From contig JAFXQI010000042.1 in NCBI GenBank assembly GCA_017527155.1, positions 67,600-131,599 of the forward strand: DNA of 64,000 bases. Direction: 5' to 3'. The stretch is from Kiritimatiellia bacterium. Lineage in GTDB: Bacteria; Verrucomicrobiota; Kiritimatiellia; CAIQIC01; Lenti-01. The translations under genes were made by a program, and so were the position numbers. This document shows positions 1-64,000 of this stretch, in pieces. The notes beneath the pieces were generated by a model, which saw nothing but the letters and a program-made list of their open reading frames with translations, had not been told where the DNA came from and did no database searches. Position 1 is the first letter of the stretch. Each line of letters starts with the position of its first letter.

Positions 1-154
1 GGACGAAGCGCTCGCTGCCGACTTCGACGGTGTGGCCGGCGTTGTTGCCGCCCTGGGCGCGCACGACCCAGTCGGCGCGCTCGGTCAGGACGTCGATGAT
101 CTTGCCTTTGCCTTCGTCGCCCCATTGGGCGCCGATCAGGATGGTGTTGGACAT
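1..154 (-). CDS. purA: Adenylosuccinate synthetase, N-terminal fragment; gene continues beyond the window start
   Basis: Reverse complement of 1-154 reads [51 protein letters not shown], the classic PurA N-terminus ([10 protein letters not shown]-loop, GHNAGH). GAGGAG lies just upstream of the ATG at 154. Confidence 0.7.
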
Positions 155-192
155 GGGTGGGACTCCTCGGGAGGGTTGGATGGGCCGGGAGT

Positions 193-1068
193 CTAGCGCA
201 TGGGGGCGGGCGGGGCGACAAAAAACGCCGCCCGCGCCGCCTCCCGGCGCAAGGCTTCCTGCTTCGGCGGCAGGTCGCCCGCTTGCAGGAAATCCGCCAG
301 CTCGCGGCGGAGGTTGTCCGCCAGCGCGTCGTCGAGGGGCTTGCCCGTGCCGCGCCCCGGATGCGGCAGGCGCCGCAGGCCCAGTGCGCCGTCCACGTGC
401 GCTTGCAGGCGGCGGAAGTTCCAGTGGGTCCGCAGGAGGCGCCTGAGGTGGCGTCGCGCCGCCGCGTGCTGCGTCCGCAGGGCCGGCGGAATCTCCGCGG
501 CGGCGGCGGCTTCCGCGCCCGGCAGCAGCCACTCCAGCGGGAGGCGTTCCTCCAGTTGCAGGAGGGCGCGGAGGTGGACGGCGAGGCGCATGTAGCGCAT
601 GAGGGTCGAGTAGTTCATGCCCACGCGGTTGTCCTCCAGCCAGCCGCGGACGCCGCGGCCGCGGCCGCAGATGCGCTGGGCGCCGGTCGGCGAGACGGCG
701 TAGCGGTTGCCGCGGTCGAGCGTCGGCGCAAGGTCCGCCAGACGCGACCCGATCCGCAGGCGCACCGCCAGCGTGCGCGGGCGCTCTGCCGCGTCGGCGG
801 CCAACTCTTCCGGCGTCGGGATGCCGCGCAGGGAGGGCGAGGGCGGGCGCGGCGCCCGCAGGTGCGCGCGGCGGCGCAGCTCGGCGAGGACGGCGCGCCC
901 CGCCGTGTCGGCAATCCAGCCGCCCAGCGCCGCCGCCGAGAGGGCCGCGACGCCCGCGAGGGCGGCGGGCGCGAGGATGGGCAGGGCCAGGGCGCCGACG
1001 TAGGCGCGGGTGATGTCGCCGGCGATGCCGGCGGCCTCGCGGAGGAGGTGTTTCGTCGTGTTTTTCAT
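193..1068 (-). CDS. Hypothetical membrane-anchored protein, paralog family copy 1 (N-terminal TM helix, Pro-rich linker, possible HTH-like segment)
   Basis: ORF 193..1104 (-). Start chosen at MKNTT (1068) because it is the start shared with the two paralogs at 17386..18255 and 47711..48571 (about 70 % aa identity). Alternatives are ATG 1080 or TTG 1104. The hydrophobic stretch [28 protein letters not shown] is a predicted TM helix. The conserved block [24 protein letters not shown]...[30 protein letters not shown] is shared. The antisense + ORF 157..1392 is R/Q-rich junk. Confidence 0.55.
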
Positions 1069-1130
1069 GGCGCGGAGCATGGGGGAGAACGGCCGGGATG
1101 TCAAGGATTTTTCCTATGTGCAAAAGTGGG
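1069..1130 (-). promoter_or_regulatory. Conserved upstream element of the paralog family, copy 1: TTGACA-N17-CATGCT-N7-ATG plus an upstream A-tract block
   Basis: In gene orientation the sequence reads CACTTTTGCACATAGGAAAAATCCTTGACA-TCCCGGCCGTTCTCCCC-CATGCT-CCGCGCC-ATG. The same architecture is found upstream of copy 2 (18256-18318) and copy 3 (48572-48632). Confidence 0.35.
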
Positions 1131-1169
1131 CTGGATCGGTGCGCGGAGGGGCGCGGCGAGAGCGGGGCG

Positions 1170-2471
1170 TCAGGCGGAGGCGAGGCGGCGGGCGAGGGCG
1201 GCGGCGAGGGAGGGGAAGTCGGGGGCGTCGGGGAAGAGGCCCGCGGCGGCGACTTCGTGGCCGGGGCCGCTGCGGCCGTGGGTGCCGCGGATGCGGGAGG
1301 TGTTCTGGGAGGTGTGCGGGGGCGGGAAGGCGAAGTGCAGTTCGCAGGGGTCGAAGCCGGGTTTGTTGTGGATGTCCATCTGGCTGGCGTAGTCGGGGGC
1401 CTGGCGGGGGGAGGTCCACCAGGGGTAGGCGAACCAGCGGCCGGGGGCGGCGATGAGGAGGAAGTCGCCGGAGCGGGGTTCGTGCAGGACCTCCAGGGTG
1501 CGCTGGGCGTCGGGGTCGAGGACGAGGTCGATGCCGTCGAGGTGCTCCAAAAGGCGGCGGACGGCAGGGCGGTCGGAGGGGGAGGGGACGTGGACGTGGG
1601 CGATCTGGTGGTCGACGATGGCGAAGGCGCGGGAGGTGTAGAAGTCGGGGTAGAGCATCCCGGCGACGGCGCGGGTATGGAAGAGTCCGGCGTCGCGGAG
1701 GGCGCGGTTGGGGAACACGGCGCCGTCGGGGAGGGTGACGGGCTCGATGGCGTAGTCGCCGGTGACGAGCCATTCGTAGCCGAGGGTGGCCGCGGCGTCG
1801 AGGAGGGGGTCGAGCTGGGCGAGGGCTTCGCGGAGGGCGGCGGCGGCCTGGGGGGAGTCGGGGCCGTGGCGCTGCTGGGCGTAGTCGAGGGAGGAGAGGT
1901 AGAGGAAAAGGTGGTCGGGGGAATCGGGACGGCGGAGGATTTCGGCGGCGGCGGCGGCTTCCCAGCGGCCGACGCGTTCGCCGGAGAGGGGGCCCCAGTA
2001 GCGGTAGAGGTCGAATTTGCGGCCGATGGCGCGGCAGAGGTCGGCGTAGAGGGGCTCGGGGCGGGTGTAGCAGTCCATGACGATGCCGCCGTGGTGGCGG
2101 TGGATCGGCTTGGGCGAGAGGAGGAGGTCGAGGCTTTCGCCGAGGCTCTGCTGCCAGAAGGCCATGCCCACGGTTTCGCCGCGGGCGCGGGCGGCGTCCC
2201 AGATTCGCGGTCCGCGGACGAGGGCGGCGGACTGTTCCCAGAAGTAGGGGCGGGCGAGGTCGCGGTGGTACCAGCCGGAGGCGACGACGCCGTGTCCGGC
2301 GGGCGGCAGGGCGGTGCGGAGGGTGGCCTGCGCGGGGCACGTCAGCGAGAGGGGTCCGGGGAGGATGGGGCGGAAGGGGATTTTGGTTTGCGGCTTGTGG
2401 CGCTCGATGAGGTTCCAGCCGAGGCCGGCGGCGACGACGACGAGGGTTTTGCGGGGGGCGGAGGCGGTCAT
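1170..2471 (-). CDS. Alkaline-phosphatase superfamily protein (type I phosphodiesterase / nucleotide pyrophosphatase-like)
   Basis: Start [20 protein letters not shown] at 2471 (residue 114 of ORF 1170..2810). The remainder has AP-superfamily character ([35 protein letters not shown]). The R/P-rich N-terminal extension of the ORF is discarded as non-coding. Confidence 0.55.
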
Positions 2472-2890
2472 GGTTCTTCGGTTTCCAGTATGGCGAGTTG
2501 GACGGGACGGAGGGTGGAGGCGGCGTCGCGGAGGGTCAGGAGGGTCCAGCGGCGGGGCGGGGGAGGCAGCGGGGGGCGGTCGGCGAGGCGGGAGACGGCG
2601 CGGGGAGGAGGGGGCGGCGGCACGAGGAGTTCGTCGCGGTCGATGCGCCAGGGGGAGGGGGCGTCGGTGGCGGTCTCGGCGGGACGGAGGCGGGCCTGGA
2701 CGTGGAGGGTGCGGAGGCGGAGGGTCTGGCCGCGGAGCGTTTCCGCGCGGCGCAGGGCGCGGGAGGACTGGAGGGTGGCGGTGGCGGCGACGCCGGCGAG
2801 CAGAACGCACAGGGCGAGCGCGCCGAGGACTTCGACGAGGGTGAAGCCGCGGGAGGCCGGGCGGGGAAATGGGGGGAGGGGCGAGGTCAT
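2468..2890 (-). CDS. Prepilin-type N-terminal cleavage/methylation domain protein (type II secretion pseudopilin / type IV pilin-like)
   Basis: Start MTSPLPPFPRPASRGFTLVEVLGALALCVLLAGVAATA at 2890. The G-F-T-L-V-E motif followed by a hydrophobic helix is the prepilin signature. The stop overlaps the ATG of the downstream AP-family gene (TGATG-type junction). Confidence 0.65.
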   Translation of the reverse strand: MTSPLPPFPRPASRGFTLVEVLGALALCVLLAGVAATATLQSSRALRRAETLRGQTLRLRTLHVQARLRPAETATDAPSPWRIDRDELLVPPPPPPRAVSRLADRPPLPPPPRRWTLLTLRDAASTLRPVQLAILETEEP

Positions 2891-3110
2891 CTTGCGTTGG
2901 GTGTCATTGTGCGGAAACGGGGCGGGACTGCAAGTGGGAAATGGGGGGAAGGAGCAGGAAAATCCATGGGAGGAGGATGGGGGTGGAAACAGGGGGATTT
3001 CAAGGAGTTTTCCTTGATATCGCAAGTGGTTGGAACGGGGCGGGGGAGAGGCGGGGGAGCGGAGGAGAAAGGCGTTGCGCGGAGGGGGGGAGGGGGATAG
3101 AGTGGAGGGC

Positions 3111-3602
3111 ATGAATGGCATGGATACGAACGTGGAAAGCGATGGGTTCTTTCCGGCAGGACGGACGGAGAGGATCGTGAGCCGGTCGGCGGAGGAGACG
3201 CGGGCGGTGGCGGCGCGGTTGGCGTCGGAATGCCCGGACGGGGCGCTGGTGTGCCTGCACGGGGACCTGGGTGCCGGCAAGACGTGCTTCGTGCAGGGGC
3301 TGGCGCGGGCGCTGGGCATCCGGCGTCCGGTGGGGAGCCCGACCTTCACGCTCGTCAACGAGTACCGGGGAACGCGGGGGCTGGCGCACATCGATCTGTA
3401 CCGGATCCGGGGGGCGGCGGACGCGTTCAGCCTGGGCTTGGAGGACTATCTCCAGCATTACCCGGGAATCGTCGCGATCGAGTGGGCGGAGAGGGCGCTG
3501 GATTTCCTGCCGGAAGATGCCTGGCACGTGCGATTGACGCCGGGCAAGGCGGAAGGGGAGCGGGTGGTGGAAATCGCGCGGCCGGGGCGGTCAAGGGGAT
3601 AG
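3111..3602 (+). CDS. tsaE: tRNA threonylcarbamoyladenosine biosynthesis ATPase TsaE
   Basis: MNGMD...LHGDLGAGKTCFVQGLARALGI...SPTFTLVNEY matches TsaE/YjeE (Walker A GDLGAGKT, SPTF motif). Start at M28 of ORF 3030..3602. Confidence 0.75.
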   Translation: MNGMDTNVESDGFFPAGRTERIVSRSAEETRAVAARLASECPDGALVCLHGDLGAGKTCFVQGLARALGIRRPVGSPTFTLVNEYRGTRGLAHIDLYRIRGAADAFSLGLEDYLQHYPGIVAIEWAERALDFLPEDAWHVRLTPGKAEGERVVEIARPGRSRG

Positions 3603-4283
3603 GGTTCCGTCCCGGAGGGTGAGGCGGAGGGCGGAGGAGGGGGCGTTCCAGGCGGGGTGGTGGGTGACGAGAAGGAGGGTGGTGCCGGCGCGGTTGAGGT
3701 CGGCGAAAAGGTCCATGGTGCGGGCGGCGGTATCGGGGTCGAGGTTGCCGGTGGGTTCGTCGGCGAGGAGGAGGGTCGGGGGATGGGCGATGGCGCGGGC
3801 GATGGCGACGCGCTGCATTTCGCCGGCGGACAGGAGATGCGCGGGCTGGCGGGCCTTGTGGGCGAGTCCGACGCGATCGAGGGCGGCCAGGGATTTCCGG
3901 CGGGCTTCGGCGGCGGGCGTGCCGAGATAGCGGAAGCGGAGTTCGACGTTGGCGAGGGCGGAGCGGCCGGGGACGAGGCAGAATTTCTGGAAGACGGTTC
4001 CGACGGCGGTCTTGCGGAGGGCGGTGCGGTCGCGGTCGGGGAGGGTCGAGACGTCGCGGCCGTCGAAGAGGAAGGTTCCGGCGTCGGGCGGGAGGAGGAG
4101 GCCGGCGACCATGAGGAAGGTGGTCTTGCCGGAGCCGGAGGGGCCGGTGACGACGGCATAGGCGCCGCGGGGGAGGGAGAGATCGATGCCGCGCAGGATT
4201 TCGACGTCGCGGCCGTCGGCGGCGCGGAAGCGCTTTTTCACGCCCTGCATGGAGAGGGCGGGGGTGTCGGCGGGGGGCGGCAT
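3591..4283 (-). CDS. ABC transporter ATP-binding protein (LolD/FtsE/MacB-type), no permease gene adjacent
   Basis: MPPPADTPALSMQGVKKRF...VTGPSGSGKTTFL...LSAGEMQRVAIARAI...LLLADEPTGNLD contains Walker A, the ABC signature and Walker B. The start ATG shares one base with the ruvC stop. Confidence 0.7.
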   Translation of the reverse strand: MPPPADTPALSMQGVKKRFRAADGRDVEILRGIDLSLPRGAYAVVTGPSGSGKTTFLMVAGLLLPPDAGTFLFDGRDVSTLPDRDRTALRKTAVGTVFQKFCLVPGRSALANVELRFRYLGTPAAEARRKSLAALDRVGLAHKARQPAHLLSAGEMQRVAIARAIAHPPTLLLADEPTGNLDPDTAARTMDLFADLNRAGTTLLLVTHHPAWNAPSSALRLTLRDGTLSP

Positions 4284-4783
4284 CAGATGGGGGTGGCGGG
4301 GAAGTAGGTGTGGTTGGTCTGGAGGTGGCAGAGGGCGAGGGCCATGGCGTCGGTGGCGTCGTCGGGCGGGGTGTCCTCGAGGGCGAGGATGGAGGCGACC
4401 ATGCGGGCGACCTGGTCCTTTGGAGCGGCGCCCCAGCCGGTGAGGTTCTGCTTGGCGGAGCGGGGGGAGTATTCGTAGACGGGGACGCCGGCGACGGCGC
4501 AGGAGGAGATGGCGACGCCGCGGACTTCGCCGAGGACGAGGGCGGTCTTGCCGTTCTTGAAGTAGAATCCGCCTTCCATGGACGCGGCGGCGGGGGCGTG
4601 CACGGCGAGGAGTTCGTCGATGCGGTTGCGGATGGCGCGGAGGCACTCGGAGTGCGCGGCCTTGGGGGGCATCTTGACGACCTCCCAGTGGAGGCAGCGC
4701 ATGACGGAGCCGGCCGCTTCGATGACGGCCAGGCCGGTGCCGCGGAGGGAGGCGTCGATACCGAGGACGATGGTGGAGGGCAT
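4283..4783 (-). CDS. ruvC: Crossover junction endodeoxyribonuclease RuvC
   Basis: MPSTIVLGIDASLRGTGLAVIE... carries RuvC catalytic-fold motifs over 166 aa. Confidence 0.85.
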   Translation of the reverse strand: MPSTIVLGIDASLRGTGLAVIEAAGSVMRCLHWEVVKMPPKAAHSECLRAIRNRIDELLAVHAPAAASMEGGFYFKNGKTALVLGEVRGVAISSCAVAGVPVYEYSPRSAKQNLTGWGAAPKDQVARMVASILALEDTPPDDATDAMALALCHLQTNHTYFPATPI

Positions 4784-4801
4784 GGCGGGAGGAGCGTGTG
4801 G

Positions 4802-6013
4802 TCAGTCCACGCGGCAGAGGAAGCCTTTGAGGTAGGACGTTTCCGGGGCGCCGAGGGCCACCGGGTGGTCCGCGCCGGGGCCGAGCGCCTCCAGGATGCG
4901 GACGGATCGTCCGGCGTCGTGGGCGGCCCAGCCGAGCATTTCGAGGAAGGTGTCGGCTTCGACGAGGCCCGAGCAGGTGAAGGTCGCCAGGTAGCCGCCG
5001 GGACGGAGGAGTTTCAGGGCGAGGAGGTTGATGTCCTTGTAGGCTCTCAACCCTTTTTGGAGGCCGCCGCGGGAGGTGACGAGGCGGGGCGGGTCGAGGA
5101 CGATCAGGTCCCAGCTTTCGCGGCGGTCGCGGGCCTGGCGGAGGCGGGTGGGGACGTCGGCTTCTTCGTAGGCGACGGGGGTGCCGCCGGGGTTGGCTTC
5201 CTGGTGGCGGCGGGCGAGGGCGAGGGCGGGTGCCGAGGAGTCCCAGCCGATGACGCTTTTCGCCCCCGCGTGCGCGGCGCAGACTTCGAAGGCGCCGGTG
5301 TAGCAGTAGGCGGAGAGGACGTCGCGTCCGCGTGCGATGGCGGCCACCTTGCGGCGGTTTTCGCGCTGGTCGAGGTAGAAGCCGGTCTTCTGCCCGGCGT
5401 CGGGCGCGGAGAAGAAGCGGAAGCCGTTTTCGCGGAATTCGATTTCGGCGGGGGCGTCGTCGCCGCCGAGGTCTTCGGAAAGCCCCTCGCGGCGCACGGC
5501 GTCGGGGTCGGCGCGGACGAGGACGCGGTCGGCGGCGCAGGTTTCGCGGAGCGATGCGGTGACGCACGGCAGCCAGCGCTCCCAGGCCTTGCCGCCTACG
5601 TGCAGGACGAGCGTGCCGTCGTACTGGTCTGCCACCAGCCCGCTCAGGCCGTCGGCTTCGGAAAACACCATCCGCCACGCGGTCGTGTCCTTCCACTCGG
5701 CGCGCGTGCCGTAGAGGTCGTGGCGGAGGGCGGCGGCGGAACGGATGCGGTCGCGCAGGAAGTCCTCGCCAAGAATGGCATCGGGGGCGCGCGTGAGGAC
5801 GCGGACGCACAGGTCGGCGTCCGGGTTCCAGAGTCCGGCGGCGATCCAGGCGCCGTCGGCGGCGTACACGTCGGCGATGGCCCCGGCGGGCGCGTCGCGG
5901 TCGATGCCGTCCACCGCGCCGGAGAACACCCACGAGCTGCCGTGGCGCACGGGACGGTCGCGTCCGGGCAGCAGGCGCACGCGGATTTCCGCCGCTTCGC
6001 GGGGGGTGCTCAT
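4802..6013 (-). CDS. rlmI: Class I SAM-dependent rRNA (cytosine-C5) methyltransferase with PUA domain (RlmI-like)
   Basis: Start [15 protein letters not shown] at 6013 (M74 of ORF 4802..6232). The N-terminal PUA-like region is followed by the methyltransferase core ([29 protein letters not shown]). The start overlaps the rfbA stop by 4 nt. Confidence 0.65.
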
Positions 6014-6894
6014 TTCGCGGCCTCGGCGCCGTCGGCGAGGGCGAGGAGGTAGCGGCCGTATTCGTTCTTGGCCATCAGCTCGCCGCGTTCGCGGAGGGTG
6101 TCTTCCTTGATCCAGCCGGCGCGGAAGGCGATTTCCTCCAGGCACGCGATCTTGAGCCCCTGGCGCTCTTCGATGGTCTGCACGAAGTTCGACGCCTGGA
6201 GCAGCGATTCGTGCGTGCCCGTGTCGAGCCACGCGAAACCGCGGCCGAGCAGCTCGACGCGGAGCTTGCCGTCGCGGAGGTAGCTGCGGTTGAGGTCGGT
6301 GATTTCGAGTTCGCCGCGCGGCGAGGGCTTGAGGGCGGCGGCGCGGTCGCAGGCTTCGCCGTCGTAGAAGTAGAGGCCGGGGACGGCGTAGTTGGACTTG
6401 GGGCGCTTGGGTTTTTCTTCGAGGCCGAGGACCTTGCCTTCCGCGTCGAACTCGACGACGCCGTACCGCTCCGGGTCGCGCACGAGGTAGCCGAAGACGA
6501 GCCCGCCTTCCTTGAGCTTGCCCGCGCGCCGCAGGATGCCGGTGAGGCCCATTCCGTGGAAGATGTTGTCGCCCAGCACCAGCGCCGACGGCGACCCGCC
6601 CACGAAGTCGCGCCCGATGATGAACGCCTGCGCCAGCCCTTCGGGACGCGGCTGTTCGGCGTACTCCAGCCGCAGTCCCACGCCGCTGCCGTCGCCGAGC
6701 AGCGTGCGGAAGCGCGGAAGGTCCTCCGGCGTGCTGATGACCAGGATGTCGCGGATGCCGGCCAGCATCAGCACCGACAGCGGATAGTAGATCATCGGCT
6801 TGTCGTACACCGGCAGCAGCTGCTTGCTGATGCCTTGCGTGATGGGATAGAGGCGGGTTCCGCTTCCGCCGGCGAGGACGATGCCTTTCATCAT
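6010..6894 (-). CDS. rfbA: Glucose-1-phosphate thymidylyltransferase
   Basis: [51 protein letters not shown] is the canonical RfbA/RmlA N-terminus; 294 aa. Confidence 0.85.
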
Positions 6895-6926
6895 GGGGGG
6901 GCTCCTGGGTTTTCGGTGGGGGGCTG

Positions 6927-6982
6927 TTTTTCTAGATTTCTAGATAACTAGATTCCTAGGAAACTAGATTCTCTAGATTTCC
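6927..6982. repeat. AT-rich CTAG palindromic repeat cluster, locus L1 (tctagatttctagataactagattcctaggaaactagattctctagatttcc)
   Basis: A CTAGAT-rich island lies in an otherwise roughly 70 % GC context. It overlaps the hisC TAG stop and sits 33-88 nt upstream of the rfbA start. It is related to L2 (27463-27493), L3 (34463-34496) and L4 (53320-53356). Confidence 0.5.
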
Positions 6983-8085
6983 TTGAGGGCTTCCGCCAGC
7001 GCCGCGAGGCACGTCGCGTTCTCCTCCTCGGTGCCGATGCTGATCCGCACGTAGTCCGGCAGGCCGAACCCGGCGAGGGGCCGCACGATGACCTTGCGCT
7101 TCGTCATGGCGGCGGTGAGGGCGGCGGCCTTCTCGAAGCGGAACATGATGAAGTTCGTGACCGTTTCGACCGGGTCGAGGCCGAGCGCGCGCAGGCCGTC
7201 GGTCATCTGCTTCTGGCCGGCGATGAGGAGCTTGCGCGTGGACGAAATGTATTCCTGGTCCCCGATGGCCGCGACCGCCGCCGCCTGCGCCATCGCGTTG
7301 ACGTTGAACGGCTGCCGGACCTTGTTGAGCAGGTCGATGCCGTCCGGCTGCGCCATCGCGTAGCCGACGCGCAGCCCGGCCAGCCCGTACGCCTTGGAGA
7401 ACGTCCGCAGCGTGATGACGGGCTTCTTGCCGGCCTTGACGTGCTTGACGGTGTCCACCTGGCGCTCCGGCGGGACGAGCTCCATGTACGCCTCGTCGAA
7501 GACCGTCACCACGCGGTCCGGCACCGCGTCCACGAACGCGTCCACCTGCTCCTGCGTCAGGATGGTCCCCGTCGGGTTGTTCGGGTTGCCGATGACCACG
7601 ACCTTGGTGTTGGGCTTGATGGCGGCGAGCATCGCGTCCGGGTCGTGGGTCATGCCGTTCATGGGCACGAGCGTGCAGGTGCAGCGGAAGAGCTCCGACA
7701 CCAGCTTGTACACGACGAACGACCGCTGCGACGCCACCAGGTCGTCGCCCTCCCACATGAAGGCGTTGCAGATCAGCACCGCGTGCTCGTTGCAGCCGCA
7801 GCCGAGCATCACCATGTCGTCGCCGATGCCGTAATGCCGCGCGATCGCCTGCCGCAGGTAGTACGAGCCGCCGTCGGGGTAGCGGTTCATGTGCTCCACC
7901 GCGTCGTGCATGGCCTGCTTCGCCTTCGGCGAGGGGCCCCAGGCGTTCTCGTTCGACGCCAGTTTCACGATGCCCGACGCGTCCGCCAGCCCCAGCTCGC
8001 GCGCCACCTCCTCGATGGGGCGGCCCGGCTGGTAGGGTTTCTGCGCGGCGATCCAGTTGTTCGCGATGGTTCCGAAAAGACTCAT
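6973..8085 (-). CDS. hisC: Histidinol-phosphate aminotransferase
   Basis: 370 aa; NENAWGPSP, GNPNNPTG and TFSKAYGLAGLRVGY (PLP-lysine region) are typical of HisC. Confidence 0.85.
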   Translation of the reverse strand: MSLFGTIANNWIAAQKPYQPGRPIEEVARELGLADASGIVKLASNENAWGPSPKAKQAMHDAVEHMNRYPDGGSYYLRQAIARHYGIGDDMVMLGCGCNEHAVLICNAFMWEGDDLVASQRSFVVYKLVSELFRCTCTLVPMNGMTHDPDAMLAAIKPNTKVVVIGNPNNPTGTILTQEQVDAFVDAVPDRVVTVFDEAYMELVPPERQVDTVKHVKAGKKPVITLRTFSKAYGLAGLRVGYAMAQPDGIDLLNKVRQPFNVNAMAQAAAVAAIGDQEYISSTRKLLIAGQKQMTDGLRALGLDPVETVTNFIMFRFEKAAALTAAMTKRKVIVRPLAGFGLPDYVRISIGTEEENATCLAALAEALKEI

Positions 8086-8191
8086 GGTGTGTGCTCCTTT
8101 GGTTTGTCAAAATGCGGTTTCAGAAAACTCGATGGATTCGATGGTTTCGAAAAAATCGAAAGAATCGGAACGGTTGCCGCTTGAACGGCGG

Positions 8192-9040
8192 TCACTTTCC
8201 CTCGTCTTCCTCGTCTTCCTCGTCCTCTTCCTCGTCGTCTTCGTCGAACTCGTCCTCGTCCTCGTCGAATTCGTCGTCCTCGTCGAATTCGTCGGTTTCT
8301 TCCTCTTCTTCCTCGGCGGGCATCTCGGCGGCGGCCTCGACGGCTTCGATCTTCATCTGGTTCGGGTCTTCCGGCGGCTGCGGCGGGGTGTCGTCGGCGT
8401 CGTCTCCGCGGGACTTGCGGTCGTTGCCGTAGCGGGCGGCCTGCTCCGCCTCGATTCGGCGGAGCTCGTCCGTGCCCGGCAGGTCGTCGAGGTTCTTGAG
8501 CCCGAAGTGCTCCATGAACTTCTGCGTCGTCCCGAACATCCACGGCCGGCCCGGCAGCTCGCTGCGCCCCACCACCCGCACCAGCTGCAGGTCGAGAAGG
8601 TTCTTCAGGATCGCGTCCACGGCCACGCCGCGCACCGCCTCGATTTCCGAGCGCACGCACGGCTGCCGGTACGCGATGATCGCCAGCGTCTCCAGCGCCG
8701 GCAGCGAGAGCCTCGTCCCGCGCCCCTTCTGGAGCATCGTGCGGAGCCACGGACCGCAGTTCGCGTCGTTTTCCAGACGCCACCCGCCCGCCACCTCGAT
8801 CAGGTGGAACCCCGTCTTGCGGTCCGTCAGGTCCCTCCCCAGCTCCCCGAGCGCCTCCAGCACGAGCTTCTCGTCCGCCTTCGCGAAGTCGGCGGTGATG
8901 CCGCCGCGCCGCTCCGCCGTCGCCTTCAGCACGCGGCGTATCTCCGCGACCGGCAGCGGGTCCTTGCGCACGAACAGCATCGCGCCGATGATCTGCTTCA
9001 GCACCGGCAGCGCGAAATCACGGGTTTCCGTCGGACTCAT
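8192..9040 (-). CDS. scpB: Segregation and condensation protein B with an acidic E/D-rich C-terminal tail
   Basis: Start MSPTETRDFALPVLKQIIGAMLFV (M15 of ORF 8192..9082). The ScpB winged-helix region (LETLAIIAYRQPCVRSEIEAVRGV) is present. The C-terminus is EEEEEETDEFDEDDEFDEDEDEFDEDDEEEDEEDEEDEGK. Confidence 0.75.
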   Translation of the reverse strand: MSPTETRDFALPVLKQIIGAMLFVRKDPLPVAEIRRVLKATAERRGGITADFAKADEKLVLEALGELGRDLTDRKTGFHLIEVAGGWRLENDANCGPWLRTMLQKGRGTRLSLPALETLAIIAYRQPCVRSEIEAVRGVAVDAILKNLLDLQLVRVVGRSELPGRPWMFGTTQKFMEHFGLKNLDDLPGTDELRRIEAEQAARYGNDRKSRGDDADDTPPQPPEDPNQMKIEAVEAAAEMPAEEEEEETDEFDEDDEFDEDEDEFDEDDEEEDEEDEEDEGK

Positions 9041-9959
9041 CTTCAACCTTCTCCTCTTCCGCTTCCGCATCGGCGCCCGCATCCGCGTCCACCGCCGGGG
9101 CTCCGTCCGCGAGCGGCAACGTGCCGGTTTCCGGCGCGGGGGCGGCGTTGAGCTTCTTGCGGCGCCGCAGGATGGCGGCCGTCTGCGGGTCCTCGGCCGG
9201 GGCCTCGTCCTCGGGCTTCGCGCCCTCGGGCGGGATGTCCCGGTGCTCGATGAAAATCTCCCCGTACGTCTCCGACTGCACCGCGCGCGCCTGCCGGAGG
9301 CGGATCAGCTCCAGCAGCGCCAGGAACGTGCACGCGATCTCGTTGCGCGAGCGCATCTTGTCGAGCATCCCCGACAGCGAGAACCGCCGCTCCCGGCGGA
9401 GCCGGAGCCCCAGCGACTCGATCTTGTCGGCGACCGTGTAGCGTTCGGCGAAGATTTCCCGGAGCTCCTCGTCCTTGACCTTCTTGAGCGCCTCGTTGAA
9501 CGCGTTGATCAGGTCGAACAGCCCCACGTCGTGGAGCGCCACCTCCGGCTCGCGGCCGAGGACCGCCTCCGTCCCCTCGCGGCCGAAGATGTCCTCCCGC
9601 CGCACCTCCAGCTCCTCCAGGTGGAGCGCCGCGTCCTTGAACTTCTTGTACTCGACCAGCTGCCGGACCAGATCCCACCGCGGATCCTCCTCCTCGGCCT
9701 CCTCCTCGGGCCGGACCTCGGCGGGCAGCAGCATCCGGCTCTTGATCATCATCAGCGTGGCGGCCATGACCAGGAACTCCCCCGCGACGTTGAGGTCGAG
9801 CCGCTTCATCATCTCGAGGTACTCGATGTACTGCCTGGTGACGCTCTCCATCGGGATGTTGCTGATGTCCAGCTCGTCCTTCTTGATGAGGTACAACAGC
9901 AGATCGAGAGGTCCCTCGAAGACCTCCAGCTTGACCTTGTATTCCTCGTTCCTGTCCAT
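9018..9959 (-). CDS. scpA: Segregation and condensation protein A
   Basis: Start MDRNEEYKVKLEVFEGPLDLLLYLIKKDELDI (M149 of ORF 9018..10403) is the ScpA signature. The 3' end overlaps the scpB start by about 22 nt. Confidence 0.75.
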   Translation of the reverse strand: MDRNEEYKVKLEVFEGPLDLLLYLIKKDELDISNIPMESVTRQYIEYLEMMKRLDLNVAGEFLVMAATLMMIKSRMLLPAEVRPEEEAEEEDPRWDLVRQLVEYKKFKDAALHLEELEVRREDIFGREGTEAVLGREPEVALHDVGLFDLINAFNEALKKVKDEELREIFAERYTVADKIESLGLRLRRERRFSLSGMLDKMRSRNEIACTFLALLELIRLRQARAVQSETYGEIFIEHRDIPPEGAKPEDEAPAEDPQTAAILRRRKKLNAAPAPETGTLPLADGAPAVDADAGADAEAEEEKVEDESDGNP

Positions 9960-10305
9960 GTGGGCGTTTGTCCGTTCAGTGGCAATCTTTTCCACTTTAC
10001 CCTCTCCCCCCGCCCGGGGCAACGCCAAACCCAACGCCAAACCCAACGTCGGCCTGCTCCTGCCTCCAGCGTCCCAGCCGTTGTCCGCGCAAGGTTCCGC
10101 CCCCGGAACAGGCACCACCGGGGTTTTCCCGCTTCGGCCCTGTCCGCATCCGGAGGCTTGTACATGGCGGAGATGCGCCCGCGGAGGACCGGAACGGAGG
10201 TCCGGCACGCGCAAAAACGGTTGACATGGAAGGGAAATGGGGGATGATGGCCGGTGTTCTTGCCGAGCAAGCGGCAACCAAACCAAACAAGGAGTGAAAC
10301 AATCC

Positions 10306-11154
10306 ATGAAGAAGATGATGACCGCCCTGATGCTGGCCGCCCTGGCCGCGTCGATGGCCACGGTTTCCGCGAGCGCGGAGGAAGTGACCCAGGAAGAAGC
10401 CAACTACGCCGTGACCGTCAGCGCCGACGTGCTGAGCGCCTACGTCTCCAAGGGCGTGACCGGCAACGACGAGCCCGTGTTCCAGCCCGACGTGTACGTC
10501 GAGATGCCGTACGGCTTCAGCTTCGACGTCTGGGCCAACATGAACATCACCGACGCCAACTGCAACTGGGATCCCAAGACCGGCGGCAAGTGGTCCGAAT
10601 TCGACCTGACCCTCGACTGGACGGTTCCGATCGAAGGCCCCGTCTCCCTCACCTTCGGCGGCACGTACTTCGTGTACCCGCAGGCCAAGGGCGATGTCAT
10701 CGTCGCGACCGAGGAAGAAGCCGAGAACGTCAAGGCCGGCGCCCCCGCCGACGGCGACTACGAGCTCTTCGTCAAGGCCGGTGTGGATTGCCTCCTCCAG
10801 CCCGCACTCGAGTTCTACCACGACTGCCAGTCCAGCAGCGACTGGTACTTCCTCGGCAAGATCGGCCACGACTTCGAACTGACCGATCTCCTCGGCCTCC
10901 ACCTCGGCGCCACCGTCGGCTTCGTCGGCGACGACTTCGCCGAACGCTACGGCTCCGACGACGGCGCGGCCTTCTCGCACGCCCAGTTTGACGCCAAGCT
11001 CGGCTACGCGGTGACGGACGCCCTCGAAGTCCACGCCAAGGCCAGCTTCAGCACGCTGATCGACGGCGACATCCGCGACGGCGTCAAGGACAGCTACGAC
11101 GACATCGACTGCGAAATCTTCTACGGCGGCGTCGGCTGCGGCTACACGTTCTGA
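10306..11154 (+). CDS. Secreted protein, predicted outer-membrane beta-barrel (function unknown)
   Basis: AAGGAG sits 10 nt upstream of the ATG. The signal peptide is MKKMMTALMLAALAASMATVSASA. Amphipathic strands recur (YAVTVSADVLSAYV, VSLTFGGTYFVY, LGLHLGATVGFVG). The C-terminal ...GVGCGYTF ends in Phe, as in beta-barrel OMPs. Confidence 0.5.
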   Translation: MKKMMTALMLAALAASMATVSASAEEVTQEEANYAVTVSADVLSAYVSKGVTGNDEPVFQPDVYVEMPYGFSFDVWANMNITDANCNWDPKTGGKWSEFDLTLDWTVPIEGPVSLTFGGTYFVYPQAKGDVIVATEEEAENVKAGAPADGDYELFVKAGVDCLLQPALEFYHDCQSSSDWYFLGKIGHDFELTDLLGLHLGATVGFVGDDFAERYGSDDGAAFSHAQFDAKLGYAVTDALEVHAKASFSTLIDGDIRDGVKDSYDDIDCEIFYGGVGCGYTF

Positions 11155-11175
11155 TCCACCGGACAACCGAACGGA

Positions 11176-11216
11176 AGAAAGGCGTCCCCTCCGGGGGGCG
11201 CCTTTCGGCTTTCCGG
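11176..11216 (+). terminator. Rho-independent terminator candidate downstream of the beta-barrel gene
   Basis: aaaggcgtcccc-tcc-ggggggcgccttt forms a GC-rich hairpin with a 1-nt stem imperfection, followed by cggctttcc. Confidence 0.45.
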
Positions 11217-11444
11217 GGTGGGGGAGACCGGTTTTCCATGGGCTGGAGGATTGCGGAAAATTGGAGAAACAGTTTGGATTTTCCACGATCTCGCAAGATG
11301 TCGGGAATGGGGGTGCGGGGGCGGACGGGGAGGGGCGGCGGGGCGGAAAATCGGGTTGAATGCGGAGGAGGGGTGTGGTGGAATGGACACATGGATGATG
11401 GCACGGGACAGTACGGACGGCCGGTCGGGCAGGCCAGGGGCGTG

Positions 11445-12101
11445 ATGGTGGCGGCGCTGGCGGTGGCGTTGCTGCTGGGTGCCGTGGCGGCGCGGGCCGG
11501 GGATTTCGCGGTGCTGGCAGGGGCGGACACGAAGGCGGGCTACCTGGCGCGGCTGCTGATCAACGAGACGCCGTTCCCGGGGGAGCGGGGGTACGTGAGC
11601 GAAGAGGACACGGAGTCGGCGATGCGGGAGGTGCTGTTCGTGCTGCACTCGCGCATCAAGGACATCCCCGCGGGATACAAGCAGGAAGAGATCGCGGCGG
11701 TGCGGACGGGCGACATCCTCGACCTCATCACCGCCCGGAACCAGTGCGAGGGGTTTTCGCGCGACGCGGCGGGGAACCGCACGATGGCGCCGCGCGTGGG
11801 GGAGCGCATCAACTACCTGATGAAGATCGCCAACAGCGGCAAGGCGCCGGGGCGCTTCGCGCGGCTGATCAACTACGCGCAGTCGCTGGCCACGGCCTAT
11901 TTCGCGACCGGGCCGCAGGGGAGCGACCTGTTCGCCAACCTCTCGGTCGTGGGGGGCGTCCCCGTCACGGGGCGCGCCTACTCGTGGATGACGGGCCAGG
12001 ACATGTACCATCCCGGCGGCAATTTCGTGCGCATCCCCGAGTCCCAGCACGGGTTGCTCGGCGGCAACCGTTTCTTCACTTTGCGAAAGGATCCAAAATG
12101 A
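11445..12101 (+). CDS. Hypothetical secreted protein
   Basis: Signal-peptide-like MVAALAVALLLGAVAARAG begins at M70 of ORF 11238..12101; an alternative start is MDDGT at 11391. No recognisable family. The stop overlaps the start of the next gene. Confidence 0.4.
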   Translation: MVAALAVALLLGAVAARAGDFAVLAGADTKAGYLARLLINETPFPGERGYVSEEDTESAMREVLFVLHSRIKDIPAGYKQEEIAAVRTGDILDLITARNQCEGFSRDAAGNRTMAPRVGERINYLMKIANSGKAPGRFARLINYAQSLATAYFATGPQGSDLFANLSVVGGVPVTGRAYSWMTGQDMYHPGGNFVRIPESQHGLLGGNRFFTLRKDPK

Positions 12102-13009
12102 AACACGCGTTTTCCTTCTCCTGCGCGATGGCGCTTCTCCTCGCCGCGACCGCCGCCGCGCCGTGCCGCGCGGTGGCTGCCGACCCGCCGGCGGCGGTGA
12201 TGGAGGAGCCGTTCCTGGCCGAGGTCGCGTTGCACCTGTACGCGTGGTTCCTCGACGAAAAGGACTACGATCCGGAGCGCCTCGGCGACGGCGCCAAACT
12301 CGTGTTCCGCGTGCGGCGGCCGGAGGTGAAGGCCGACGAGGGCGACAACAGCGAATGGGCCGACATCCGGATTCCGCAGCTCAACCTCGGCGCGACGGTC
12401 AAGCGGCCGGATTACGCCATCGAGGAGCTCGGCGTCGAGGTGCGCAGTTCGAAGTTCCGCATCGTGAACGTGTACCGGCTGGAGGCGGAAAACCGCGAGT
12501 TCCCCGAGGAGGAGGACTGGCGCACCGTCGAATGCGACCTGCAGCGCTTGATGGGCACGCTGCGGGACTCCCCGGCGCGGGGGACGTTTCCCGACCAGGC
12601 GCTCAGCGAACGCCTCTACCTGGCCTGCTGCCGGCAGCTGGAGATCGATCCCGACGCCCGGGGGACCGGCGACCAGATCATCCACATCGCGCCGATGTCG
12701 CCGGTGGCCAACGAGGTGTGGGTGTTCCTGGAAAACCAGAACCTGTTCATGCAGTTCACGTCCGACACCGACATCGAGAACCCGGAGCTGTGGACCGCGC
12801 AGCAGTTGCGGGTGCGCACGATCGACGCGGCGAACAACACGGTGGTCTCGATGGAGGAGATGCCGGGCAGCAACGTGTACGTGACGCGCGACCAGATCGG
12901 GCGCTTGCTCTACAACTGCATCGTCTTCGGCAAGCGCATCCTGGTCGTGACCCCGGACGACCCGGACGCTCCCGAGGAAATCCGGGAAAACGTGAAGGCG
13001 AACTGGTGA
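12098..13009 (+). CDS. Hypothetical secreted protein
   Basis: MKHAFSFSCAMALLLAATAAAPCRAVAADP is a signal peptide. The gene spans 303 aa with no recognised domain. Its ATG overlaps the upstream stop (ATGA). Confidence 0.5.
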   Translation: MKHAFSFSCAMALLLAATAAAPCRAVAADPPAAVMEEPFLAEVALHLYAWFLDEKDYDPERLGDGAKLVFRVRRPEVKADEGDNSEWADIRIPQLNLGATVKRPDYAIEELGVEVRSSKFRIVNVYRLEAENREFPEEEDWRTVECDLQRLMGTLRDSPARGTFPDQALSERLYLACCRQLEIDPDARGTGDQIIHIAPMSPVANEVWVFLENQNLFMQFTSDTDIENPELWTAQQLRVRTIDAANNTVVSMEEMPGSNVYVTRDQIGRLLYNCIVFGKRILVVTPDDPDAPEEIRENVKANW

Positions 13010-13122
13010 CGGAGGGTGGGGGAGGGGGACCGGGGGCGGCGCTTTTCCCGTGCATTCCGGGGCGGGATGTGCGATGAAGGGGGCCTGCATACGGCAACCC
13101 CGCAAACCAGAAGGAGTTTTTT

Positions 13123-14790
13123 ATGGCCGGCGAATACATCTTCACGCTCAACCACCTATCCAAGACGCACGACCGGACGACGGTGCTCGACGACATCACG
13201 CTGTCGTTCTTCTTCGGCGCCAAGATCGGCGTCATCGGCGGCAACGGCGCCGGCAAATCGACGCTGCTGCGCATCCTCGCGGGCCAGGACAAGGATTACC
13301 ACGGCGAGTGCATCATCGCGCAGGGGCTGCGGATCGGGTACCTTCCGCAGGAGCCGCAGCTCGACCCGTCGAAGGACGTCGCGGGCAATGTCGCGGAGGG
13401 CGCCGCCGCCGCGCAGGCCATCCTCGACCGCTACGACGAGCTCTGCGACAAGCTCGGCGGCGACCTCTCCGACGATGAGTCCGCGAAGATCGGCGACGAG
13501 ATGGACCGCCTCCAGTCCATCATCGACGCCCGCGACCTCTGGAGCCTCGACAGCCAGATCGAGCGCGCCATGGACGCCCTGCGCCTGCCGCCCGGCGATG
13601 CCGACGTGACAAAACTCTCCGGCGGCGAGAAGCGCCGCGTGGCCCTCTGCCGCCTGCTGCTCTCGAATCCCGACGCGCTGCTCCTCGACGAGCCGACGAA
13701 CCACCTCGACGCGGAGACGGTCGCCTGGCTGGAGGAGTACCTCAAGAAGTTCGCCGGGACGCTCGTCGTCGTGACCCACGACCGCTACTTCCTCAACGAC
13801 GTCACCGAATGGATCCTCGAAATGGACGGCGGCCACGGCTACCCCTACAAGGGCAACTACGAGCAGTGGCTCGAAGCCAAGCGCGCGCAGGCCGCCGTCG
13901 CCAGCAAGCAGAACGCGTCGCGCCAGAAGATGCTCGACCGCGAACTCGAGTGGATCCGCCTCAATCCCACCGGCCGCATGAGCAAGAACAAGGCCCGCCT
14001 CGCCCGCTACGAGGAACTCGCCGCCAAGCAGGTCGACACCCGCGAGGACACGCTCGAAATCCAGATTCCGTCCGGCAAGCGCCTCGGCGACCTCGTCGTG
14101 CGCGCGGACGGGCTGCGGAAGGTGTACGGCAACCGGCTCGTCATGGACAACGTGTCGTTCAACCTGCCGCGCGGCGGCATCGTCGGCGTCATCGGCCCCA
14201 ACGGCGCCGGCAAGACGACGCTCCTGCGCATGATCGTCGGCGAGGAGAAGCCCGACGGCGGAACCCTCACCGTCGGCGAGACGGTGGAGCTCTCCTACGT
14301 CAACCAGTTCCGCGACGAGCTGAAGGCGGAGAACACCGTGTTCGAGGAAATCACCGGCGGCCAGGAAACCCTCGACCTCGGCGGCAAGCCGATGAACGCG
14401 CGCGCCTACTGCACGCGGTTCAACTTCCGCGGCGCCGACCAGCAGAAGAAGGTCGGCGAGCTCTCCGGCGGCGAACGCAACCGCGTGCACCTCGCCAAGC
14501 TGCTGCGGCGCGGCGGCAACCTGCTGCTGCTCGACGAACCGACCAACGACCTCGACGTCACGACCCTGCGCGCCCTGGAGGAAGGCATCCAGAACTTCGG
14601 CGGGTGCGCCGTCGTGGTCAGCCACGACCGCTGGTTCCTCGACCGCATCGCGACCCACATCCTCGCCTTCGAGGACGACGGCTCCGTCACCTGGTTCGAA
14701 GGCAACTTCGAAGGCTACCACGAACAGCGCCGCCGTCTCCTCGGCGACGCCGCCGACCAGCCCAAGCGCATCCGCTTCCGTCCCATCTGA
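13123..14790 (+). CDS. ettA: Energy-dependent translational throttle protein EttA (ABC-F ATPase)
   Basis: MAGEYIFTLNHLSKTHDRTTVLDDITLSFFFGAKIGVIGGNGAGKSTLLRIL... has two ABC cassettes over 555 aa. AAGGAG precedes the ATG. Confidence 0.9.
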   Translation: MAGEYIFTLNHLSKTHDRTTVLDDITLSFFFGAKIGVIGGNGAGKSTLLRILAGQDKDYHGECIIAQGLRIGYLPQEPQLDPSKDVAGNVAEGAAAAQAILDRYDELCDKLGGDLSDDESAKIGDEMDRLQSIIDARDLWSLDSQIERAMDALRLPPGDADVTKLSGGEKRRVALCRLLLSNPDALLLDEPTNHLDAETVAWLEEYLKKFAGTLVVVTHDRYFLNDVTEWILEMDGGHGYPYKGNYEQWLEAKRAQAAVASKQNASRQKMLDRELEWIRLNPTGRMSKNKARLARYEELAAKQVDTREDTLEIQIPSGKRLGDLVVRADGLRKVYGNRLVMDNVSFNLPRGGIVGVIGPNGAGKTTLLRMIVGEEKPDGGTLTVGETVELSYVNQFRDELKAENTVFEEITGGQETLDLGGKPMNARAYCTRFNFRGADQQKKVGELSGGERNRVHLAKLLRRGGNLLLLDEPTNDLDVTTLRALEEGIQNFGGCAVVVSHDRWFLDRIATHILAFEDDGSVTWFEGNFEGYHEQRRRLLGDAADQPKRIRFRPI

Positions 14791-14854
14791 CGCGCGGATG
14801 TCATCCGGCGCGGACAACGGCGAGGCGTGCGGCGGCTGTGCTCGCGTGCATGAA

Positions 14855-14970
14855 CCTCCGCCCGTTGTTTCCCAGTGCGGACGCGCAGAAGCGCGTCCCT
14901 CCCCGTGGAGAGCGCACCGGGAGGGTCGCGCTTCCGCGCGACCATGTGGTAGGGAAGCGTTCGGGAAGCT
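14855..14970 (-). repeat. GC-rich multi-hairpin interspersed element, copy A (inverted orientation)
   Basis: The reverse complement matches copies at 37515-37620, 40537-40640 and 62652-62848: ttctg(c/t)(a/g)gcttccc...ccaca(a/t)ggtcgcgcggaagcgcgaccctcccgg..ccacggggagggacgcgcttctgcgcgtccgc. It lies between the convergent ettA and folK. Confidence 0.6.
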
Positions 14971-15062
14971 GCAGAAAAACGTAAACCGATCCAACGCGCT
15001 CGGGGCGCAAATCCTGCTCGTGTGTCGGGCGATCTCTCCGGGCGAGCCGTTTTGCCCCCGCT

Positions 15063-15578
15063 CTACCAGGCGGACAGGTGGGGCGTGAGGGCCTGGCTGT
15101 CGGCCGGGAGGTCGGCGAGGAGGTCGCGGACGGTGCGGTCGTGGCCGGGGAGGAGGAGTCCGGGGCGGAGGTCGCAGAGGGGCTGCAGGACGAAGCGGCG
15201 CTTGCTCCAGCGGGGATGGGGGACGACCAGGCCGCCGGAGCGGACGATCTGGCTGCCGTAGTAGACGAGGTCGATGTCGATGGTGCGCGGGGAGTTGCGG
15301 ATGGCGCTGCGCTTGCGGCCGAGGTCGGTCTCGATCTGCTGGAGGCGCGCGAACAGGCGGTGGATGTCGAGGGAGGTGCCGACGAGCAGGACGGTGTTGA
15401 GGAACCGGATGTTCTGGTATTCCTCGGGGACGCCGACGGGCTCGGTCTCGTAGATGGGCGCGGAGGCGAGAAGGGTCACTTCGGGGAGGGCCGCGATGGC
15501 CGCGCGCGCGTCGATGAGGTGCCGCAGGCGGTCCTTGAGGTTGGACCCGAGGCTCAAGCCGGCTTCGATGCCGTTCAT
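15063..15578 (-). CDS. folK: 2-amino-4-hydroxy-6-hydroxymethyldihydropteridine diphosphokinase
   Basis: Start MNGIEAGLSLGSNLKDRLRHL (M238 of ORF 15063..16289). The HPPK signature SAPIYETEPVG is present. The start overlaps the dapB stop (ATGA). Confidence 0.8.
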   Translation of the reverse strand: MNGIEAGLSLGSNLKDRLRHLIDARAAIAALPEVTLLASAPIYETEPVGVPEEYQNIRFLNTVLLVGTSLDIHRLFARLQQIETDLGRKRSAIRNSPRTIDIDLVYYGSQIVRSGGLVVPHPRWSKRRFVLQPLCDLRPGLLLPGHDRTVRDLLADLPADSQALTPHLSAW

Positions 15579-16414
15579 CGGGAGGTCTCCAGTCCGAGGA
15601 CGTCGGCCATGCCGTAGAGGCCGGGGGCGCGTCCGGCGGTCAGCCACGCGGCGGCGCGGATGGCGCCGAGGGCCAGGGTGTCGCGGGAGGTGGCGCGGTG
15701 GGTCAGTTCGAGGCATTCGCCGTCGGCCGCGAAGAGGACGGTGTGGTCGCCGACGAAGTCGCCGCCGCGGACGGCGTGGAACCCGATCTGCTCGGCGGGG
15801 CGCTCGCCGACGAGGCCGGAGCGGCCGTCGGTCGCGACGTCGGGGAGGGACCAGCCGTAGGATTCGGCGGCGGCCTTGCCGAGGAAGAGGGCGGTGCCGG
15901 AGGGGGCGTCCTTCTTGTGGCGGTGGTGGCGCTCGATGATTTCGCAGTCGTAGCCGCGTCCGCGGAGGGCCAGCGCGGCCTGCCGGACGAGGGCTTCGAG
16001 GAGGTTGATGCCCACGGACATGTTGGCGGCCTGCACGACGGGGATTTTTTCGGCGGCGCCGCGGACGGCGGCCTGCTCTTCGGGGGTGAGGCCGGTGGTG
16101 CCGACGACCCACGGGATGCCGGCGGTGGCGATGCGCGGGGCGAGGGCGGCGCTGGCGGCGTGGAAGGAGAAGTCGACGGCCACCGCGGGGGCGGCGTCGC
16201 GGACGGCGGCGTCGAAGTCGGCGGCGAGGGGGATGCCGGCGGGGGGCGTACCGGCGAGGGCACCCATGTCGGCGCCGAGGTCGGGGCAATCGGGGCGGTC
16301 GAGGGCCGCCGCGAGGCGGAGGGAGGGTTCGGCGCCTTCGGCAAGAAGGCGGGCGATGGCGCGGCCCATGCGGCCGGCGGCGCCGACGATCAGCACGGTG
16401 GCGGCGGCGCTCAC
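15575..16414 (-). CDS. dapB: 4-hydroxy-tetrahydrodipicolinate reductase
   Basis: GTG start (VSAAATVLIVGAAGRMGRAIARLL), 279 aa. The DapB motif ERHHRHKKDAPSGTAL is present. The GTG overlaps the dapA stop (GTGA). It sits inside the 1308-aa stop-free ORF 15575..19501, which is not one gene. Confidence 0.8.
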   Translation of the reverse strand: MSAAATVLIVGAAGRMGRAIARLLAEGAEPSLRLAAALDRPDCPDLGADMGALAGTPPAGIPLAADFDAAVRDAAPAVAVDFSFHAASAALAPRIATAGIPWVVGTTGLTPEEQAAVRGAAEKIPVVQAANMSVGINLLEALVRQAALALRGRGYDCEIIERHHRHKKDAPSGTALFLGKAAAESYGWSLPDVATDGRSGLVGERPAEQIGFHAVRGGDFVGDHTVLFAADGECLELTHRATSRDTLALGAIRAAAWLTAGRAPGLYGMADVLGLETSR

Positions 16415-17280
16415 GGCAGCAGCCCGACTTTCCGGAGGGTGGCGCGGAGCTGCTCGCGCGGGGCGGGCGACATTTCGCAGAGGGGCAGGCGGTAGACGGC
16501 GGGGCCCATGCCGAGCATTTCCATGGCGGCCTTGACGGGCACGGGGTTGGTTTCGAGGAAGAGGTCGGTGAAGAGGGGATAGAGTTTGTAGTGGAGCGCG
16601 CGGGCCTCGTCCCAGCGGCCTTCGCGGGCGGCGCGGACCATCTCGACGACGGGGCGCGGGGCGACGTTGGTCGCGACGGAGATGACGCCGACGGCGCCGA
16701 GGGACATCATGGGGAGCGTCAGCGAGTCGTCGCCGGAGAGGACGTCGATGTCGCAGACGGACTTGATGCGGGAGACGCGGTCCACCTTGCCGGCGGCTTC
16801 CTTGATGCAGACGATGTTCGGGTGCTTGGCCAGTTCGGCGACGGTCGGGATCGCGATTTCGGCGCCGCTGCGGCCGGGGACGTTGTAGAGGACGACCGGG
16901 AGGCCGAGGTCGGCGACGGCCGTGAAGTGGCGGAGGAGGCCGGTCTGGGTGGGCTTGTTGTAGTAGGGGGTGACCTGGAGGGTGCCGTCGACGCCCTGGT
17001 CGAGGACTTCGCGCGTCAGCTCGATGGCTTCGTGCGTGGAGTTGGCGCCGGTGCCCGCGATGACCTTGAGGCGGCCGGCCGCGTAGCGCACGGCGGCGCG
17101 GATGACGTCGATGTGCTCCGGCGGGGTCAGGGTCGGGCTCTCGCCGGTGGTGCCGACCGGGATGATGCCGTCGATGCCGGCCTCCGCCTGCGCCTCGATG
17201 AGCGCGGCGAAACGGTCGTAGTCCACGGCCCCGTCCGGGCGGAAGGGGGTGACAAGCGCGGTGATGGTTCCTTGGAACAT
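16411..17280 (-). CDS. dapA: 4-hydroxy-tetrahydrodipicolinate synthase
   Basis: Start MFQGTITALVTPF (M26 of ORF 16411..17355). The DapA motifs GTTGESPTLT and KEAAG (active-site Lys region) are present. Confidence 0.85.
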   Translation of the reverse strand: MFQGTITALVTPFRPDGAVDYDRFAALIEAQAEAGIDGIIPVGTTGESPTLTPPEHIDVIRAAVRYAAGRLKVIAGTGANSTHEAIELTREVLDQGVDGTLQVTPYYNKPTQTGLLRHFTAVADLGLPVVLYNVPGRSGAEIAIPTVAELAKHPNIVCIKEAAGKVDRVSRIKSVCDIDVLSGDDSLTLPMMSLGAVGVISVATNVAPRPVVEMVRAAREGRWDEARALHYKLYPLFTDLFLETNPVPVKAAMEMLGMGPAVYRLPLCEMSPAPREQLRATLRKVGLLP

Positions 17281-17385
17281 GGTATGCCTCGTTTCTGTTG
17301 AATCGGGAAACAATTCCACGCATTGTGCGCGAACGGAAGGAAATGGCCAGCACAAAATGACATGCGAAGCCTGGCCGCAGCCGGC

Positions 17386-18255
17386 CTACAGTCCGGGAGG
17401 CAATCCCGGCCCGGGCGGCAGGAACCCCGTCAGCACCTCTGTCCTCAATGCCTCCAGCTTCGGCGGCAGGTCGCGCGCCTGCAGGAAATCCACCAGCTCG
17501 CGGCGGGCGTTTTCCAGCATTACTTCGTCGGGCGGCTTCCCTCCGGCGCCCCCCGGACGCGGCAGGCGCCGCAGGCCCAGCGCGTCGTTCACGTGCGATT
17601 GCAGGCGGGTGAAATTCCAGTGCGCCCGCATCAGGCGCGAGAGGCGGCGTTTCGCCGCCGCGTATTGCGCCTGCAACACCGGGGGAACCGCTGCGGAAGC
17701 CTCCTCGCCGGGCAGCAACCATTCCAGCGGAAGCCGTTCGTCCAGGGCCAGAAGGGCGCGGAGGCGGACGGCGAGGCGCATGTAGCGCATGAGGGTCGAG
17801 TAGTTCATCCCGATGCGGTTGTCGGCCAGCCAGCCCCGGACGCCGCGGCCACGGCCCCGGATGCGTTTTGCGCCCGAAGGAGAGATATCGTAGAGGTTGC
17901 TGCGGTCGAGCGTCGGCGCCAGGTCCGCCAGGCGCGACCCGATCCGCAGGCGCACCGCGAGCGTGCGGGGCCGTACCGCCGCGTCGTCGGCGAACTCCTC
18001 CGGCGTCGGCGTCCCGCGCAGCGACGGCGAGGGCGGCCGCGGCACACGGAGACGGGTCCGGCGGCGCAGCTCGGAGAGGATGGCCTGTCCGCTGTCGGCC
18101 AGCCAGCTGCCGAGGGCGGCCGCCGAGAGCGCGGCGATCCCCGCGACGGCGACGGGCAGGACCACGGGCAGGGCAAGAGGCAGGGCGTAGGCGCGGGCGA
18201 CGTCGCCGGCAATCCCGGCGGCCTCGCGGAGGGTGTATTTGACCGTGTTGTTCAT
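17386..18255 (-). CDS. Hypothetical membrane-anchored protein, paralog family copy 2
   Basis: Start [23 protein letters not shown] (M61 of ORF 17386..18435). About 70 % identity to copies 1 and 3. The stop lies 105 nt upstream of dapA. Confidence 0.55.
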   Translation of the reverse strand: MNNTVKYTLREAAGIAGDVARAYALPLALPVVLPVAVAGIAALSAAALGSWLADSGQAILSELRRRTRLRVPRPPSPSLRGTPTPEEFADDAAVRPRTLAVRLRIGSRLADLAPTLDRSNLYDISPSGAKRIRGRGRGVRGWLADNRIGMNYSTLMRYMRLAVRLRALLALDERLPLEWLLPGEEASAAVPPVLQAQYAAAKRRLSRLMRAHWNFTRLQSHVNDALGLRRLPRPGGAGGKPPDEVMLENARRELVDFLQARDLPPKLEALRTEVLTGFLPPGPGLPPGL

Positions 18256-18318
18256 GGGCGGGAGCATGACGGTTGGGCTTGTGGAAGTCAAGTGTTTTTC
18301 CTGTTTCCAAAAGTGGCA
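18256..18318 (-). promoter_or_regulatory. Conserved upstream element of the paralog family, copy 2
   Basis: Gene orientation reads ...CACTTTTGGAAACAGGAAAAACACTTGACT-TCCACAAGCCCAACCGT-CATGCT-CCCGCCC-ATG. Spacing is the same as in copies 1 and 3. Confidence 0.35.
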
Positions 18319-18449
18319 GCGGTCCCGGGGAGTGAGGAGTGAATGGGAGGGGAAGAGGGGACTCTGGCGGTGAGGGCGGGGATGACGATGGAAGGGGGTG
18401 TTCCGCGGCGGGCGGGGCGGGCTGGACTTTTGCACGGGGGGGTGGCAAG

Positions 18450-20510
18450 ATGCGGCGCATGAAACACGGGCATTTTTCGAGTTTGGGCACGCGGATCCTC
18501 GCGGCGGCCGCGCTGGCGGCGGCGCTTCGGGGCGCCGCGCCGGCGGTGGCGCGGGCGCAGGAGGCGGAGGGCGGGGCGGTCCCGTCGGTGCAGTTCAATT
18601 TCGAGCAGGCGGACATCCGGCTCGTCACGAAGCTGGTGGGGCAGTGGACCGGGCGGACCATCATCGTGCCGGAAGGGGTGCAGGGCAAGCTGACGATCCT
18701 GACGCGCGGGGCGGTCCCCGCGGACGAGGTGTGGCCGCTGTACCTGCGGGCGCTGGAGGCGGCCGGGTACGCGGTGCGCGACGAGGGGGTGGCATGGCGC
18801 GTCGCGGCGCTGCCGGGCGCGGAGGCTCCGGTGACGGCGGGCGGCGCGGGGGACGGCGCCGAGGGCGGGCTGGTCACGGAAATCGTGCGGCTGAAGCACG
18901 TGGGGGCCGCGGACGTGAAGAAGGTGTTCGAGGGCATGGTGCGCGGCGGACGCGAGGGGGCACTGGAGGCGTTCGTGCCGGGCAACCACCTGCTGGTGAC
19001 GGGGACGGCCACGGAAGTGGCGCGCATCAAGTCGCTGGCGGAGCAGCTGGACCAGCCGGGGGCCGGCAGCGCGGTGGAGGTGGTCAAGCTGCAGAACGCG
19101 TCGGCGGAGGACGTGGCGGAGCAGCTGCGGGCGACGTTCGGGGCGTCGGACAGCGCGGCGTCGCGGGTCCAGAAGCACATGGCGCAGGTGACGGCCGGCG
19201 CGGGGGCGGGTCCGGCGGAGTTCTCGGTCGTGGCGGTGCCGCAGGCGAACAGCCTGGTGCTGGTGGGGCTGCCGGTGCAGATCGCGGACATGAAGCGCAT
19301 CCTCGAGAAGATGGATGTGGAGAACGCGGACGGCTTCGGGCGGCTGCGGGCGATTTTCCTGCAATACCTGTCGGCGGAGGAGGCGGCGAAGAGCCTCAAC
19401 GCGCTGCTGGGCAAGTCGGCGGAGGCGGAGCCGGGGCGGCGGTCGATCGCGATCGAGCCGAGCGTGGCGAACAACGCGCTGCTGGTGGACGCGCGGGGCA
19501 AGGATTTCGATTACGTGAAACGGCTGGTGGAGCAGCTGGACCAGGTTCCGCAGCAGGTGCTGGTGGAGGTGCTGATCGCGGAGGTGGACTTGGAGAAAGG
19601 CCTCGACCTGGGCGTGGAGTGGTTCGGCATCGAGCAGCCGGACGGGAGCGGCACGGGCGGCTTCGGGCGCACGCGCTACGGCGAGAGCGATTCGATGATG
19701 CAGCTGCTCGGCGAGGGCAAGTTCCCGCAGGGGCTGGCGGCGGGCGTGCTGAGCGGGACGTTCACGGCGCCCGACGGCACGGTCTACAACCAGATGCCGT
19801 TCTACCTGCGCGCGGTCGCCGGCGACAAGGACATCAAGATCCTTTCCAACATCCCGCTCTGGGCGCAGAACAACCTCGAAGCGAGCGTGAGCGTGGGGGA
19901 GAACATCCCGATCCTGAAGTCGTCGGTGGAGGGCTCCGGCAGCGACCGGGACTACATCCAGAACATCGAGCGGCGCGACGTCGGCATCACGCTGACCCTG
20001 ACGCCGCACGTGAACCCGAACCGGGAAATCCAGCTCGACCTCAACCCGTGCATCGAGACCGTGGTGGCGTCCGCCTCCGGCGACGCCGCGGCGGCGTACA
20101 CCCCGACCATCTCCCGGCGCGAAGTCAAGACGACCATCACCGTTCCCGACCGCAAGACCGTGGTCATCAGCGGCCTCATCCGCGAGGACACGAGCCGCAT
20201 CGAGAGCAAGGTGCCGATCCTGGGCGACATCCCGCTGCTGGGGTGGCTGTTCCGGTCGTCGAGCGACGTGAACAAGCGGACGAACCTGCTGATCTTCGTG
20301 ACCCCGCGCATCGTGACCGACGCCGCCGAAGCCGAAGCCGAGCGCGCGCGCCTCGAAGGCTCCGCCACGCTGCGCAACGCCGTCGACGACATCCAGCAGC
20401 CCTCGCCCGAGGCGGAAATCGCCGACATGGAAGCGCGGGACAAGGCGGCCCGCCGCAAGGCCGCCGCCGAGCGCAAGGCCGCGAAGCGCGCCGCGGATGG
20501 GGAGCCGTGA
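18450..20510 (+). CDS. gspD: Type II secretion system secretin GspD
   Basis: Start MRRMKHGHF (M38 of ORF 18339..20510) is followed by a signal peptide. N0/N1-type domains precede the secretin C-domain (VPILGDIPLLGWLFRSSSDVNKRTNLLIFVTPRIV). Confidence 0.85.
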   Translation: MRRMKHGHFSSLGTRILAAAALAAALRGAAPAVARAQEAEGGAVPSVQFNFEQADIRLVTKLVGQWTGRTIIVPEGVQGKLTILTRGAVPADEVWPLYLRALEAAGYAVRDEGVAWRVAALPGAEAPVTAGGAGDGAEGGLVTEIVRLKHVGAADVKKVFEGMVRGGREGALEAFVPGNHLLVTGTATEVARIKSLAEQLDQPGAGSAVEVVKLQNASAEDVAEQLRATFGASDSAASRVQKHMAQVTAGAGAGPAEFSVVAVPQANSLVLVGLPVQIADMKRILEKMDVENADGFGRLRAIFLQYLSAEEAAKSLNALLGKSAEAEPGRRSIAIEPSVANNALLVDARGKDFDYVKRLVEQLDQVPQQVLVEVLIAEVDLEKGLDLGVEWFGIEQPDGSGTGGFGRTRYGESDSMMQLLGEGKFPQGLAAGVLSGTFTAPDGTVYNQMPFYLRAVAGDKDIKILSNIPLWAQNNLEASVSVGENIPILKSSVEGSGSDRDYIQNIERRDVGITLTLTPHVNPNREIQLDLNPCIETVVASASGDAAAAYTPTISRREVKTTITVPDRKTVVISGLIREDTSRIESKVPILGDIPLLGWLFRSSSDVNKRTNLLIFVTPRIVTDAAEAEAERARLEGSATLRNAVDDIQQPSPEAEIADMEARDKAARRKAAAERKAAKRAADGEP

Positions 20511-22060
20511 GCGCGGCCGCCGCCAGCGAAGGCCTTCCGCGCGTCGAGCGCATCGAGGAGGGGTGGCTCGATCCGGCGCTGCTGGAGAGCGTGCCCGTCG
20601 AGTGGGTGCGGAGGCAGGGGATCCTCCCGGTGCGGCGCGACGGGGCGCTGTGGCTGCTCGCCGCCGACGCCTCCAACGTCCAGGCCTACGAAGACCTCTC
20701 CCTCCTGCTCGGGGCCGACGGCATCTGGGCCACCGCGCCCGCCGACGAAATCCGCCGCGCCGCCGACGCCTGCTACTTCCGCCGCGCCGGCGTCGCCGCC
20801 CCCGCCGCCGACGCCGCCCCCTCCGGCACCCCGCCCCCGCTCCCGGCGCCGCAGAGCCGCGCCGACGACCTCCTCGCGGGCGGTGCCGACGCGCCCGTCG
20901 CGCGGTACGTCAACTCCGTGCTGATCGAAGCGGTCAAGCGCGGCGCCTCCGACGTCCACGTCGAGCCCTTCGAGAGCGGTCTGGCGATCCGCTACCGCAT
21001 CGACGGCCTCCTCTACTCCCAGCCCCCGCCGCCGCCCGCGATGGCGGCGCCGCTGGTCGCGCGCCTCAAGGTGATGGCGAGCCTGGACCTCGCCGAGCGG
21101 CGCCTGCCCCAGGACGGCGTGGCGCGGGTGCGCGTCGGCGAGCGCGAGATCGACATCCGCGTCTCGTGCGTGCCGGTCGCCGAAGGCGAACGCGTGGTCC
21201 TGCGCCTCCTGCACCGCGAGAGCATCCGCTACGCGCTGGGCGACCTCGGGATGGCGACGGGGCTTCTCTCCGACTTCCGCCGCCTCCTGCGCGAACCGCA
21301 CGGGGTCATCCTGGTGACCGGCCCGACGGGCAGCGGCAAGACCACGACCCTCTACGCGGCGCTGCGCGAACTCGACACCGCGCACCTGAACGTGATGACC
21401 ATCGAAGACCCGATCGAGTACCAGCTCGAAGGCATCGGGCAAATCCAGACCCATCCGCAGATCGGCCTGACCTTCGCGAGCGGGCTGCGGCACATCCTGC
21501 GGCAGGACCCCGACGTCATCCTCGTCGGCGAGACCCGCGACATCGAGACGGCGGAAATCGCCATCCAGGCGTCGCTGACCGGGCACCTCGTCTTCACGAC
21601 CCTGCACACCAACGACGCCCCCGGCGCCGTCGTGCGCCTGACCGACATGGGGATTGCGCCCTACCTGCTCGCGTCGAGCGTCCGGGCCGTGCTGGCGCAG
21701 CGGCTGGTGCGGCGGCTGTGCCCGCACTGCCGGAGGCGGGTGGCGCTGGGGGCGGAAGAAGCGGCGCGGCTCGGCGTCGCGGGGCGCGCGGGCGCGGAGA
21801 TTTGGGAGGCGAACGCCGAAGGCTGTCCGCAGTGCCTCGGCGGCTACCGCGGCCGCACGGGCATCCACGAACTGCTGCTGGCGACGCCGGAACTGGCGGA
21901 AGCGGTACGCACGGGGGCGCCGCTGGCGGAGCTGCGGGGGATCGCGGCGCGGGGCGGCTTCACCGACATGCTCGCGGACGGCGCGGAAAAGGTGCTGCGC
22001 GGGGAGACGTCGGTGGCGGAAGTGCTGCGCGCGGTGGGTTCCCGCGAAGCGGGAGCGTGA
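20507..22060 (+). CDS. gspE: Type II secretion system ATPase GspE
   Basis: GTG start overlaps the gspD stop (GTGA). GspE features are VILVTGPTGSGKTTTLYA (Walker A), the Asp box, the His box and the CPHC...CPQC zinc tetracysteine motif. Confidence 0.85.
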   Translation: MSAAAASEGLPRVERIEEGWLDPALLESVPVEWVRRQGILPVRRDGALWLLAADASNVQAYEDLSLLLGADGIWATAPADEIRRAADACYFRRAGVAAPAADAAPSGTPPPLPAPQSRADDLLAGGADAPVARYVNSVLIEAVKRGASDVHVEPFESGLAIRYRIDGLLYSQPPPPPAMAAPLVARLKVMASLDLAERRLPQDGVARVRVGEREIDIRVSCVPVAEGERVVLRLLHRESIRYALGDLGMATGLLSDFRRLLREPHGVILVTGPTGSGKTTTLYAALRELDTAHLNVMTIEDPIEYQLEGIGQIQTHPQIGLTFASGLRHILRQDPDVILVGETRDIETAEIAIQASLTGHLVFTTLHTNDAPGAVVRLTDMGIAPYLLASSVRAVLAQRLVRRLCPHCRRRVALGAEEAARLGVAGRAGAEIWEANAEGCPQCLGGYRGRTGIHELLLATPELAEAVRTGAPLAELRGIAARGGFTDMLADGAEKVLRGETSVAEVLRAVGSREAGA

Positions 22061-22094
22061 GGGGAGCGGGAGTTGTGACGGAAGGAACGCGGCC

Positions 22095-23636
22095 ATGACC
22101 CTGCGCGAATTGGAAAAGCTTGTAGCCGACGGCGAGGGCGAAACCGTCGAATTCAAGGAGACGACCGGACAGCGCGGCGACGCCTGCCGGACCCTGTGCG
22201 CTTTCCTGAACGGAAAGGGCGGGACCGTCGTTTTCGGTGTTTCCCGCAAAGGGGTGTTGCAGGGGCAGGCCGTTTCCGACGCCACGAAGCGCGATTTGTT
22301 CGAGGTTTTCGACCGGTTCGAACCGGCGGCCGACATTGCGACCGAGTGGGTCCGCGTGGACACGATCCGCCAAGCCATCGTCTGCCGCGTGGAGCGCGGC
22401 AACATGCGCCCCTATCTCCACGACGGGAAACCATACCGGCGGGTCCAGTCCTCCACGACGGTCATGTCGCAGGAGGAATACGAGCGGATGCTTTCCGAAC
22501 GCGGCGGATTCAGGAGCGATTGGGACATGCAGCCCGCCCAGCACCTCTCCATGGAGGACCTCAATCTGGATGAAGTCGCGAAAACCGCCCGCATGGCCAT
22601 CGCCGCAGGGCGACTGGCTTCCAACGCCGACACGACCAATCCCTCCACGCTCCTGCGGAAGTTCCGCGTCATGCGCGACGGTCGTCTTCTCAACGCCGCC
22701 GCCGTCCTGTTCGGCACCCCCGACATGTTTTATCCCCAATGCCAAATCAAGATGGCGCGTTTCAAGGGGAGCGGCCGGAACGAATTCGGCGACGAACGTC
22801 GCGAAAGCGGGAACGTCTTCGCCCTCATGGACGCCGCCATGCAGTTCTGCTTCAAGCACTTGAACCTGTCCGGGAAAGTGGAGGGATTTCTCCGTGAGGA
22901 GCGTCTCGAATTGCCGCCGGAGGCCCTGCGCGAGGCCATCCTGAACGCTCTCGCCCACCGCCAGTACTCCCGCACCGCCACTGTTTCCCTGGCGATTTAC
23001 GACGACCGCGTGGAAATCACCAGCCCCGGCGGCTTGCCGCCGGGCAAGACCGTCGGCACCCTGATGGAGGAACACGAATCCGAACCCCGCAACACGCTCG
23101 TCGCCCAAGTGATGTATCTCCGAAAAGCCATCGAGATGTGGGGCCGGGGTTTCTCGCTCATGGCCACGGAATGCGCACGCTACGCCGTTCCCGCGCCGCT
23201 GGTGGCGGAAACCCCGGACGGTTTCGTGAAGGTCACCTTCCAACGCCCCGCTTCTGGCACCCCGGTGGGCCCGGAAGTTGGCACAACAGGCGGGAAATTT
23301 GGCACAACACCCCCGGAAGTTGACACAACAGGCGGAAAAGCTGGCACAACACCCCACGAGCCCGACCCGTTGCTTTCCAAAATTCAGTGGACCCTGGATA
23401 CCTGTTCCCCCGTTCTCCGAAAGAATGTGCGCCACAATGCCGAACAGGTGCTCCTAGAGATTGCCCGAGACCCCGTCGTGACCATCAAGGAGATTGCAGG
23501 CAAGACATCCCTCTCCCGGACAACGGTCAACAACATTCAGACACTGTTGAGGAATTTCGGCATCCTCTACCGGATCGGGGGGCATTTCGGCGGACGCTGG
23601 CTCGTGGTTTGGAAAGGCACTTCCAAAACTCCCTGA
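22095..23636 (+). CDS. AlbA_2 (divergent AAA / Schlafen-like) plus HATPase_c_4 plus C-terminal winged-HTH protein (so-called RecG-like putative transcriptional regulator family)
   Basis: Start MTLRELEKLVADGEGETVEFKETTGQRGDACRTLCAFLNGKGGTVVFGV (M148 of ORF 21654..23636). The HATPase_c_4 signature ILNALAHRQYS...DDRVEITSPGGLP is present. GC is about 60 % against roughly 72 % in the flanks. An internal in-frame 42-bp x2 repeat is listed separately. Confidence 0.65.
   Translation: MTLRELEKLVADGEGETVEFKETTGQRGDACRTLCAFLNGKGGTVVFGVSRKGVLQGQAVSDATKRDLFEVFDRFEPAADIATEWVRVDTIRQAIVCRVERGNMRPYLHDGKPYRRVQSSTTVMSQEEYERMLSERGGFRSDWDMQPAQHLSMEDLNLDEVAKTARMAIAAGRLASNADTTNPSTLLRKFRVMRDGRLLNAAAVLFGTPDMFYPQCQIKMARFKGSGRNEFGDERRESGNVFALMDAAMQFCFKHLNLSGKVEGFLREERLELPPEALREAILNALAHRQYSRTATVSLAIYDDRVEITSPGGLPPGKTVGTLMEEHESEPRNTLVAQVMYLRKAIEMWGRGFSLMATECARYAVPAPLVAETPDGFVKVTFQRPASGTPVGPEVGTTGGKFGTTPPEVDTTGGKAGTTPHEPDPLLSKIQWTLDTCSPVLRKNVRHNAEQVLLEIARDPVVTIKEIAGKTSLSRTTVNNIQTLLRNFGILYRIGGHFGGRWLVVWKGTSKTP
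23261..23344 (+). repeat. In-frame tandem repeat (4 x 21 bp, equivalently 2 x 42 bp) inside the AlbA_2/HATPase_c_4 gene
   Basis: The units are gttggcacaacaggcgggaaa / tttggcacaacacccccggaa / gttgacacaacaggcggaaaa / gctggcacaacaccccacgag. They encode EVGTTGGKFGTTPP-EVDTTGGKAGTTPH in the linker before the C-terminal wHTH. Confidence 0.5.
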
Positions 23637-23647
23637 GGGGCCGCGGC

Positions 23648-24607
23648 GTGAAGATCCTGACCAATCTCGCGTTCGTGCAGAGCCGGGTGTGGAGCGCGGC
23701 GGCGGAGAGCATCTGCGCGGACGGCGAATCGCCGGACGAAATGGGCGCGCTGCGGCAGGCGTGGAGGTTGTGGAGGCGGAGAAGGGGTGCGGACGCGGTG
23801 GTGACGATGGGGGCGCGGGCGTCGCTGGCGTACGGGCTGCTTTGCGCGGCGACGGGCGTCGCGTCGCGGCAGGTGATGATGGAGTATTTCCTCGACATCC
23901 CGCGGCCGGAGTCGTGGCGCTGGCGGTTCAAGCACGCGCTGTACCGGATCGTCGCGCGGCGGGCGCTGGGGATTCTCGTCAACAGCAAGGGGGAAATCGA
24001 GTCCACGGCGTCGCGGTTCGGGCTGGAGAGGGCAAAGGTGCTGTTCGTGCCGATGTATTCGACGATCGAGAAGCCCGAATGCGTCGAGGACAACGAGGGC
24101 ATCGTCGTGTCGGTCGGGCGGACTTTGCGCGACAACGCGACGCTCCTCGCCGCGGCGCGGCGGTTCCGCGCGCCGCTGGTGCTGGTGGTGGGGAAGGACG
24201 ACAAGCTGCCGGAGCCGCTGCCGTCCAACGTCGAGCTGCTGCGCGAGATTCCGCTGGAAGAAGCCCACCGGCTGATGCGGCGCGCCGCGGTCGTGGTCAT
24301 TCCGCTGCTGCCGGCGGAGCGCTCCACGGGGCAGGTCGTCGTGCTGGAAGCGATGGCGCTCGGCAAGCCGGTGGTCGCGACGGAACTGGCGGGTACGGTG
24401 GACCTCATCGCGAGCGGCGTGGACGGGGTGTTGGTCCCGGCGGGCGACGCCGAGGCGCTGGCGTCCGCCGTCAACCACCTCCTGGAAACGCCTGACGAAG
24501 CCCGCGCCATCGGCCGCGCGGCGTACCGGCGGATCGCGGCGACGGGGTCGGCGGACCACCGCGGACGGGCGATGCTGGAGGCGGTCGCTGCGCTCGCCGC
24601 GCGCTGA
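23648..24607 (+). CDS. Glycosyltransferase family 4 (GT-B), with an apparently short N-terminal domain
   Basis: GTG start VKILTNLAFV (res 88 of ORF 23387..24607). The C-terminal GT4 signature is present: VGKDDKLPEP...LLREIPLEEAHRLMRRAAVVVIPLLPAERSTGQVVVLEAMALGKPVVAT (the E-x7-E region). An alternative ATG lies at 23741. Confidence 0.5.
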   Translation: MKILTNLAFVQSRVWSAAAESICADGESPDEMGALRQAWRLWRRRRGADAVVTMGARASLAYGLLCAATGVASRQVMMEYFLDIPRPESWRWRFKHALYRIVARRALGILVNSKGEIESTASRFGLERAKVLFVPMYSTIEKPECVEDNEGIVVSVGRTLRDNATLLAAARRFRAPLVLVVGKDDKLPEPLPSNVELLREIPLEEAHRLMRRAAVVVIPLLPAERSTGQVVVLEAMALGKPVVATELAGTVDLIASGVDGVLVPAGDAEALASAVNHLLETPDEARAIGRAAYRRIAATGSADHRGRAMLEAVAALAAR

Positions 24608-24701
24608 CCTCCGCGGGGAGGGGTGGCGGCGGGGGGTTGTCCGGCACACTTTTTCCTTGCATGGGGCGGGGTTGGAGGGTAGGGTGGGTGGTGTTCGAAG
24701 C

Positions 24702-24783
24702 GCCGGAGTGGCGGAATGGCAGACGCAGCAGACTCAAAATCTGCCGCCCTCTGGGCGTAAGGGTTCAAGTCCCTTCTCCGGTA
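24702..24783 (+). tRNA. tRNA-Leu (anticodon CAA)
   Basis: Hand fold: acceptor GCCGGAG/CTCCGGT, anticodon stem gcaga/tctgc with loop cTCAAaa, a long variable arm cgccctctgggcgt (class II), T-arm aaggg-ttcaagt-ccctt. CCA is not encoded. Confidence 0.8.
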
Positions 24784-24798
24784 CACTTCGGGCGACGC

Positions 24799-24889
24799 GG
24801 AGAGGTGCCAGAGTGGCCTATCGGGCACGCCTGGAGAGCGTGAGTGCTCCAAAAGGGCACCGTGGGTTCAAATCCCACCCTCTCCGCCA
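24799..24889 (+). tRNA. tRNA-Ser (anticodon GGA)
   Basis: Acceptor GGAGAGG/CCTCTCC, anticodon stem cacgc/gcgtg with loop cTGGAga, a long variable arm, T-arm gtggg-ttcaaat-cccac, discriminator G, CCA encoded. Confidence 0.8.
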
Positions 24890-25004
24890 TTTTTGTGCCC
24901 CGGTGCCGGGGGCGGAACCGGGGAGCGGGGGGTTCGCTTTTGGGCTTCAGTTCCGGGACGGGAGGGGGTAAGGTGGTCGGGATGTTTTCCAGCGAGGAAC
25001 CGAG

Positions 25005-26384
25005 ATGAAGAGTTTCAAGAGTCCGTTGAAGTGGTGGCTCGTGGCGGGCGTGCTGTTCGCCAACCTGGCCGCGGGCGTGCGCCTGTATTCCCAGGAGACC
25101 GCCGGTGCCGTCGCCAAGGCCGCCGCCGAGGAGAAGTCCCCGTACGAGATGTACGCGCTCTTCTCCACCGTGGTCGAGCAGATCCGCGCGCAGTACGTCG
25201 ACGCCGACAAGTGCGGCTACGAGGACCTCATCCACAGCGCCCTCCACGGCATGCTGCAGTCCCTCGACCCGCACAGCTCCTTCATGGACGAGGAGGAATT
25301 CGCTTCCATGAAGGAGGACACCTCCGGCAAGTTCGGCGGCCTCGGGATCACCATCGGCATCAAGAACGCCATCCTCACCGTCATCGCCCCCATGGAAGGC
25401 ACCCCCGCCTTCCGCGCCGGCCTGCTCGGCGGCGACAAGATCGTCGAGATCGAGGACGAATCCACCGACGGCCTCGCCCTGGAAGAGGCCGTCAAGAAGC
25501 TCCGCGGCGACCCCGGGACCCAGGTCAAGATCAAGGTCTTCCGGCCCGGCACGCACCTGTTCAAGACGTTCACCCTCACGCGCGCCATCATCAACGTCCC
25601 GAGCGTGAAGGACACGCGCGTGCTCGACGGCGGCATCGGCTACGTGCGGATGCTCCAGTTCGGCGAGGACACGGCGGCCGACCTGCAGGACGCGCTGGAC
25701 GAGCTGGAAGCGCAGGGCGTCAAGGCGCTGGTGCTGGACCTGCGGAGCAATCCGGGCGGGCTGCTGGCGTCGGCGGTGGAGGTGGCGCAGAAGTTCCTGC
25801 GGAAGGGTGACCTGATCGTGTTCACCCGCACGCGCGACGGGCGGATCGACCGCTCGTACTCGGCGCGCCCGCGGAAAGCCTTCCCGAAAGTCCCCATGGC
25901 CATCCTCATCAACGGCTACAGCGCCAGCGCCTCGGAAATCGTCGCCGGCGCCCTCCAGGACCACCACCGCGCGGTGCTGGTCGGCGAGAAGAGCTTCGGC
26001 AAGGGCTCGGTCCAGAGCGTGCTGCCGCTGGACGACGGCAAGGTCGCGATCCGCCTGACGACCGCCAAGTACTACACGCCCAGCGAACGCGTCATCCACG
26101 AGAACGGCATCGAGCCGGACATCGTGGTCCCCATGACCGCCGAGAACTGGCGCAACGTCGTCATCGCCCGCAACAAGGCCGAGCAGCTGACGGGCGACGA
26201 GGAACTCGCCGCGACCGACGAAGGCTGGGAGAGCGGGGACGGCGAGGTCGTCGAGGACGGCGCGGAGCTGCTCCCGGACGGGGAAGAGGCGTCCGTCGGC
26301 AAGGACTCCGGCGACGATACCGACCCGCAGCTCGACCGCGCCTGCGACGTCCTGCGCGGGATGCTCGCGTTGCAGGGGCGCTGA
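25005..26384 (+). CDS. ctpA: Carboxyl-terminal processing protease (S41 family)
   Basis: Signal/TM N-terminus, a PDZ domain, and S41 catalytic motifs GYSASASEIVAGALQD and GEKSFGKGSVQ. Confidence 0.8.
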   Translation: MKSFKSPLKWWLVAGVLFANLAAGVRLYSQETAGAVAKAAAEEKSPYEMYALFSTVVEQIRAQYVDADKCGYEDLIHSALHGMLQSLDPHSSFMDEEEFASMKEDTSGKFGGLGITIGIKNAILTVIAPMEGTPAFRAGLLGGDKIVEIEDESTDGLALEEAVKKLRGDPGTQVKIKVFRPGTHLFKTFTLTRAIINVPSVKDTRVLDGGIGYVRMLQFGEDTAADLQDALDELEAQGVKALVLDLRSNPGGLLASAVEVAQKFLRKGDLIVFTRTRDGRIDRSYSARPRKAFPKVPMAILINGYSASASEIVAGALQDHHRAVLVGEKSFGKGSVQSVLPLDDGKVAIRLTTAKYYTPSERVIHENGIEPDIVVPMTAENWRNVVIARNKAEQLTGDEELAATDEGWESGDGEVVEDGAELLPDGEEASVGKDSGDDTDPQLDRACDVLRGMLALQGR

Positions 26385-26386
26385 CC

Positions 26387-27475
26387 GTGCAAGACCTGCT
26401 CATCCTCGGCATCGAATCCTCGTGCGACGAGACGGCGGCGGCCGTCGTGCGCGGCGGCCGCGAGGTGCTCTCCTCGGCGGTCATCAGCCAGATCGCCCAG
26501 CACCGGCCCTACGGCGGCGTCGTGCCGGAAATCGCCTCGCGCGGCCACGTGGAAGCGTTTCCGGCGGTGGTATCGGAAGCGATGGCGAACGCCGGGGCGG
26601 GGTGGGGGGACCTCGACGCCATCGCGGTGACGTACGGCCCCGGACTGGTCAGTTCGCTCCTCGTGGGCCTCTCCGGCGCGCGCGCGCTGGGACAGGCCGT
26701 CGGCAAGCCGGTATGGGGCGTCAACCACATGGAAGGCCACCTGGCGGGCATGTTCCTCGACCCCGCCACGCCGCCGCCGGAGGAGCTGTGCCCCGCGGTG
26801 GTCCTGCTGGTGTCGGGCGGCCACTCCTACGTCGTGGAGATGCGCGCCGCCGGCGACTACCGCCTGCTCGGCCAGACCATCGACGACGCGGCCGGCGAAT
26901 GCCTCGACAAGGGCGCCAACCTGCTCGGTCTCGGCTATCCCGGCGGACCCGCCATCGAGCGCGCCGCCGCGGGCGGCGACCCGGCCTACGTCCGCTTCCC
27001 GCGCGGCATGGAACACGCCAAGGCGCGCACCACCGAGGACGGGCTCGATCTCGCCTACTGCTTCAGTTTCAGCGGTCTCAAGACCTCCCTCCTCCAGCGC
27101 CTCCGCACCCATCCCGACGACCTGCCCTCGCACCTCGCCGACCTCGCCGCGTCCTACCAGGAAGCCGTCATGGAATCGCTCGCCAAGCGCGCCGACCGGG
27201 CCCTCAAGGCGACCGGCGCGCGCACGCTCGCCTGCGTCGGCGGCGTCGCCAGGAACCGCGTCCTGCGCGCCAAGCTCGAAGCCATCGCGCGCCGCCGCCG
27301 CGCCGTCCTGCGGCTCGCCCCGCTGGCCTACTGCACCGACAACGCCGCCATGATCGCCGCCGCCGCCGGACTCCGCGCCCGCGCCGGCCTCCCGAATCCG
27401 CCGGCCCTCGAAGCCGACCCCAGCCTCCCGCTGGTCGAAGAGCCGGGGGGAGTTGCCGGGGGTCTAGATATCTAG
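26387..27475 (+). CDS. tsaD: tRNA N6-adenosine threonylcarbamoyltransferase TsaD
   Basis: GTG start; MQDLLILGIESSCDETAAAVV...HMEGHL matches the Kae1/TsaD family. Its final codons plus the TAG stop (L-D-I-*) are encoded by the palindrome ctagatatctag. Confidence 0.85.
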   Translation: MQDLLILGIESSCDETAAAVVRGGREVLSSAVISQIAQHRPYGGVVPEIASRGHVEAFPAVVSEAMANAGAGWGDLDAIAVTYGPGLVSSLLVGLSGARALGQAVGKPVWGVNHMEGHLAGMFLDPATPPPEELCPAVVLLVSGGHSYVVEMRAAGDYRLLGQTIDDAAGECLDKGANLLGLGYPGGPAIERAAAGGDPAYVRFPRGMEHAKARTTEDGLDLAYCFSFSGLKTSLLQRLRTHPDDLPSHLADLAASYQEAVMESLAKRADRALKATGARTLACVGGVARNRVLRAKLEAIARRRRAVLRLAPLAYCTDNAAMIAAAAGLRARAGLPNPPALEADPSLPLVEEPGGVAGGLDI

Positions 27476-27493
27476 GTTCCTAGGTATCTAGGA
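27463..27493. repeat. AT-rich CTAG palindromic repeat, locus L2 (tctagatatctaggttcctaggtatctagga)
   Basis: Contains the perfect 12-bp palindrome ctagatatctag and the ctaggtatctagg core shared with L4. It spans the tsaD stop and ends 17 nt before the rlmN ATG. Confidence 0.5.
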
Positions 27494-27509
27494 TTTGCCC
27501 CCCCCCCGC

Positions 27510-28577
27510 ATGAAAACCGCTTTGCAAGGCCTCTTTCCCGACGAACTGCGGGACGTGTGCACCGGCGCGGGATTCCCTGCGTTCCGGGCCAAGCAGCTCT
27601 GGCAGTGGCTGCAGGGCCGCCATGCACTCTCCTGGGACGCGATGGCCAACCTCCCGCGCGCCTTGCGCGGTGCGCTGGACGCCGGGTGGACGCCGGCCCC
27701 CGTCCGTCCCCTCCGCGAAGCCGGCGACCCCGGCGGCACCCGCAAGTGGCTGCTGGGACTCGACGACGGCGAATCCATCGAGACCGTCCTCATTCCCGCG
27801 CGCGACCGCAAGACCGTGTGCGTCTCCACCCAGGTTGGCTGCAAGATGGCCTGCGCCTTCTGCGCCAGCGGCAAGGGCGGCTGGGTCCGCAACCTCGGCG
27901 CCGGCGAAATCGTCGCGCAGGTCCACCACGTCGCCGCGCTGTCGGGCGGGCGCCCCAACAACGTCGTGTTCATGGGCATGGGCGAACCCTTCGACAACTA
28001 CGACGCCGTCCTGCGTGCCGTCCGCCTCCTGAACCATCCCGACGGACTGGCCATCGGCGCCCGAAAGATCACCCTGAGCACCAGCGGACTCGTGCCCGGC
28101 ATCCGGCGTCTGGCGACCGAAGGCCTGCAGGTCGAACTCTCCGTATCCCTCCACGCCCCCGACCCGGAGCGCCGCCGCCGCCTGATGCCCGTCGAAGGCC
28201 GCTGGCCGATGGACGAGCTCCTCGCCGCCTGCCGCGAGTACACGGCGGCGACCAAGCGCATCGTGACCTTCGAGTACACCCTCGTCCGCGGCTTCAACGA
28301 TTCCGCCGCCGACGCCGCGCAGCTGGCGGCCCGCCTGCGCGGCTTCCCGTGCCGCGTCAACGCGATCCCGCTGAGCCCCGTCGCCGAATTCGACGGCGAG
28401 GCGCCCTCCCGCGAGACCTGCCACGCCTTCCTCGACGCCCTCCTCCGCCACGGCATCGAAGGTACCCTCCGCGAATCCAGGGGCAAGGGCGTTTCCGCCG
28501 CCTGCGGCCAGCTCCGCCGCGGCGCCATGCGGGAGAAAACCGATCCCGGCGGCCCAGCCCGTCCGTCCCGCCCGTGA
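27510..28577 (+). CDS. rlmN: 23S rRNA / tRNA (adenine-C2) methyltransferase RlmN (radical SAM)
   Basis: MKTALQGLFPDELRDV... has the radical-SAM motif CKMACAFCASG and the C-terminal Cys. Confidence 0.85.
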   Translation: MKTALQGLFPDELRDVCTGAGFPAFRAKQLWQWLQGRHALSWDAMANLPRALRGALDAGWTPAPVRPLREAGDPGGTRKWLLGLDDGESIETVLIPARDRKTVCVSTQVGCKMACAFCASGKGGWVRNLGAGEIVAQVHHVAALSGGRPNNVVFMGMGEPFDNYDAVLRAVRLLNHPDGLAIGARKITLSTSGLVPGIRRLATEGLQVELSVSLHAPDPERRRRLMPVEGRWPMDELLAACREYTAATKRIVTFEYTLVRGFNDSAADAAQLAARLRGFPCRVNAIPLSPVAEFDGEAPSRETCHAFLDALLRHGIEGTLRESRGKGVSAACGQLRRGAMREKTDPGGPARPSRP

Positions 28578-28594
28578 GGGCCGGCGGGGGGCAT

Positions 28595-29782
28595 TCAGAA
28601 GCGGGCGGCGATCCAGGGGATGGCGGTGAAGGTGCCGATGGAGCTGCCGAGGTTGGTCAGGACCACGACGAGGAGGATGCGGATGGCGGGGTTGGCCATG
28701 AAGCCGCGGAAGGTTTCGAGGGAGGCGGGCAGGGCCTCGAAGTCGCCGACGGTCGGAGGGCGCACCCACGCCTGGACGAGCCCGGCGACCCATCCGGCGG
28801 CAATCATGGGGTTCAGGCTCGTGATGGGCGCGGCGACGAAGGCGGAGAGGACGGTCAGCGGATGGGCGAGGGCGAGGATGGCGCCGACGGCGGCGAACAC
28901 GCCGTTGGCGGCAATCCAGATGGCGATGGACTCGATTCCGCGGTCGGTCCCGCCGCGCACGAATCCCCAGGCGACGAGGGCGACGACGAGCAGGGGAATG
29001 AGCCACGGCCAGACCTTGGACCAGGGGGAAGGCGGGGGGAGTTCTTCGAGTGGGGCGAGGGGGATTTCCTCGCGGACGTGTGCGGCGATGCCGGGGACGT
29101 GTCCGGCGCCGGCCACCGCCACGATGCGCTGGCCGGGCATTGTCCGGATCTTCTGGGAGAGATAGACGTCGCGTTCGTCGATGAGGCGTTCCTTGACGCC
29201 GGGGAAGCCCTTGCCCATCTCGCCCATCAGGCCTTCGAGCTGGTCGCGGTTCTTGAGGGATTCGATTTCGTCTTCACCGATGTCGTCGCCGCCGAAGACG
29301 GCAGTGCACATCAGGAAGACGAGCTTGGCCTTCTGCCACAACCCGAGTCCGCGCCAGATGCGCTTGAGGGTGATGTCGATGCGGCGGTCCATGAGTTCGA
29401 GCCGGGCGCCGGTGGCTTCGGCGCATTCGATGCCGGCGAGCATTTCGGCGCCGGGCTGGACTTCGAGCTGCTTGCCGAGACGGCGGTAGAAGGCCTGCAT
29501 GGCGAGCTGGGCGAGGAGGAAGGTGGCCTTCTTTTCGCGGACGACCCGGAAGATGTCGGTGTTCTTCCAGCCGTCGGCCCCCTTCATGCCGCGGTAGCGG
29601 GGTTCGCAGAGTTCGACGGCGATGGTGTCGGGGGCGACGGCGGCGACGGTGTCGCGGACGTCCTGCACGCTCTTCGCGGAGACGTGGGCGGTGCCGACGA
29701 GATAGACGGTCTTGCCGGGCAGGTCGAGGACGGTGACGCCGGCGGGGAGGGCGGGGGACGGGGGGGGAGGGATTTCGCTCAT
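28595..29782 (-). CDS. TraB/GumN family protein
   Basis: Start MSEIPPPPSPALPAGVTVLDLPGKTVYLVGTAHVSAKS (M83 of ORF 28595..30028). The GTAHVS motif and C-terminal TM helices are present. Confidence 0.65.
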   Translation of the reverse strand: MSEIPPPPSPALPAGVTVLDLPGKTVYLVGTAHVSAKSVQDVRDTVAAVAPDTIAVELCEPRYRGMKGADGWKNTDIFRVVREKKATFLLAQLAMQAFYRRLGKQLEVQPGAEMLAGIECAEATGARLELMDRRIDITLKRIWRGLGLWQKAKLVFLMCTAVFGGDDIGEDEIESLKNRDQLEGLMGEMGKGFPGVKERLIDERDVYLSQKIRTMPGQRIVAVAGAGHVPGIAAHVREEIPLAPLEELPPPSPWSKVWPWLIPLLVVALVAWGFVRGGTDRGIESIAIWIAANGVFAAVGAILALAHPLTVLSAFVAAPITSLNPMIAAGWVAGLVQAWVRPPTVGDFEALPASLETFRGFMANPAIRILLVVVLTNLGSSIGTFTAIPWIAARF

Positions 29783-30621
29783 GGGGCCGGATCGGGCGGC
29801 AGGACGGGAGCCGGAAGGCGGGCGAGGTTGCGGTTGAAGGCGGGCGAAAGGTCGGCGAGGAGCGTGCAGGCGAGCGTGCGGAGGGCGTCGTCGCCCAGCG
29901 GGGCCAGCGCCAGCGCGTCGGGCGGGATGGCCGCGGTGCCGGCGCGCGCGAGGTGGTCGGCGATGTGCAGCGCGAGGGCTTCGGCCGTCGCCGGATCGAC
30001 CAGAACGCCGGACGGGCCGCCATGCCAATCGACGGACGGGAACGCGGCATCGAGTTCGGCCCCGCCGAAGAGGCCGGACTGGTCCGGGTCGTTGAGGAGC
30101 AGGATGTCGATGTCCGCGTACTGGAGGGTGCTGCCGTCGCCGCGCCAGGAGGCGCCGTCGTACGCGGTGGAAAGGAAGCGGCAGAGGCCGGCGATGCCGT
30201 CCGTCGCCGGATCGGCCCCGCCCACGCGCACGAACAGGGCCCAGTCGCCGGGACGGACGTCCGCCCCGTCGCGGAGGCTCCAGTTGGTCCGGGCGTCGCC
30301 GTCGTCGCGGAGGCGCGCGAAGCCTTCGCGGAAGGTCGGGCCCGTGAACGAGGAGACGGCCGGGTTCCAGCGGAGGATGAAGAGGTTCGAATAGGGGACG
30401 TCGGAGATTCCGGATTCGGACGGGAGCGGGTCCGCGGGGAATTCGAGGAGGGTTTCGCCGGGGAGGGCGGCCTCGGGTACCGGGAATTCGGCGGCGGGCG
30501 CCGGGTCCAGGGCCGGTTCCGTGTCCGGGGACGGCGCCGGGGCGCGGCAGGCGCCGGGGAGGGCCGGGAGGAGGACGGCGAGCAGGACGGCGGGAAGGCG
30601 GCGGAAGGAAAAGTGGTTCAT
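29779..30621 (-). CDS. Hypothetical secreted protein
   Basis: Start MNHFSFRRLPAVLLAVLLPALPGACRA (M76 of ORF 29779..30846) is a signal peptide. No recognised domain. The stop overlaps the TraB-family start (ATGA). Confidence 0.45.
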   Translation of the reverse strand: MNHFSFRRLPAVLLAVLLPALPGACRAPAPSPDTEPALDPAPAAEFPVPEAALPGETLLEFPADPLPSESGISDVPYSNLFILRWNPAVSSFTGPTFREGFARLRDDGDARTNWSLRDGADVRPGDWALFVRVGGADPATDGIAGLCRFLSTAYDGASWRGDGSTLQYADIDILLLNDPDQSGLFGGAELDAAFPSVDWHGGPSGVLVDPATAEALALHIADHLARAGTAAIPPDALALAPLGDDALRTLACTLLADLSPAFNRNLARLPAPVLPPDPAP

Positions 30622-30891
30622 GGCTGGTTTCCGGTTGGTGGATGGTCGGGGTTCTGGATTTCGGGGAAAGGATAGTGGGAGGGCGGGGAAAAGGGAAGTG
30701 GGAAAAACGGGCGGGCGGGGCTGTCGTTCATGGACGGTGAGGATGGGGGGAAAAGGACGGAAAATGCATGGTTTTTCCGTAATCTCAAAAGTGGTTCCGG
30801 GCGGGGGACGGGGCGGCCGGGAGCGGGGACGAGTCGACGGTTGCAAGGCGGGCGGCGGGATGGCACAATGGGCGGGTTATTTGGAGACAAC

Positions 30892-32538
30892 ATGAAACCG
30901 ATCACGAAAATCCTCGAAGAGAACGCGGCGCAGTGGCCGAACGACGTCGCGCTGGTGGAGATCAATCCGCAGGAGCTGGAGACGCGGCACACGACGTGGA
31001 AGGAGTACTCGCTGATCGAGTCGAGCCCCATCGAGGCGTTCCGCAGCGAAATGACCTGGGCGGAGTTCGACGAGAAGGCGAACCGCTTCGCGAACTTCCT
31101 GCTGACCCGCCGCGTCAAGCGCGGCGACAAGGTGGCGATCCTGCTGATGAACTGCCTGGAGTGGCTGCCCATCTACTTCGGCGTGCTGCGCGCCGGCGCG
31201 ATGGCCGTCCCCCTCAACTACCGCTACACCGCCGAGGAAATCCGCTACTGCCTCGACCTCGCCGACGCGTCGGCGCTGGTGTTCGGCCCCGAATTCACCG
31301 GCCGCGTGGAGGACATCGCGGACCGCATCCCGAAGGTCGGCCTGCGCCTCTACGTCGGCGAGGACTGCCCCACCTTCGCGGAATCCTACAACTCCCTCGT
31401 CTCCTACTGCTCCGGGCGCAAGCCGGCCATCGAGTACGGCCTCGACGACGACGCGGCCATCTACTTCTCCTCCGGCACCACCGGCTTCCCCAAGGCGATC
31501 ATCCTGACGCACCGCTGCCTCGCCCAGTCGGCCGAGATGGAGCAGAAGCACCACGGCCAGACGCGCGACGACGTCTTCCTCTGCATCCCGCCGCTCTACC
31601 ACACGGGCGCCAAGATGCACTGGTTCGGGAGCTTCATCGCCGGCGGCCGCGCGGTGCTGCTGCGCGGGGTCAAGCCGGAATGGATCCTGCAGGCGGTGAG
31701 CCAGGAGCGCTGCACCATCGTGTGGCTGCTGGTGCCGTGGGCGCAGGACATCCTCGACGCCATCGAATCGGGCGCCGTGCACCTGGAGGACTACGGACTT
31801 TCGCAATGGCGCCTCATGCACATCGGCGCGCAGCCGGTGCCGCCGGCGCTGATCCAGCGCTGGCTCAAGGTGTTTCCGCACCACGACTACGACACGAACT
31901 ACGGCCTGAGCGAATCGACCGGCCCCGGCTGCGTGCACCTGGGCGTGGGCAACGTGGACCGCGTCGGCGCCATCGGCATCCCCGGCTACCGCTGGGAGAC
32001 CAAGATCGTCGACGGCTCGCGCGCCCCCGTGGCGGCCGGCGAAGTCGGCGAACTGGCCGTCCGCGGCCCCGGCGTCATGCGCGGCTACTACAAGGACGAA
32101 GCCGCGACCGCCGCTGTCCTCGACGCCGACGGCTGGCTCTACACCGGCGACATGGCCGTCGAGCGCGACGGCTTCATCTACCTCGTGGACCGCAAGAAGG
32201 ACGTCATCATCACGGGCGGCGAGAACCTGTACCCGGTCCAGATCGAGGACTTCCTGCGCGCGCATCCGGCCATCAAGGACGTGGCGGTCATCGGCCTGCC
32301 CGACCCGCGGCTGGGCGAGATCGCGGCGGCCGTCATCGAAGTCAAGGAAGGCGCCTCGCTGGACGAAGCCGGCATCGAAGACTTCTGCAAGGCCCTGCCC
32401 CGCTACAAGCGCCCGCGGAAAATCATCTTCGCCCCGGTCCCCCGCAACCCCACCGGCAAGATCGAGAAGCCCAAGCTCCGCAAGATCTACTGCGGCGCTT
32501 CCCTCGTCGCCCAGCAGGTCGGCATCGCGCAGTCTTGA
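30892..32538 (+). CDS. AMP-dependent synthetase/ligase (acyl-CoA synthetase family)
   Basis: MKPITKILEENAAQWPNDVALV... carries the AMP-binding motif YFSSGTTGFPKAIILTH, then YGLSE and GWLYTGD. Confidence 0.8.
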   Translation: MKPITKILEENAAQWPNDVALVEINPQELETRHTTWKEYSLIESSPIEAFRSEMTWAEFDEKANRFANFLLTRRVKRGDKVAILLMNCLEWLPIYFGVLRAGAMAVPLNYRYTAEEIRYCLDLADASALVFGPEFTGRVEDIADRIPKVGLRLYVGEDCPTFAESYNSLVSYCSGRKPAIEYGLDDDAAIYFSSGTTGFPKAIILTHRCLAQSAEMEQKHHGQTRDDVFLCIPPLYHTGAKMHWFGSFIAGGRAVLLRGVKPEWILQAVSQERCTIVWLLVPWAQDILDAIESGAVHLEDYGLSQWRLMHIGAQPVPPALIQRWLKVFPHHDYDTNYGLSESTGPGCVHLGVGNVDRVGAIGIPGYRWETKIVDGSRAPVAAGEVGELAVRGPGVMRGYYKDEAATAAVLDADGWLYTGDMAVERDGFIYLVDRKKDVIITGGENLYPVQIEDFLRAHPAIKDVAVIGLPDPRLGEIAAAVIEVKEGASLDEAGIEDFCKALPRYKRPRKIIFAPVPRNPTGKIEKPKLRKIYCGASLVAQQVGIAQS

Positions 32539-32589
32539 ATTGGAAACACCGCGGGGGGGGATAGTGGAACGAAACGAAAGGACAAGAAA

Positions 32590-32808
32590 ATGGAAGAGAA
32601 AATCAAGGCCGTGCTGGAAGAAATCCGTCCGGCGATCCAAGGCCACGGCGGCGACGTCGAATTCGTCTCGCTGGAAGGCAAGACCGCGAAGCTCCATCTC
32701 GTGGGCCACTGCGGGAGCTGTCCGTACGCGATGATGACGCTCAAGAACGGCATCGAGGCGGCCCTCCGCGAGAAGGTGGACCCCGAGATCACCGTCGAAC
32801 GCGTCTGA
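32590..32808 (+). CDS. NifU-like Fe-S cluster assembly domain protein (Nfu C-terminal type)
   Basis: 72 aa with the CGSCPYAMMTL CxxC motif typical of the NifU C-terminal domain. Confidence 0.7.
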   Translation: MEEKIKAVLEEIRPAIQGHGGDVEFVSLEGKTAKLHLVGHCGSCPYAMMTLKNGIEAALREKVDPEITVERV

Positions 32809-32827
32809 CGGACCGCGGAGCGGCGGG

Positions 32828-33706
32828 ATGGCGCGGGTTCCGGCCATCGAAGAGAAGACCGCGCTGGTGACGGGTTGTTCGTCCGGCATCGGCCGGGCGA
32901 CGGCCCGTCTCCTGCGCGACCGCGGCTGGCGGGTGTTCGCCACGGCCCGGCGCGCGGAGGATCTGGACGCGCTGCGCGCGGACGGGTTGGAGGCGGTCGC
33001 GCTGGACCTGGCGGACGCGGAGTCCGTCGCGGCCTGCGCCCGGGAGGTGCTGGAGGCGTGCGGGGGACGGCTCGGCGCGCTCGTGAACAACGCGGGCTAC
33101 GGCCAGCCGGGGGCGCTGGAAGACGTGTCGCGCGAGGCGCTGGAACGGCAGTTCGCGGTGAACGTGTTCGGCACGGCCGACCTGACGGCGCGGGTGATTC
33201 CGGCGATGCGCGCGCAGGGCCGGGGACGCATCGTGCTGCTGAGTTCGGTGGTGGGGCGGGTGGTGATTCCCTTCATGGGCGCCTACTGCGCGAGCAAGCA
33301 CGCGGTGGAGGCGATGGGGGACGAATGGCGCATGGAACTGGCCGGGAGCGGCATCGCCGTGTCGCTGGTCGAGCCGGGGCCGATCGAGAGCTCCTTCCGC
33401 CGGCGCGTGGTGGGCGAAGCCCACGGAGGGGGACTGTCGCTGGACGGCAGCGTCTTCGCCCGCCAGTACGCGCGGGACTGGAAAGACGCGGTGCGGACGT
33501 TCAAACGCCCGACGGACGTGTTCCGCAAGCCGCCGGAAGCGGTCGCGCGGAAAATCCTCCACGCGCTGGAATCCCGCCATCCGCGCGCCCGCTACCCGGT
33601 GACGGGCGCGGCGCATCTGGGAATCTGGGCGTCGCGCTGGCTGCCTTCGCGCTGGCTGGACGCCATCATGGCGTCGAAAGTCATCGGGCGCAGCACGAAG
33701 GACTGA
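32828..33706 (+). CDS. SDR family oxidoreductase
   Basis: TGCSSGIGRATA (NAD(P)-binding), NNAG, and the catalytic YCASKHAVEA motif. Confidence 0.8.
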   Translation: MARVPAIEEKTALVTGCSSGIGRATARLLRDRGWRVFATARRAEDLDALRADGLEAVALDLADAESVAACAREVLEACGGRLGALVNNAGYGQPGALEDVSREALERQFAVNVFGTADLTARVIPAMRAQGRGRIVLLSSVVGRVVIPFMGAYCASKHAVEAMGDEWRMELAGSGIAVSLVEPGPIESSFRRRVVGEAHGGGLSLDGSVFARQYARDWKDAVRTFKRPTDVFRKPPEAVARKILHALESRHPRARYPVTGAAHLGIWASRWLPSRWLDAIMASKVIGRSTKD

Positions 33707-33715
33707 CGGGAGGCG

Positions 33716-34456
33716 TCAGCTGGGGGGATAACGCCGGGCGAGGAGGCGGTTGACGGGATAGAGGAGCAGCGGGAGCAGGGAGAGGGAGAAAGCGGGTTGG
33801 AGGGGCGGCGGGGCGGGGAGGAGGAATGCGCAGAGGCAGAGCAGGGTCTGCAAGGGGAGGAGCAGACGGAGGAGCAGCCCGATGTGGGCGGGGGTGATGC
33901 GGGAGCGCGGGTCGGCTTCGCGGCGGGCGAGGGCGGTGACAACGGCGATGTAGAGTCCGAGGAGGGCGGCGGCGGCGAGGGGCTCGGGCGTCCGGGCGGC
34001 GGGGCCGGCACCGAGGAGGAGGTCGAGGGAGCGGCAGAGACCCATGACGAGGGGGCCGAGGATGGCGGATTTCTTGGCGGCGAAGTCGTAGAGGAGGATG
34101 GCGAGCGCGAGGATGGCGGCGACGGGGAGGGCATGGGCGGGGATGGCGAGCAGGAGGCCGAGGAGGAGAAGAAGGACGCCGGCCAGCCCGACGGCGGCAG
34201 GCGAAACGGCGCCGGAGGGGATGGGCCGTTCGGGGCGCTCCCGGGCATCGATGGCGGCATCGGCGAGGTCGTTGAAGAGGAGGCCGGCGGCGTACAAGCA
34301 CGCGGAGGCGGCGATGGCCGCAAAGAGCCGGAGGGTGGCCACCGGATCGGGTGCGGGGACGAGGAGAATCCCCGAGAGGAGGGCCCCGGCGATGGGGTCG
34401 CCGGGGAGCGTCAGGAGGTTCGGGAGGCGGAGGAGGCGGAGCCAGGGAGAGGTCAT
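33716..34456 (-). CDS. UbiA family prenyltransferase
   Basis: A polytopic membrane protein with LFNDLADAAIDARERPERPIPSG (the NDxxDxxxD motif). Confidence 0.7.
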   Translation of the reverse strand: MTSPWLRLLRLPNLLTLPGDPIAGALLSGILLVPAPDPVATLRLFAAIAASACLYAAGLLFNDLADAAIDARERPERPIPSGAVSPAAVGLAGVLLLLLGLLLAIPAHALPVAAILALAILLYDFAAKKSAILGPLVMGLCRSLDLLLGAGPAARTPEPLAAAALLGLYIAVVTALARREADPRSRITPAHIGLLLRLLLPLQTLLCLCAFLLPAPPPLQPAFSLSLLPLLLYPVNRLLARRYPPS

Positions 34457-34462
34457 GGGGGG

Positions 34463-34496
34463 AAACCTAGAAACCTGGATGTCTAGATATCCAGAA
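34463..34496. repeat. AT-rich CTAG palindromic repeat, locus L3 (aaacctagaaacctggatgtctagatatccagaa)
   Basis: Contains the tctagatatc core in a near-palindrome tctagata/tccaga. It begins about 6 nt upstream of the UbiA-family ATG, in the divergent intergenic region with the AKR gene. Confidence 0.45.
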
Positions 34497-34777
34497 TGCC
34501 GGGGAGCGGTGTGGGCATGGCGTCACCCACCGCCTGGAACGTGGGGGGAGCCGTCGTCGGTTGCTCGCGCAATCATGCGACAGTGGGGGGCGATGATGGT
34601 CATGGTGGAAATCCTTTCGTTCTTCGTCGGCGGGAAGCCCGACAAAAGACAAGCGGCGGAGCGGGGGGAAAGGTTCAGCGGGAGAATGGGGGCGGGGAAA
34701 GCGAGATTCGTGTGGCGGGGGCGGGGAGGATGTGGTAGTGAAAAGGGAAAGAACGGGTTCAAGGAAGGAGAGCGAAC

Positions 34778-35890
34778 ATGGAACTGCCGAGGACGGGAAA
34801 GCTGGGATTCGGGTTGATGCGGTTGCCGAAGAAAGGGGAGGCCATCGACGTGGAGCAGGTGGCGGAGATGGCGGACCGGTTCCTGGAGAGCGGATTCAAC
34901 TACTTCGACACGGCGTGGGCGTATCCGGGAAGCGAAGAGGCAATCCGGAAGGCGCTGGTGGAGCGGCATCCCCGGGAGTCGTTCCTGCTGGCGAGCAAGA
35001 ACGCGGCATGGCTGAAGTGCACGTCGCCCGCGGAGGCGAAGGCGCAGCTGGACGTGTCGCTGGAGCGGAGCGGGGCGGGCTATTTCGATTTCTACCTGCT
35101 CCACAACCTGGGGGAGGGACGGACGCGGACGTTCGACGACTGGAAGCTGTGGGACTGGGCGCTGGAACAGCGGGAGGCGGGACGGATCCGGCATCTGGGC
35201 TTCTCGTTCCACGCGGGGGCGGACGAACTGGAAGCGATCCTGGAGGCGCACCCGGAGGCGGAGTTCGTGCAGTTGCAGATCAATTACGCGGACTGGGAGT
35301 CGCCGTCGATCCAGTCCCGCCGCTGCCTGGAGGTCGCGCGGGCGCACGGGAAGCCGGTGATCGTGATGGAGCCGGTGAAGGGGGGCTTGCTGGCGGTGCC
35401 CCCGGCGGACGTGGCGGCGGTGCTGGAGGCGGCGGAACCGGGAGCGTCCTGCGCCTCGTGGGCGGTGCGGTTCGCGGCGGACTGCGAGGGGGTGTACACG
35501 GTGCTGTCGGGGATGTCGGACCGGGCGCAGATGGAAGACAACCTGCGGACGATGCGCGGGTTCGCGGGGCTGACGGCGGCGCAGCGGGAGGCGCTCCGCA
35601 AGGCGCGGGAGACGCTGGAGGCGCATCCGATGGTGCCGTGCACGTCGTGCGACTACTGCGCGAAGGCGTGTCCGGCGGACGTCGGGATATCGGGGACGTT
35701 CGCGGCGCTGAACGTGCTGGAGGTGTACGGGGACCGGAAAAAGGCGGAGGGCGAGCTCGCGTGGAACGTGGACGGGGCGGGCCGCAAGCGGGCGGTGGCC
35801 TGCCTGCGGTGCGGGGCGTGCGAGAAGGTGTGCCCGCAGCACATCGCAATCCGCGAGGTGCTGGCGCGGGCGGCGGCGGCGTTCGGGTGA
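34778..35890 (+). CDS. Aldo/keto reductase with a C-terminal 4Fe-4S ferredoxin domain
   Basis: The AKR N-terminus (GFGLMRLP, FDTAWAYPGSEE) is followed by C-terminal cysteine clusters CTSCDYCAKACP and CLRCGACEKVCP. AAGGAG sits upstream. Confidence 0.75.
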   Translation: MELPRTGKLGFGLMRLPKKGEAIDVEQVAEMADRFLESGFNYFDTAWAYPGSEEAIRKALVERHPRESFLLASKNAAWLKCTSPAEAKAQLDVSLERSGAGYFDFYLLHNLGEGRTRTFDDWKLWDWALEQREAGRIRHLGFSFHAGADELEAILEAHPEAEFVQLQINYADWESPSIQSRRCLEVARAHGKPVIVMEPVKGGLLAVPPADVAAVLEAAEPGASCASWAVRFAADCEGVYTVLSGMSDRAQMEDNLRTMRGFAGLTAAQREALRKARETLEAHPMVPCTSCDYCAKACPADVGISGTFAALNVLEVYGDRKKAEGELAWNVDGAGRKRAVACLRCGACEKVCPQHIAIREVLARAAAAFG

Positions 35891-35909
35891 GGCCGCCGCC
35901 GGGGAGGGG

Positions 35910-37085
35910 TCAGAAGCCTTCGGCGGCGGCGGCCACGATGCGGCGCAACCACGCCGTCCCGGCACGCTTCGCTTCGGCGGAGAGGCCGTGCACCCGGTCG
36001 AGGTAGGCGGCTTCCGGGGCCGCTTTCCAGGCCGCCAGGAAGGCGGTCCGCTCGTCGCACTCCACGTCCCCGAGCGAGGTCAGGCGCGCCTTGGCCGCGG
36101 GCCAGTCCGCCACGAGCTCCGCGTGTGCCGCGGCGAGTTCCGCGTCGAGCCCGGAGCGGTCTTCCCCGGCGATGGCCTGCACGACCGCGTCCAGGCGCTT
36201 GATGCGCTCCTTGCGGACGGCGGCGAGCTGGCGCATGGCGCCCTCGCGGCAGGCCGCGCCCCAGGGCGTGCGGTCCATCAGCGGGGCGCGCACGGCCGCG
36301 TACCAGGCCTGCAATGCCGCGATATTCCCGACGTAGACCGCGCCGTGCTCCATCGTGCGCGCCACCGAACGGTACGTGCGCGAATAGGGGATTTCGCCGC
36401 CCGGCAGCGGCTTCGGCACCACGAGCAGCCCCGGTTCGGTGACGTCGCGCCGCAGCACGTTCCCGGCGACCAGCACCGTCCCGTACTCCACGCGCACCGG
36501 TCCCGCCATCCCGCCCTGGCCGCCGAGGAACACCGGCGGCTGGTCGAGCATCACCCCGCGCGGAACGTCCCCCACCAGCGACGCCGTGGCCTTGTCGCCG
36601 CGCGGCGTGTAGTTGAAGTGGATGAACGACGAGCCGATTTCGCTGTGGTTCTTGCGGTCGGTCCCGCCGGCCATCAGCGCGTCGCAGAAATTGATCAGGC
36701 TTCCGCCCACCACGAACGGCAGGAACACCGTCTGCTTGAGCCCCACCGTATGGGCCATTTCGGCACCTTCCTCCAGGAGGGTCCCCGACCGCACGTGCGC
36801 GCCGCTGCCCATCGCCGCCCCGTCCAGGAACACGGCCCCGGCGAAGTAGCCGCCCTTGAGGCGCACCTTCTCGCCGAGCTGGCAGTCATCGACCGTCGCG
36901 GGCGTTTCCTCGCCGAGCACGCAGCCCGGTCCCATCGACGTCACCGCCCCGTACACCTTGCACCCCGCGTGGAGGACCACGCCCGGCGCGATCCGGTCCG
37001 CCCGGACCTCCTCCCCGACTTCCACCGCCTCCGGCGCCGGAATGACCACCCCCCGCTCCAGCAACGCCTTGACCGCCGCGTTCAT
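35910..37085 (-). CDS. Left-handed beta-helix (hexapeptide-repeat) family protein
   Basis: Start MNAAVKALLERGVVIPAPEAVEVGEEV (M65 of ORF 35910..37277). The body is rich in hexapeptide-like repeats (GAVFLDGAAMGSGAHVRSGTLLEEGAEMAHTVGLKQTVFLPFVVGGSLINF). Confidence 0.45.
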   Translation of the reverse strand: MNAAVKALLERGVVIPAPEAVEVGEEVRADRIAPGVVLHAGCKVYGAVTSMGPGCVLGEETPATVDDCQLGEKVRLKGGYFAGAVFLDGAAMGSGAHVRSGTLLEEGAEMAHTVGLKQTVFLPFVVGGSLINFCDALMAGGTDRKNHSEIGSSFIHFNYTPRGDKATASLVGDVPRGVMLDQPPVFLGGQGGMAGPVRVEYGTVLVAGNVLRRDVTEPGLLVVPKPLPGGEIPYSRTYRSVARTMEHGAVYVGNIAALQAWYAAVRAPLMDRTPWGAACREGAMRQLAAVRKERIKRLDAVVQAIAGEDRSGLDAELAAAHAELVADWPAAKARLTSLGDVECDERTAFLAAWKAAPEAAYLDRVHGLSAEAKRAGTAWLRRIVAAAAEGF

Positions 37086-37264
37086 GCCCGCACCATCACG
37101 CCGACGACGATTCCCGCCACCGCCGAAGCCAGCAGCGCGTACACCGTCTTCATCGTCCACTTCAGCCCGAACAGATCGAACCCCACGCTGCCCGTCGTCG
37201 CATTCAGCGCGACGACCACGATCGCCCCCAGCACCACCAATCCGATCAACACTCTTTTCTGCAT
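37082..37264 (-). CDS. Small membrane protein, LapA/DUF1049-like
   Basis: MQKRVLIGLVVLGAIVVVALNATTGSVGFDLFGLKWTMKTVYALLASAVAGIVVGVMVRA has two TM helices. The stop overlaps the downstream gene start (ATGA). Confidence 0.4.
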   Translation of the reverse strand: MQKRVLIGLVVLGAIVVVALNATTGSVGFDLFGLKWTMKTVYALLASAVAGIVVGVMVRA

Positions 37265-37514
37265 GATCCATCTCCATTTGGTCTTTTCATCCACTCAACC
37301 AAATCCCCGCCCCGATGGAAACCTTTTTCCGCGCCGGAAGGGGAGGGGGGGCAGGACAAGACCATGGCGTTGGATCGGGCGGCCGTCCTCGGATGGGTTT
37401 CCCGGACGGCCTACCGGAGCGGGGCCGTCACGGAGGTCGCTGCGCCGCATCCCGTGCCGTGCCGATCCCGACTCCGTCGTCCGGTGGAGCGAGCTCGCCT
37501 GGAGCGGGTAAAGT

Positions 37515-37620
37515 TATTCTGTGGCTTCCCAGACGTTTCCCAACCACAAGGTCGCGCGGAAGCGCGACCCTCCCGGGGTGCGCTCTCCACGGGGAGGGAC
37601 GCGCTTCTGCGCGTCCGCCC
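37515..37620 (+). repeat. GC-rich multi-hairpin interspersed element, copy B
   Basis: ttctgtggcttcccagacgtttcccaaccacaaggtcgcgcggaagcgcgaccctcccggggtgcgctctccacggggagggacgcgcttctgcgcgtccgc. Hairpins are ggtcgcgc-GGAA-gcgcgacc, ccctccc...gggaggg and ggacgcgc-TTCT-gcgcgtcc. Confidence 0.6.
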
Positions 37621-37873
37621 CCCCCATGATGGCCAGCCCCTTAGGTTGGCCCATCCAACCCCTTTTCCCACCGGTGCAATCCATTCGCGATATCAAGGAA
37701 AACATTCGGATTCTGCCCGCATTTTCCCCATCCCTCACCCATGAACCATTTTCCCGGGAGGCGGTCCGATCCGTTTTGTGCGCGGTCTTCCCTCCGGCCC
37801 CTTTGCACGAAGTGGAGATACGCCCGAGCGGGGGCCGTTGCGGGGGGGGCGGGAGTTTGGTAGGGTGGGGGGC

Positions 37874-38905
37874 ATGGAAAAGAAGAATTCGTACACGATC
37901 GCGCTCACGCCAGCGCAGACGGAGGCCGCCGCGGACATCCTCCGGAACGGGAACTACCGGTTGCGGAACGTGCAGTACGCCGTCGCCGCCGCGGAGGGGC
38001 CGGACTGCCAGATCGCCGTCTACAAGAGCGGCAAGTGCCTGGTGCAGGGGAAGGGGGCGTACGACTGGATCACGTTTGTGCTCGAGCCCGAGGTGCTCGG
38101 CGAGGCCCGCCTCGGCTACGAGGACCAGCTCGACCCCAAGGCCCTCGATCCCCACATGGGCGTCGACGAAAGCGGCAAGGGGGATTTCTTCGGCCCGCTC
38201 GTCGTCGCGGCCGCCTACGTCGACGCCGCCATCGTCAAGGACCTGCGCGCGATGGACGTCCGCGACAGCAAGGCCATCACCACCGACCGCGCGGCGCGCG
38301 AGCTCGCCCGGAAAATCCGCGAGCGGCTCGGCCCGGACCGGTATTCGCTGGTGCGGCTCGGCCCGGCGGCCTACAACCGGATGTACGCCTCGATGGGCAG
38401 CGTCAACCGCATCCTCGCCTGGGGGCACGCGAAGTGCATCGAGACGCTGCTGGAGAAGGTCCCGGATTGCCCGCGCGCCATCAGCGACCAGTTCGGGCCG
38501 GAGTACCAGATCAAGCGGGCGCTCCAGGAGCGCGGGCGCAAGATCGTGCTCGAGCAGCATCCGCGCGCGGAGGCGGACACGGCGGTCGCCGCGGCGTCGA
38601 TCCTCGCGCGGGAGGGGTTTTTGGACATGATGGAGCGGCTCGGGAAGACGGTCGGGCGCACGTTGCCGAAGGGGGCGTCGGCGCAGGTGAAGGCGGCGGC
38701 GCGGGAGCTCGCGGCGGCGCACGGCGGGAAGGTGTTCCTGGAGGTGGCGAAGTGCCACTTCAAGACGACGGACGACGTGCTCGGCGAGCTCGGCAAGACG
38801 CGCGAAGCGGAGGGGCTGCCGCCGGCGCCGGTGCACAAGCCGTTCGTGCGGTACAAGAAGGCGGAGGCGAAGCCGGAGCCGCCGCCGATGGATTCGCTGT
38901 TCTGA
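37874..38905 (+). CDS. rnhC: Ribonuclease HIII
   Basis: Start MEKKNSYTIALTPAQTEAAADIL (M33 of ORF 37778..38905), an RNase HIII N-terminal domain. The catalytic motif is DESGKGDFFGPLVVAAAY. Confidence 0.75.
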   Translation: MEKKNSYTIALTPAQTEAAADILRNGNYRLRNVQYAVAAAEGPDCQIAVYKSGKCLVQGKGAYDWITFVLEPEVLGEARLGYEDQLDPKALDPHMGVDESGKGDFFGPLVVAAAYVDAAIVKDLRAMDVRDSKAITTDRAARELARKIRERLGPDRYSLVRLGPAAYNRMYASMGSVNRILAWGHAKCIETLLEKVPDCPRAISDQFGPEYQIKRALQERGRKIVLEQHPRAEADTAVAAASILAREGFLDMMERLGKTVGRTLPKGASAQVKAAARELAAAHGGKVFLEVAKCHFKTTDDVLGELGKTREAEGLPPAPVHKPFVRYKKAEAKPEPPPMDSLF

Positions 38906-38951
38906 GTTTTGGCCGCAAAGGCCGCAAAGGGCGCAAGGAAAGGATGCTGTC

Positions 38952-39827
38952 ATGAAACTGGTGAGATACGGCGAGGCGGGGAACGAACGGCCGGGGATTT
39001 GGCTGGACGGGGCGGACGGGGAAGGGGCGCGGATCGTGGACGTGCGGGGGATGGTGTTCGACATCCAGGACTACGACGCGCGCTTCTGGCGGTGCGGCGG
39101 GCTGGCGCGGCTCCGCGGTCTGCTGGGGGAGCCGCGGCTGAAGACGGTGGCGGCGGACGGGGTTCGCCTGGGACCGCCGGTGGCGTGTCCGGGGCAGCTG
39201 CTGTGCGTGGGGAAGAATTACCGGGAGCATGCGGCGGAGTTCGGCGGCGGCCTTCCGGAGGAGCCGGTGTGGTTCGCGAAGAATCCGCGGTGTTTGATCG
39301 GCGCCGGGGACGCGATACCGGTCCCGGCGGGGGAGGGGGCGTGCGTGGACGGGGAGGTGGAGCTGGCGCTCGTCGTCGCGCAGCGCGCGTGGCGGCTGGT
39401 GGAGGATGAGGCGCTTTCCGCGGTGGGCGGGTACATGGTGTTCAACGACGTGACGGACCGCGCCCTCCAGCGCGCGCGCGGCCAGTGGTTCATGGGCAAG
39501 AGCGCCGACGGGTTCGGTCCGTGCGGGCCGTGGCTCGTCACGCCCGACGAGCTGGGGGACGCGGGCGACCTGCCGCTGTCGCACCGGGTGGACGGCACGG
39601 AGCTGCAACGCGCGCGCACGTCGGAGATGGTGTTTTCCGTGGCGCGGCTGCTGGCGGACATCACGTCGGTGATGGCGCTGGAGCCGGGCGACGTGGTGTC
39701 CACGGGCACGCCGGGCGGGATCGGGTCGGCGCGGACGCCGCCGGTGCTGTACCGTCCGGGGTGCACGGTGGAGTGCGAGATCGGCGGCATCGGCGCGCTG
39801 CGCAACACGGTGGGGGTGCGGCCGTGA
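38952..39827 (+). CDS. Fumarylacetoacetate hydrolase (FAH) family protein
   Basis: 291 aa; CVGKNYREHAAE...EVELALVV...GTPGGIG is the FAH-fold signature. Confidence 0.8.
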   Translation: MKLVRYGEAGNERPGIWLDGADGEGARIVDVRGMVFDIQDYDARFWRCGGLARLRGLLGEPRLKTVAADGVRLGPPVACPGQLLCVGKNYREHAAEFGGGLPEEPVWFAKNPRCLIGAGDAIPVPAGEGACVDGEVELALVVAQRAWRLVEDEALSAVGGYMVFNDVTDRALQRARGQWFMGKSADGFGPCGPWLVTPDELGDAGDLPLSHRVDGTELQRARTSEMVFSVARLLADITSVMALEPGDVVSTGTPGGIGSARTPPVLYRPGCTVECEIGGIGALRNTVGVRP

Positions 39828-40423
39828 TCGCGGAATCGCTGCGCGTGGTGCCCGCGAGCGAGGCGGAATGGCTCGGGCCGCTGGACGTGCGGACGCGGTT
39901 CGCGCATCCGGAGCGGCCGCTGGAGATCGACCTGGGCTGCGGCAAGGGGCGTTTCCTGCTGGCACACGCGGCGAAGCACCCGGAGGTGAACTTCTGGGGC
40001 ATCGACCGGATGCTCCGGCGGATCCGCAAGATCGACAACCGGGCGCGGCGGCTGGACCTGGAAAACATCCGTCTCTCGCGGATGGAGGCGTACTACGCGA
40101 CGACGTACTGGGTGCCGGAGGCGTCGGTGCGGACGATGTACGTGTTCTTCCCCGACCCGTGGCCCAAGGCGCGCCACGAAGGGCACCGGCTGTTCAATCC
40201 GCGCTTCCTCGACGCGCTGTGGCGGTCGCTGGAGCCGGGCGGGACGGTGCACGTGGCGACGGACCACGCGCCGTACTTCGAGCAGCTGTCGGAGGTGTTC
40301 GCGGCGGACGGACGGTTCGCGCCCGCGGAGGTGTTCGCGCCGCCGCCGGACGAGATGACCGACTTCGAGCTGTACTACGCCGACAAGAAGCCCATCGGGC
40401 GTCTCTCGGTGCGGAAGGGGTGA
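39824..40423 (+). CDS. trmB: tRNA (guanine46-N7)-methyltransferase
   Basis: GTG start overlaps the FAH-family stop (GTGA). TrmB motifs are EIDLGCGKGRFLL and FFPDPWPKARH. Confidence 0.75.
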   Translation: MIAESLRVVPASEAEWLGPLDVRTRFAHPERPLEIDLGCGKGRFLLAHAAKHPEVNFWGIDRMLRRIRKIDNRARRLDLENIRLSRMEAYYATTYWVPEASVRTMYVFFPDPWPKARHEGHRLFNPRFLDALWRSLEPGGTVHVATDHAPYFEQLSEVFAADGRFAPAEVFAPPPDEMTDFELYYADKKPIGRLSVRKG

Positions 40424-40536
40424 AACAGCGGAGAATGGCCCCCCACGGGCTCCTCTCCGTGTCGTGTCCGGCTCTCCACTCCCACGGGAGGGATCGTGAG
40501 CGGACGCCGACGAGGGCGGGCTAGAGCGGTTTGCGT

Positions 40537-40640
40537 CATTCTGTGGCTTCCCAGGCGTTTCCCAACCACAAGGTCGCGCGGAAGCGCGACCCTCCCGCTG
40601 TGCTCGCCACGGGGAGGGACGCGCTTCTGCGCGTCCGCGA
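40537..40640 (+). repeat. GC-rich multi-hairpin interspersed element, copy C
   Basis: ttctgtggcttcccaggcgtttcccaaccacaaggtcgcgcggaagcgcgaccctcccgctgtgctcgccacggggagggacgcgcttctgcgcgtccgc. Confidence 0.6.
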
Positions 40641-41241
40641 AAGAATAAGGTGAAGACACAATGGACTGCGGCCACATTAATTCTGAACCTGCCCCAAGAA
40701 ACACTGTGGTTGTTTCCGAACAGGAAAACTCCGAGGTTCTGGCCGAATGGCATCCCCCTCCATCGCTTGCACGTTCCAGTGCCCGGCGGCGAGGGGACTC
40801 GCCGTCCGTCCCACACAGCTTTGCACGAACGAAAAACTTCTTCACCTGACAACTCCATTGGACCCATTGGACAAAGCCAATGCGGAATGGTTGCCAAGGC
40901 CATGGAGTCCGGACAAAAAAAAGGTCCGTGCCAGGCTTGGGGGGGGGCACCTGGCACGGAGGAAACAGGCAGGGGCCCCGGGGGGGGGGAGGAGGGGCAT
41001 CTTCCTGCCTGCTTGTTGCGTGTTTAGCAACAAGATGTTCAAAATCGTTTGGGCGTTGAAAGAACGGTCTGTTTCTTGCGAAACTGGGGTGCACTATACT
41101 CTTTGCGTCTGGGGTGTCAAGAGGAAAAAGAAAAAATTTTCCGGTAGGTGGAACCGGGCCCGCCGGGAATGAAAAACTCCGCCGTGCGGACGGCGGAGCG
41201 CGAGGGGCCGGTGGAACGGCCCGGAGGGCAGGGGCGGGGGG

Positions 41242-41877
41242 TCACTCCTCGACGAGTTCCTCGGCGATTTCGCGGGCGGCGTCGATGGCCATGTCGCGGC
41301 GCTCGGCGGAATCGAAGTGGCGCTCGGCGTCCTGGCCGTCGGCCCAGGCGATGCGGATGTCGTCCACGCCGATGCAGGAGAAGATGGCGCGGATGGCGGG
41401 GGTGAGACCGTCGGCGGGATCGTTTTCCTTGTAGACGGAGTCGGAGGAGACGAGAAGGACGACGGTACGGATGTGGTGGGTGGGGATGGGACCGTCGGGC
41501 CCCATGCGGTAGAGCTTGCCGGGGACGACGATCTGGTCGAGCCAGGCCTTGAGGATCGCGGGCATGGAGTTGAGCCAGACGGGCATGGTCAGGACGACGA
41601 CGTCGGCGTCGATCATGGCCTGCGCGTTGTTGTTGGAGTAGTTGGCGGCGTTTTCCTCGGCCTTGGACGGGATGTAGGCGGGGTCGATGACGGGGCGCCA
41701 GAAGTAGTTGAGCGCGTCGGCGCTGACGAAGGGCGGCTTGTTCTGGTAGAGGTCCACGTTCTCGACGACCACGTCGGGATCCTTCTCCATCAGGGCGGAG
41801 AAGAACTCCAGGGCCAGCTTCTTGGAAACGGAGGTCTCCGAGGGCTTCGGGTTGGCAATCAGGTGCAATACGTTCAT
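41242..41877 (-). CDS. azoR: FMN-dependent NADH-azoreductase / flavodoxin-like NAD(P)H quinone oxidoreductase
   Basis: Start MNVLHLIANPKPSETSVSKKLALEFFSAL (M36 of ORF 41242..41982) on a flavodoxin-like fold of 211 aa. Confidence 0.65.
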   Translation of the reverse strand: MNVLHLIANPKPSETSVSKKLALEFFSALMEKDPDVVVENVDLYQNKPPFVSADALNYFWRPVIDPAYIPSKAEENAANYSNNNAQAMIDADVVVLTMPVWLNSMPAILKAWLDQIVVPGKLYRMGPDGPIPTHHIRTVVLLVSSDSVYKENDPADGLTPAIRAIFSCIGVDDIRIAWADGQDAERHFDSAERRDMAIDAAREIAEELVEE

Positions 41878-42068
41878 CTGGAAAAGTCTCCTTTCAAGGG
41901 GGGTGGAAGAAACGTTTTCCGTTTGTGCCACAGTCGGACGGCAAAGGCAATGCCAAAATGGGGAAAACGGCGCGCCGCGCAATCAGGCTTGAACCCGTGG
42001 CACGCGGCGCCTATAGTCTCCGCGTTTCCACCCACGGCCCGACGGCCGACGAAAGGAAGGATGTATTC

Positions 42069-43871
42069 ATGGACATGAGAACCCACACCTGCGGCCAGCT
42101 CCGCGCCACCGACGACGGCGCCAACGTCACCCTCTGCGGCTGGGTCGACAGCGTCCGCGACCACGGCGGGCTGATTTTCCTCGACCTGCGCGACCGCTAC
42201 GGCATCACCCAGTGCGTCTTCGATCCCCAGGATTCCCAGGACGCCTGGTCCCGCGCCGAAAGCTGCCGTCCCGAGTATGTCGTGCGCGTCAACGGCACCG
42301 TCCGCGCGCGCCCCGCCGACATGGTCAACGACAAGATCGCCACCGGCGCCATCGAGGTCCGCTGCTCCGGCATCGAGGTCCTCAACCGCGCCAAGACCCC
42401 GCCCTTCCCGCTCGAGGACCGCGAAGCGATGGCCGTCAGCGAGGACCTGCGCCTCGAGTACCGCTACCTCGACCTCCGCCGCCCCTCCATGCAGCGCAAC
42501 CTGCTCCTGCGGCACAAGCTCATCCAGACCGCCCGCAACTACTTCGACGCCAACGGCTTCATGGAGATCGAGACCCCGATCCTCACCAAGTCCACCCCCG
42601 AAGGCGCCCGCGACTACCTCGTGCCCAGCCGCGTGTGCCCGGGCACCTTCTTCGCGCTCCCGCAGGCCCCGCAGCAGTACAAGCAGCTGCTGATGATGTC
42701 CGGCATGGACCGCTACTTCCAGGTCGCCCGCTGCTTCCGCGACGAAGACCTCCGCGCCGACCGCCAGCCCGAGTTCACCCAGCTCGACGTCGAAATGTCG
42801 TTCGTCGGCCAAGAGGACATCATCACCCTTATCGACGGCCTCATCGCCAAGCTCATGGAAGCCGCCGGCAAGCCCGTACCGGCCCTCCCGCTGCCGCGCA
42901 TGACCTGGCGCGAGGCGATGGACCGCTTCGGCTCAGACAAGCCCGACCTCCGCTTCGGCATGGAAATCACCGACCTGGCCGATGTCTTCGCCGGCACCTC
43001 CTTCAAGGTCTTCGCGCGCGCGCTGGAGAGCGGCGGCGTCCTCAAGGCCATCAACGTCAAGGGCGGCTCCCCGCACTGCTCCATCAAGATGGTCGAGCAG
43101 GACTGGACCGGCATGGCCAAGGAAGCCGGACTCGGCGGCCTCGCCTACATCCGCGTGCAGGAAGACGGCACCTGGAAGTCCCCCATCGTCAAGTTCTTCT
43201 CCGACGCCGAGAAGGCCGCCATGACCGCCAAGCTCGGCATCGCCCCCGGCGACCTCGTCCTCTTCGGCGCCGACAAGGCCGAGAAGGTCCTCCCCCTGCT
43301 CGGGCGCATCCGCCTGCTGGCCGCCGCGCAGGTCGGGGCCATCCCGGAGGACGTGTTCAAGTTCACGTGGGTGACCGACTTCCCGCTCTTCGAGCGCAAC
43401 GACGAAGGCCGCCTGGTGAGCGTCCATCATCCCTTCACCTCGCCGAACCCCGACGACATCCCGTTGCTGGACAGCGACCCCGAAAAGGTCCGCGCCGTCG
43501 CCTACGACATCGTCCTCAACGGCACCGAACTCGGCGGCGGGTCCATCCGCATCCACGATCCGGAGTTCCAGGCGCGGATGTTCAAGGTCCTCGGCCTGCC
43601 GGAGGCGGAAATCAAGGACCGCTTCCAGCACCTGATCCGGGCCCTCGAATACGGCGCTCCGCCGCACGGCGGGCTGGCCATCGGCGCCGACCGCCTGGTC
43701 ATGCTGCTGGCGGGCTGCAAGAGCATCCGCGACGTCATCGCCTTCCCGAAGACCCAGAAGGCGATGGACCTGCTGATGTCCGCCCCCGCCACCGTGGACG
43801 CCAAGCAGCTCCGCGACATCCACATCCGCCTCGCCGCGGAGACGCCCCCCGCCGCCCCGGCCGCGGAATGA
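42069..43871 (+). CDS. aspS: Aspartate--tRNA ligase
   Basis: Start MDMRTHTCGQLRA (M49 of ORF 41925..43871). The anticodon-binding OB fold and class II motifs (FRDEDLRADRQPEFTQLD, GGGSIRIH, GLAIGADRL) are present over 600 aa. Confidence 0.9.
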   Translation: MDMRTHTCGQLRATDDGANVTLCGWVDSVRDHGGLIFLDLRDRYGITQCVFDPQDSQDAWSRAESCRPEYVVRVNGTVRARPADMVNDKIATGAIEVRCSGIEVLNRAKTPPFPLEDREAMAVSEDLRLEYRYLDLRRPSMQRNLLLRHKLIQTARNYFDANGFMEIETPILTKSTPEGARDYLVPSRVCPGTFFALPQAPQQYKQLLMMSGMDRYFQVARCFRDEDLRADRQPEFTQLDVEMSFVGQEDIITLIDGLIAKLMEAAGKPVPALPLPRMTWREAMDRFGSDKPDLRFGMEITDLADVFAGTSFKVFARALESGGVLKAINVKGGSPHCSIKMVEQDWTGMAKEAGLGGLAYIRVQEDGTWKSPIVKFFSDAEKAAMTAKLGIAPGDLVLFGADKAEKVLPLLGRIRLLAAAQVGAIPEDVFKFTWVTDFPLFERNDEGRLVSVHHPFTSPNPDDIPLLDSDPEKVRAVAYDIVLNGTELGGGSIRIHDPEFQARMFKVLGLPEAEIKDRFQHLIRALEYGAPPHGGLAIGADRLVMLLAGCKSIRDVIAFPKTQKAMDLLMSAPATVDAKQLRDIHIRLAAETPPAAPAAE

Positions 43872-43897
43872 CCTCCGCCTCCATCCTGCCAGCAACA

Positions 43898-43936
43898 ACC
43901 CCGGTCGCCCCGCGCGGCCGGGGCTTTCCGTTTTCC
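43898..43936 (+). terminator. Rho-independent terminator candidate after aspS
   Basis: ccccggtcgc-cccgc-gcggccgggg forms a 10-bp GC stem with one mismatch, followed by ctttccgtttt. Confidence 0.45.
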
Positions 43937-44099
43937 AGGACACGCTGTTCCCGGTTCCCCGCCTGGTGATGCGTCCGGCTCGCACGGAGTGCTCGCCCCA
44001 CCGTCCCCGGGTGCGGAGCGACCGCGCTCCCGCCGTCGTGTGGCCACAGGGTGGAAAGTGGAGGGGCAATCGCAATCCCGCTCGTGGATGCGCCGGGGC

Positions 44100-44127
44100 T
44101 TGAATCCCGGCGCCGGGCGTGTATAGT
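44100..44127 (+). promoter_or_regulatory. Sigma70-like promoter for tRNA-Arg: TTGAAT-N16-TATAGT
   Basis: The -35 TTGAAT (44100-44105) and -10 TATAGT (44122-44127) are separated by a 16-nt spacer containing the palindrome cccggcgccggg. The tRNA 5' end lies 13 nt downstream. Confidence 0.5.
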
Positions 44128-44140
44128 ACGTACCCGTTGC

Positions 44141-44217
<77 letters not shown>

Positions 44218-44315
44218 TCGTCCGGACGGCCGTGGGGAGGTGGAGAGAGGGGTCGAGCGGTTGTCATCGCTTCTTTTGCGGGGAGGGTGAGTTTGCGGTT
44301 GCCGGAGGATGGGAA

Positions 44316-46142
44316 ATGGTGCATATAGAAGCCATGAGCGAGTCGGACATCCATGACAGGCGGGCGAATGCGGTTGCCGGCGGCATCGTGGCGCCCGGTG
44401 TGTGCCTCTGGGGACGATACGAAGTGGTCGATCCCCTGGGGGAGGGCGTCCTGGGCCGCCTGTGGGTCTGCCGCGACCTGCAGGATGACGGCGCCCCCGT
44501 GGTGCTGCGCTGGCTGCCGCCGGACGTACGGAGGTCGCGGGCCCTGCTCGCCGTCCTGCACGAGAACATCCGCAAGCTCGCGGACAGCACGCATCCGAAC
44601 GTGGCGCCGGTGCGCCAGATGGTGTACGCGGGGAACGAAGTCTTCCTCCTGGGCGACTACGCGCCCGGCGTCCCCCTCTCCGAATGGGCCGAGGGGCTGG
44701 AAGCGGAACGCGGCGGGCGGCGGCCGTCCCTCGGCGAACTGCTGCCGGTGCTCGAGCAGGCCGCCGATGCCCTGGACTACGTGCACGCCCGCGATGCGGC
44801 ACACGGGAACCTGACGCCGGCGAACGTGTTCGTGGACGGGGACGGGGCGGTGCGGGTGACGGACTTCGGGCTCGCGTTCGGCCGCCACACGTCCGTACGG
44901 CGCGCGGAGGATGCATCCGGCGGCGGCGCGGAGGCGGAGGCCCTCGCGACCGCGTTCCGGGCCCCGGAACAGCGCGCCGGATCGGGTGCGGACTCGGCCG
45001 CCGACCAGTACTCGCTGGCGGCGCTCGCGTGCTGGACGATGACCGGCCACGCCACCCCCGCGGATGCCGACTGGGCGGCCTGGCCGCCGAATGCGCGGGC
45101 GGCATTCCGCCGGGCACTGCATCCGAAGCCGGGCAAGCGGTTCGTGTCGTGTTTCGACTTCGTGCGGGCGTTGCGCGGGGAACGCGTCGGGGGGCGGCGC
45201 AAGGGATCGGCCGAGGCGCGCCGGAAGGCGCAGCGCTTCGCGGGGATCGCCGCGGGCGTGGTCGCGCTGGTCGCCCTGGGCGCCGGTGCGGTGCTGGGCA
45301 TCGCACGGGCCCTCAACGGCCGCTCCATCGTGGAGGCGGTGACGGCGGAGCGCCCCGAGGCGGCGGAAACGCCCGTGACCTACGCGGCGCGAAACACGCA
45401 GCCGGTCAAGCCGCTGGTGGCGGAGACGCCGCTGCCGACGGAAGGCAAGCCGTGGGTGGCGTCCACGGTGCCGATGCAGTTCGTGTGGGTGTTCGAGATG
45501 CAGATGTGGATCGGGCGGTTCGAGGTCACCAACGAGGAATACCTCGAGATGAACCCGAACCACGAAAGCGGCCGCTTCGTCAGCCCGAAAGGTTCGATGG
45601 CGGTGTCGCTGGAAGGGAAGAACCATCCGGTCGTGGGCGTGAATTTCGCGGAAGCCTACCGCTACGCGCGGTGGCTGACGGAGCGCGAGCGCGAGGCCGG
45701 GAAGCTGCCGGAGGGCTGGGCGTACCGCCTGCCGTCCGCGGCGGAAGCGGAGGCCTACATCCGGGCCGGCACGGACGCGGAGTACCCGTGGGGCGACGAG
45801 CTGCCGCCGGTGCGCGGCAACTACGCGGACGACACGCTCGCGGCCGTCTTTTCCGACATGCCGGTCATCGAAGGCTACCGCGACGGCGCCATCTGCACCG
45901 CCGAGGTCCAGGAAAGCGGCGAGAACGCGTGGGGCCTCTTCGGCGCGAACGGCAACGTGTGGGAAACCGCCTCGCGCGGGCCGGGCGACTCCCATTTCGG
46001 TGGCTGGTTCGGCGGAGCGTGGGACGACTGGCAACCGAGCCGGCTCCGCGCCGATGCCCGCTACGGTTTCCGCGGCGACGCCCACGGCATGGTCAACGGC
46101 TTCCGGCTCGTGCTCGCGCCGGTTGCCGCCCCGCACGAGTGA
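44316..46142 (+). CDS. Ser/Thr protein kinase-like domain (predicted pseudokinase) fused to a formylglycine-generating-enzyme (FGE/SUMF1)-like domain that lacks the catalytic cysteines
   Basis: Start MVHIEAMSE (M29 of ORF 44232..46142; alternative 44334). The kinase fold retains the Gly loop LGEGVLG, DFG (VTDFGLA) and APE (FRAPEQ). The beta3 Lys is replaced by Arg (VVLRWL) and HRD by HGN (HGNLTPAN). The C-terminal FGE fold (GKNHPVVGVNFAEAYRYARWLTERE...GFRLV) has no Cys pair. A TM helix (GIAAGVVALVALGAGAVLGIA) separates the two domains. Confidence 0.6.
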   Translation: MVHIEAMSESDIHDRRANAVAGGIVAPGVCLWGRYEVVDPLGEGVLGRLWVCRDLQDDGAPVVLRWLPPDVRRSRALLAVLHENIRKLADSTHPNVAPVRQMVYAGNEVFLLGDYAPGVPLSEWAEGLEAERGGRRPSLGELLPVLEQAADALDYVHARDAAHGNLTPANVFVDGDGAVRVTDFGLAFGRHTSVRRAEDASGGGAEAEALATAFRAPEQRAGSGADSAADQYSLAALACWTMTGHATPADADWAAWPPNARAAFRRALHPKPGKRFVSCFDFVRALRGERVGGRRKGSAEARRKAQRFAGIAAGVVALVALGAGAVLGIARALNGRSIVEAVTAERPEAAETPVTYAARNTQPVKPLVAETPLPTEGKPWVASTVPMQFVWVFEMQMWIGRFEVTNEEYLEMNPNHESGRFVSPKGSMAVSLEGKNHPVVGVNFAEAYRYARWLTEREREAGKLPEGWAYRLPSAAEAEAYIRAGTDAEYPWGDELPPVRGNYADDTLAAVFSDMPVIEGYRDGAICTAEVQESGENAWGLFGANGNVWETASRGPGDSHFGGWFGGAWDDWQPSRLRADARYGFRGDAHGMVNGFRLVLAPVAAPHE

Positions 46143-46265
46143 GGAACACCCGCACGGCGGGGTGGGGGGAGGGACAACGGCAAGCCCCGCCTTTTCCGGC
46201 GGGGCTTGAGTTCAAGCATGCAAGGGTTTCTCCATGCCATGTTCGGCATGGTGTGCGGTTCGATG

Positions 46266-47576
46266 TCAGCGGCCGATGCGTTCGACGACGAGGGGCTCGG
46301 CGGGGGCCGGGGCGTCGGCGATGGCGAAAGCGTCGCGGACGTAGGCGAGGGCCTGGTCGAGCTTGCCCGGGTCGTTGGCGTGGATGGTCGCGAGACGGTC
46401 GCCCTTGGATACGGTCTGGCCGACCTTCGCGAGGTTGGAGAGGCCGACGGCGAAGTCGATGCCGTCGTCGGTCTTCTGGCGGCCGCCTCCGAGGACGAGG
46501 GAGGCGCGGCCGATTCCGTCGGCGTCGACGCGGGCGAGGATGCCGGAGGCGGGGGCGACGTAGTCGTGCACGATGGAGGCCGTGGGGAGCTTGGAGAAGT
46601 CGTCGAGGGCGGAGGGATCGCCGCCCTGGAGGGCGGTCATCTTCTTGAAGCATTCGAAGGCGGCGCCGGAACGGAGCAGGCCGAGCAGGATGTCGTTGGC
46701 TTCGGCTTCGGAGGAGGCCTTCCCGGCGAGCTGGAGCATCTCGGCGGTCAGGCGGAGCGTCACCTGCATGAGGTCGCCGTCGAGGTGCTGCCCTTGCAGG
46801 CATTCCATGGACTCGATGATTTCCAGCGAGTTGCCGACGGCCTGGCCGAGGGGCTGGTTCATGGAGGTGATGAAGGCGGTGATGTTCTTGCCCATCGCTT
46901 CGCCGACGCGGACCATCGACTCGGCGAGCTCGCGGGCGGCGGCGACGGACTTCATGAAGGCGCCGGTGCCCCATTTGACGTCGAGGACGAGCGAGTCGAT
47001 GCCCTCGGCGAGCTTCTTGCACATGATGGAGGCGGTGATGAGCGGGATGGAGGGGACGGTGGCGGTGACGTCGCGCAGGGCGTAGAGCTTCTTGTCGGCG
47101 GGGGCGACGTCGCCGGTCTGGCCCATCATGGAGAAGCCGCAGGCCTGGATGATCTCGATGAAGCGCTTCTCGGTGAGGTCGGTGCGGAAGCCGGGGATGG
47201 ACGCGAGCTTGTCGAGCGTGCCGCCGGTGATGCCGAGACCGCGGCCGGAAATCATGGGCACGGCGACGCCCGCGGCGGCGGCGAGGGGGGCGAGGACGAT
47301 GGAAACCTTGTCGCCGATGCCGCCGGTGGAATGCTTGTCCACCTTGGGGAGGGAGATGGCGGACGTGTCGATGACGTCGCCGGTGTGGAGCATGGTGTCG
47401 GTGAGGGCGGCGATTTCGGCGGGGGTCATGCCCTTGAAGTAGATGGCCATCGCCATGGCGGCCATCTGGTAGTCGGGGATGCGGCCGGCGGTGTAGCCTT
47501 GGATGAAGTCGCGGATTTCGTCCGCTTCGAGAACCTGGCCGTCGCGTTTCTTTTCGATGATCCATTGGGGTACCAT
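46266..47576 (-). CDS. deoA: Thymidine (pyrimidine-nucleoside) phosphorylase
   Basis: Start MVPQWIIEKKRDGQVL (M23 of ORF 46266..47642). The motifs DKHSTGGIGDK and ISGRGLGITGGTLDKL are present over 437 aa. Confidence 0.8.
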   Translation of the reverse strand: MVPQWIIEKKRDGQVLEADEIRDFIQGYTAGRIPDYQMAAMAMAIYFKGMTPAEIAALTDTMLHTGDVIDTSAISLPKVDKHSTGGIGDKVSIVLAPLAAAAGVAVPMISGRGLGITGGTLDKLASIPGFRTDLTEKRFIEIIQACGFSMMGQTGDVAPADKKLYALRDVTATVPSIPLITASIMCKKLAEGIDSLVLDVKWGTGAFMKSVAAARELAESMVRVGEAMGKNITAFITSMNQPLGQAVGNSLEIIESMECLQGQHLDGDLMQVTLRLTAEMLQLAGKASSEAEANDILLGLLRSGAAFECFKKMTALQGGDPSALDDFSKLPTASIVHDYVAPASGILARVDADGIGRASLVLGGGRQKTDDGIDFAVGLSNLAKVGQTVSKGDRLATIHANDPGKLDQALAYVRDAFAIADAPAPAEPLVVERIGR

Positions 47577-47710
47577 GGGAATGTCCTTTCGTAGTGGGTT
47601 GCCGATGGCCCGGATTGTGCCGCAAGGGGTGGGGAAAAGCAAGCCCGATGGAAGGGCGGGCGCAGCCCGAAAACGTCAGGGCGCGGACGGGTATGGCGTG
47701 GGGGCGTGTT

Positions 47711-48571
47711 TCACGGAAGAACCGTACCGCTCGCCCATCCGGCCAGCGCCTCCCGGCGCAGTGCTTCCAGTTTCGGGGGCAGGTCGCCGGCCTGCACGAA
47801 ATCCGCCAGCTCGCGGCGGGTGTTCTCCGCCAAGGTCTCGTCTAGGGGCTTGCCTCCGCCGCGTCCCGGACGCGGCAGGCGCCGCACCCCCAGCGCCCCG
47901 TCCACATGCGATTGCAGGCGGCTGAAGTTCCAGTGTGCCCTGAGCAGGCGCGCGAGGCGGCGTCGGGCCGCCGCGCAATGCGCCTGCAACGCCTCCGGCA
48001 CGGCCGCGGAAGCCTCCGCGCCCGGCAGCAACCATTCCAGCGGCAGCCGTTCGTCCAGACCCAGTAGCGCGCGGAGGCGGACGGCGAGACGCATGTAGCG
48101 CATGAGGGTCGAGTAGTTCATTCCGACGCGGTTGTCCTCCAGCCAGCCCCGGACGCCGCGGCCGCGGCCGCGGATGCGCTTTGCGCCCGTCGGCGAGATG
48201 TCGTAGTGGTTGCCGCGGTCGAGCGTCGGTGCCAGGTCCGCCAAGCGCGACCCGATCCGCAGGCGCACCGTCAGGGTCCGCGGGCGCACCGCCGCATCGG
48301 AGGCGAATTCCTCCGGCGTCGGCGTCCCGCGCAGGGAGGGCGATGGCGGGCGCGGCGCCCTCAGACGCGTCCGGCGGCGCAATTCGGAGAGGATGGCGCG
48401 TCCGGTGGCTCCGGCAATCCAGCTGCCGAGGGCCGCCGCCGAGAGGGCCGCGACACCGGCGAGGGCGGCGGGGACGAGGACGGGGAGGGCCAGGGAGCCG
48501 ACGTAGAACCGGGCGGTGTCGCCGGCGATGCCGGCAGCCTCCCGGAGAGCGTATTTGCAGGTGTTGTTCAT
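47711..48571 (-). CDS. Hypothetical membrane-anchored protein, paralog family copy 3
   Basis: Start [23 protein letters not shown] (M28 of ORF 47711..48652). About 70 % identity to copies 1 and 2. The stop lies 135 nt upstream of deoA. Confidence 0.55.
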   Translation of the reverse strand: MNNTCKYALREAAGIAGDTARFYVGSLALPVLVPAALAGVAALSAAALGSWIAGATGRAILSELRRRTRLRAPRPPSPSLRGTPTPEEFASDAAVRPRTLTVRLRIGSRLADLAPTLDRGNHYDISPTGAKRIRGRGRGVRGWLEDNRVGMNYSTLMRYMRLAVRLRALLGLDERLPLEWLLPGAEASAAVPEALQAHCAAARRRLARLLRAHWNFSRLQSHVDGALGVRRLPRPGRGGGKPLDETLAENTRRELADFVQAGDLPPKLEALRREALAGWASGTVLP

Positions 48572-48632
48572 GGGCGGGAGCTTGGGGAAGGGACGGTGGA
48601 AAGTCAAGGATTTTTCCTGTGTGCAAACGTGA
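48572..48632 (-). promoter_or_regulatory. Conserved upstream element of the paralog family, copy 3
   Basis: Gene orientation reads CACGTTTGCACACAGGAAAAATCCTTGACT-TTCCACCGTCCCTTCCC-CAAGCT-CCCGCCC-ATG. Confidence 0.35.
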
Positions 48633-48742
48633 AAAAGGGGACAGCATGGCAACCTTGAACCGATCCCTTTTCCCGGCCTGCACCCGGTCAGGGCGGACGA
48701 AGGGAAAGAGGAACGGAAGGGGTGGAAGGGGCGGCGGCGGGG

Positions 48743-50314
48743 TCAGAGGCCGCGGAAGTCGGGGCCGTTGCCGTGGACGGGGGTGGTCCAGCGGATGGCG
48801 TCGGAGGGGCACTTGAGGGTGCAGGTGCGGCACTGGAGGCAGTTTTCGTGGCGGATGCGGATGGGCGGGGCGTCCGCGGGGGCGCCATCGGGGGCGCGTT
48901 CGTAGACGGCGGCGGGGCAGAAGCGGGTGCAGGGGGCGCCGTAGCGGGCGATGCAGTCGCGGCAGGGGGAGGGATCGGGGATGGAGATGTGGGAGGGGGT
49001 GCCGTCGCGGTAGGAGAGGTTGGCGAGGTAGAGGTCGGAGTCGATGCCGAGGTCCAGCGGGCCGGACTCGGGGCGCGGCGCCGGGGGCGCGGCCTTGGCG
49101 GGACGCAGGCAATGGCGTTCGTCGCGCTGGGCGATGCGTCCGGGCGGGAGGAGTCCGCGCGTGATCCAGGCGAGTCCGGCCATGCCCATGCCGACGGGGA
49201 GGCCGCCGCGGAAGGCGGCGCGGTAGTTCTTCGTGCGGCGGAGGCCGTCGAGCGAGGGGATGCCGTCGCCGGGCGGCAGGGCGTTGGCGGGCACGGGCAG
49301 GCCGCGGTCGCGCAGGATGCCGTCGGCGGCGTCGATGCCGGATTCGATGGCCAGGTGCAGGCCCTTGAGTTCCATGGCGTCGACGAGCCCGGCGGCGTCG
49401 CCGACGATGCGCACGCCGGGCGCGGCGGGGGCGGTGCGGGAGAACCAGCCGCCTTCGGGGATGAGGCGGGCGCCGTAGGCGACGGGCTTGCCGCCGGCGG
49501 TTTCGCGGCGGATCAGCGGGTGGGTTTTCCAGCGGCGGAAGAGTTCGTGGGGGTCGAAGCCCGGGTCGGTCGAATCGAGCGCGACGGCGAGTCCGAGGGC
49601 GATCCGGTCGGGCGCGGTGCGGTAGAGGAACCCGCCGCCGTAGAGGCTCCACGGCAGCGGCCAGCCGAAGGTGTGCAGGACGCGGCCGGTCTTGTCCGGA
49701 TCGGCGGGGACTTCGAGGACTTCCTTGACGCCCACCGCGTAGGTCTGGAGGTTGGGGCCGCGCAAGGCGGGATTCCGCTTGAGCAGTTCGGCCGCCAGCA
49801 GTCCGGCGGGGCCCTCGGCGAGGACGGTGCAGGCGGCGCCGATTTCGTCGCCGTCGCTGGCGACGCCGGCCACGCGGTCGCCGTCCCAGAGCAGGGTGTC
49901 GGCGGTCTGGGAAGTGACGATTTCGACGCCGAGCCCCGCCGCGATCTCCGCCAGCGCGCGCGCCACGGCCCCGACGTCGAGCATCGGCAGGCCTTTCATC
50001 CGCATCTTGGGCGGCACGAACGGCAGGCGCAGCGAGAAGCCGGGCAGGAGCGCGTGGAAATGGTCGGCGACGACCACCGGTCCCAGCGGCAAGGCGCCCC
50101 GCTCCTCCGGCGTCAGCAGGCGGTCCAGCGCGCGGGGGCGCAGCACGGCCCCCGACAGCAGATGCCCGCCGATGCGCGACGCCTTCTCCAGCAGCAGCAC
50201 GGAAAGCTTCCCCTCCGACGCCCGCGCGAGCCGTATCGCGCAGGCGAGCCCCGCGAACCCGCCGCCCACGATCAGGACGTCGGTCTCCAGCCGGTCGGCG
50301 GCGGCGGCGCTCAC
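48743..50314 (-). CDS. Electron-transfer-flavoprotein:ubiquinone oxidoreductase-like protein (FixC/ETF-QO family with a C-terminal 4Fe-4S domain)
   Basis: GTG start (VSAAAADRLETDVLIVGGGFAGLACAIRLA, FAD-binding GxGxxG). The C-terminal CRDCIARYGAPCTRFCP...CLQCRTCTLKCP is ferredoxin-like. The GTG overlaps the BtpA-family stop (GTGA). Confidence 0.7.
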   Translation of the reverse strand: MSAAAADRLETDVLIVGGGFAGLACAIRLARASEGKLSVLLLEKASRIGGHLLSGAVLRPRALDRLLTPEERGALPLGPVVVADHFHALLPGFSLRLPFVPPKMRMKGLPMLDVGAVARALAEIAAGLGVEIVTSQTADTLLWDGDRVAGVASDGDEIGAACTVLAEGPAGLLAAELLKRNPALRGPNLQTYAVGVKEVLEVPADPDKTGRVLHTFGWPLPWSLYGGGFLYRTAPDRIALGLAVALDSTDPGFDPHELFRRWKTHPLIRRETAGGKPVAYGARLIPEGGWFSRTAPAAPGVRIVGDAAGLVDAMELKGLHLAIESGIDAADGILRDRGLPVPANALPPGDGIPSLDGLRRTKNYRAAFRGGLPVGMGMAGLAWITRGLLPPGRIAQRDERHCLRPAKAAPPAPRPESGPLDLGIDSDLYLANLSYRDGTPSHISIPDPSPCRDCIARYGAPCTRFCPAAVYERAPDGAPADAPPIRIRHENCLQCRTCTLKCPSDAIRWTTPVHGNGPDFRGL

Positions 50315-51135
50315 GGCTCCGCCCCTTCCACGGCGGCGAGGACGGCGCGGATGCGGCCGGCGTCGAGCGGATTCTTCCAGTCGCCGCCGTGCTTGAAATA
50401 CGATCCGACGACCAGCGCGTCGGCCAGCGGCGCGTACGCCGCCGCGTTCTCCGCGGTGATGCCCGAGCCGACGATCACGGGGATCCGCACCGCCGCCCCC
50501 ACCGCCCGCAGCTCCTCCAGGCTCGCGCTCTCGCCGGTGGCGGCGCCGGTCACGATGACGCCGTCCGACAGGAAATACTCCGCCGCGCGCGCCGTCTGCG
50601 CGATGTCCACGTCGGCCGTCGCGGCGTGGGCGGAATGCTTTTTCTTGATGTCGGTGAAGACCGCGATGCGCTCCGCCCCGATCGCGCGGCGGTACCGGAG
50701 GAGACGGCCCGCGCAGGCGTCCATCCATCCCTCGTCCGCGACGTGCCCGAAAACGAACCCCTCCGCCCGCACGAAATCGGCCCCGCCCGCCAGCGCCACC
50801 GCCAGCGCCGCCTCGTTCGCGCCGGCGAGCACCTGCACGCCGAGCGGCATGTCCGGCTGCGCGCGGCGGACCTCGCGGACGAGCACCGCCATCGCGGCCG
50901 TGATTTCCGGTCCGGGCCGCTGCACGTACGGCACGTCGTGCATGTTCTCGAGCATGAGCGCGTGGATGCCGCACTCCCGGTAGAGCGCCGCCTCGGCGAG
51001 CGCGTGGTCGACGAGCGCGCCGAAGCCGCCCGCCGCGTCGTGGCGCGGCGTGCCCGGCAGCGCGTGGACGTGGATCATGCCGATGACGCTGCACCGGAGG
51101 GGGCCGAACAACCGTTGGAACGCTTCCGTCTTCAT
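50311..51135 (-). CDS. BtpA/SgcQ family TIM-barrel protein
   Basis: Start MKTEAFQRLFGPLRCSVIGMIHVHALPGTPRHD (M34 of ORF 50311..51234) is a BtpA-like N-terminus; 275 aa. Confidence 0.6.
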   Translation of the reverse strand: MKTEAFQRLFGPLRCSVIGMIHVHALPGTPRHDAAGGFGALVDHALAEAALYRECGIHALMLENMHDVPYVQRPGPEITAAMAVLVREVRRAQPDMPLGVQVLAGANEAALAVALAGGADFVRAEGFVFGHVADEGWMDACAGRLLRYRRAIGAERIAVFTDIKKKHSAHAATADVDIAQTARAAEYFLSDGVIVTGAATGESASLEELRAVGAAVRIPVIVGSGITAENAAAYAPLADALVVGSYFKHGGDWKNPLDAGRIRAVLAAVEGAEP

Positions 51136-51423
51136 GCTGGATCTCCTGTTCCCCTCATACCACGCCCCGCCTGCCGCCGCAAGCGCGCGACAGCCGGAGC
51201 GGCGGACCGGGGGCGGGGGAGAGGCCGGTGCCAATACTTTTGGAAATAGGAAAATTCTTGATATTTCCCCCCTTTTTCAGTCATCCTCCCCTGCATGAAC
51301 GACAGGGGGGGCTGGGGCTGCCGAGGCGGGGGGGGCGGAGGCTGCGGGGGGGGCGGAAGAAGCGGGCGGAAGGAGCGCGAGATGGGGCTTCCGGCGGGAG
51401 GGAAAGGGTGGTAAGGTGAAGGC

Positions 51424-52779
51424 ATGAGCGACGTCACGTTCCTGGTATTGTTTCTCGGCCTCACGGCGGTGATGGCGGTGTTCCCGCTGGCGATGAAGCG
51501 GGCGGGGGTGCCGTCGGTCATTTCGCTGCTCGTGGTGGGGATGCTGGTCGGGGATACGGGAATCGGGCTGGACCTGATTCCGCGGCTGGCGCGGGCGATC
51601 GATTTCCTGGTGGGCTCCACGGCGGGGGCGGCGGAGACGGCGCGGGCGTTCACGCTGTTCATCGACAAGCTCGGGGCGCTGGGGCTGATGTTCTTGATGG
51701 CACTGGCGGGGATGGAGGCGGACTTCAAGCTGGTGGGAACGTGCCGGAAGCCGGTGATGTGGCTGAGCGTGCTGACGTTCTTCGTTCCGGCGGCGGGCGG
51801 CTTCTTCCTGTACCGGCATTATTTCCCGGAGGCGGTGGCGGGACAGGTGCTGTACGCGTCGCTGTTCGCGTCGCATTCGGTGGGCATCGTGTTCCCGGTG
51901 ATGCGGGAGCTGGGGCTGACGCGGACGCGGTTCGGGGTGTCGGTGCTGGTGGCGACGGTGGTGACGGACGTGGCGTCGATCCTGCTGCTGGCGGTGGCGG
52001 TGCAGCTGCAAGGGCAGGTGGGGGCGGCGGGCGGCGTGGGGTCGCTGTCGATCCTGGAACGCCACGCGGAGGTGCTGGGCGGGCATTACATGGCGGTGTT
52101 TGCGGCGGCGGCGGCGCTGTACGTGGTGGTGGCGGTGCTGGGGGTGCGGCGGATCGGAAGGGCGGCGGTGCGACGGGTGGGGCCGGGGGAGGACGTGATG
52201 GTGACGCTGATGCTGCTGATCATCTTGTTCGCGGCGCTGGCGGGGGAGTTGGTGGGGATCAATTTCATCGTGGGCTCGTTCATCGCGGGGTTGGGGCTGT
52301 CGCGGGTGGTGCGGCAGCAGGACATGCGGCTGTTCAGGCGGTTCGAGAGCATCGGGTACGGGTTCCTGATTCCGTTCCTGTTCGTGTCGATCGGGATGAA
52401 GACGGACTTCCGGGTGTTCGCGCGTCCGGGGTCGGTGGAGATCATCGTGCTGACGATCGCGGTGCTGGTGGGGACGAAGCTGTTGTCGGGCTACGCGGCG
52501 CTGCGGGCGTGCGGGTTCGGGCGGCGCGCGGGGCTGGCGGCGGGGTTGATGACGGTGCCGCAGCTGTCGGCGACGTTGACGGCGGCCGCCATCGGGAAGG
52601 GGCTCGGGATTCTCGACGAGCGGTTCTTCAATGCGGTGATCGTGCTGTCGATCGTGACGACGCTGCCGGTGCCGTCGATGGTGCGGGCGCTGCTGTTCAA
52701 ACGGGGCGTGCGGCGCGGGAACGCGGGAACGGGGGATTTCGCGATCCCGGACGTGGTGCAGGACGAGGATTTGTTGTGA
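51424..52779 (+). CDS. Cation:proton antiporter (CPA2-type Na+/H+ exchanger family)
   Basis: A 451-aa polytopic membrane protein with CPA fold repeats (LGLMFLMALAGMEADF, GSFIAGLGLS). Confidence 0.75.
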   Translation: MSDVTFLVLFLGLTAVMAVFPLAMKRAGVPSVISLLVVGMLVGDTGIGLDLIPRLARAIDFLVGSTAGAAETARAFTLFIDKLGALGLMFLMALAGMEADFKLVGTCRKPVMWLSVLTFFVPAAGGFFLYRHYFPEAVAGQVLYASLFASHSVGIVFPVMRELGLTRTRFGVSVLVATVVTDVASILLLAVAVQLQGQVGAAGGVGSLSILERHAEVLGGHYMAVFAAAAALYVVVAVLGVRRIGRAAVRRVGPGEDVMVTLMLLIILFAALAGELVGINFIVGSFIAGLGLSRVVRQQDMRLFRRFESIGYGFLIPFLFVSIGMKTDFRVFARPGSVEIIVLTIAVLVGTKLLSGYAALRACGFGRRAGLAAGLMTVPQLSATLTAAAIGKGLGILDERFFNAVIVLSIVTTLPVPSMVRALLFKRGVRRGNAGTGDFAIPDVVQDEDLL

Positions 52780-52906
52780 GGACGGGGCGAGGGGGTAGGG
52801 GAAGGGCGGGGAGAAGGGCGGGGGAGGGGGAAAATCCCACGCAGAGGCGCAGAGAGAGGGAGGCGCAGAGGGCTTGGAGGAGGGAGGGCTTGGAGGAGGG
52901 AGGGGG

Positions 52907-53308
52907 TCAGCCGACGTGGAGGCGGAGGGTGGTGACGGCTTTGGGGCCGAAGCGGGATTGGAGGCGGCGGAGGAGTTCTTGCTGGAGGGGGCCGCGGAGT
53001 TCCATCAGGAGCATGGGGTGGTCGAGGCGGAGGGTCAGGGTGCCTTTTTCGAGCTTGATGGGCTCCGTCAGGCGGCAGAGGGGCGCGCCCGCGATGTCCG
53101 GCCAGGCGTTCTGGACGGCGCGGAGGTCGGCGGCTTCCTTGAGGTGGAGGCTCTCCAGGGCCGCGGGGATGAGGTCGGAAAGGGGGCGGACCGGAGCGGA
53201 GGGGTAGGGGGGGATGGCGTCGGGGCCCAGGCCGTAGCGCTCGCAGTGGACTTGCCATTGGCCGCGGGTGCGGTGGAGGTAGCGGTTGCGGCGGTCGGAG
53301 TCGTTCAT
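52907..53308 (-). CDS. DUF721 domain protein (DciA-like)
   Basis: 133 aa; ...LKEAADLRAVQNAWPDIAGAPLCRLTEPIKLEKGTLTLRLDHPMLLMELR matches the DUF721 pattern. Confidence 0.5.
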   Translation of the reverse strand: MNDSDRRNRYLHRTRGQWQVHCERYGLGPDAIPPYPSAPVRPLSDLIPAALESLHLKEAADLRAVQNAWPDIAGAPLCRLTEPIKLEKGTLTLRLDHPMLLMELRGPLQQELLRRLQSRFGPKAVTTLRLHVG

Positions 53309-53319
53309 GGGGGGGGGGG

Positions 53320-53356
53320 CTAGGTATCTAGGTTTCTAGGTATCTAGGTTTCTAGG
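53320..53356. repeat. AT-rich CTAG palindromic repeat, locus L4: tandem (ctaggtatctaggttt) x2 plus ctagg
   Basis: ctaggtatctaggtttctaggtatctaggtttctagg. It overlaps the TAG stop of the TrmH-family gene and ends about 12 nt upstream of the DUF721 gene ATG. Confidence 0.55.
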
Positions 53357-54233
53357 GGGAGTGGGAGTGGGGGCGGATGTAGTCGTCGGGGGGTGGGGGG
53401 GGGACGGGGCGGCGGCGCTGGCGGACGACTTCGTAGAGGAGGATGGTGGCGGCGGCGGCGACGTTCAGGGAGTCGGCCTGGCCCAGCATCGGGATGCGGA
53501 CGAGGTGGTCGGCGCCCTCCATCCAGGCGTCGCTCAGACCGAATTGTTCGGCGCCGACGATGACGGCGACGGGGCCGGTGAGGTCGATGTCGGTGTAGAA
53601 GGGCTCGGCGTGGGGGGAGGCGGCGACGGTGGCGATGTGGTGGGCGCGGAGCCAGGCGATGGTTTCCTGCGTGGTGGCTTCGGCGACGGGGACGGTGAAG
53701 AGGGTCCCGATGGAGGCGCGGACGACGTTGGGGTTGTTGATGTCGGTGCAGCGGTCGCAGACGATGAGGGCGTCGGCGCCGGCGGCGTCGGCGGTGCGCA
53801 GCATGGTGCCGAGGTTGCCCGGTTTTTCGATGTGTTCGCCGACGACGAGGAAGGGGTTGTCGGGGAGGACGAGGTCGGAGAGGGTGCGCCGGATCTGGGG
53901 GCAGAGGGCGAGGAGGCCTTCGGGGCGGTCGCGGTAGGCGATCTTCATGAAGACGGGTTCGGTGCATTCGGTGACGGCGGCGCCGGCGGCGCGGCAGCGT
54001 TCGACCAGGACGGGCTCGTTCTTGCCCTGGTAGAGGGACGGGCAGTGGAAGAGGCGCAGGACGGGGACGTGGTTGTCGAGAGCGCGCTTGACTTCGCGGT
54101 AGCCTTCGACGATCAGCCGGCCGGAGTCGTCGCGGTGGGACCGCTGGCGGAGGCGGACGACTTCCTTGACGAGCGGGTTCTGGAGGCTCGTCAGGAGGGG
54201 GGAGGGCGCGGGGTGGGGGGCGGGATGGCTCAC
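53352..54233 (-). CDS. TrmH/SpoU family RNA 2'-O-methyltransferase (RlmB-like)
   Basis: GTG start overlaps the metY stop (GTGA). SpoU N-terminal and MTase motifs (VVGEHIEKPGNLGTMLRTADAAGADALIV, IPMLGQADSLNVAAAATILLYE) are present. Confidence 0.7.
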   Translation of the reverse strand: MSHPAPHPAPSPLLTSLQNPLVKEVVRLRQRSHRDDSGRLIVEGYREVKRALDNHVPVLRLFHCPSLYQGKNEPVLVERCRAAGAAVTECTEPVFMKIAYRDRPEGLLALCPQIRRTLSDLVLPDNPFLVVGEHIEKPGNLGTMLRTADAAGADALIVCDRCTDINNPNVVRASIGTLFTVPVAEATTQETIAWLRAHHIATVAASPHAEPFYTDIDLTGPVAVIVGAEQFGLSDAWMEGADHLVRIPMLGQADSLNVAAAATILLYEVVRQRRRPVPPPPPDDYIRPHSHSP

Positions 54234-55525
54234 TGGGCGGATTTTTCGAGGGCCTGGGCGAGGTCGGCGAGGATGTCGTCGATGTGTTCGATGCCGACGG
54301 ACAGGCGGATGAGGTCGGCGGGGATGCCGGCGGCGGCGAGCTGTTCGTCGGTGAGTTGCCGGTGGGTGGTGGAGGCGGGGTGCAGGAGGCAGGTGCGGGC
54401 GTCGGCGACGTGGGTGAGGATGGCGCCCAGTCGCATGGAATCCATGAGCTTGGTGGCGGCGGCGCGGCCGCCCTTGACGCCGAAGGAGACGACGCCGCAG
54501 GTTCCGCGCGGCATGTATTTCTGCGCGAGGGCGTGGTAGGGGCTGGAGGGGAGGCCGGGGTGGTTGACCCACGCGACGCGGGGGTGGTTCTCCAGGAATT
54601 CGGCGACGGCCAGGGCGTTGCGGACGTGGCGTTCCATGCGCAGGGGCAGGGTTTCGAGGCCGAGGTTGAGGACGTAGGCGGCGAGGGGCGTCTGGGCGGT
54701 GCCGAGGTCGCGCATGAGCTGGGCGCGGGCCTTGACGATGTAGGCGGAGGGGCCGAAGGCGTCGGTGTAGACGAGGCCGTGGTAGGAGGGGTCGGGTTCG
54801 GTCAGGCCGGGGTATTTGCCGGAGGCTTTCCAGTCGAAGCGGCCGGAATCGACGATGACGCCGCCGGTGGTCTGGGCGTGGCCGTCCATGTACTTGGTAG
54901 TGGAATGCACGACGATGTCGGCGCCGTGCTCGAAGGGGCGGCAGAGGGCCGGGGTCGGGAAGGTGTTGTCGATGACGAGCGGCACGCCGTGGGCGTGGGC
55001 GACGGTGGAGAGTTTGGCGAAGTCGGCGACTTCGAGGGACGGGTTCGTCACGGATTCGGCGAAGAGGGCGCGGGTGTTGGGGCGGAAGGCGGCCGCGATT
55101 TCGTCGGCGGAGGCGGAGGGCGGGACGAAGGTGGTCTCGATGCCCATGCGCTTCATGGTCACGGCGAAGAGGTTGAAGGTGCCGCCGTAGATGGCGGAGG
55201 AGGCGACGAGGTGGTCGCCGGCGCCGAGGAGGTTGAAGACGGCCAGGAAGGACGCGGCCTGGCCGGAGGAGGTGAGCATGGCGCCGATGCCGCCTTCGAG
55301 GGCCGCGATCTTCTTTTCGACGTAGTCGAGGGTGGGGTTGCCGAGGCGGGTGTAGAAGAAGCCGGGCTCGGCCAGGTCGAAGAGGCGCGCCATCTGCTCG
55401 GAGGAGTCGTAGTGGAAGGTGGTGGACTGGTAGATGGGCATGACGTGGGGTTCGCCGTTGCCCGGGCGCCAGCCGGCTTGCAGGCAGAGGGTTTCGATGT
55501 GGTCGGTGGGGGGGAGTTGGCTCAT
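54230..55525 (-). CDS. metY: O-acetylhomoserine aminocarboxypropyltransferase / sulfhydrylase
   Basis: 431 aa; it belongs to the PLP-dependent Cys/Met metabolism family, with STTKYMDGH (PLP-Lys) and the N-terminal ETLCLQAGW. Confidence 0.85.
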   Translation of the reverse strand: MSQLPPTDHIETLCLQAGWRPGNGEPHVMPIYQSTTFHYDSSEQMARLFDLAEPGFFYTRLGNPTLDYVEKKIAALEGGIGAMLTSSGQAASFLAVFNLLGAGDHLVASSAIYGGTFNLFAVTMKRMGIETTFVPPSASADEIAAAFRPNTRALFAESVTNPSLEVADFAKLSTVAHAHGVPLVIDNTFPTPALCRPFEHGADIVVHSTTKYMDGHAQTTGGVIVDSGRFDWKASGKYPGLTEPDPSYHGLVYTDAFGPSAYIVKARAQLMRDLGTAQTPLAAYVLNLGLETLPLRMERHVRNALAVAEFLENHPRVAWVNHPGLPSSPYHALAQKYMPRGTCGVVSFGVKGGRAAATKLMDSMRLGAILTHVADARTCLLHPASTTHRQLTDEQLAAAGIPADLIRLSVGIEHIDDILADLAQALEKSAQ

Positions 55526-55685
55526 GGTCGGAAGGTCCTTTCGGGGTTCGGGTGGGTGTTGTAGCGCGCGGGGGGGCGGATGGGAAGCGAAAACAGGCGG
55601 CCGGCCGACGGCCGGCCGTCAGGAGGGGGAGGGCGCCCCGGCGGGGCGGGGCGGAGCAAAACTCATAGGGAGGAGGGGGGAGGGG

Positions 55686-58600
55686 CTAGGGGGTGGGGCA
55701 GGTGGCGCGGAGGTGGTAGAAGGTGGCGGGGGTGGAATTGGTGTCGAAGTACATGGAGACGGGGGGGGTGTTGGTGATTGCGAACTGGGAGGTGGATGCG
55801 GGCAGGAGAAGGTTGGTGGTGAAGGAGAGCTGGTAGGTGACGCCGGTGGCGGAGGGCCAGGAGAGGAGGGTGCCGGTGGAGTCGGCTTCGGCGTCGAGAC
55901 GGAAGAAGGACGCGCCGTCGTTGGGGTCGGTGCCGAGGTGGTATTCTTCGAGGTTGGTGAAGCCGTCGGCGTCGGGGTCGAGGTTGGGGTTGCAGGCGGT
56001 GGCGCCGCCGAAGTGGGCGATGGCCCACCAGTCGGGGATGCCGTCGGAGTCGGTGTCGAGGCGGCGGATGGCGTTGGTGAAGGTGACGGAGGCGGTGCCG
56101 AGGGTGTTGGAGGCGATGAAGGTGAAGACGTTGGTGGCGGGATAGCTGGAGTTGATTTCGAGATAGCCGGTGCCGACGTCGAAGGAGTAGGTGTATTCGT
56201 CGGCGACGGTGTGCGCGGCGTCGAGGGTGATCAGGGGGTATTCGCCGGAGACGTATTGGTAGAGGTTCAGGATGGGCGCGGCGTCGAGGTCGACGAGAAG
56301 GTCGCCGAGGGGCTGCCAGGCGGGGGCGTTGCCGGCGGTGACGGTGACGTCCTGTTCGATGCTTCCGGCGGCGTTTTCGGCGCGGAAGGTGAAGGTGTAG
56401 GCCCCGGCGGCGGGGGCTTCGAAGATGAAGATGTCTTCGGCGATGGCATAGGCGGAGTCGTCGATTTCGTCGCCGGTGCGGGAGTCGAAGGTCCCGACGA
56501 GGGTGACGGCGGGGGACGGAAAGCCGGTGACCTGGCTCTTGAGGTCGATGGTGATTTCGCCGCCGACGCCGGTGGTGTAGGCGGTTTCGCCGGTCCAGGC
56601 GGGGGCGGTCTGGTTGGCGTCGAAGAAGTCGAGGATCTTCTTCATGAGGGTGTTGCGGCGGGTGGCGTCGGTGATGGTCTCGAAGGGGAAGCCGGCGACG
56701 ACGGTGCGGCAGACGGAGTTGGAGCAGGCGATGATGGCGCCGTTGGTGCCGGAGGTGCCGCCGTAGGTGGCGGCGACGAAGGCTTCGCCGACGGGGGCGA
56801 GGGTGTCGGGGTAGTTGGCGGCGTAGATGTCGGGGAGGTTGTTGGTGTAGTTGAAGTCGGCGCGGGTGCCGGAGAGGAAGGTGCCGCTCTTGCCGCTGAC
56901 GATGGCGCTGCCGCCGTCGTCGGCGACGTAGGTGCAGTGGAGGTAGTTGGTCATGAAGGCCTTGTCGGAGTCGGAGCCCTTGGCGGAGAGGTCCCAGCCG
57001 ATTTCGGAGCCGGAGACGAAGAGGGCGCCGCCGTTGTCGAGGAAGGCGGCAAGGCGCTGCTGTTCGTCGTAGGTGAAGGTTTCGTCGGCGGTGGATTCTT
57101 CTCCGAGGCACCAGACGACCTTGGGGTAGCGGGCGAGGTCGGAGGAGGTGACGCGGGAGGCGTCCATGTAGTCGAAGGAGCGTCCGGCGGCGGCGATGGC
57201 GTTGCCGTGTTCCTTGACGTAGTCGAAGGAGTTGATCATGCGCGGGCGGACGAGGGTGACGTTGCCCTTGAGGTTGTTGGCGAAGTAGCGGGTCGGGGAC
57301 TGGGCGCCGTCGTTGCGCTTGAAGCCGTCGACGACGAGGACGTCGGCGGTGGAGCCGTCGGAGGAGAGCCCGGCGCCGGCGACGGGCGAGGAGAGGGATT
57401 CGCCGCCGAGGTTGGTGGCGCAGACGCGGAAATAATATGGGTTCCCGGCGGGGAGGTCGGTGAATTTGTGGGCGTATTCGTCGGCGGGGGAGGTGATGGC
57501 GACGGGGTTGCCGAAGGCGTAGCCGTTGGTGGAGACGTAGATGACGAAGCCGGTGTGGGGGTCGGACATGCGGTTGGTGCCGTGGGGCATCTGCCAGGAG
57601 ACGGTGACGCAGTTGGGGCCGGAGTTGGTGGCGGCGACGGCGACGGGGGCGTCGGGGGCGCAGATTTCGCGGACGGTGAGGGTGGAGTCGGTGGCGTAGC
57701 GGGTGACGAAGTGGCGCAGGATGCCGCGCAGGGCGGAGCGGGCGAGCCATTCGCGGCCGGTGGGGGACTTCATGATGGCGGCGTCGAGTTCCTTGTCGTG
57801 GAAGGCGACTTCGGCGATGGTGTTGTCCATCTTGGTCCAGATGGAGCCGCCGTAGATTTCGCCGTAGTGGGAGCCGAGGGTGCGCGCGCAGTCCTGCTGC
57901 CAGGCGGTGGCGACGAGGCCGTGGGCGTGGGCGGCGGTCATGTTGCTGACGATGGAGTTGGCGATGCAGCGGGCGAGGTTGGTCTGTCCGGCGAGGTAGG
58001 AGCCGGTGACGCGGGTGTCGTAGAGGCCCATGCAACCGCGCTGGGAGCCGGAGGCGTTGGAGTGGAAGGAGAGGTACAGGCGGCGCCAGCGCGGCCAGTC
58101 GTTGGTGCGGCACATGGCGTAGGCCATGCGGTTGGGGGCGGAGACGTTGTCGTCCTGGTCGTAGCTGGCGGTGGAGTTGTAGATGGAGTCGGGGAGGCCC
58201 TGGGAGTCGAGGACCATGCGCTGGGTCCAGTAGCGGGCGCCTTCGAGTTCGCGCTCGTAGCCGGATTTGCCGGCGGTGCCGCGCGAGATGTCGCCCATGC
58301 CGTTGCCGAAGCGGACGGCGTCGGCGATGACGGTGCCGTCGTCGAAGCCGGGGGCGAAGTTGGAGATGTTGACGCAGCCGTTGGTGCCGGCGTCGAACCA
58401 GTAGTTGCCGAGCCAGACCCATCCGTTGCCGACCTGGCGGTGGTCGACGCGGACGTCGGTGACGCCGCCGGCGTGGTGGACACGGTAGAGCTGCGGGACG
58501 CGGTCGGAGCCGGGACGCGCCCAGACGTAGACGGGGTATTCGCCGGCCGCGGGAAGGGACGGGCGGAAGGAGGCCCAGGCGGTGGTGCCGGTGGCGCAGA

Positions 58601-61600
58601 TGTTGGCCCAGCGGTAGCCGACTTCGCCGGCCTTGCCGTGGTAGTAGTCGGTCTGGGACGTGTTGCCCCAGTTGCCGCCGTAGGTGACGCGCGAGGCGAG
58701 GGAGGCGGCGGTGTCGACGTTGTCGATGACGACTTCGTTGGTCTGGTAGCCGAGCGGGCGCATGGGGACGACGGTGGCGCCGGCCTTCCACGCCTGCAGG
58801 GCGAAGTAGTTGAGCTGGTCGATCGTCCCCATGTCCTCGACCATGCCGTAGGTGATGCCGCGTCCGGCCGCCCAGGCGTTGGTCTGGCCGTTGGCGGTGA
58901 AGCCGTGGCCCGCGGCGACGTAGAGGACGATGCCGGAAAGCGCCCCGTGCGGCTGCTCGGCGGTGGAGGTGCCGAAGGGGGACCAGGAGTCGGCGTCGGG
59001 TTCCTCGGGGGCCGTGGAGGTGCCCTCGATGGTCAGGCGGCGCCACTGGATGGACCCCGCCGTGCCGGAGTTGCTGGCGCAGAAGATGACGCCGTGCTCG
59101 CCGCCGTCGAGCGCGGGGGAGAAGGAGAAGGTGTTGGTGTAGGTCTGCTTCAGGGGCGTGGCGCAGACGCCGACGGGGGAGAAGCTGGCGCCGCCGTTGG
59201 TGGAGGCGTAGAGGGTGGCCTGGCGGGTGTCCGCGGCGGAGGCGGGGCGGAAGAGGGTGGTCACCTGCGTGACGACGCCGGCGAAGGCCGGGGTGGTGGC
59301 CCAGGAATTGGTGGGTTTGTAGAGGTAGACGTAGCCGGTGTCTCCGCTCGTCTCGTCCGTGGGCCGGACGTAGCAATTGCCGAGGTTCCACGCGTGGTTG
59401 TTGACGTTGGTTTCGCCGCTGTAGAGGGCGTCGTCGCACAAGGACCAGCCTTCGGGGACGGTGAAGTCCCATGTGGTCGATACGGGCGTGATTTCGGTGG
59501 AGGGTTCGTCGCCGCCGGTCTCCTCGGTGGTGGTGGCGGTGGTCTCGACCCAGACGGAGCGGGTGTTCTCGGTGAGGGCCTGGACGCGGATCCAATATGG
59601 GGTTTCGGGGGAGAGGCCTTCGATGGTGTCGGAGGGGGAGGTGACGGTCTTGGGATAGCCTTCGGGGCGGTTGGCGTCGCAGTAGCGGCCGGTGGTGCCG
59701 GAGAAGGAGAGTTTGATGTTCTTGAGGCCCGCGCCGCGGAGGGAGCCGGAGGTGGAGTCGGCGTGGCGTTCGGCGTAGGGGGCGACGATCTTCACGGCGA
59801 GGGTTTCGCCGTCGAGATAGGGGAGGTCGTAGGACTGTGCGGACCAGTCTTCGTCGTCGGTGGAGGCGGCGCGGCACTCGCCGAGGAAGTTCCAGGGGCC
59901 TTGGTCGAGGCGGTAGTAGACGCGGAGGACGGAGCAGGTGATGCCGACGGTGGATTTGGCGGCATTCCACGGGCAGTTGGAGAAGGAGAGGTTCGCGCTG
60001 GTCGCCCCGTAGAGCGGGAAATCCCACGATTGGAGAGCCTGTCCGGGATGGCCGGCCAGGTAGTGTCCCGCATATTTGGCCGTGGAGCAGTAGCCGGGGC
60101 CTGCGCCGAGGTTGCTGGAGGTCGTGACGGTGCGGACGGTGCCGGTGTAGCACCAGGACTGGCCGGTGAGGAACTGGTTCGTCCCGAGGGAGGCCGACGG
60201 GCAGGTGGCGGTCCAGTTGGTGTAGGGGCCGCTGGCGACGTCGACCTGGTAGGCGGCGGCGCCAGGGGCGGCGGTCCAGGAGAGGGCGATGTTGGTGGCG
60301 GCGGGCTCGGCGGCGAGGCCGGAGGGTACCATGCCGGGGGTGACCGTCACGATGTCGGACCAGTTCGTGGAGGAGGCGTTGCGGACGCGCAGGCTGACGG
60401 GCGAGGAGAGGCCGGTGAGGTTGGTCGCGCAGGTGTCGGCGAGGGGGGTTCCGGTGGCGGCGACCCAGTTGGTGGTCGTGCCGGTGGCAACGAAGGAGTG
60501 GAGCAGGACCGTCGTGGGCTCCCCGGTCGTCACGTTTTCGAAGCGGAAAACGGTTCCGCCGGGATTGGAGATGGAACAGGCCGTGGCGTAGTCGAGGATG
60601 GCCGAGACGTTGGAGCAGGCGTAGGTGCCGACCGTGGTGAAGCCGGTGCTCCCGGCGGGGGCGGCCAGGACGCGGAGTTTGCGGCCTTCGTAGTTCGACG
60701 CGGCGGCGGCGCGAACGCGGACGGCCAGCTGCGTGACAGTGCCGGAAACGGGCGGCGTCTGGATGTAGGAATTGGAGTACGTCAGGTAAACGTAGCCGGG
60801 GTCCTGGTAGTTGGTGATGCCGGGGCGGAGTTCCAGCTTGCCGCGGAGCCCCCAGGCGCTGCCGGCCACGTTGACGGTGGTGGGCGTGGTCGTGGTGACG
60901 TTGTTCGTCACCCAGCCCTCGGCGGAGGAGAACGAATTGGAGAAGACGAGCGGCACGTCCTCCCACCAGCCGTCCGCGAGCCCTTCGGGCGTGGGGGCGG
61001 ACTGGACGACGTAGCCGGCGGGATCCACGACGGCGGGGGTCCAGGAGAAGAGCGCGGAGGAGGCGCCGATGCCCGTGGCGCGGGCGTCGGGGGCGCTGGC
61101 GCCGGAGCCGCCGCCGGAGCCGCCGCCGGAGTAGGTGTCGAACTTCTCGCCGAGGAGTTCCCACAGCTCCTCCGCTTCCGGCGCGTGGGTCAGGCACCAG
61201 ATGCCGACGCCGCCGAGGCCCTTGGACTTCGCGTAGTCGTACTTGAGGCCGAGCGATTCCGCGTCGTCGTAGAAACACTGGTAGGCGTTGGTGCCGGACT
61301 TGTACGCGTAGTACGGGACGGACCCGTTCGAGTCCCATTGGCGCCCGTGGTTTTCGGCGGCGGCGACCGCGTTGGGGTATGTCACGGCGGCCGAGTAGGA
61401 CGAGCCGCAGGACTTCGAGCCGATGCTGGTGGTGGCGGACTTCCAGCGGCGGCCGTAGTAGGGCACCGCCAGCATGAGGTGGGCGGCGTTGGTCATCTTG
61501 TTGAGATAATAGCGGGTCGAATAGTCCACGCTGCACCAGGAGGATGCCCCCTGCCACTGTGCCGACGAATAGAGCGGCGCGACGGGCCCGGGCGTGGCGG

Positions 61601-62444
61601 AACCGGCATAATAATAGTCGTAGCCCATGATGATCGAGTAATCCACGCCGATCTTCTCGTACTCCCCGACCGCGAAGTCCGCGTACCAGTCCACCGACGG
61701 CAGGCAGATCGAGACTTCCAGGTTGGCCGCGTGCGCCTTCGCGACGAGATTGCTCATGAACGCCGTCAGCGCCTTCGTCGCCCCCGACCACGACCCGACC
61801 GACTCGAAGTCGATGCAGATCCCGTCCCCGCCGCGTGCCGTGGTTTTCGCGACGAGATTGGTGATCAGCTTCGTGCAGGCCGCGCTGTTGGTGAGCAGCG
61901 CGTGGTTGGCGGTCTCGCCGAAGAGCGTCGCCGTGAGGAGAACCTTCACGCCGTTGGAATGCGCGGTTTCGACGACGGGATCCGTGTTCCACCCATGGAG
62001 GCTGGAGATGCTTCCGGCGCTCCCGACCTCGGCGGAAAAATACGCGACGTGGGTCAGGTTGGAGTAGTCATAGGAGAGATAATCCCCCGCCTCGGCCCAG
62101 TAGGGATGCCACCCGAGCACGCGCGCCCCGTCCGCGATGCCGGTGGCCCGCGGCGTGATGACCGACTTCTTCGGCACGGCCCTGAGCGCCTTGCGCCGCT
62201 GCGCCGCCGTCTGCCCGTCCGGATGCGCCTCCATCTCCAGCTGGTGGATGGGGACGAACCCCGCGAAATCCGCCGGCGGCGCGAACGGGAAATCCGCCTC
62301 CGAAACGTCCGGCACCTCGAACGGCGGCGGATCGTCGGCCACGTCGCCTTCTTCCTCGATCTGGGCCTTCGCGCACCATGGCACGGCCACGGCGAAAAGG
62401 GCGGAAAGGGTCAATGCACGGCGGACAATACGGATGGCTTTCAT
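55686..62444 (-). CDS. Giant secreted multidomain protein (2252 aa): GH18 chitinase-like domain, beta-sandwich (FN3/Ig-like) repeats, an Amidase_3/M14-like zinc-hydrolase domain, and C-terminal thrombospondin-type-3 Ca-binding repeats
   Basis: Start MKAIRIVRRALTLSALFAVAVPWCAKAQ (signal peptide) inside ORF 55686..63578. The GH18 catalytic motif is DGICIDFE (DxxDxDxE) with GVDYSIIMGYDYYY. An amidase-like region follows (VAAGHG...LSFHSNA...AEVAFHDKELD). The TSP3-like stretch is DTDSDGIPDWW...DPDADGFTNLEEYHLGTDPND. A G/S linker is encoded by ggagccgccgcc repeats. Confidence 0.7.
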   Translation of the reverse strand: MKAIRIVRRALTLSALFAVAVPWCAKAQIEEEGDVADDPPPFEVPDVSEADFPFAPPADFAGFVPIHQLEMEAHPDGQTAAQRRKALRAVPKKSVITPRATGIADGARVLGWHPYWAEAGDYLSYDYSNLTHVAYFSAEVGSAGSISSLHGWNTDPVVETAHSNGVKVLLTATLFGETANHALLTNSAACTKLITNLVAKTTARGGDGICIDFESVGSWSGATKALTAFMSNLVAKAHAANLEVSICLPSVDWYADFAVGEYEKIGVDYSIIMGYDYYYAGSATPGPVAPLYSSAQWQGASSWCSVDYSTRYYLNKMTNAAHLMLAVPYYGRRWKSATTSIGSKSCGSSYSAAVTYPNAVAAAENHGRQWDSNGSVPYYAYKSGTNAYQCFYDDAESLGLKYDYAKSKGLGGVGIWCLTHAPEAEELWELLGEKFDTYSGGGSGGGSGASAPDARATGIGASSALFSWTPAVVDPAGYVVQSAPTPEGLADGWWEDVPLVFSNSFSSAEGWVTNNVTTTTPTTVNVAGSAWGLRGKLELRPGITNYQDPGYVYLTYSNSYIQTPPVSGTVTQLAVRVRAAAASNYEGRKLRVLAAPAGSTGFTTVGTYACSNVSAILDYATACSISNPGGTVFRFENVTTGEPTTVLLHSFVATGTTTNWVAATGTPLADTCATNLTGLSSPVSLRVRNASSTNWSDIVTVTPGMVPSGLAAEPAATNIALSWTAAPGAAAYQVDVASGPYTNWTATCPSASLGTNQFLTGQSWCYTGTVRTVTTSSNLGAGPGYCSTAKYAGHYLAGHPGQALQSWDFPLYGATSANLSFSNCPWNAAKSTVGITCSVLRVYYRLDQGPWNFLGECRAASTDDEDWSAQSYDLPYLDGETLAVKIVAPYAERHADSTSGSLRGAGLKNIKLSFSGTTGRYCDANRPEGYPKTVTSPSDTIEGLSPETPYWIRVQALTENTRSVWVETTATTTEETGGDEPSTEITPVSTTWDFTVPEGWSLCDDALYSGETNVNNHAWNLGNCYVRPTDETSGDTGYVYLYKPTNSWATTPAFAGVVTQVTTLFRPASAADTRQATLYASTNGGASFSPVGVCATPLKQTYTNTFSFSPALDGGEHGVIFCASNSGTAGSIQWRRLTIEGTSTAPEEPDADSWSPFGTSTAEQPHGALSGIVLYVAAGHGFTANGQTNAWAAGRGITYGMVEDMGTIDQLNYFALQAWKAGATVVPMRPLGYQTNEVVIDNVDTAASLASRVTYGGNWGNTSQTDYYHGKAGEVGYRWANICATGTTAWASFRPSLPAAGEYPVYVWARPGSDRVPQLYRVHHAGGVTDVRVDHRQVGNGWVWLGNYWFDAGTNGCVNISNFAPGFDDGTVIADAVRFGNGMGDISRGTAGKSGYERELEGARYWTQRMVLDSQGLPDSIYNSTASYDQDDNVSAPNRMAYAMCRTNDWPRWRRLYLSFHSNASGSQRGCMGLYDTRVTGSYLAGQTNLARCIANSIVSNMTAAHAHGLVATAWQQDCARTLGSHYGEIYGGSIWTKMDNTIAEVAFHDKELDAAIMKSPTGREWLARSALRGILRHFVTRYATDSTLTVREICAPDAPVAVAATNSGPNCVTVSWQMPHGTNRMSDPHTGFVIYVSTNGYAFGNPVAITSPADEYAHKFTDLPAGNPYYFRVCATNLGGESLSSPVAGAGLSSDGSTADVLVVDGFKRNDGAQSPTRYFANNLKGNVTLVRPRMINSFDYVKEHGNAIAAAGRSFDYMDASRVTSSDLARYPKVVWCLGEESTADETFTYDEQQRLAAFLDNGGALFVSGSEIGWDLSAKGSDSDKAFMTNYLHCTYVADDGGSAIVSGKSGTFLSGTRADFNYTNNLPDIYAANYPDTLAPVGEAFVAATYGGTSGTNGAIIACSNSVCRTVVAGFPFETITDATRRNTLMKKILDFFDANQTAPAWTGETAYTTGVGGEITIDLKSQVTGFPSPAVTLVGTFDSRTGDEIDDSAYAIAEDIFIFEAPAAGAYTFTFRAENAAGSIEQDVTVTAGNAPAWQPLGDLLVDLDAAPILNLYQYVSGEYPLITLDAAHTVADEYTYSFDVGTGYLEINSSYPATNVFTFIASNTLGTASVTFTNAIRRLDTDSDGIPDWWAIAHFGGATACNPNLDPDADGFTNLEEYHLGTDPNDGASFFRLDAEADSTGTLLSWPSATGVTYQLSFTTNLLLPASTSQFAITNTPPVSMYFDTNSTPATFYHLRATCPTP

Positions 62445-62651
62445 GCTTTCGATTTTACCCCCACGCGCGCGCGGAGGAAAGCCGAAAAAGCGGGGAGGAA
62501 TGGAGCGGAGGGCATCCCGCTTTGTGCAAGGTGCAAGCCCGGAAGCGGAGAGGGAGGACGGGGGAAAACTCCGATTGGTCCGATGGCCCGGGATGCGGGA
62601 GAAACGCGCGAAGCCGGCGGTTCCAGCGGGGAATGGGGGGCTTCCTCTTTT

Positions 62652-62848
62652 CCTGCAGCTTTCCGGACGTTTTTCCACCACAAGGTCGCGCGGAAGCGCG
62701 ACCCTCCCGGTGCGTTCTCCAGGGGGAGGGACGCGCTTCTGCGCGTCCGCGGGGGAAACCGGACGTTTTTCCACCACAAGGTCGCGCGGAAGCGCGACCC
62801 TCCCGGTGCGTTCTCCACGGGGAGGGACGCGCTTCTGCGCGTCCGCGG
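62652..62848 (+). repeat. GC-rich multi-hairpin interspersed element, two tandem copies (D and E)
   Basis: Two consecutive units of about 98 bp lie immediately upstream of the giant gene's start. Each is ccaccacaaggtcgcgcggaagcgcgaccctcccggtgcgttctcca(g/c)ggggagggacgcgcttctgcgcgtccgc. The 204-aa ORF 62441..63055 (-) with a duplicated peptide is their translation artefact. Confidence 0.6.
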
Positions 62849-63061
62849 TGGAAATGCCCGGAGGGACGATGGATGGAGGCCCCCCTGTTCCTTTGAGCGG
62901 TTCAAGAAACAGTACAGCTCCTGTTTCGCCTTCCAGACTGGTGGGGGCGAGCTCTCCGAGCGAGCCGTTCCTTGCGCCTCTGAGGCTCGCACGGAGTGCT
63001 CGCCCTGCCAGGCCCCTGTCACGGGGCGACCACGGTATTTCTCGACCCGCTCCAAACCGCG

Positions 63062-63940
63062 CTAGGGGGCGAAGACGCGGGTGCGGAAGAAGCGGACGAC
63101 GGCGCGGTGGCGGATGCGGATGCGGTTCTGGTAGGGGAGAAGGCTGGCGGGGGGCCAGTGGAGCATCTCCATTTCCAGGTCCAGCGACGGGGTGTAGCGG
63201 TTGTCGAGGTACCACGCGTAGGCGAGGCCGAAGAAGATGCCGCAGGGCAGGAAGCCGGTATCGCGGGGAACCGCGCGCCACCAGCGGAGGGGCTCGCCGG
63301 GGCGCGGCTGCATCTGGGACAGGTGGAGGCCTTCGGCGAGGTCGCGGTCGCCGAAGAAGCAGTGGCGGGCGCCTGCGGGGCGGAGGCGGATTTCGTAGAC
63401 GCGGCAGGCGGCGGAGGGGTCGTCGAGCCAGCGTTTTTCGTCGATGTAGTCGCCGAGGAGGGATTCGCCGAGGGCGATGGCGAAGTTGGCCATCAGGGTC
63501 TGCGGGGTGGCCAGGGCCTGGGCGTGGAGGTTGATGGTGGAGGTGGCGGGATCGTAGTAGCCCTGGATGTTGTCCCATTCCTGGCTGCGGGTCCAGCGGT
63601 CGGCGGGGACGACGCGGATGCGGCGGACGCGGGCGAGGTGGGAGGGGAGGATGTCGGCGTGCTTCCAGAGGAAGTCTTCGAGGAGGGGCCGGAGGGTGGG
63701 GGGGGAGACGGGGATGCGGGAGAGGGCGGTGCGGCAGGACTCCATGCGGGAAAAGGCGGTGGGGGCGTCGGTGGCGAGGGGGGAGGGGACCGCGGCGTTT
63801 CCGCCGCGGCGCGGGACCTCTTGGCGCGGGACTGCCGGGAGAGCGGGGGGGCGAGGGCGGGCGGGGCGGGGGGAGGCGGAGAGTTCTTCGTAGAGGGTGC
63901 GGAGGGCGGCGGCGAAGCGGGCGGCGTCGTGGTGGAGCAT
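63062..63940 (-). CDS. Hypothetical protein
   Basis: The 292-aa ORF starts MLHHDAARFAAALRTLYEEL. Its C-terminal half (WDNIQGYYDPATSTINLHAQALATPQTLMANFAIALGESLLGDYIDEKRWL) looks globular and non-repetitive. No family recognised. The true start could lie beyond 63940. Confidence 0.35.
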   Translation of the reverse strand: MLHHDAARFAAALRTLYEELSASPRPARPRPPALPAVPRQEVPRRGGNAAVPSPLATDAPTAFSRMESCRTALSRIPVSPPTLRPLLEDFLWKHADILPSHLARVRRIRVVPADRWTRSQEWDNIQGYYDPATSTINLHAQALATPQTLMANFAIALGESLLGDYIDEKRWLDDPSAACRVYEIRLRPAGARHCFFGDRDLAEGLHLSQMQPRPGEPLRWWRAVPRDTGFLPCGIFFGLAYAWYLDNRYTPSLDLEMEMLHWPPASLLPYQNRIRIRHRAVVRFFRTRVFAP

Positions 63941-64000
63941 GACGTCGCGGCGCCAGTGGAGGTGGTGGAAGAGGCTGGCTTCGACGGGGAGGACGCCGAG

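Follow-up and report, generated by a model that had tools for sequence, protein, structure and literature searches.

A foreign single-gene Schlafen between gspE and a glycosyltransferase gene in uncultured Kiritimatiellia, predicted to be a tRNA-cutting phage-defence enzyme

The window (the whole 64 kb stretch of DNA analysed here) carries one foreign gene, encoding a 513 aa Schlafen protein, in the short gap between the secretion ATPase gene gspE and a GT4 glycosyltransferase gene, and we consider it fairly likely that this lone insertion is a predicted tRNA-cutting phage-defence enzyme. A sequence-only reading of the same DNA had proposed a larger event, in which a lower-GC pair made up of the Schlafen gene and GT4 was horizontally acquired after gspE; acquisition and low GC both hold for the Schlafen gene, but not for GT4. 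The features of the locus are as follows.

18450..20510, + strand: gspD secretin gene, opening the conserved gspD-gspE-GT4 block (Pfam Secretin, Secretin_N and GspD N0)
20507..22060, + strand: gspE ATPase gene, left border of the variable slot (Pfam T2SSE, 432 bits)
22061..22094, + strand: 34 nt leader from gspE to the Schlafen gene, carrying GGAAGGAA right before the ATG
22095..23636, + strand: inserted Schlafen gene, 513 aa, SLFN-GHKL-wHTH ("Schlatpase-HTH" or pSlfn-HisKinase-HTH), from Pfam, composition and synteny
22134..22466, + strand: SLFN_AlbA_2 nuclease-like domain, residues 14-124 (PF04326, 60.6 bits)
22980..23237, + strand: HATPase_c_4 (GHKL-type ATPase) domain, residues 296-381 (PF13749, 72.4 bits)
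23271..23354, + strand: repeat of variable copy number, in frame, 2 x 42 bp, the units coding for PEVGTTGGKFGTTP and PEVDTTGGKAGTTP
23421..23606, + strand: C-terminal winged helix-turn-helix (wHTH), ~residues 443-504 (weak HMM matches and structural model)
23637..23647, + strand: 11 nt spacer from the Schlafen gene to GT4, GGGGCCGCGGC, right edge of the insertion
23648..24607, + strand: GT4 glycosyltransferase gene, 319 aa, GTG start, right border of the slot (Glyco_trans_1_4, 77 bits)
24702-24784, + strand: tRNA-Leu(CAA) (ARAGORN), neighbour only
24799-24889, + strand: tRNA-Ser(GGA) (ARAGORN), neighbour only

One foreign gene amongst native neighbours

In this uncultured Kiritimatiellia lineage gspD, gspE and GT4 form a conserved three-gene block, and the short intergenic gap between gspE and GT4 is a variable slot. 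The gspD product (GC3 of the gene 0.95) exceeded the cut-off of TIGR02517 (399.5, cut-off 351), and the gspE product matched TIGR02533 best, at 571.5, under the equivalog cut-off of 630. The two genes are translationally coupled, as had been suggested, with a GTGA overlap of gspE and the gspD stop read from the sequence, and their dN/dS of ~0.16 (0.17 for gspE against the L002 locus) shows that they are not decaying. Simple consensus scans, which may not suit this phylum, found no terminator- or promoter-like site from gspD to the tRNAs. The genes within 10 kb on either side of the Schlafen gene are folK, dapB, dapA, gspDE, GT4, the tRNAs, ctpA, tsaD, rlmN and a TraB/GumN-family gene.

The Schlafen gene ranks last among the ~40 window genes in both GC (0.620) and GC3 (0.77) and is their strongest codon-usage outlier (z -12.3, the next gene being at -6.4), with 23% A/T-ending codons against 3-15% in the other genes. 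Low GC3 (0.72-0.76) is repeated across four independent assemblies, and the protein of the window is identical to MBR3583244.1 from a Kiritimatiellae MAG. Its nearest homologues outside the clade are on contigs of 49-59% GC, located in GmrSD/PDDEXK or HSP70/kinase islands. The gene is foreign, and the insertion is limited to 22095-23636, with edges that comparison with the junctions of relatives shows to be precise: the initial ~20 nt of the leader also occur in L113, a locus lacking the Schlafen gene, the final ~20 nt (GGAAGGAAxGCGGCC) are also found in L001, L002 and L090, and the identical 11 nt spacer precedes the GTG of GT4 in L118, whose slot carries another gene. In the sub-lineage of the window, the slot holds neither mobility genes nor flanking repeats around the Schlafen gene.

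Synteny with relatives confirmed that the slot varies. The Schlafen gene is present in L003, in the window/L001 and in L002/L120, and missing from L113-116 and L118. Both L113-115 (GT4 88% identical) and L116 (GT4 71% identical) retain gspD-gspE-GT4 with a gap of 221 nt and 35 nt respectively, whilst in L118/119 (GT4 91% identical) the slot is filled by a low-GC, HrgA-like HARE-HTH gene; the L118 copy shares 32-49% identity with plasmid genes that bear the annotation HrgA or "HTH domain-containing protein". The Schlafen gene appears to have been lost or replaced in these sister lineages.

GT4 is native and lies outside the insertion, since its composition is that of the window (GC3 0.92, codon z -2.8), it stands directly 3' of gspE in Schlafen-free relatives and its homologues form a continuous Kiritimatiellia series (>100 sequences, from sources naming Kiritimatiellia or Opitutae). 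These homologues are 311-340 aa long, so that the supposed shortened N-domain is simply the usual size of the family. An island that carried the AlbA_2 gene together with GT4, using the tRNA-Leu/tRNA-Ser pair as its integration site and displacing or truncating the T2SS operon by removal of gspF, would account for the foreign composition of the Schlafen gene, for tRNAs that start 95 nt downstream of GT4 and for the absence from the window of the gspF gene that directly follows gspE in eight outgroup MAG loci. We nevertheless regard it as very improbable: besides the native GT4, the candidate genes lie on the 5' side of both tRNAs and not the 3' side, neither tRNA 3' end (24-25 nt, ≤3 mismatches) recurs within the 64 kb, where only low-identity chance repeats were seen, no integrase or transposase family was matched by Pfam among the ~40 window genes scanned, and in L002/L120 the same four-gene block has enolase, and no tRNA, downstream.

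The order of genes in relatives also separates the insertion from the loss of gspF. The expectation that gspF follows gspE holds in eight distant Lentisphaerota/Kiritimatiellia MAG loci (L004-L010 and L014), but fails in the members of the clade that lack the insertion (L113-115 and L116), where gspE and GT4 are adjacent with no gspF between them. The insertion therefore did not displace gspF, nor did it truncate an operon whose gspD and gspE remain under constraint; the absence of gspF after gspE predates, or is independent of, the arrival of the Schlafen gene. A profile HMM for which nine GspF sequences were used detected no gspF or remnant in the 64 kb window, and when run with --max against six-frame translations of the window and L001-3 it returned nothing better than E 2.4. 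This Kiritimatiellia clade links gspD-gspE to GT4 instead of gspF, and telling the one foreign gene apart from the native GT4, tRNAs and gspF-less layout guards against annotating the locus as a tRNA island responsible for breaking the T2SS.

Domains and variable linker of the Schlafen protein

The proposed AlbA_2, HATPase_c_4 and wHTH architecture was borne out by Pfam for the first two domains (gathering thresholds 25.3 bits for PF04326 and 26 bits for PF13749), whilst the wHTH is only weakly recognised in the sequence (HTH_24 20.4 bits, cut-off 21.9, with further weak matches to Rrf2 and HTH_11). In the AlphaFold model (mean pLDDT 80.8) the wHTH forms three helices and a beta-hairpin at pLDDT 85-93, with weak Foldseek matches to MarR, PerR and PefI (E 0.04-0.07). 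It is the fastest-evolving folded part of the protein, sharing 74% identity with L002 against 91-98% in the core domains. The Ex4ExK motif of the SLFN domain (E14-GETV-E19-F-K21, at 22134-22157) is intact, and E14, E19 and K21 are invariant across 42 homologues, as are E280, N284, H288, R289, D304, R305, P311, G312, G350, R351 and G352 in the GHKL region. By these features the protein appears to be a typical, ordinary Schlatpase-HTH prokaryotic Schlafen, a member of a very common family.

Residues 1-110 are modelled at pLDDT 86-93, and the SLFN domain matches the SLFN13 N-domain (5yd0) with a Foldseek probability of 1.0 and an rmsd of 2.9 Å over 111 columns, and also SLFN5, SLFN11, SLFN12, SLFN14 and the SAMD9 tRNase domain (E only ~1e-3). 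The catalytic lobe of mammalian SLFN11/12/13/14 and of SAMD9 tRNase superposes on the N-terminal ~110 residues (rmsd 2.8-4.6 Å, probability 1.0) and shares the acidic/lysine motif; the mammalian SLFNs differ in their two-lobed N-domain and their helicase or other C-terminal modules, and identity is 15-24% at E ~1e-3. Matches of the GHKL domain to histidine-kinase CA domains are weak (Foldseek E 0.008-0.06). The best full-length structural match is DIP2311 of Corynebacterium diphtheriae (PDB 3LMM, Foldseek E 2.6e-22), an uncharacterised structural-genomics protein with the same domain order, which is also the only PDB sequence match (E 8e-6, in the GHKL region); the two proteins share 15-17% identity and a global TM of ~0.4, which reflects a different relative placement of the domains. 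PADLOC matched residues 39-314 to pAgo models, over their SLFN-GHKL portion.

The linker that connects the GHKL domain to the wHTH is disordered in the model (pLDDT <50, residues 389-422) and contains two 14-aa repeat units (residues 393-420). An in-frame repeat had been noted here as 4 x 21 bp. Both the repeat and its frame were confirmed, although TRF (23270-23355) fits 42 bp x 2.0, at a 90% match, better than four copies of a 21 bp unit (71%). Alleles at least 99% identical differ in the number of units, with 2, 3 and 4 units giving proteins of 513, 527 and 541 aa.

Predicted role in defence

The protein is like the pSlfn-HisKinase-HTH class (Perez Taboada et al., Nat Microbiol 2026, PMC13056530) and the Schlatpase-HTH proteins (Kuzmenko et al., bioRxiv 10.64898/2026.05.29.728809) in combining PF04326, PF13749 and a probable C-terminal HTH with an Ex4(E/D)xK motif in a single-gene unit. 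It is unlike typical Schlatpase-HTH genes in standing outside a recognisable defence island, between a T2SS ATPase gene and GT4, and unlike other members in its 14-aa variable-repeat linker. Of 5,930 prokaryotic Schlafens, 19.2% have the pSlfn-HisKinase-HTH architecture, the second commonest among pSlfns (PMC13056530), whilst >90% of Schlatpase proteins have an HTH (10.64898/2026.05.29.728809). Two other pSlfn types defend by tRNA cleavage, with the Ex4(E/D)xK motif conserved (PMC13056530); the HisKinase-type pSlfns assayed in E. coli did not protect it from the phages of the panel (PMC13056530), so that a defence role for the HisKinase-HTH architecture is only putative.

By analogy, the protein probably defends against phage as a tRNase under ATP control. 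The best available template is the SLFN-pAgo of Runella zeae (RzAgo), which has the SLFN-GHKL module in common with the window protein and in which ATP-driven oligomerisation assembles the SLFN tRNase; the window protein has only a wHTH at the corresponding position. On this template, phage infection would trigger the enzyme to cut tRNA and so halt translation, an abortive-infection-type defence, with the wHTH serving as a possible nucleic-acid sensor or tether. Because no terminator-like site separates the gene from the gsp operon, it would probably be expressed by read-through. The sequence-only reading had placed this architecture in mobile or defence-associated contexts, which agrees with a published survey (PMC13056530) and with family members that lie elsewhere in defence-like islands.

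A different role is suggested by the immediate surroundings: the protein could be a domesticated DNA-binding protein that regulates, through its wHTH, either envelope functions or the gspDE/GT4 operon, a stable operon member whose SLFN and GHKL domains act as ligand or ATP sensors. The tight packing (gaps of 34 and 11 nt, no terminator-like site), a position kept to ~73% identity under purifying selection and the GenBank name "putative DNA binding domain-containing protein" would suit such a role. There is also no known defence gene within 10 kb on either side of the Schlafen gene, PADLOC returned nothing for GT4, and 30.4% of pSlfn genes have no defence genes close by, for which non-immune roles are possible (PMC13056530). 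The gene has, moreover, stayed at one locus through large divergence, which is less usual for defence cargo and may point to domestication. However, close relatives have gspD-gspE-GT4 with no Schlafen gene or with the unrelated HrgA-like gene, the Ex4ExK motif is strictly conserved although a pure regulator would not need it, among the folded domains the wHTH is conserved least, as would be expected of an arms-race sensor, and paralogous family members occur in defence-like islands. A regulator is therefore unlikely, and we favour the putative tRNase. The Schlatpase-HTH is the commonest prokaryotic Schlafen architecture still without a demonstrated phenotype, and the locus provides a well-resolved natural example outside annotated defence islands, in which alleles with the gene, without it and with a substitute are all represented and the linker varies by strain. 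Examples of this sort help to ask whether the ~30% of pSlfns classed as "not defence-associated" are in unannotated hotspots or domesticated.

Age and history of the slot

The Schlafen gene is old and under purifying selection (dN/dS 0.20), and its dS of 0.32 is close to the values of gspD (0.45) and gspE (0.50). Its protein co-diverges with GspE down to ~73% identity (88% against L002 and 73% against L003, compared with 89% and 73% for GspE), which shows that the insertion is not recent. Schlafen-positive and Schlafen-negative loci are interleaved on the GspE tree, and the GspE and GT4 trees conflict; to explain the interleaving, some three losses would be required, or else several gains, or recombination.

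Instead of a single ancient insertion, related strains may have exchanged the gene repeatedly, in the manner of a defence hotspot, with homologous recombination acting on the gspE and GT4 flanks. The patchy distribution on the GspE tree, together with the alternative cargo and the empty slot states, would be expected of such exchange, and L118 groups with L002 for GspE (93.5%) yet with the window for GT4 (91.6% vs. 82.5%), a conflict that implies a recombination breakpoint inside the slot. The dS values between the window and L002 are also unequal among the four genes (Schlafen 0.32, gspD 0.45, gspE 0.50, GT4 0.99). Set against this, the Schlafen divergence tracks that of GspE as vertical descent predicts, and the sample is small, comprising nine loci of which one has a partial gene, so we treat repeated swapping as possible but not as the favoured history over an old insertion.

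In Helicobacter pylori, hrgA and hpyIIIR are alternative, compositionally foreign genes that occupy one locus between conserved genes, depending on the strain. The gspE-GT4 slot resembles that locus in holding alternative foreign genes, of which the one in L118 is itself HrgA-like; it differs in that no methyltransferase partner was seen in the slot, and in the organisms and flanking genes concerned. We tentatively suggest that the gspE-GT4 junction could be a new single-gene defence hotspot within a secretion operon, whose cargoes (Schlatpase-HTH, HrgA-like HARE-HTH, or none with a palindrome array) would be exchanged by flank recombination and expressed by read-through, whilst the 14-aa linker repeats might adjust how far the wHTH sensor reaches, or what it recognises, in each strain.

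Composition and layout of the gspD–GT4 region

Genes were called from a GC3 frame plot of the window, the sequence of which is ~69% GC. The region running from the secretin gene to a tRNA pair is organised as follows.

18450-20510: gspD, secretin; TIGR02517 score 399.5, over the cut-off (Pfam, NCBIfam)
20507-22060: gspE, GspE-type ATPase; T2SSE 432 bits, TIGR02533 571.5
22095-23636 (forward strand): Schlafen gene, 513 aa; SLFN_AlbA_2, HATPase_c_4 and a weak C-terminal wHTH (Pfam)
23648-24607: GT4 gene, 319 aa, GTG start, 11 nt past the Schlafen ORF
24702-24889: tRNA-Leu(CAA) and tRNA-Ser(GGA), 3' of GT4

TIGR02533 is the best match of GspE, yet the score is under the equivalog cut-off. As gspD and gspE are joined by a GTGA overlap, the translational coupling proposed in the sequence-only reading is borne out, and Pfam agrees with the three domains it gave the 513-aa protein, the wHTH being weak. 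Overall, the features listed in the sequence-only reading are real, apart from small amendments. Scanning 17300-25100 for promoter and terminator consensus sequences, which may not suit this phylum, gave none between gspD and the tRNAs.

The Schlafen gene has both the lowest GC (0.620) and the lowest GC3 (0.77) among the ~40 window genes; GC3 is 0.92-0.95 in gspD, gspE, GT4 and ctpA. When the synonymous choices of each gene were scored under the pooled usage of the other genes, with frame checks and simulation, the Schlafen gene was a clear outlier (z -12.3, the next window gene -6.4), with 23% A/T-ending codons against 3-15% in the other window genes, and GT4 fell within the bulk (z -2.8, 8% A/T-ending codons). 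The compositional anomaly is real and is confined to one gene, not two: the earlier description of a lower-GC pair holds for the Schlafen gene but not for GT4. In the relatives which carry the gene (L001, L002, L090, L120 and L003) its GC3 is 0.72-0.76, with neighbours at 0.91-0.95. Low GC also occurs outside the 22-24 kb region: among 1-kb bins of the window the minimum (0.617) is at 41000-42000, where the bin covers a flavodoxin-like gene (41242-41982) and adjoining intergenic DNA; it is only the codon-level analysis, not low GC, that singles out the Schlafen gene.

A variable slot between gspE and GT4

The decisive comparison was of the genomic contexts of GT4 homologues. In relatives L113-115 (GT4 88% identical) the Schlafen gene is absent and the order is gspD-gspE-GT4, with a gap of 221 nt, and in L116 (GT4 71%) the same order is found with a 35-nt gap, again lacking the gene. 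In L118/119 (GT4 91%) the slot holds a different low-GC gene (L118:1363-2310), encoding a 315-aa HARE-HTH protein with a GC of 0.55 and GC3 of 0.75 on a contig of 0.70 GC. The edges of the slot are precise at the sequence level: the first ~20 nt following the gspE stop are common to the window and L113, whilst the window shares with L118 the 11 nt leading up to the GT4 start. Given these empty and alternative states and precise edges, the slot is variable, with native GT4 as its right border and only the Schlafen gene as foreign insert. The small horizontally acquired insertion envisaged earlier thus survives for the Schlafen gene but not for GT4, which directly follows gspE in L113-116 and has native composition.

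The HARE-HTH protein shares 32-49% identity with plasmid genes that are annotated as HrgA or HTH-domain protein; it had no match in PADLOC or in a PDB sequence search, and PADLOC found nothing in the small ORFs of L118. By eye, it carries a PD...E.K-like motif (HPDLVGV ... FEMK). A further observation is limited to relatives without the Schlafen gene, in which an AT-rich stretch directly upstream of GT4 contains an array of 5-6 copies of a 15-bp perfect palindrome.

L113:6572-6691: TTCCAAYCATTGGAA array (also in L114 and L115)
L118:2325-2475: TTCCAAYCATTGGAA array (also in L119)
L113:16011-16025: extra single TTCCAAYCATTGGAA copy

The palindrome was not found in the window with 2 mismatches allowed. 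The array may be a set of operators, a REP-like element or a site for recombination.

It was a reasonable expectation that gspF should follow gspE, and it does so in eight more distant Lentisphaerota/Kiritimatiellia MAG loci (GspE 53-60% identical). Neither gspF nor a remnant was detected in six-frame searches of the window or in L001-3, using tblastn with Klebsiella GspF and an HMM of nine GspF sequences. As gspF is also missing after gspE in clade members without the insertion (L113-115, L116), its adjacency was lost before, or independently of, the insertion. Displacement or truncation of the T2SS operon by the insert, as first suggested, is contradicted by these relatives and by dN/dS values of 0.13-0.20 for all four genes, which indicate purifying selection and no decay of gspD or gspE. 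A Pfam scan of the ~40 window genes found no other T2SS part. The outgroup MAGs appear to have a cluster of gspD-gspE-gspF only, and so T2SS genes seem dispersed across the phylum generally; in L004 and L009 the first ORF downstream of gspF starts PhoU-like (an assessment by eye of its initial residues only) and no pseudopilin-like ORF is evident downstream of gspF. Window genes queried other than gspD and gspE had no match in the outgroup loci (L004-L014).

The proposal that the tRNA pair served as an integration site fails every test. The window contains no second copy of the tRNA-Leu or tRNA-Ser 3' end and no repeats bracketing the insertion, the Schlafen and GT4 genes sit 5' of the tRNAs, and the adjacency is not conserved, the same block being followed by enolase in L002/L120. 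No integrase, transposase or defence-related family was found among the ~40 window genes scanned against Pfam. The sequence-only account of an island, a tRNA target and a displaced gspF is mostly wrong. A link between a Schlafen tRNase and the adjoining type II tRNAs (Leu, Ser) was also considered and ruled out, enolase replacing the tRNAs in L002/L120.

Relatives and history of the insertion

A Kiritimatiellae MAG encodes a protein identical to the window Schlafen (MBR3583244.1), and the order gspD-gspE-Slfn-GT4 is kept on the contigs with the closest homologues (L001, L002, L090, L120, L003). The L001 protein shares 96% identity counting a repeat gap and 99% leaving it out, L002, L090 and L120 share ~86%, and L003, the most diverged Schlafen-bearing relative, about 73-74%. 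Recurrence of gspE-Slfn-GT4 in independent assemblies (L001, L002, L003, L090, L120/121) rules out an assembly chimera. In L090 (1528-2965) the gspE match is split across two frames (query residues 8-82 and 115-512), which is a frameshift or assembly error in that contig. L003 has a split M50-like/Sel1 gene in front of the Schlafen gene: the interval from gspE (L003:1819-3074) holds ORFs of 52 aa and 366 aa (GC3 0.84-0.85), both matching Peptidase_M50 and the longer also Sel1, which together resemble an M50 protease that has been split or has decayed; PADLOC returned no match for the Sel1/M50-like protein.

The DNA of L002 is 84% identical to window positions 18415-24605, exactly gspD through GT4, with flanks unlike those of the window (mgtE and a lipid A acyltransferase upstream; enolase and no tRNA downstream). 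More widely, gspD-gspE-GT4 remains linked in L002, L113, L116 and L118, with different genes on both sides in each relative examined (dapA/hypothetical, mgtE/lipid A acyltransferase, OMP/DUF1844, ApbA), a pattern of gene order which suggests that the linkage of GT4 to the secretin-ATPase pair is under selection in this clade.

In a GspE tree rooted with gspF-bearing outgroups, carriers of the Schlafen gene (L003, window/L001, L002/L120) are interleaved with non-carriers (L116, L113, L118). Schlafen identities of 88% (L002, in this comparison) and 73% (L003) mirror those of GspE (89% and 73%), and the dS of the Schlafen gene (0.32) is of the same order as that of gspD (0.45) and gspE (0.50). 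The simplest reading of these trees and distances is a single old gain, with later losses or replacement. L118 and L002 are placed differently in the GT4 and GspE trees, and there may in addition have been recombination within the slot; exchange of the Schlafen gene between strains is also conceivable.

The Schlafen protein

Residues E14-x4-E19-x-K21 fit the catalytic motif Ex4(E/D)xK known from Schlafen nucleases (PMC13056530); neither they nor the GHKL-type motif residues vary among 42 homologues. The insert is a foreign, single-gene, selectively maintained one in an operon-internal slot, with nuclease and ATPase motifs intact. In the AlphaFold model (mean pLDDT 80.8) three parts are folded, and residues 389-422 form a disordered linker. 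The best Foldseek match of the model is 3LMM (E 2.6e-22), a protein of unknown function with the same architecture. The N-terminal ~110 residues match SLFN13, SLFN11, SLFN5, SLFN12, SLFN14 and the SAMD9 tRNase domain, whilst weak matches (E 0.008-0.07) link the middle part to histidine-kinase CA domains and the C-terminus to MarR/PerR-type winged helices. PADLOC matched the SLFN-GHKL part of Argonaute-associated models and found nothing for GT4; NCBIfam assigned no family to the Schlafen protein.

The in-frame tandem repeat described earlier as 4 x 21 bp is present, but TRF resolves it best as 42 bp x 2 (90% match), the 21-bp reading matching at only 71%. Its translation gives two 14-aa units, located in the linker that joins the GHKL domain to the wHTH; among alleles of ≥99% identity the number of units is 2, 3 or 4 (513, 527 and 541 aa). 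Identity to L002 is 91-98% across the SLFN, bridge and GHKL parts, 57% in the linker and 74% in the wHTH, a divergence resembling the conserved-effector/variable-sensor pattern described for pSlfn5.

The protein belongs to a known and abundant family, within which it is unremarkable. Of 5,930 prokaryotic Schlafens, 19.2% are of the pSlfn-HisKinase-HTH type, and defence genes are found close to 69.6% of pSlfn genes; defence by tRNA cleavage was shown for two other pSlfn architectures, and the HisKinase-type genes tested gave no protection against the panel used (PMC13056530). The SLFN-GHKL pair has been termed 'Schlatpase', with an HTH in >90% of such proteins (2026 preprint, 10.64898/2026.05.29.728809). 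Homologues at 52-58% identity occur in GmrSD/PDDEXK or HSP70/kinase islands on lower-GC contigs, and distant relatives on plasmids and phage-like contigs. By analogy, an SLFN tRNase would assemble ATP-dependently under control of the wHTH sensor, and the resulting translation arrest would limit phage. The main rival, that the Schlafen gene was domesticated to regulate the gsp/GT4 block by binding DNA, is weakened by its dispensability in sister lineages, its conserved catalytic motif and its fast-evolving wHTH. The interest of the locus is modest, as a small variable slot.

Elsewhere, the window holds three paralogous genes of no Pfam family (70-73% protein identity) and one very long ORF.

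193-1104 (reverse strand): paralogue
17386-18435 (reverse strand): paralogue, immediately 5' of gspD and antiparallel to it
47711-48652 (reverse strand): paralogue
55686-63578 (reverse strand): single 2,630-aa ORF, coding-like composition, GC3 0.87

The paralogue upstream of gspD is also found in L001, and a 47% identical homologue lies downstream of GT4 in L118.

Follow-up and report, generated by a model that had tools for sequence, protein, structure and literature searches.

A palindromic intergenic repeat family with a REPIN-like core in an uncultured rumen Kiritimatiellia bacterium

The window, a 64-kb stretch of DNA from a Kiritimatiellia bacterium that we analysed as a whole, contains five copies of a palindromic element and one nested sister element, all of them intergenic. 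The copies and their parts are listed below; HMM positions and bit scores refer to a profile HMM for which 20 full-length relatives were used, and hp1 and hp3 are the two hairpins of the element core.

14855-14992, (-) strand: copy c1 (HMM positions 2-149, 129 bits), between the convergent ettA(+), which ends at 14790, and folK(-); 70 nt downstream of the folK stop (15063) and in the orientation of folK
14993-14980, (-) strand: degenerate terminus TGGATCGGTTTACG of the c1 left arm
14943-14919 and 14903-14877, (-) strand: c1 REP doublet core, hp1 plus tag and tag plus hp3, respectively; the c1 right arm is shortened
37500-37618, (+) strand: copy c2 (HMM 1-117, 121 bits), upstream of rnhC in the divergent gap between a (-) gene starting near 37264 and rnhC(+) starting at 37874
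37550-37574 and 37592-37618: c2 hp1 and hp3, preceded by left terminus TGGAGCGGGTAAAG and the left arm; the right arm is missing
40522-40696, (+) strand: copy c3 (HMM 1-172, 170 bits), 98 nt downstream of the trmB(+) stop (40423)
40522-40535: c3 left terminus TAGAGCGGTTTGCG
40572-40596 and 40612-40638: c3 core, hp1 and hp3
About 40683-40696: degenerate terminus ...CTGAACCTGCCCCA of the c3 right arm
62648-62758, (+) strand: copy c4a, first tandem unit (HMM 15-125, 109 bits), with part of the left arm, hp1 at 62684-62708 and hp3 at 62724-62750; the tandem pair lies upstream of a gene for a 2252-aa protein with GH18, Amidase_3 and fn3 domains
62759-62892 and 63054-63064, (+) strand: copy c4b, second tandem unit (HMM 30-164), with inner left arm, hp1 at 62780-62804, hp3 at 62820-62846 and right arm up to ...CCTGTTCCT
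63054-63064, (+) strand: final 11 nt (AAACCGCGCTA) of the right terminus of c4b, which the sister element has split off; they abut the stop codon of the (-) gene 63062..63940
62893-63053, (+) strand: sister-family element nested in the c4b right terminus

The five-copy repeat of the preliminary description is real: both hairpin modules (10 in all) were matched exactly or near-exactly at all five places and nowhere else in the window, with no match expected by chance (0/100 shuffles), and the profile HMM recovers exactly those five copies. Its places were correct but its extents slightly too narrow; c3, the sole near full-length copy in the window, runs about 60 nt further 3'. Copies c4a and c4b are joined head-to-tail with a period of 96 nt. 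When 62893-63053 was removed in silico, the c4b alignment reached HMM position 173 and scored 126.5 bits, compared to 122.3 bits with the insertion in place. A CRISPR array was considered and rejected, since this sole tandem case repeats the intervening sequence too and the other copies are dispersed.

Gene calls agree with the intergenic placement originally given for all copies and with the neighbours named for them: ettA and folK (convergent) around c1, rnhC after c2, trmB before c3, and the giant-protein gene after c4. The label "LapA-like" for the gene opposite rnhC was not confirmed, as that gene has no Pfam match. The spurious ORFs that the element was said to generate were also seen, as public calls of 46 and 239 aa on c2 and c3 and as ORF 62441..63055 in the window. 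Short-read contigs end at c2 and c3. Five copies in 64 kb, together with contigs breaking at copies, suggest that the genome holds many copies.

The complete element is about 172 nt long, with ends TAGAGCGGTTTAAG...CTTAAACCGCTCTA. Its core consists of two inverted copies of one module, GGWCGCGC-N4-GCGCGWCC-CCCTCCC, each a hairpin of 8-bp stem and 4-nt loop with a G/C-rich tag, and the tags face each other (hairpin-CCCTCCC...GGGAGGG-hairpin) across a spacer of 12-16 nt between hp1-CCCTCCC and GGGAGGG-hp3. The inverted hairpins hp1 and hp3 differ by three mismatches (T:A versus A:T in the stem, GGAA versus AGAA in the loop), and the module arms are complementary at 22 of 25 positions. Around this core lie imperfectly complementary arms of about 50 nt each, closed by the terminal inverted repeats TAGAGCGGTTTAAG / CTTAAACCGCTCTA; 81% of alignment cells in the terminal helix are paired. 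In some copies the central spacer is flipped, and internal deletions occur. The consensus and three hairpins are as given in the preliminary description, but its element of about 105 bp with three nested hairpins captured the core and not the full size, that of a palindrome of about 172 nt bounded by terminal inverted repeats.

The three-hairpin fold itself is the less stable of two alternatives in ViennaRNA. One long hairpin is favoured over three separate ones (-48.4 versus -41.1 kcal/mol with RNA parameters; -28.3 versus -25.0 kcal/mol with DNA parameters) because hp1 and hp3 are mutually inverted. The element has the two inverted REPs, the short spacer and the joint hairpin of a REPIN, the hairpin being the minimum-free-energy fold, and the short stem-loop of a REP, kept in many copies.

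A small structured RNA family had also been put forward as a reading of these hairpins; selection would then act on the helices in RNA form, be it in a small RNA gene or in a cis-acting element. The predicted folds are very stable for full-length copies (z = -8.7 and -7.3), hp1 has a GNRA-type GGAA loop, and two arm positions are compensated (column 3/195, AU 14 and GC 4; column 25/172, GC 12 and AU 4). However, the fold of the best window copy is hardly more stable than those of its shuffles (z = -2.5), RNAalifold finds zero compensated pairs, and the arms, while paired in 74% of cells, covary barely above shuffles: on four of five measures they resemble shuffles and the fifth is marginal (18/500). 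This covariation test covers the arms, the core stems being fixed by the search pattern; the covariation proposed as a check on the preliminary description was hardly seen in the arms. Compensated variants do occur among the 18 REP stems described below. No Rfam family matches the element at the gathering threshold or at E<=10; in the window only tRNAs reach the gathering threshold, and the best sub-threshold match scores 22 bits against a gathering score of 111.

The relation to neighbouring genes points the same way. Orientation relative to co-directional flanking genes, also proposed earlier as a check, has no strand bias (8 same, 8 opposite), and the four window sites are mixed as well (following a gene on its own strand, ahead of a gene, or antisense). 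The central loop occurs in both orientations and shortened copies persist, and no promoter- or terminator-like signal was found in or at c2 and c3. An intrinsic terminator was rejected, as no U-tract follows hp3 (the following sequences are GCACTGGG, GCCCCCCC, GCGAAAGA and GCGGGGGA). With no Rfam match, no U-tract, no strand bias and weak arm covariation, an RNA gene is unlikely, and the 8:8 orientation and flipped spacers add to the case against the structured RNA reading in general, to which we give very little credence.

We also considered that the copies are kept mainly as structural DNA or RNA punctuation, with transposition no longer active. Candidate host roles are those proposed for E. 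coli REP/BIME: mRNA 3'-end stabiliser, attenuator, and gyrase or nucleoid-protein binding site. Copies c1 and c3 each closely follow a gene, all strain-level contigs carry identical copies, and in a tally of 41 gaps convergent (21) and tandem (16) types outnumber divergent ones (4), a rough trend only, since the GC3-based ORF classifier behind it is error-prone and mis-called two window sites, c3 and c4. The same preference for convergent and tandem over divergent gaps is reported for REPs (PMC3733652). However, the hairpins lack a following U-tract, and many copies are shortened in differing ways, which fits decay better than maintained function. A host role is also compatible with a mobile origin and would come on top of it; as the main explanation it appears improbable.

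The family is abundant outside the window, so the confinement to 64 kb that the preliminary description named as evidence against itself was not observed. The composite element has 101 matches scoring 60 bits or more, which represent 99 distinct contexts; apart from the window, they lie only in ruminant-gut metagenome contigs and in the MAGs RGIG6903 (Kiritimatiellae) and RUG11196, and there were no matches in viral contigs. Two pairs of filled and empty orthologous sites (L065 versus L183/L155; L008 versus L190) have their breakpoints at the element termini and show that the whole unit of about 172 nt inserts. TC and TG stand at the two empty sites, and the orthologs compared share only 86-90% identity. 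Wherever a contig encodes the identical EttA or FAA-hydrolase, it matches the window at 100% over c1, c2 and c3. About 98 kb examined in relatives whose EttA is 88-98% identical holds no copies; this patchy distribution counts against the RAYT model set out below. Synteny around ettA is lacking in the relatives of 98, 89 and 88% EttA identity.

The hairpin-tag module is itself a recurrent unit. In the collected loci, a perfect 8-bp/4-nt hairpin precedes 450 of 1188 CCCTCCC sites, compared to 0-10 for control heptamers. Eighteen distinct stems stand before CCCTCCC, including the fully compensated variants GGTCACGC, GGACGCGG, GGTCGCAA and GGACGTGC and others, while GG..CC and the tag CCCTCCC are invariant across them. 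It should be noted that compensation among these stems is equally well explained by recognition of a single-stranded DNA hairpin.

In other organisms, RAYT genes of seven contig groups have the same module at their flanks: L072, L111 and the contigs of P0004, P0003, P0002, P0005 and P0011. Besides L072 and L111, the individual contigs with a module-flanked RAYT are L229-231, L233-238 and L249. The first RAYT search used an E. coli YafM sequence only as bait, and every match was re-verified with Pfam, NCBIfam and PDB. The module-flanked RAYTs match Pfam PF01797, and the best PDB match of a module-flanked RAYT is TnpArep (4er8, E 1.5e-8). The L072 protein (Pfam Y1_Tnp) scores 91.3 bits against NCBIfam NF047646 (cutoff 80), and those of P0005 (92.4) and P0004 (81.7) are also above the cutoff, with P0001 below it (69.5); JGI annotates several homologs as "REP element-mobilizing transposase RayT". 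In L111, arrays on both sides of the gene contain the exact window 25-mer GGTCGCGCGGAAGCGCGACCCTCCC, with a partner module that differs from the window hp3 at two positions, and the HUH motif PDHVHFF and the Tyr motif YMRDNPV can be read directly in the protein. The layout of the window core, hairpin-CCCTCCC-spacer-GGGAGGG-hairpin, recurs in L236/L237 and L249, and in L249 composite units with palindromic flanks directly border the RAYT gene. The hairpin-tag module is the REP of a RAYT (HUH/Y1 transposase) clade. This supports the REP/BIME- or MITE-like reading first proposed, as does the presence/absence polymorphism of the whole unit.

The preliminary description had called for a search for a cognate RAYT. 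That search yielded the module-flanked RAYTs of other organisms but no RAYT gene in the window or in the examined RGIG6903 and RUG11196 loci (phmmer and a 73-sequence RAYT HMM), which counts against the RAYT model. One further candidate for the cognate enzyme, a 343-aa Y1 transposase in L136, a contig that carries one composite copy, was rejected because the inverted repeats around it are single-copy and unrelated to the element.

Among known systems, the REP/REPIN-RAYT systems of Pseudomonas and Enterobacteria (Bertels & Rainey 2011, PMC3116915; Bertels et al. 2017, PMC5581495; E. coli TnpArep, PDB 4er8) are close in kind. As there, a short GC-rich hairpin carries a conserved unpaired tag, two inverted copies form a larger hairpin, the elements are extragenic and apparently multi-copy, and the module flanks (in other organisms) single-copy HUH/Y1 genes scoring as NF047646 REP_Tyr_transpos. 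The tag differs, however, being GTAG or CGTC there and GGGAGGG/CCCTCCC here; no GTAG or CGTC stands beside a stem in any window copy, which places the element outside the GTAG- and CGTC-tagged superfamilies. The hosts here are uncultured PVC-group and other non-proteobacterial lineages. In addition, REPs define the ends of the mobile unit in known REPINs, whereas here they are central and the ends are terminal inverted repeats on arms of about 50 nt. This central position also counts against the RAYT model.

REP heterodimers and REP dimers inside longer palindromes are described by Di Nocera et al. 2013 (PMC3733652). In A. variabilis GTAG-15 and H. neapolitanus CGTC-1, REP dimers lie inside a conserved long palindrome of which no REP-less form is found. 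The partners of those heterodimers differ in stem and loop, avoiding a perfect long palindrome, as do hp1 and hp3. Their palindromes have other sequences and hosts, and the window arms are longer (about 50 nt each) and of a type common to sister families with other cores. The GGGGWSAS motif given there has no exact match in the window element. The TIRtrons/TIRYTs of the same paper (Di Nocera, De Gregorio & Rocco 2013) belong to this comparison as well.

Correia elements of Neisseria, ERIC/IRU and other MITEs resemble the window element as intergenic, non-coding imperfect palindromes of 100-200 nt with terminal inverted repeats that form whole-element hairpins if transcribed, generate spurious ORFs and break assemblies. 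They share no sequence similarity with it and lack a RAYT-type REP doublet core. Correia elements have TA at both flanks, as do most copies here, where a TA duplication is putative. E. coli BIMEs differ in their unit sequences but are likewise mosaics of inverted palindromic units and conserved linkers, with tandem units (as in c4a/c4b) and interleaved neighbouring families.

The termini are not exclusive to this element. The sister element nested in c4b has the same kind of terminal inverted repeats and outer arms (TTGAGCGGTTCAAG... ...CGACCCGCTCCA) around a different palindromic doublet, GGGGCGAGCTCTCCGAGCGAGCC ... GGCTCGCACGGAGTGCTCGCCC, at about 62941-63008. The same nested arrangement is present in L176, and in L065 the same sister core adjoins a copy. 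Several sister families with unrelated cores are bounded by these termini, suggesting that the termini, and not the REPs, may be what an enzyme recognises; this, too, counts against the RAYT model, as do the TA...TA flanks. The commonest flank pair is TA...TA, TG/CA, TG/TG and mixed pairs also occur, and no duplication beyond the dinucleotide was found.

These features make a classical MITE of the DDE type the main rival to the RAYT model. The unit of about 172 nt would be moved by a DDE transposase recognising the 14-nt terminal inverted repeats, with the REP doublet as a passenger or captured sequence, or with the palindromic chassis as a preferred landing site for REP doublets. An IS630-like, TA-duplicating enzyme is the candidate type. 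The terminal inverted repeats TAGAGCGGTTTAAG / CTTAAACCGCTCTA are present, insertion breakpoints fall on them, and identical termini and outer arms hold different cores in the sister families. A TA-duplicating DDE transposase would leave the TA...TA flanks that are commonest here, and a TG...CA pair of ends, typical of DDE elements, occurs in some copies. However, both empty sites (TC and TG) lack TA, variation in the terminal dinucleotides follows an inverted pair (TA/TA, TG/CA) more often than a direct repeat (TG/TG), and no duplication extends past the dinucleotide. Furthermore, about 1.6 Mb of examined loci yielded no autonomous element bounded by these termini. Of the inverted terminus pairs spaced 400-4000 bp, those that were inspected have housekeeping genes between them, and an interval in L039 was rejected as an autonomous IS because it contains lpxB and an oxidoreductase. 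With composites also bordering the RAYT gene directly in L249, we regard a DDE-type MITE as possible but rather unlikely.

We favour, with some confidence, the view that the copies are decaying or intact members of a non-coding, non-autonomous palindromic element family with a REPIN-like heterodimer core that is mobilised by a RAYT. The kind of element (REP/REPIN-type) is known; the family, in an uncultured rumen bacterium, is previously undescribed. The hairpin-tag module would be what a RAYT recognises, RAYTs being single-copy HUH/Y1 tyrosine transposases that act on single-stranded DNA. The enzyme would be encoded elsewhere in the genome and would act in trans, copying the unit into intergenic sites, where copies would then erode by arm loss, internal deletion, central-loop flipping, tandem duplication and nested insertion. 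Both the presence of a RAYT in the source genome and its role as mover of the whole 172-nt unit are points that we infer. Change at the DNA level (deletions, flipped spacers, the tandem pair, the nested sister element and contig breaks) was counted in favour of RAYT mobilisation. Transcribed copies would form very stable hairpins (-70 to -98 kcal/mol) and may, as a secondary effect, influence mRNA 3' ends nearby.

More speculatively, the terminal-inverted-repeat chassis (TAGAGCGGTTTAAG plus outer arms) could be a separate modular layer whose REP-type core is interchangeable across several sister families, that of c4b among them, combined with a GGGAGGG-tagged third REP superfamily that spreads horizontally; we hold this only tentatively. 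The spread of the hairpin-CCCTCCC REP and its RAYT clade over Kiritimatiellae, Lentisphaerae, Nitrospirales, Hydrogenedentes and other groups, in which the 25-mer is almost unchanged, would point to such a superfamily. If the chassis is such a layer, the element would be a hybrid moved by two enzyme systems, or a palindromic landing pad for different RAYT-driven doublets.

These elements cause false gene calls and fragment short-read assemblies of rumen Kiritimatiellae, and a family model would therefore improve MAG annotation and binning. What is known of REP/REPIN-RAYT systems comes almost entirely from Proteobacteria, where the tags are GTAG or CGTC. That range grows with a REP that is tagged GGGAGGG, has its own RAYT clade and occurs in PVC-group and other uncultured lineages, and REPs placed centrally in a shared terminal-inverted-repeat chassis bear on which part of such an element the transposase recognises and moves.

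Both hairpin modules of the repeat were searched across the window, allowing up to three mismatches, with 100 dinucleotide-preserving shuffles as background. The first hairpin with its CCCTCCC tag (hp1 plus tag, GGTCGCGCGGAAGCGCGACCCTCCC) was found exactly at 14919-14943 (-), 37550, 40572, 62684 and 62780, and the tag with the second hairpin (hp3, GGGAGGGACGCGCTTCTGCGCGTCCGC) was exact at the five positions partnering hp1; the shuffles of the window gave no module matches. Read on the opposite strand, hp3 matches hp1 at all but three positions, so the core consists of one module present twice in inverted orientation. Alignment of the five copies bore out the consensus of the preliminary description. 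Its size of ~105 bp was too small, as ~172 nt are conserved in the best-preserved copies, starting TAGAGCGGTTTAAG and ending CTTAAACCGCTCTA. A profile HMM built from 20 full-length copies was used to set copy limits and finds exactly five copies in the window. The window has a G+C content of 69%, and contigs with identical DNA occur in the ENA ruminant-gut metagenome set XIEF21-1. Its EttA protein has an identical counterpart listed by NCBI as 'MAG: Kiritimatiellae bacterium'.

Copies of the repeat in the window, with the sister element nested in c4b
14992-14855 (-), copy c1, HMM positions 2-149
37500-37618, copy c2, HMM positions 1-117
40522-40694, copy c3, HMM positions 1-172
62648-62758, copy c4a of the tandem pair, HMM positions 15-125
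62759-62894, copy c4b of the tandem pair, HMM positions 30-164
62893-63053, sister element, like the family in its type of termini and outer arms but built around another palindromic core, the doublet GGGGCGAGC...GCTCGCCC

Open reading frames of the window and of relatives' loci collected for comparison (L-numbers) were screened with Y1-transposase baits and then with an HMM of 73 homologs. A 160-aa ORF in a Nitrospirales MAG (L072) matches Pfam Y1_Tnp and NCBIfam NF047646 'REP-associated tyrosine transposase' (RAYT; 91.3 bits, cutoff 80), and has GGGAGGGTCGCGCTCCCGCGCGACC and GGTCGCGCAGGAGCGCGACCCTCCC as its two flanks. A JGI metagenome contig (L111) encodes a 152-aa RAYT with HUH motif PDHVHFF and catalytic-Tyr motif YMRDNPV. 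On both sides of this gene lie 82-nt tandem units, each containing the window's 25-mer unchanged, GGAA loop included, together with a partner hairpin two positions off the window hp3. The L111 RAYT has 93 homologs at E <= 1e-10, several carrying the JGI name 'REP element-mobilizing transposase RayT', and the top PDB match is E. coli TnpArep (4er8). Hairpin-CCCTCCC modules flank the RAYT on the contigs of five of five further homologs, and the layout of the window core, hairpin-CCCTCCC-spacer-GGGAGGG-hairpin, is repeated in L236/L237 and L249. Across the window and collected DNA, a perfect hairpin (8 bp, 4-nt loop) precedes 450 of 1188 CCCTCCC heptamers, compared to 0-10 for four control heptamers. 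Eighteen distinct stems precede the tag, some of them carrying fully compensated changes at positions 3 and 5-8; GG...CC and the tag are invariant. Given the RAYT flanking and the compensated hairpin variants, we conclude that the module strictly qualifies as a REP. The tag differs, however, from GTAG and CGTC, those of the two published REP superfamilies (PMC3733652).

The preliminary description had proposed looking for a cognate RAYT elsewhere in the genome. RAYTs flanked by the module exist in other organisms, and neither the Y1 baits nor the 73-homolog HMM found one in the window or in the collected loci of the MAGs RGIG6903 and RUG11196. It should also be noted that the 3.8-kb contig L136 carries a copy of the composite (the full ~172-nt unit of core, arms and terminal inverted repeats) at 70-229 and a 343-aa Y1/HUH transposase at 1932-3035 (Pfam Y1_Tnp, 54 bits; NF047646, 69.9 bits, where the cutoff is 80). 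This gene has 25-nt inverted repeats of its own at either end, CTAAACTCTAAGTTATTAGTTGTTG, with no other occurrence in the window and collected DNA, and forms a 'TIRtron'-like unit. Since these repeats are unrelated to the family and unique, the transposase cannot be assigned as the family's enzyme.

The family is not confined to the window, as the preliminary description had allowed it might be: the window and collected loci hold at least 101 HMM matches at 60 bits or more, at least 38 of them full length, in at least 99 distinct flanking contexts. A genome-collection scan with GGTCGCGC-N4-GCGCGACCCTCCC returned at least 104 loci from rumen Lentisphaerae, Kiritimatiellae, Hydrogenedentes, Nitrospirales, Verrucomicrobia and a few others. 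The majority are hairpins with an AGGA or GGGA loop, standing alone or in tandem. Among the matches listed, the window-type composite with a GGAA loop occurs only in RUG11196 and in RGIG6903, a Kiritimatiellae MAG from sheep rumen. When metagenomes were scanned for the 25-mer with the GGAA loop, at least 120 stretches matched, many with the composite.

In Lentisphaerae MAGs, the module with an AGGA loop is closely packed head to tail, repeating every 33, 42, 58 or 64 nt (L020 4468-4620, L038 5274-5364, L006 504-586, L037 3767-3833); these arrays resemble CRISPRs at a glance, but the intervening sequence repeats too. Elsewhere (L067 2387-2480, L077, L211, L224, L126) the doublet core has alternative 3' modules, such as ...GGACAGGGGAGTTGCCAGGCGAAAACCTTGCG...GGGCCCGACCTCCGGGCGG, or homodimeric partners, GGGAGGGTCGCGCTTCCGCGCGACC, indicating extensive mosaicism among the repeat families of these genomes. 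Arrays of the palindromic motif TTTTCCAATCATTGGAAAA, with GGTTGG variants, recur beside composites (L131, L201, L206, L226 and the L008/L190 flanks) and are another interspersed repeat or operator-like family of the same ruminant-gut organisms.

Full-length copies fold in ViennaRNA as one long imperfect hairpin pairing hp1 with hp3 (L076, -97.7 kcal/mol, z = -8.7; L065, -95.8 kcal/mol, z = -7.3; window c3, -72.7 kcal/mol, z = -2.5). The three-hairpin fold described previously is a valid alternative for the 65-nt core but is less stable than the long hairpin (-41.1 vs -48.4 kcal/mol with RNA parameters, -25.0 vs -28.3 kcal/mol with DNA parameters). Two stem positions are T:A in one of hp1 and hp3 and A:T in the other, so each local hairpin is perfect and two mismatches arise in the long one. 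REP dimers arranged in this way are described as heterodimers, an arrangement thought to avoid perfect long palindromes (PMC3733652).

A small structured RNA family, the other option raised for the element, is poorly supported. An Rfam search returned no family match for it. Across 33 full-length copies, 74% of the cells in the arm helices are paired vs 32-45% with partner columns slid, showing that the arms are complementary. Covariation in these copies is weak: only one of five measures is marginal against column shuffles, double-change cells numbering 32 vs 24.7 +/- 3.6 when shuffled (18 of 500 shuffles reach 32). RNAalifold gives 0 compensated pairs. Promoter-like and terminator-like signals are absent from c2 and c3 and from their edges, and the hairpins of the window copies lack a following T-run. 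A crude GC3-based tally counts 21 gaps as convergent, 16 as tandem and 4 as divergent, with tandem-gap copies split evenly between co-oriented and opposed (8:8); it gives no more than a trend, since the classifier mis-called two window sites. The sites within the window vary: c1 and c3 follow genes in convergent gaps, the gap of c2 is divergent, and c4 is antisense to the genes on either side, both of which run the same way.

Several other features of the window were observed. Four short arrays of an 8-bp-period unit, CTAG(A/G)TNT (e.g. CTAGATTTCTAGATAACTAGATTCCTAGG), lie at 6918-6976, 27458-27495, 34461-34498 and 53314-53359. They hold 17 of the 23 CTAG sites in the window, where CTAG is strongly depleted (~183 expected from base composition). 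Three of the four are ~10-40 nt upstream of (-) gene start codons, beside a G/C run, and in L224 such an array adjoins the 5' end of a composite; they may be regulator-binding or 5'-leader arrays. Three ~900-nt stretches (230-1128, 17426-18315, 47739-48631; 73-88% mutual identity), with related sequence in L068 and L105, are probably paralogous genes. Between c3 and a flavodoxin-like gene lie ~540 nt (40700-41240) without coding signature (GC3 0.55-0.64 vs ~0.9 in genes; G+C 59% vs 69% for the window). A strong sigma70-like promoter match, TTGACA-16-TATAGT (11/12, 41120-41093 (-)), points into this stretch, which may represent a non-coding RNA or leader missing from the annotation; in public gene calls, 40375-41094 is a 239-aa ORF with no Pfam match. 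Three tRNA genes identified by Rfam (24702-24886 and 44141-44214) are unrelated to the repeat.

The c4 pair and the sister element share a 617-nt gap between two (-) genes, the upstream one stopping at 63062 and a large one starting at 62444 that encodes a protein with a signal peptide and the domains GH18, Golvesin_C, Amidase_3 and fn3. With 62893-63053 removed, the c4b alignment runs through the join to the final HMM position (126.5 vs 122.3 bits), so the sister element is nested in the right terminus of c4b. Other cores lie between the same termini in L146, L183, L194, L170, L031 and L176, and the GGGGCGAGC doublet sits inside the right arm of an L065 copy. As the same termini surround different cores, termini and arms behave as a shared chassis.

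Comparison of the joined flanks of every copy with the window and collected DNA, seeking empty sites, gave two clean filled/empty pairs. The L065 copy (RGIG6903) is missing at the orthologous sites of L183 and L155 (flanks 86% identical over 241 nt, one gap), and the L008 copy (RUG11196) is missing from L190. Breakpoints lie at the outer termini in both pairs, so it was the ~172-nt unit and not just the REP core that was gained or lost. The empty sites read ccggaTCgagg and cccccTGacgc; TA...TA is the commonest flank pair, TG...CA, TG...TG and mixed pairs also occur, and no duplication past the dinucleotide was seen at the junctions examined. Internal deletions (L119, L206, L207, L217, L222), flipped central spacers (L139, L143, L200), the c4a/c4b tandem pair and breaks of short-read contigs inside or beside c2 and c3 are further signs of DNA-level turnover.

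Serious rivals are a landing-pad model and a DDE-type MITE that carries the REPs as passengers, since the REPs are central in the unit and its ends are terminal inverted repeats common to sister families; however, no matching autonomous element was found in the collected loci. The best-supported reading of these sequence comparisons is that the repeat is a REP-doublet (REPIN-type) non-autonomous palindromic element of a RAYT-associated REP class, which a RAYT may mobilise, in a family specific to rumen Kiritimatiellae. The REP-like reading of the preliminary description is thereby upheld, the hairpin module being a RAYT-flanking REP and the whole unit having been gained or lost in two orthologous pairs. 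Published precedents include REP dimers that lie within longer palindromes, and genes for tyrosine transposases whose flanking repeats are not of the GTAG type (PMC3733652). A clear link to abundant REPs has been reported only for RAYT groups 2 and 3 (Bertels et al. 2017, PMC5581495), and our literature search found no paper joining Kiritimatiellae with REPs. The family is helpful in annotation and holds modest interest for the biology of transposons.

What the first reader, a model, noticed from the sequence alone, without database searches (positions are those of the whole stretch)
44316..46142. Membrane-spanning fusion of a degenerate Ser/Thr-kinase domain and a cysteine-less FGE/SUMF1-like domain
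The kinase-like N-domain keeps the fold landmarks (Gly loop, DFG, APE). The invariant beta3 Lys is Arg (VVLRWL), and the catalytic HRD Asp is Asn (HGNLTPAN). This predicts a pseudokinase. After a TM helix, the C-terminal FGE-fold domain lacks the two active-site cysteines required for formylglycine generation. This predicts a non-catalytic, probably ligand-binding module located outside the membrane. The architecture resembles a one-component transmembrane sensor built from two inactivated enzyme folds.
Basis: partly seen in the sequence, partly recalled or inferred. Interest (0 to 1): 0.55.

Follow-up and report, generated by a model that had tools for sequence, protein, structure and literature searches.

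The report
Membrane pseudokinase with non-catalytic FGE-like domain
This gene from a rumen Kiritimatiellia bacterium encodes a single-pass membrane protein whose inner kinase-like half has lost the residues needed for phosphotransfer and whose outer sulfatase-maturase-like half has lost its catalytic cysteines; the kinase-dead state is conserved across a whole bacterial class, but it is one branch of a receptor-kinase design that is common in related bacteria.

Summary
ORF 44316-46142 (+) encodes a 608-aa protein, identical to NCBI MBR3583263.1. It has a Hanks-type kinase fold (aa 28-295), one TM helix (311-329) and an FGE-sulfatase-fold domain (366-602).

- The beta3 Lys is Arg65 and the HRD Asp is Asn165. 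DFG and APE are kept.
- Human FGE Cys336 aligns to an invariant Asp571, and Cys341 falls in a 2-residue deletion.
- These changes are family-wide. In 63 orthologues, all from Kiritimatiellia or other PVC-labelled MAGs, none has Lys/Asp at these sites. The clade is monophyletic (99/100 bootstraps) next to a large clade of canonical kinase-TM-FGE-like receptors.
- Both halves are under purifying selection: dN/dS is about 0.2-0.26 for the kinase-like half and 0.04 for the FGE-like half against the two closest relatives.

Best reading: a catalytically dead receptor-like or scaffold protein. The periplasmic FGE/C-type-lectin-like module binds a ligand or envelope partner. The cytoplasmic pseudokinase acts non-catalytically, as an allosteric partner, scaffold or phospho-acceptor.

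No partner kinase was found nearby. In environmental relatives the gene follows an LPG_synthase_TM + TolB-like propeller gene, but not in this window.

It is a new pseudokinase variant of a known architecture, of moderate interest. The database name "nonheme iron enzyme" is probably wrong.

The parts
44304..44309 (+). Shine-Dalgarno GGAGGA, 6 nt before the ATG start
   Evidence: the 608-aa product from ATG 44316 equals NCBI MBR3583263.1
44316..46142 (+). CDS of the 608-aa transmembrane pseudokinase / FGE-like protein
   Evidence: GC3 0.89, typical of coding frames in this window
44397..45200 (+). Cytoplasmic Hanks-type kinase-like (pseudokinase) domain, aa 28-295
   Evidence: Pfam Pkinase E 6.5e-16. 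AF2 pLDDT about 90. Foldseek hits PknA/PknI/PknB with target-normalised TM 0.69-0.84. dN/dS 0.21-0.26.
44508..44510 (+). Arg65 (CGC) at the beta3 'VAIK' lysine position
   Evidence: Arg in 60 of 63 family members, never Lys
44802..44825 (+). Degenerate catalytic loop HGNLTPAN (canonical HRDLKPxN); Asn165 replaces the catalytic Asp
   Evidence: this position is Asn or Glu in all family members, and the catalytic-loop Asn position varies (N/D/E/K/S/A)
44862..44870 (+). Retained DFG motif (Asp183)
   Evidence: Asp in 57 of 62 scored members, lost (GFG) in the P0147/L028/L029 subclade
44961..44969 (+). Retained APE motif
   Evidence: invariant
45195..45209 (+). Juxtamembrane basic motif RRKGS (family consensus R-R-x-R-[S/T]); Ser298 is a candidate phospho-acceptor
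   Evidence: S/T in 60 of 63 members; the motif is absent from canonical paralogues. The phospho-acceptor role is inference only.
45246..45302 (+). Single transmembrane helix core, aa 311-329 (IAAGVVALVALGAGAVLGI)
   Evidence: Kyte-Doolittle 2.44; K/R 7 upstream vs 3 downstream; conserved in 29/29; AF2 helix 299-333
45303..45410 (+). Poorly conserved periplasmic linker, aa 330-365
   Evidence: alignment A1; pLDDT <50 for aa 335-360
45411..46121 (+). Periplasmic FGE-sulfatase-fold (C-type-lectin-like) domain, aa 366-602, without catalytic cysteines
   Evidence: Pfam PF03781 E 1.3e-19. Profile vs PDB: PorK 6e-24, SUMF2 6e-21, SUMF1 1e-20. Foldseek hits are only FGE-fold proteins, with low TM-scores. 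dN/dS 0.04 against the two closest relatives.
46020..46028 (+). W569-D570-D571; the second Asp occupies the position of human FGE Cys336, and the Cys341 position is deleted
   Evidence: hmmsearch of recalled human SUMF1 against the family profile; W569 and D571 invariant

Best explanation
The gene encodes a bitopic inner-membrane, receptor-like protein that has no enzymatic activity of either parental type.

Shown:
- The protein has a cytoplasmic Hanks-kinase fold, one TM helix and a periplasmic FGE/C-type-lectin-like fold.
- The kinase fold lacks the beta3 Lys and the catalytic Asp, and has no conserved alphaC Glu.
- The FGE-like fold lacks both copper-binding cysteines and has no DinB/iron domain.
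- The family descends from canonical PVC kinase-TM-FGE receptors and has kept the dead active site throughout Kiritimatiellia under purifying selection.

Inferred:
- The periplasmic domain binds a ligand or an envelope protein. In environmental relatives this may be the TolB-like propeller of the co-transcribed LPG_synthase_TM protein.
- The pseudokinase domain passes this on non-catalytically. It could pair with, or allosterically regulate, a canonical Hanks kinase paralogue, as HER3 and KSR do. It could act as a decoy. Or it could be a docking or phospho-acceptor platform, with candidate sites Ser298 in R-R-x-R-[S/T] and Ser74 in R-R-S, as the M. tuberculosis MviN pseudokinase is for PknB and FhaA.
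For: - Domain calls and motif alignments.
- Family-wide invariance of Arg65 and absence of the HRD Asp in 63 sequences.
- No alternative conserved Lys.
- The closest outgroups keep VA[VL]K / HRD / DFG and share the lineage markers LPPE, DQY[AS] and SCxDF..AL.
- The family is monophyletic in 99/100 NJ bootstraps.
- dN/dS is 0.21-0.26 for the kinase-like half and 0.04 for the FGE-like half against the two closest relatives, so neither half is decaying and the outer domain is the more constrained.
- A subclade (P0147, L028, L029) has additionally lost the DFG Asp and the HRD His but keeps the FGE-like domain. This argues that the kinase-like half does not need nucleotide chemistry.
- Topology follows from the single TM helix and the positive-inside bias.
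- The FGE fold is present without its catalytic Cys. Published precedent for FGE-fold modules as binding or sensor domains: TvpA and DGR targets (PMC5758913), STAND sensors (PMC13581612).
- A conserved same-strand upstream gene, LPG_synthase_TM + PD40/Tricorn_N, occurs in at least 22 of 31 species-level loci.
Against: - No ligand, partner kinase, FHA protein or phosphatase was identified. The window has no other kinase or FGE-like gene, and none lies within 8-10 kb in 38 related loci.
- The upstream partner gene is absent from this window and from the host-associated relatives.
- The retained DFG Asp, part of the Gly-rich loop, the invariant Arg65 and His163 leave nucleotide binding possible.
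- The C-terminal half of the FGE-like domain is modelled with low confidence, so no binding pocket could be examined.
- The phospho-acceptor idea rests only on conserved S/T residues in basic motifs.
Confidence: 0.55

Rival explanations
1. Structural envelope component rather than a signalling protein. The periplasmic FGE-like domain forms a stable complex with an envelope partner, as the FGE-fold lipoprotein PorK/GldK does with PorN in the type IX secretion ring. In environmental relatives the partner would be the TolB-like propeller of the upstream LPG_synthase_TM protein. The pseudokinase would be only a cytoplasmic anchor or assembly domain.
For: - The best PDB sequence match of the domain profile is PorK/GldK (6e-24), and NCBIfam shows a weak GldK hit.
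- There is a conserved operon-like pairing with a membrane protein carrying a PD40/TolB-like propeller.
- The outer domain is far more constrained than the inner one against the two closest relatives (dN/dS 0.04 vs about 0.2).
- No signalling partners lie nearby.
Against: - The family is nested among canonical receptor kinases and keeps a well-folded kinase-like domain under purifying selection, with family-specific invariant residues.
- The partner gene is missing next to the gene in the window and in host-associated relatives.
- The match to PorK is far below the GldK family cut-off (47 vs 350 bits).
Confidence: 0.2
2. Atypical active enzyme. The kinase-like domain still binds nucleotide, using Arg65 and the DFG Asp. 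It catalyses either weak phosphotransfer (as reported for HER3) or a non-canonical reaction such as AMPylation or glutamylation (as in SelO or SidJ).
For: DFG Asp183 is kept in 57 of 62 scored members, and Arg65, His163, G42 and G47 are invariant in the core family. A basic residue is conserved at beta3 rather than drifting. The bacterial STK atlas raises non-canonical ligand binding for a Lys-to-Arg family (10.1101/2025.01.12.632604).
Against: - The catalytic base is missing in every member.
- The catalytic-loop Asn is variable (N/D/E/K/S/A), and the alphaC Glu is not conserved.
- A subclade has lost the DFG Asp, the HRD His and the beta3 Arg while keeping the rest of the protein.
- The window protein has no Lys anywhere in the N-lobe strands.
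Confidence: 0.12
3. Genuine FGE / SUMF1-EgtB-PvdO-type oxidative enzyme, as the NCBI product name ('SUMF1/EgtB/PvdO family nonheme iron enzyme') implies.
For: Significant PF03781 match; product name in NCBI.
Against: - Both copper-binding cysteines of FGE are absent.
- No DinB-type iron-binding domain was detected.
- From general knowledge, FGE needs O2 and Kiritimatiellia are anaerobes.
- Many PF03781 members are non-catalytic (PMC5758913).
Confidence: 0.03
4. Decaying relic: a former receptor kinase on its way to becoming a pseudogene.
For: Loss of catalytic residues; variable genomic context in host-associated relatives.
Against: The ORF is intact in more than 50 sequence clusters and 31 species-level genomes. 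dN/dS is 0.14-0.33 overall. There are many invariant residues, and the same substitutions are fixed across the clade.
Confidence: 0.02

Closest known systems
Canonical PVC-type kinase-TM-FGE-sulfatase receptor kinases (PGAP name 'bifunctional serine/threonine-protein kinase/formylglycine-generating enzyme family protein'; e.g. P0056, P0148, P0071 here)
   Same: - Same order of parts: N-terminal cytoplasmic Hanks domain, single TM helix, periplasmic FGE-like domain.
- Shared lineage motifs: LPPE after beta3, DQY[AS], SCxDF..AL.
- The FGE-like domains are 40-50% identical to that of P0148.
- Described as common in Planctomycetota (PMC11032199).
   Different: Those proteins keep VA[VL]K, HRD, the catalytic-loop Asn and DFG (107 of the best-scoring representatives). 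This family has Arg/Asn(Glu) at the two key sites. It has family-specific RRS[KR] and RRxR[S/T] motifs. It forms its own clade in 99/100 bootstraps.
M. tuberculosis MviN (Rv3910) pseudokinase module (ActPs3 family in the bacterial STK atlas)
   Same: A bacterial membrane protein with an intracellular Hanks-type pseudokinase domain, then a TM helix and an extracytoplasmic carbohydrate-binding-like domain. It acts as a phospho-acceptor and docking platform for PknB and FhaA (from my own knowledge of Gee et al. 2012; the atlas cites the structure, 10.1101/2025.01.12.632604).
   Different: MviN is fused to a MurJ flippase, is actinobacterial, has a truncated activation loop and lacks the DFG Asp. 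The outer domain is not an FGE fold. No sequence-level relationship was tested here.
Eukaryotic receptor and scaffold pseudokinases HER3 (HRD to HRN) and KSR1/2 (beta3 Lys to Arg)
   Same: The same two substitutions occur here together. The environmental consensus HRNLKPSN is HER3-like, and VxLRWL is KSR-like. Both eukaryotic proteins work as allosteric partners of active kinases (my own knowledge; KSR1 is noted in 10.1101/2025.01.12.632604).
   Different: This is analogy only. [quoted passage not shown]
Non-catalytic FGE-fold proteins: SUMF2/pFGE, PorK/GldK, TvpA, PvdO
   Same: FGE-sulfatase fold without the catalytic cysteine pair, used for binding or assembly. All are significant profile hits (PMC5758913 for TvpA).
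   Different: None of them is fused to a kinase-like domain through a TM helix. No DGR-type variable region or template repeat is present here. The scores are far below the GldK and PvdO family cut-offs.
Seven bacterial pseudokinase families of the 2025 STK atlas (CP1, DYD, ActPs1-3, DLHK, GLW)
   Same: A conserved bacterial Hanks-type family with a substituted VAIK Lys and HRD Asp.
   Different: As described there, the families lacking both residues either also lack the DFG Asp (ActPs1-3, GLW) or carry four other C-terminal domains (DLHK). FGE-sulfatase is mentioned only with the canonical Proteo1 family.

Membership tests
Hanks-type (eukaryotic-like) Ser/Thr protein kinases, catalytically competent | Protein kinase fold (Pfam PF00069) | tested here: met
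   E 6.5e-16, 59 bits vs cut-off 31.7. Foldseek hits PknA/PknI/PknB with target-normalised TM 0.69-0.84.
Hanks-type (eukaryotic-like) Ser/Thr protein kinases, catalytically competent | beta3 'VAIK' lysine | tested here: not met
   Arg65 in the window protein. Arg in 60 of 63 family members and Val/Leu in 3; never Lys. No alternative Lys is invariant or present in the N-lobe strands of the window protein.
Hanks-type (eukaryotic-like) Ser/Thr protein kinases, catalytically competent | Catalytic Asp of HRD and Asn of HRDxxxxN | tested here: not met
   The Asp position is Asn165 here and Asn or Glu in all members. The Asn position is kept here (N170) but is variable in the family.
Hanks-type (eukaryotic-like) Ser/Thr protein kinases, catalytically competent | Metal-binding Asp of DFG | tested here: met
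   D183; kept in 57 of 62 scored members.
Hanks-type (eukaryotic-like) Ser/Thr protein kinases, catalytically competent | Phosphotransfer activity in vitro | not testable with these tools
   Needs purified protein.
Formylglycine-generating enzyme (FGE/SUMF1) | FGE-sulfatase fold (PF03781) | tested here: met
   E 1.3e-19. Profile hits to SUMF1 and bacterial FGEs at about 1e-20 over the whole domain.
Formylglycine-generating enzyme (FGE/SUMF1) | Two copper-binding catalytic cysteines (human Cys336/Cys341) | tested here: not met
   Cys336 aligns to Asp571 and Cys341 falls in a 2-residue deletion. No Cys is conserved in the domain.
EgtB/OvoA-type nonheme iron sulfoxide synthases (implied by the NCBI product name) | N-terminal DinB-like domain with a 3-His iron site preceding the FGE-like domain | tested here: not met
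   Pfam finds only Pkinase, PK_Tyr_Ser-Thr and FGE-sulfatase. EgtB and OvsA are only marginal hits, E 5e-5 to 1e-4.
PorK/GldK (T9SS ring lipoprotein) | Score above the TIGR03525 equivalog cut-off; lipoprotein; T9SS gene context | tested here: not met
   47 bits vs cut-off 350. There is no lipobox but an internal TM helix instead. No T9SS genes were seen among the neighbours.
Kinase-TM-FGE-sulfatase receptor architecture of PVC bacteria | Kinase(-like) domain, single TM helix and C-terminal periplasmic FGE-like domain, with lineage motifs LPPE / DQY / SCxDF | tested here: met
   literature PMC11032199.
DGR-diversified FGE/C-type-lectin target proteins (TvpA-like) | Variable region at the C-terminus with a cognate template repeat and a reverse transcriptase nearby | tested here: not met
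   No second copy of the gene's 3' region in the 64-kb window. The C-terminal region is highly conserved, not variable.
Anti-phage kinase systems (PD-T4-6, MADS Mad6, PglW, Stk2) | Family-level score and a defence-island context | tested here: not met
   Only generic kinase-domain similarity was found (PADLOC E 1e-24 over the kinase core; NCBIfam Mad6 69 vs 460 bits and PglW 32 vs 990 bits). The neighbours are housekeeping genes.

The most novel reading that the evidence does not exclude
This is a class-wide, single-orthologue receptor pseudokinase of Kiritimatiellia. It heterodimerises with canonical kinase-TM-FGE paralogues through its periplasmic and/or kinase-like domains and controls them allosterically. 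That would be a bacterial counterpart of HER3/EGFR or KSR/RAF signalling. In free-living members it would be coupled to an envelope lipid or glycan module (the LPG_synthase_TM-TolB-like protein).
Probability: 0.2. Interest if true: 0.65.

Novelty: new variant of a known kind. Interest (0 to 1): 0.4.

Why it matters
Bacterial Hanks-type pseudokinases are few and mostly actinobacterial. A 2025 atlas lists seven families, and none is described with a TM helix plus an FGE-like ectodomain.

This family adds a clean evolutionary case. There was one loss of the catalytic Lys and Asp at the base of a clade. The dead kinase fold and, even more strongly, the periplasmic FGE-like module were then maintained for a long time. 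If the protein regulates canonical paralogues, it would show that receptor-pseudokinase logic arose independently in bacteria.

There is also a practical point. The current public annotation ('SUMF1/EgtB/PvdO family nonheme iron enzyme'; JGI 'formylglycine-generating enzyme required for sulfatase activity') is misleading. It could inflate counts of sulfatase-maturation capacity in Kiritimatiellia, a group studied for sulfated-polysaccharide degradation.

Tried and rejected
1. Synteny as a functional clue for the window gene. AspRS, tRNA-Arg(TCT) and thymidine phosphorylase flank it here. None of these is conserved even in relatives with 95% nucleotide identity (L001) or 85% amino-acid identity (L032). 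The tRNA adjacency is not a conserved integration site.
2. A nearby active kinase, FHA protein or phosphatase. None was found in the window or in 38 loci.
3. DGR target hypothesis for the FGE-like C-terminus. There is no template repeat.
4. Defence-system membership. Only generic kinase similarity was found.
5. Fold-level confirmation of the FGE domain. Both AF2 models are poor in the C-terminal half (pLDDT <50). Foldseek TM-scores are low (0.3-0.4), although all significant hits are FGE-fold proteins. I therefore rely on the sequence profiles.
6. A shifted catalytic Lys, as in WNK. Position 75 is Lys in 56 of 63 members but Arg in the window protein, and it lies in the beta3-alphaC loop. I do not consider it a replacement.
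7. Checking whether the host-associated clade keeps the LPG_synthase_TM-PD40 partner elsewhere. This is not proof of absence.
8. A first NJ bootstrap script timed out. It was redone with a faster distance routine.
Full report
**What is there.**
The finding sits on one intact ORF on the + strand. The mechanical ORF starts at GTG 44232, only 15 nt after a tRNA-Arg(TCT) gene at 44141-44217. The biologically sensible start is ATG 44316, which is preceded by GGAGGA at 44304-44309. The resulting 608-aa protein is identical to NCBI MBR3583263.1 from a Kiritimatiellae MAG. There it is named 'SUMF1/EgtB/PvdO family nonheme iron enzyme'. The window is about 70% G+C, and the ORF has the GC3 bias of real genes here.

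**Check of the observation.**
Pfam finds Pkinase (aa 35-245, E 6.5e-16) and FGE-sulfatase (aa 396-551, E 1.3e-19). Pairwise HMMER alignments to solved bacterial kinases (StkP, PknA, PknB) give these equivalences:
- VVLRWL aligns with VAVKVL, so the beta3 Lys is Arg65.
- HGNLTPAN aligns with HRDLKPQN, so the catalytic Asp is Asn165.
- The Gly-rich loop (GEGVLG), DFG and APE are in place.

The kinase-like domain of the window protein has only three lysines (87, 271, 274), and none is near the nucleotide site.

One strongly hydrophobic segment (aa 311-329) follows a run of Arg/Lys, with 7 K/R in the 20 residues before it and 3 after. The same pattern is seen in all 29 aligned homologues. AlphaFold2 models a long helix at aa 299-333 between two folded domains. 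The kinase-like domain is modelled confidently, and Foldseek places it with PknA, PknI and PknB at target-normalised TM 0.69-0.84.

A profile of the C-terminal domain matches the complete FGE fold of PorK/GldK, SUMF2, SUMF1, bacterial FGEs, TvpA, PvdO and ToxD (E 6e-24 to 4e-13). I aligned human SUMF1 to that profile. In that alignment Cys336 lies on Asp571 of an invariant W-D/E-D motif, and Cys341 lies in a two-residue deletion. The domain contains one cysteine (C527), which is not conserved.

**The family.**
A word-indexed search of 5.8 billion proteins found about 54 clusters with the same length and architecture at 45-99% identity. After these the score drops sharply from 492 to 141 bits. 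A scan of species-representative genomes found 31 loci. All are in MAGs labelled Kiritimatiellia/Kiritimatiellae or with broader or older PVC labels (Verrucomicrobiota, Lentisphaerae, Opitutia, Spartobacteria). The closest (96% amino-acid identity) is a rumen MAG.

Across 63 family sequences:
- The beta3 position is Arg in 60.
- The HRD-Asp position is Asn, or Glu in three, and never Asp.
- The catalytic-loop Asn position varies.
- The alphaC acidic residue is not conserved.
- The DFG Asp is kept in 57 and APE in all.
- A divergent subclade (P0147, L028, L029) has gone further. It has Val/Leu at beta3, the His of HRD is lost, and DFG has become GFG. Yet its FGE-like domain still scores nearly 300 bits against the family model.

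An exhaustive HMMER search of 1.84 billion cluster representatives found 14,138 proteins at E<=1e-30. Almost all of the best 150 are kinase + FGE-like proteins of varied length. Where the kinase domain could be aligned, 107 carry the canonical Lys and Asp.

The nearest canonical group (e.g. P0056, P0148) shares lineage-specific motifs with the family: LPPE after beta3, DQY[AS] and SCxDF..AL. It reads VA[VL]K and HRD at the key sites. That group is large, with 1,270 proteins at E<=1e-40.

A neighbour-joining tree of kinase domains recovers the pseudokinase family as one clade in 99 of 100 bootstraps. The simplest history is a single inactivation at the base of a Kiritimatiellia lineage, followed by long retention.

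**Selection.**
The table gives dN/dS for the window gene against three relatives.

| Relative | Kinase-like half | FGE-like half | Whole gene |
|---|---|---|---|
| L001 | 0.21 | 0.04 | 0.14 |
| L032 | 0.25 | 0.04 | 0.19 |
| L002 | 0.26 | 0.26 | 0.33 |

The poorly conserved N-terminus and linker are much less constrained. The protein is therefore maintained, and against the two closest relatives the periplasmic module is the most constrained part.

**Context.**
In the window the neighbours are housekeeping genes:
- aspartyl-tRNA synthetase (41925-43871, +) with a terminator-like hairpin;
- tRNA-Arg with its own promoter-like site;
- a convergent thymidine phosphorylase (46266-47642, -);
- no second kinase or FGE-like gene.

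None of these neighbours is conserved in relatives, even at 95% nucleotide identity. Homology to L001 begins 26 nt upstream of the ATG and ends 20 nt before the stop. Other host-associated relatives sit next to a subtilase and a polysaccharide deacetylase, or among RNA-metabolism genes.

In at least 22 of the 31 species-level loci, all from the more distant environmental branch, the gene lies about 80-150 nt downstream of another gene on the same strand. That gene encodes a roughly 690-aa protein with an LPG_synthase_TM (UPF0104/YbhN, flippase-like) membrane domain fused to a Tricorn_N/PD40, TolB-like beta-propeller. No such match was seen for the host-associated clade among the top 120 hits. 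This is the only recurrent functional association found. It points to the cell envelope.

**How it most likely works.**
- Shown: the protein is a bitopic membrane protein with a cytoplasmic dead-kinase fold and a periplasmic FGE/C-type-lectin-like fold without the FGE catalytic pair. Both are conserved. It descends from canonical receptor kinases.
- From the literature: FGE-fold domains without the cysteines act as binding or assembly modules. Examples are TvpA and other DGR targets (PMC5758913), sensor domains of bacterial STAND immune proteins (PMC13581612) and PorK/GldK. [quoted passage not shown]
- Inferred: the outer domain binds a ligand or an envelope protein, and the pseudokinase domain transmits or scaffolds without catalysis.

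Three sub-models cannot be separated here:
1. an allosteric partner or decoy of canonical paralogues (the family combines the KSR-type Lys-to-Arg change with the HER3-type HRD-to-HRN change);
2. a phospho-acceptor and docking platform like the M. tuberculosis MviN pseudokinase;
3. a mainly structural envelope complex with the TolB-like protein.

For the docking-platform sub-model there are family-specific, nearly invariant hydroxyl residues in basic motifs. Ser74 lies in R-R-S-[K/R] (61/63) and Ser/Thr298 lies in the juxtamembrane R-R-x-R-[S/T] (60/63). Both motifs are absent from canonical paralogues. This is suggestive only.

Residual nucleotide binding or atypical catalysis cannot be excluded, because the DFG Asp, Arg65 and His163 are conserved. 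However, the subclade that lost these residues argues that such chemistry is dispensable.

**Comparison with what is known, and novelty.**
The architecture is ordinary for PVC bacteria. Non-catalytic FGE-fold domains are ordinary too. What is not described, as far as the searchable literature shows, is a conserved pseudokinase version of this receptor. The 2025 atlas of bacterial Ser/Thr kinases lists seven pseudokinase families. Those lacking both Lys and Asp also lack the DFG Asp or have a different multi-domain architecture, and FGE-sulfatase is mentioned only with a canonical family. Searches for Kiritimatiellia kinases and for FGE-kinase pseudokinases found nothing specific. I could not test membership in the atlas families directly. 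I therefore rate this a new variant of a known kind, of moderate interest. The main additions here are:
- the substitutions are clade-wide and ancient;
- the FGE side was never 'inactivated' specifically in this family;
- the design belongs to a very large PVC receptor-kinase radiation;
- the public product name is misleading.

Noticed in passing
window 37493-37618 (+), 40521-40638 (+), 14877-15002 (-), 62658-62750 and 62759-62846 (+, tandem); also L001 3073-3205 and L002 6517-6616, 17483-17559: A repeated element of about 95-125 nt at 81-96% identity. It has an invariant core containing two GC-rich hairpins (GGTCGCGC-GGAA-GCGCGACC and GGACGCGC-TTCT-GCGCGTCC) around a CCCTCCC...GGGAGGG stem. 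The predicted fold is -58.5 kcal/mol (z = -4.9). It matches no Rfam family at gathering threshold. Three of the window copies lie between the coding ORFs picked by GC3 bias. The element is shared with other rumen Kiritimatiellae MAGs. It looks like a REP/MITE-like repeat or a small RNA family.
   Followed up: partly
window 55686-63578 (-): A giant ORF of 2630 aa with coding-like GC3 bias. The two tandem copies of the repeat element fall inside its 5' part, so the true start is probably further downstream. Its function was not examined.
   Followed up: no
L011 5759-7849, L037 7860-9920 and equivalents in at least 22 loci: A conserved fusion protein of about 690 aa: an LPG_synthase_TM (UPF0104/YbhN, flippase-like) membrane domain plus a Tricorn_N/PD40 TolB-like beta-propeller. 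It lies immediately upstream of the pseudokinase gene in environmental Kiritimatiellia. More distant homologues (35-48% identity) exist in other phyla, e.g. Arenicella. It is uncharacterised.
   Followed up: partly
representative proteins P0164, P0166, P0167, P0173, P0182, P0184, P0186, P0187, P0220: A group of proteins of about 1100-1700 aa with two tandem kinase-like domains before a C-terminal FGE-like domain. The scored domain reads C[AST]VK / H[HNG]D / DYG or DHG, with the catalytic-loop Asn replaced by Ser. This is another atypical branch of the same radiation.
   Followed up: no
window 44316-46142; NCBI MBR3583263.1 and JGI homologues: The public product names ('SUMF1/EgtB/PvdO family nonheme iron enzyme', 'formylglycine-generating enzyme required for sulfatase activity') assign an enzymatic function that the sequence does not support.
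   Followed up: yes
window 44290 and 46122 (ends of homology to L001): The gene is 95% identical in nucleotides to that of rumen MAG RUG11196, but homology stops within 26 nt upstream of the start and 20 nt before the stop. The flanks are unrelated. This indicates rearrangement or gene-sized exchange between closely related rumen lineages. The mechanism was not determined.
   Followed up: partly
window 24702-24889 (+): An adjacent tRNA-Leu(CAA) and tRNA-Ser(GGA) pair.
   Followed up: no
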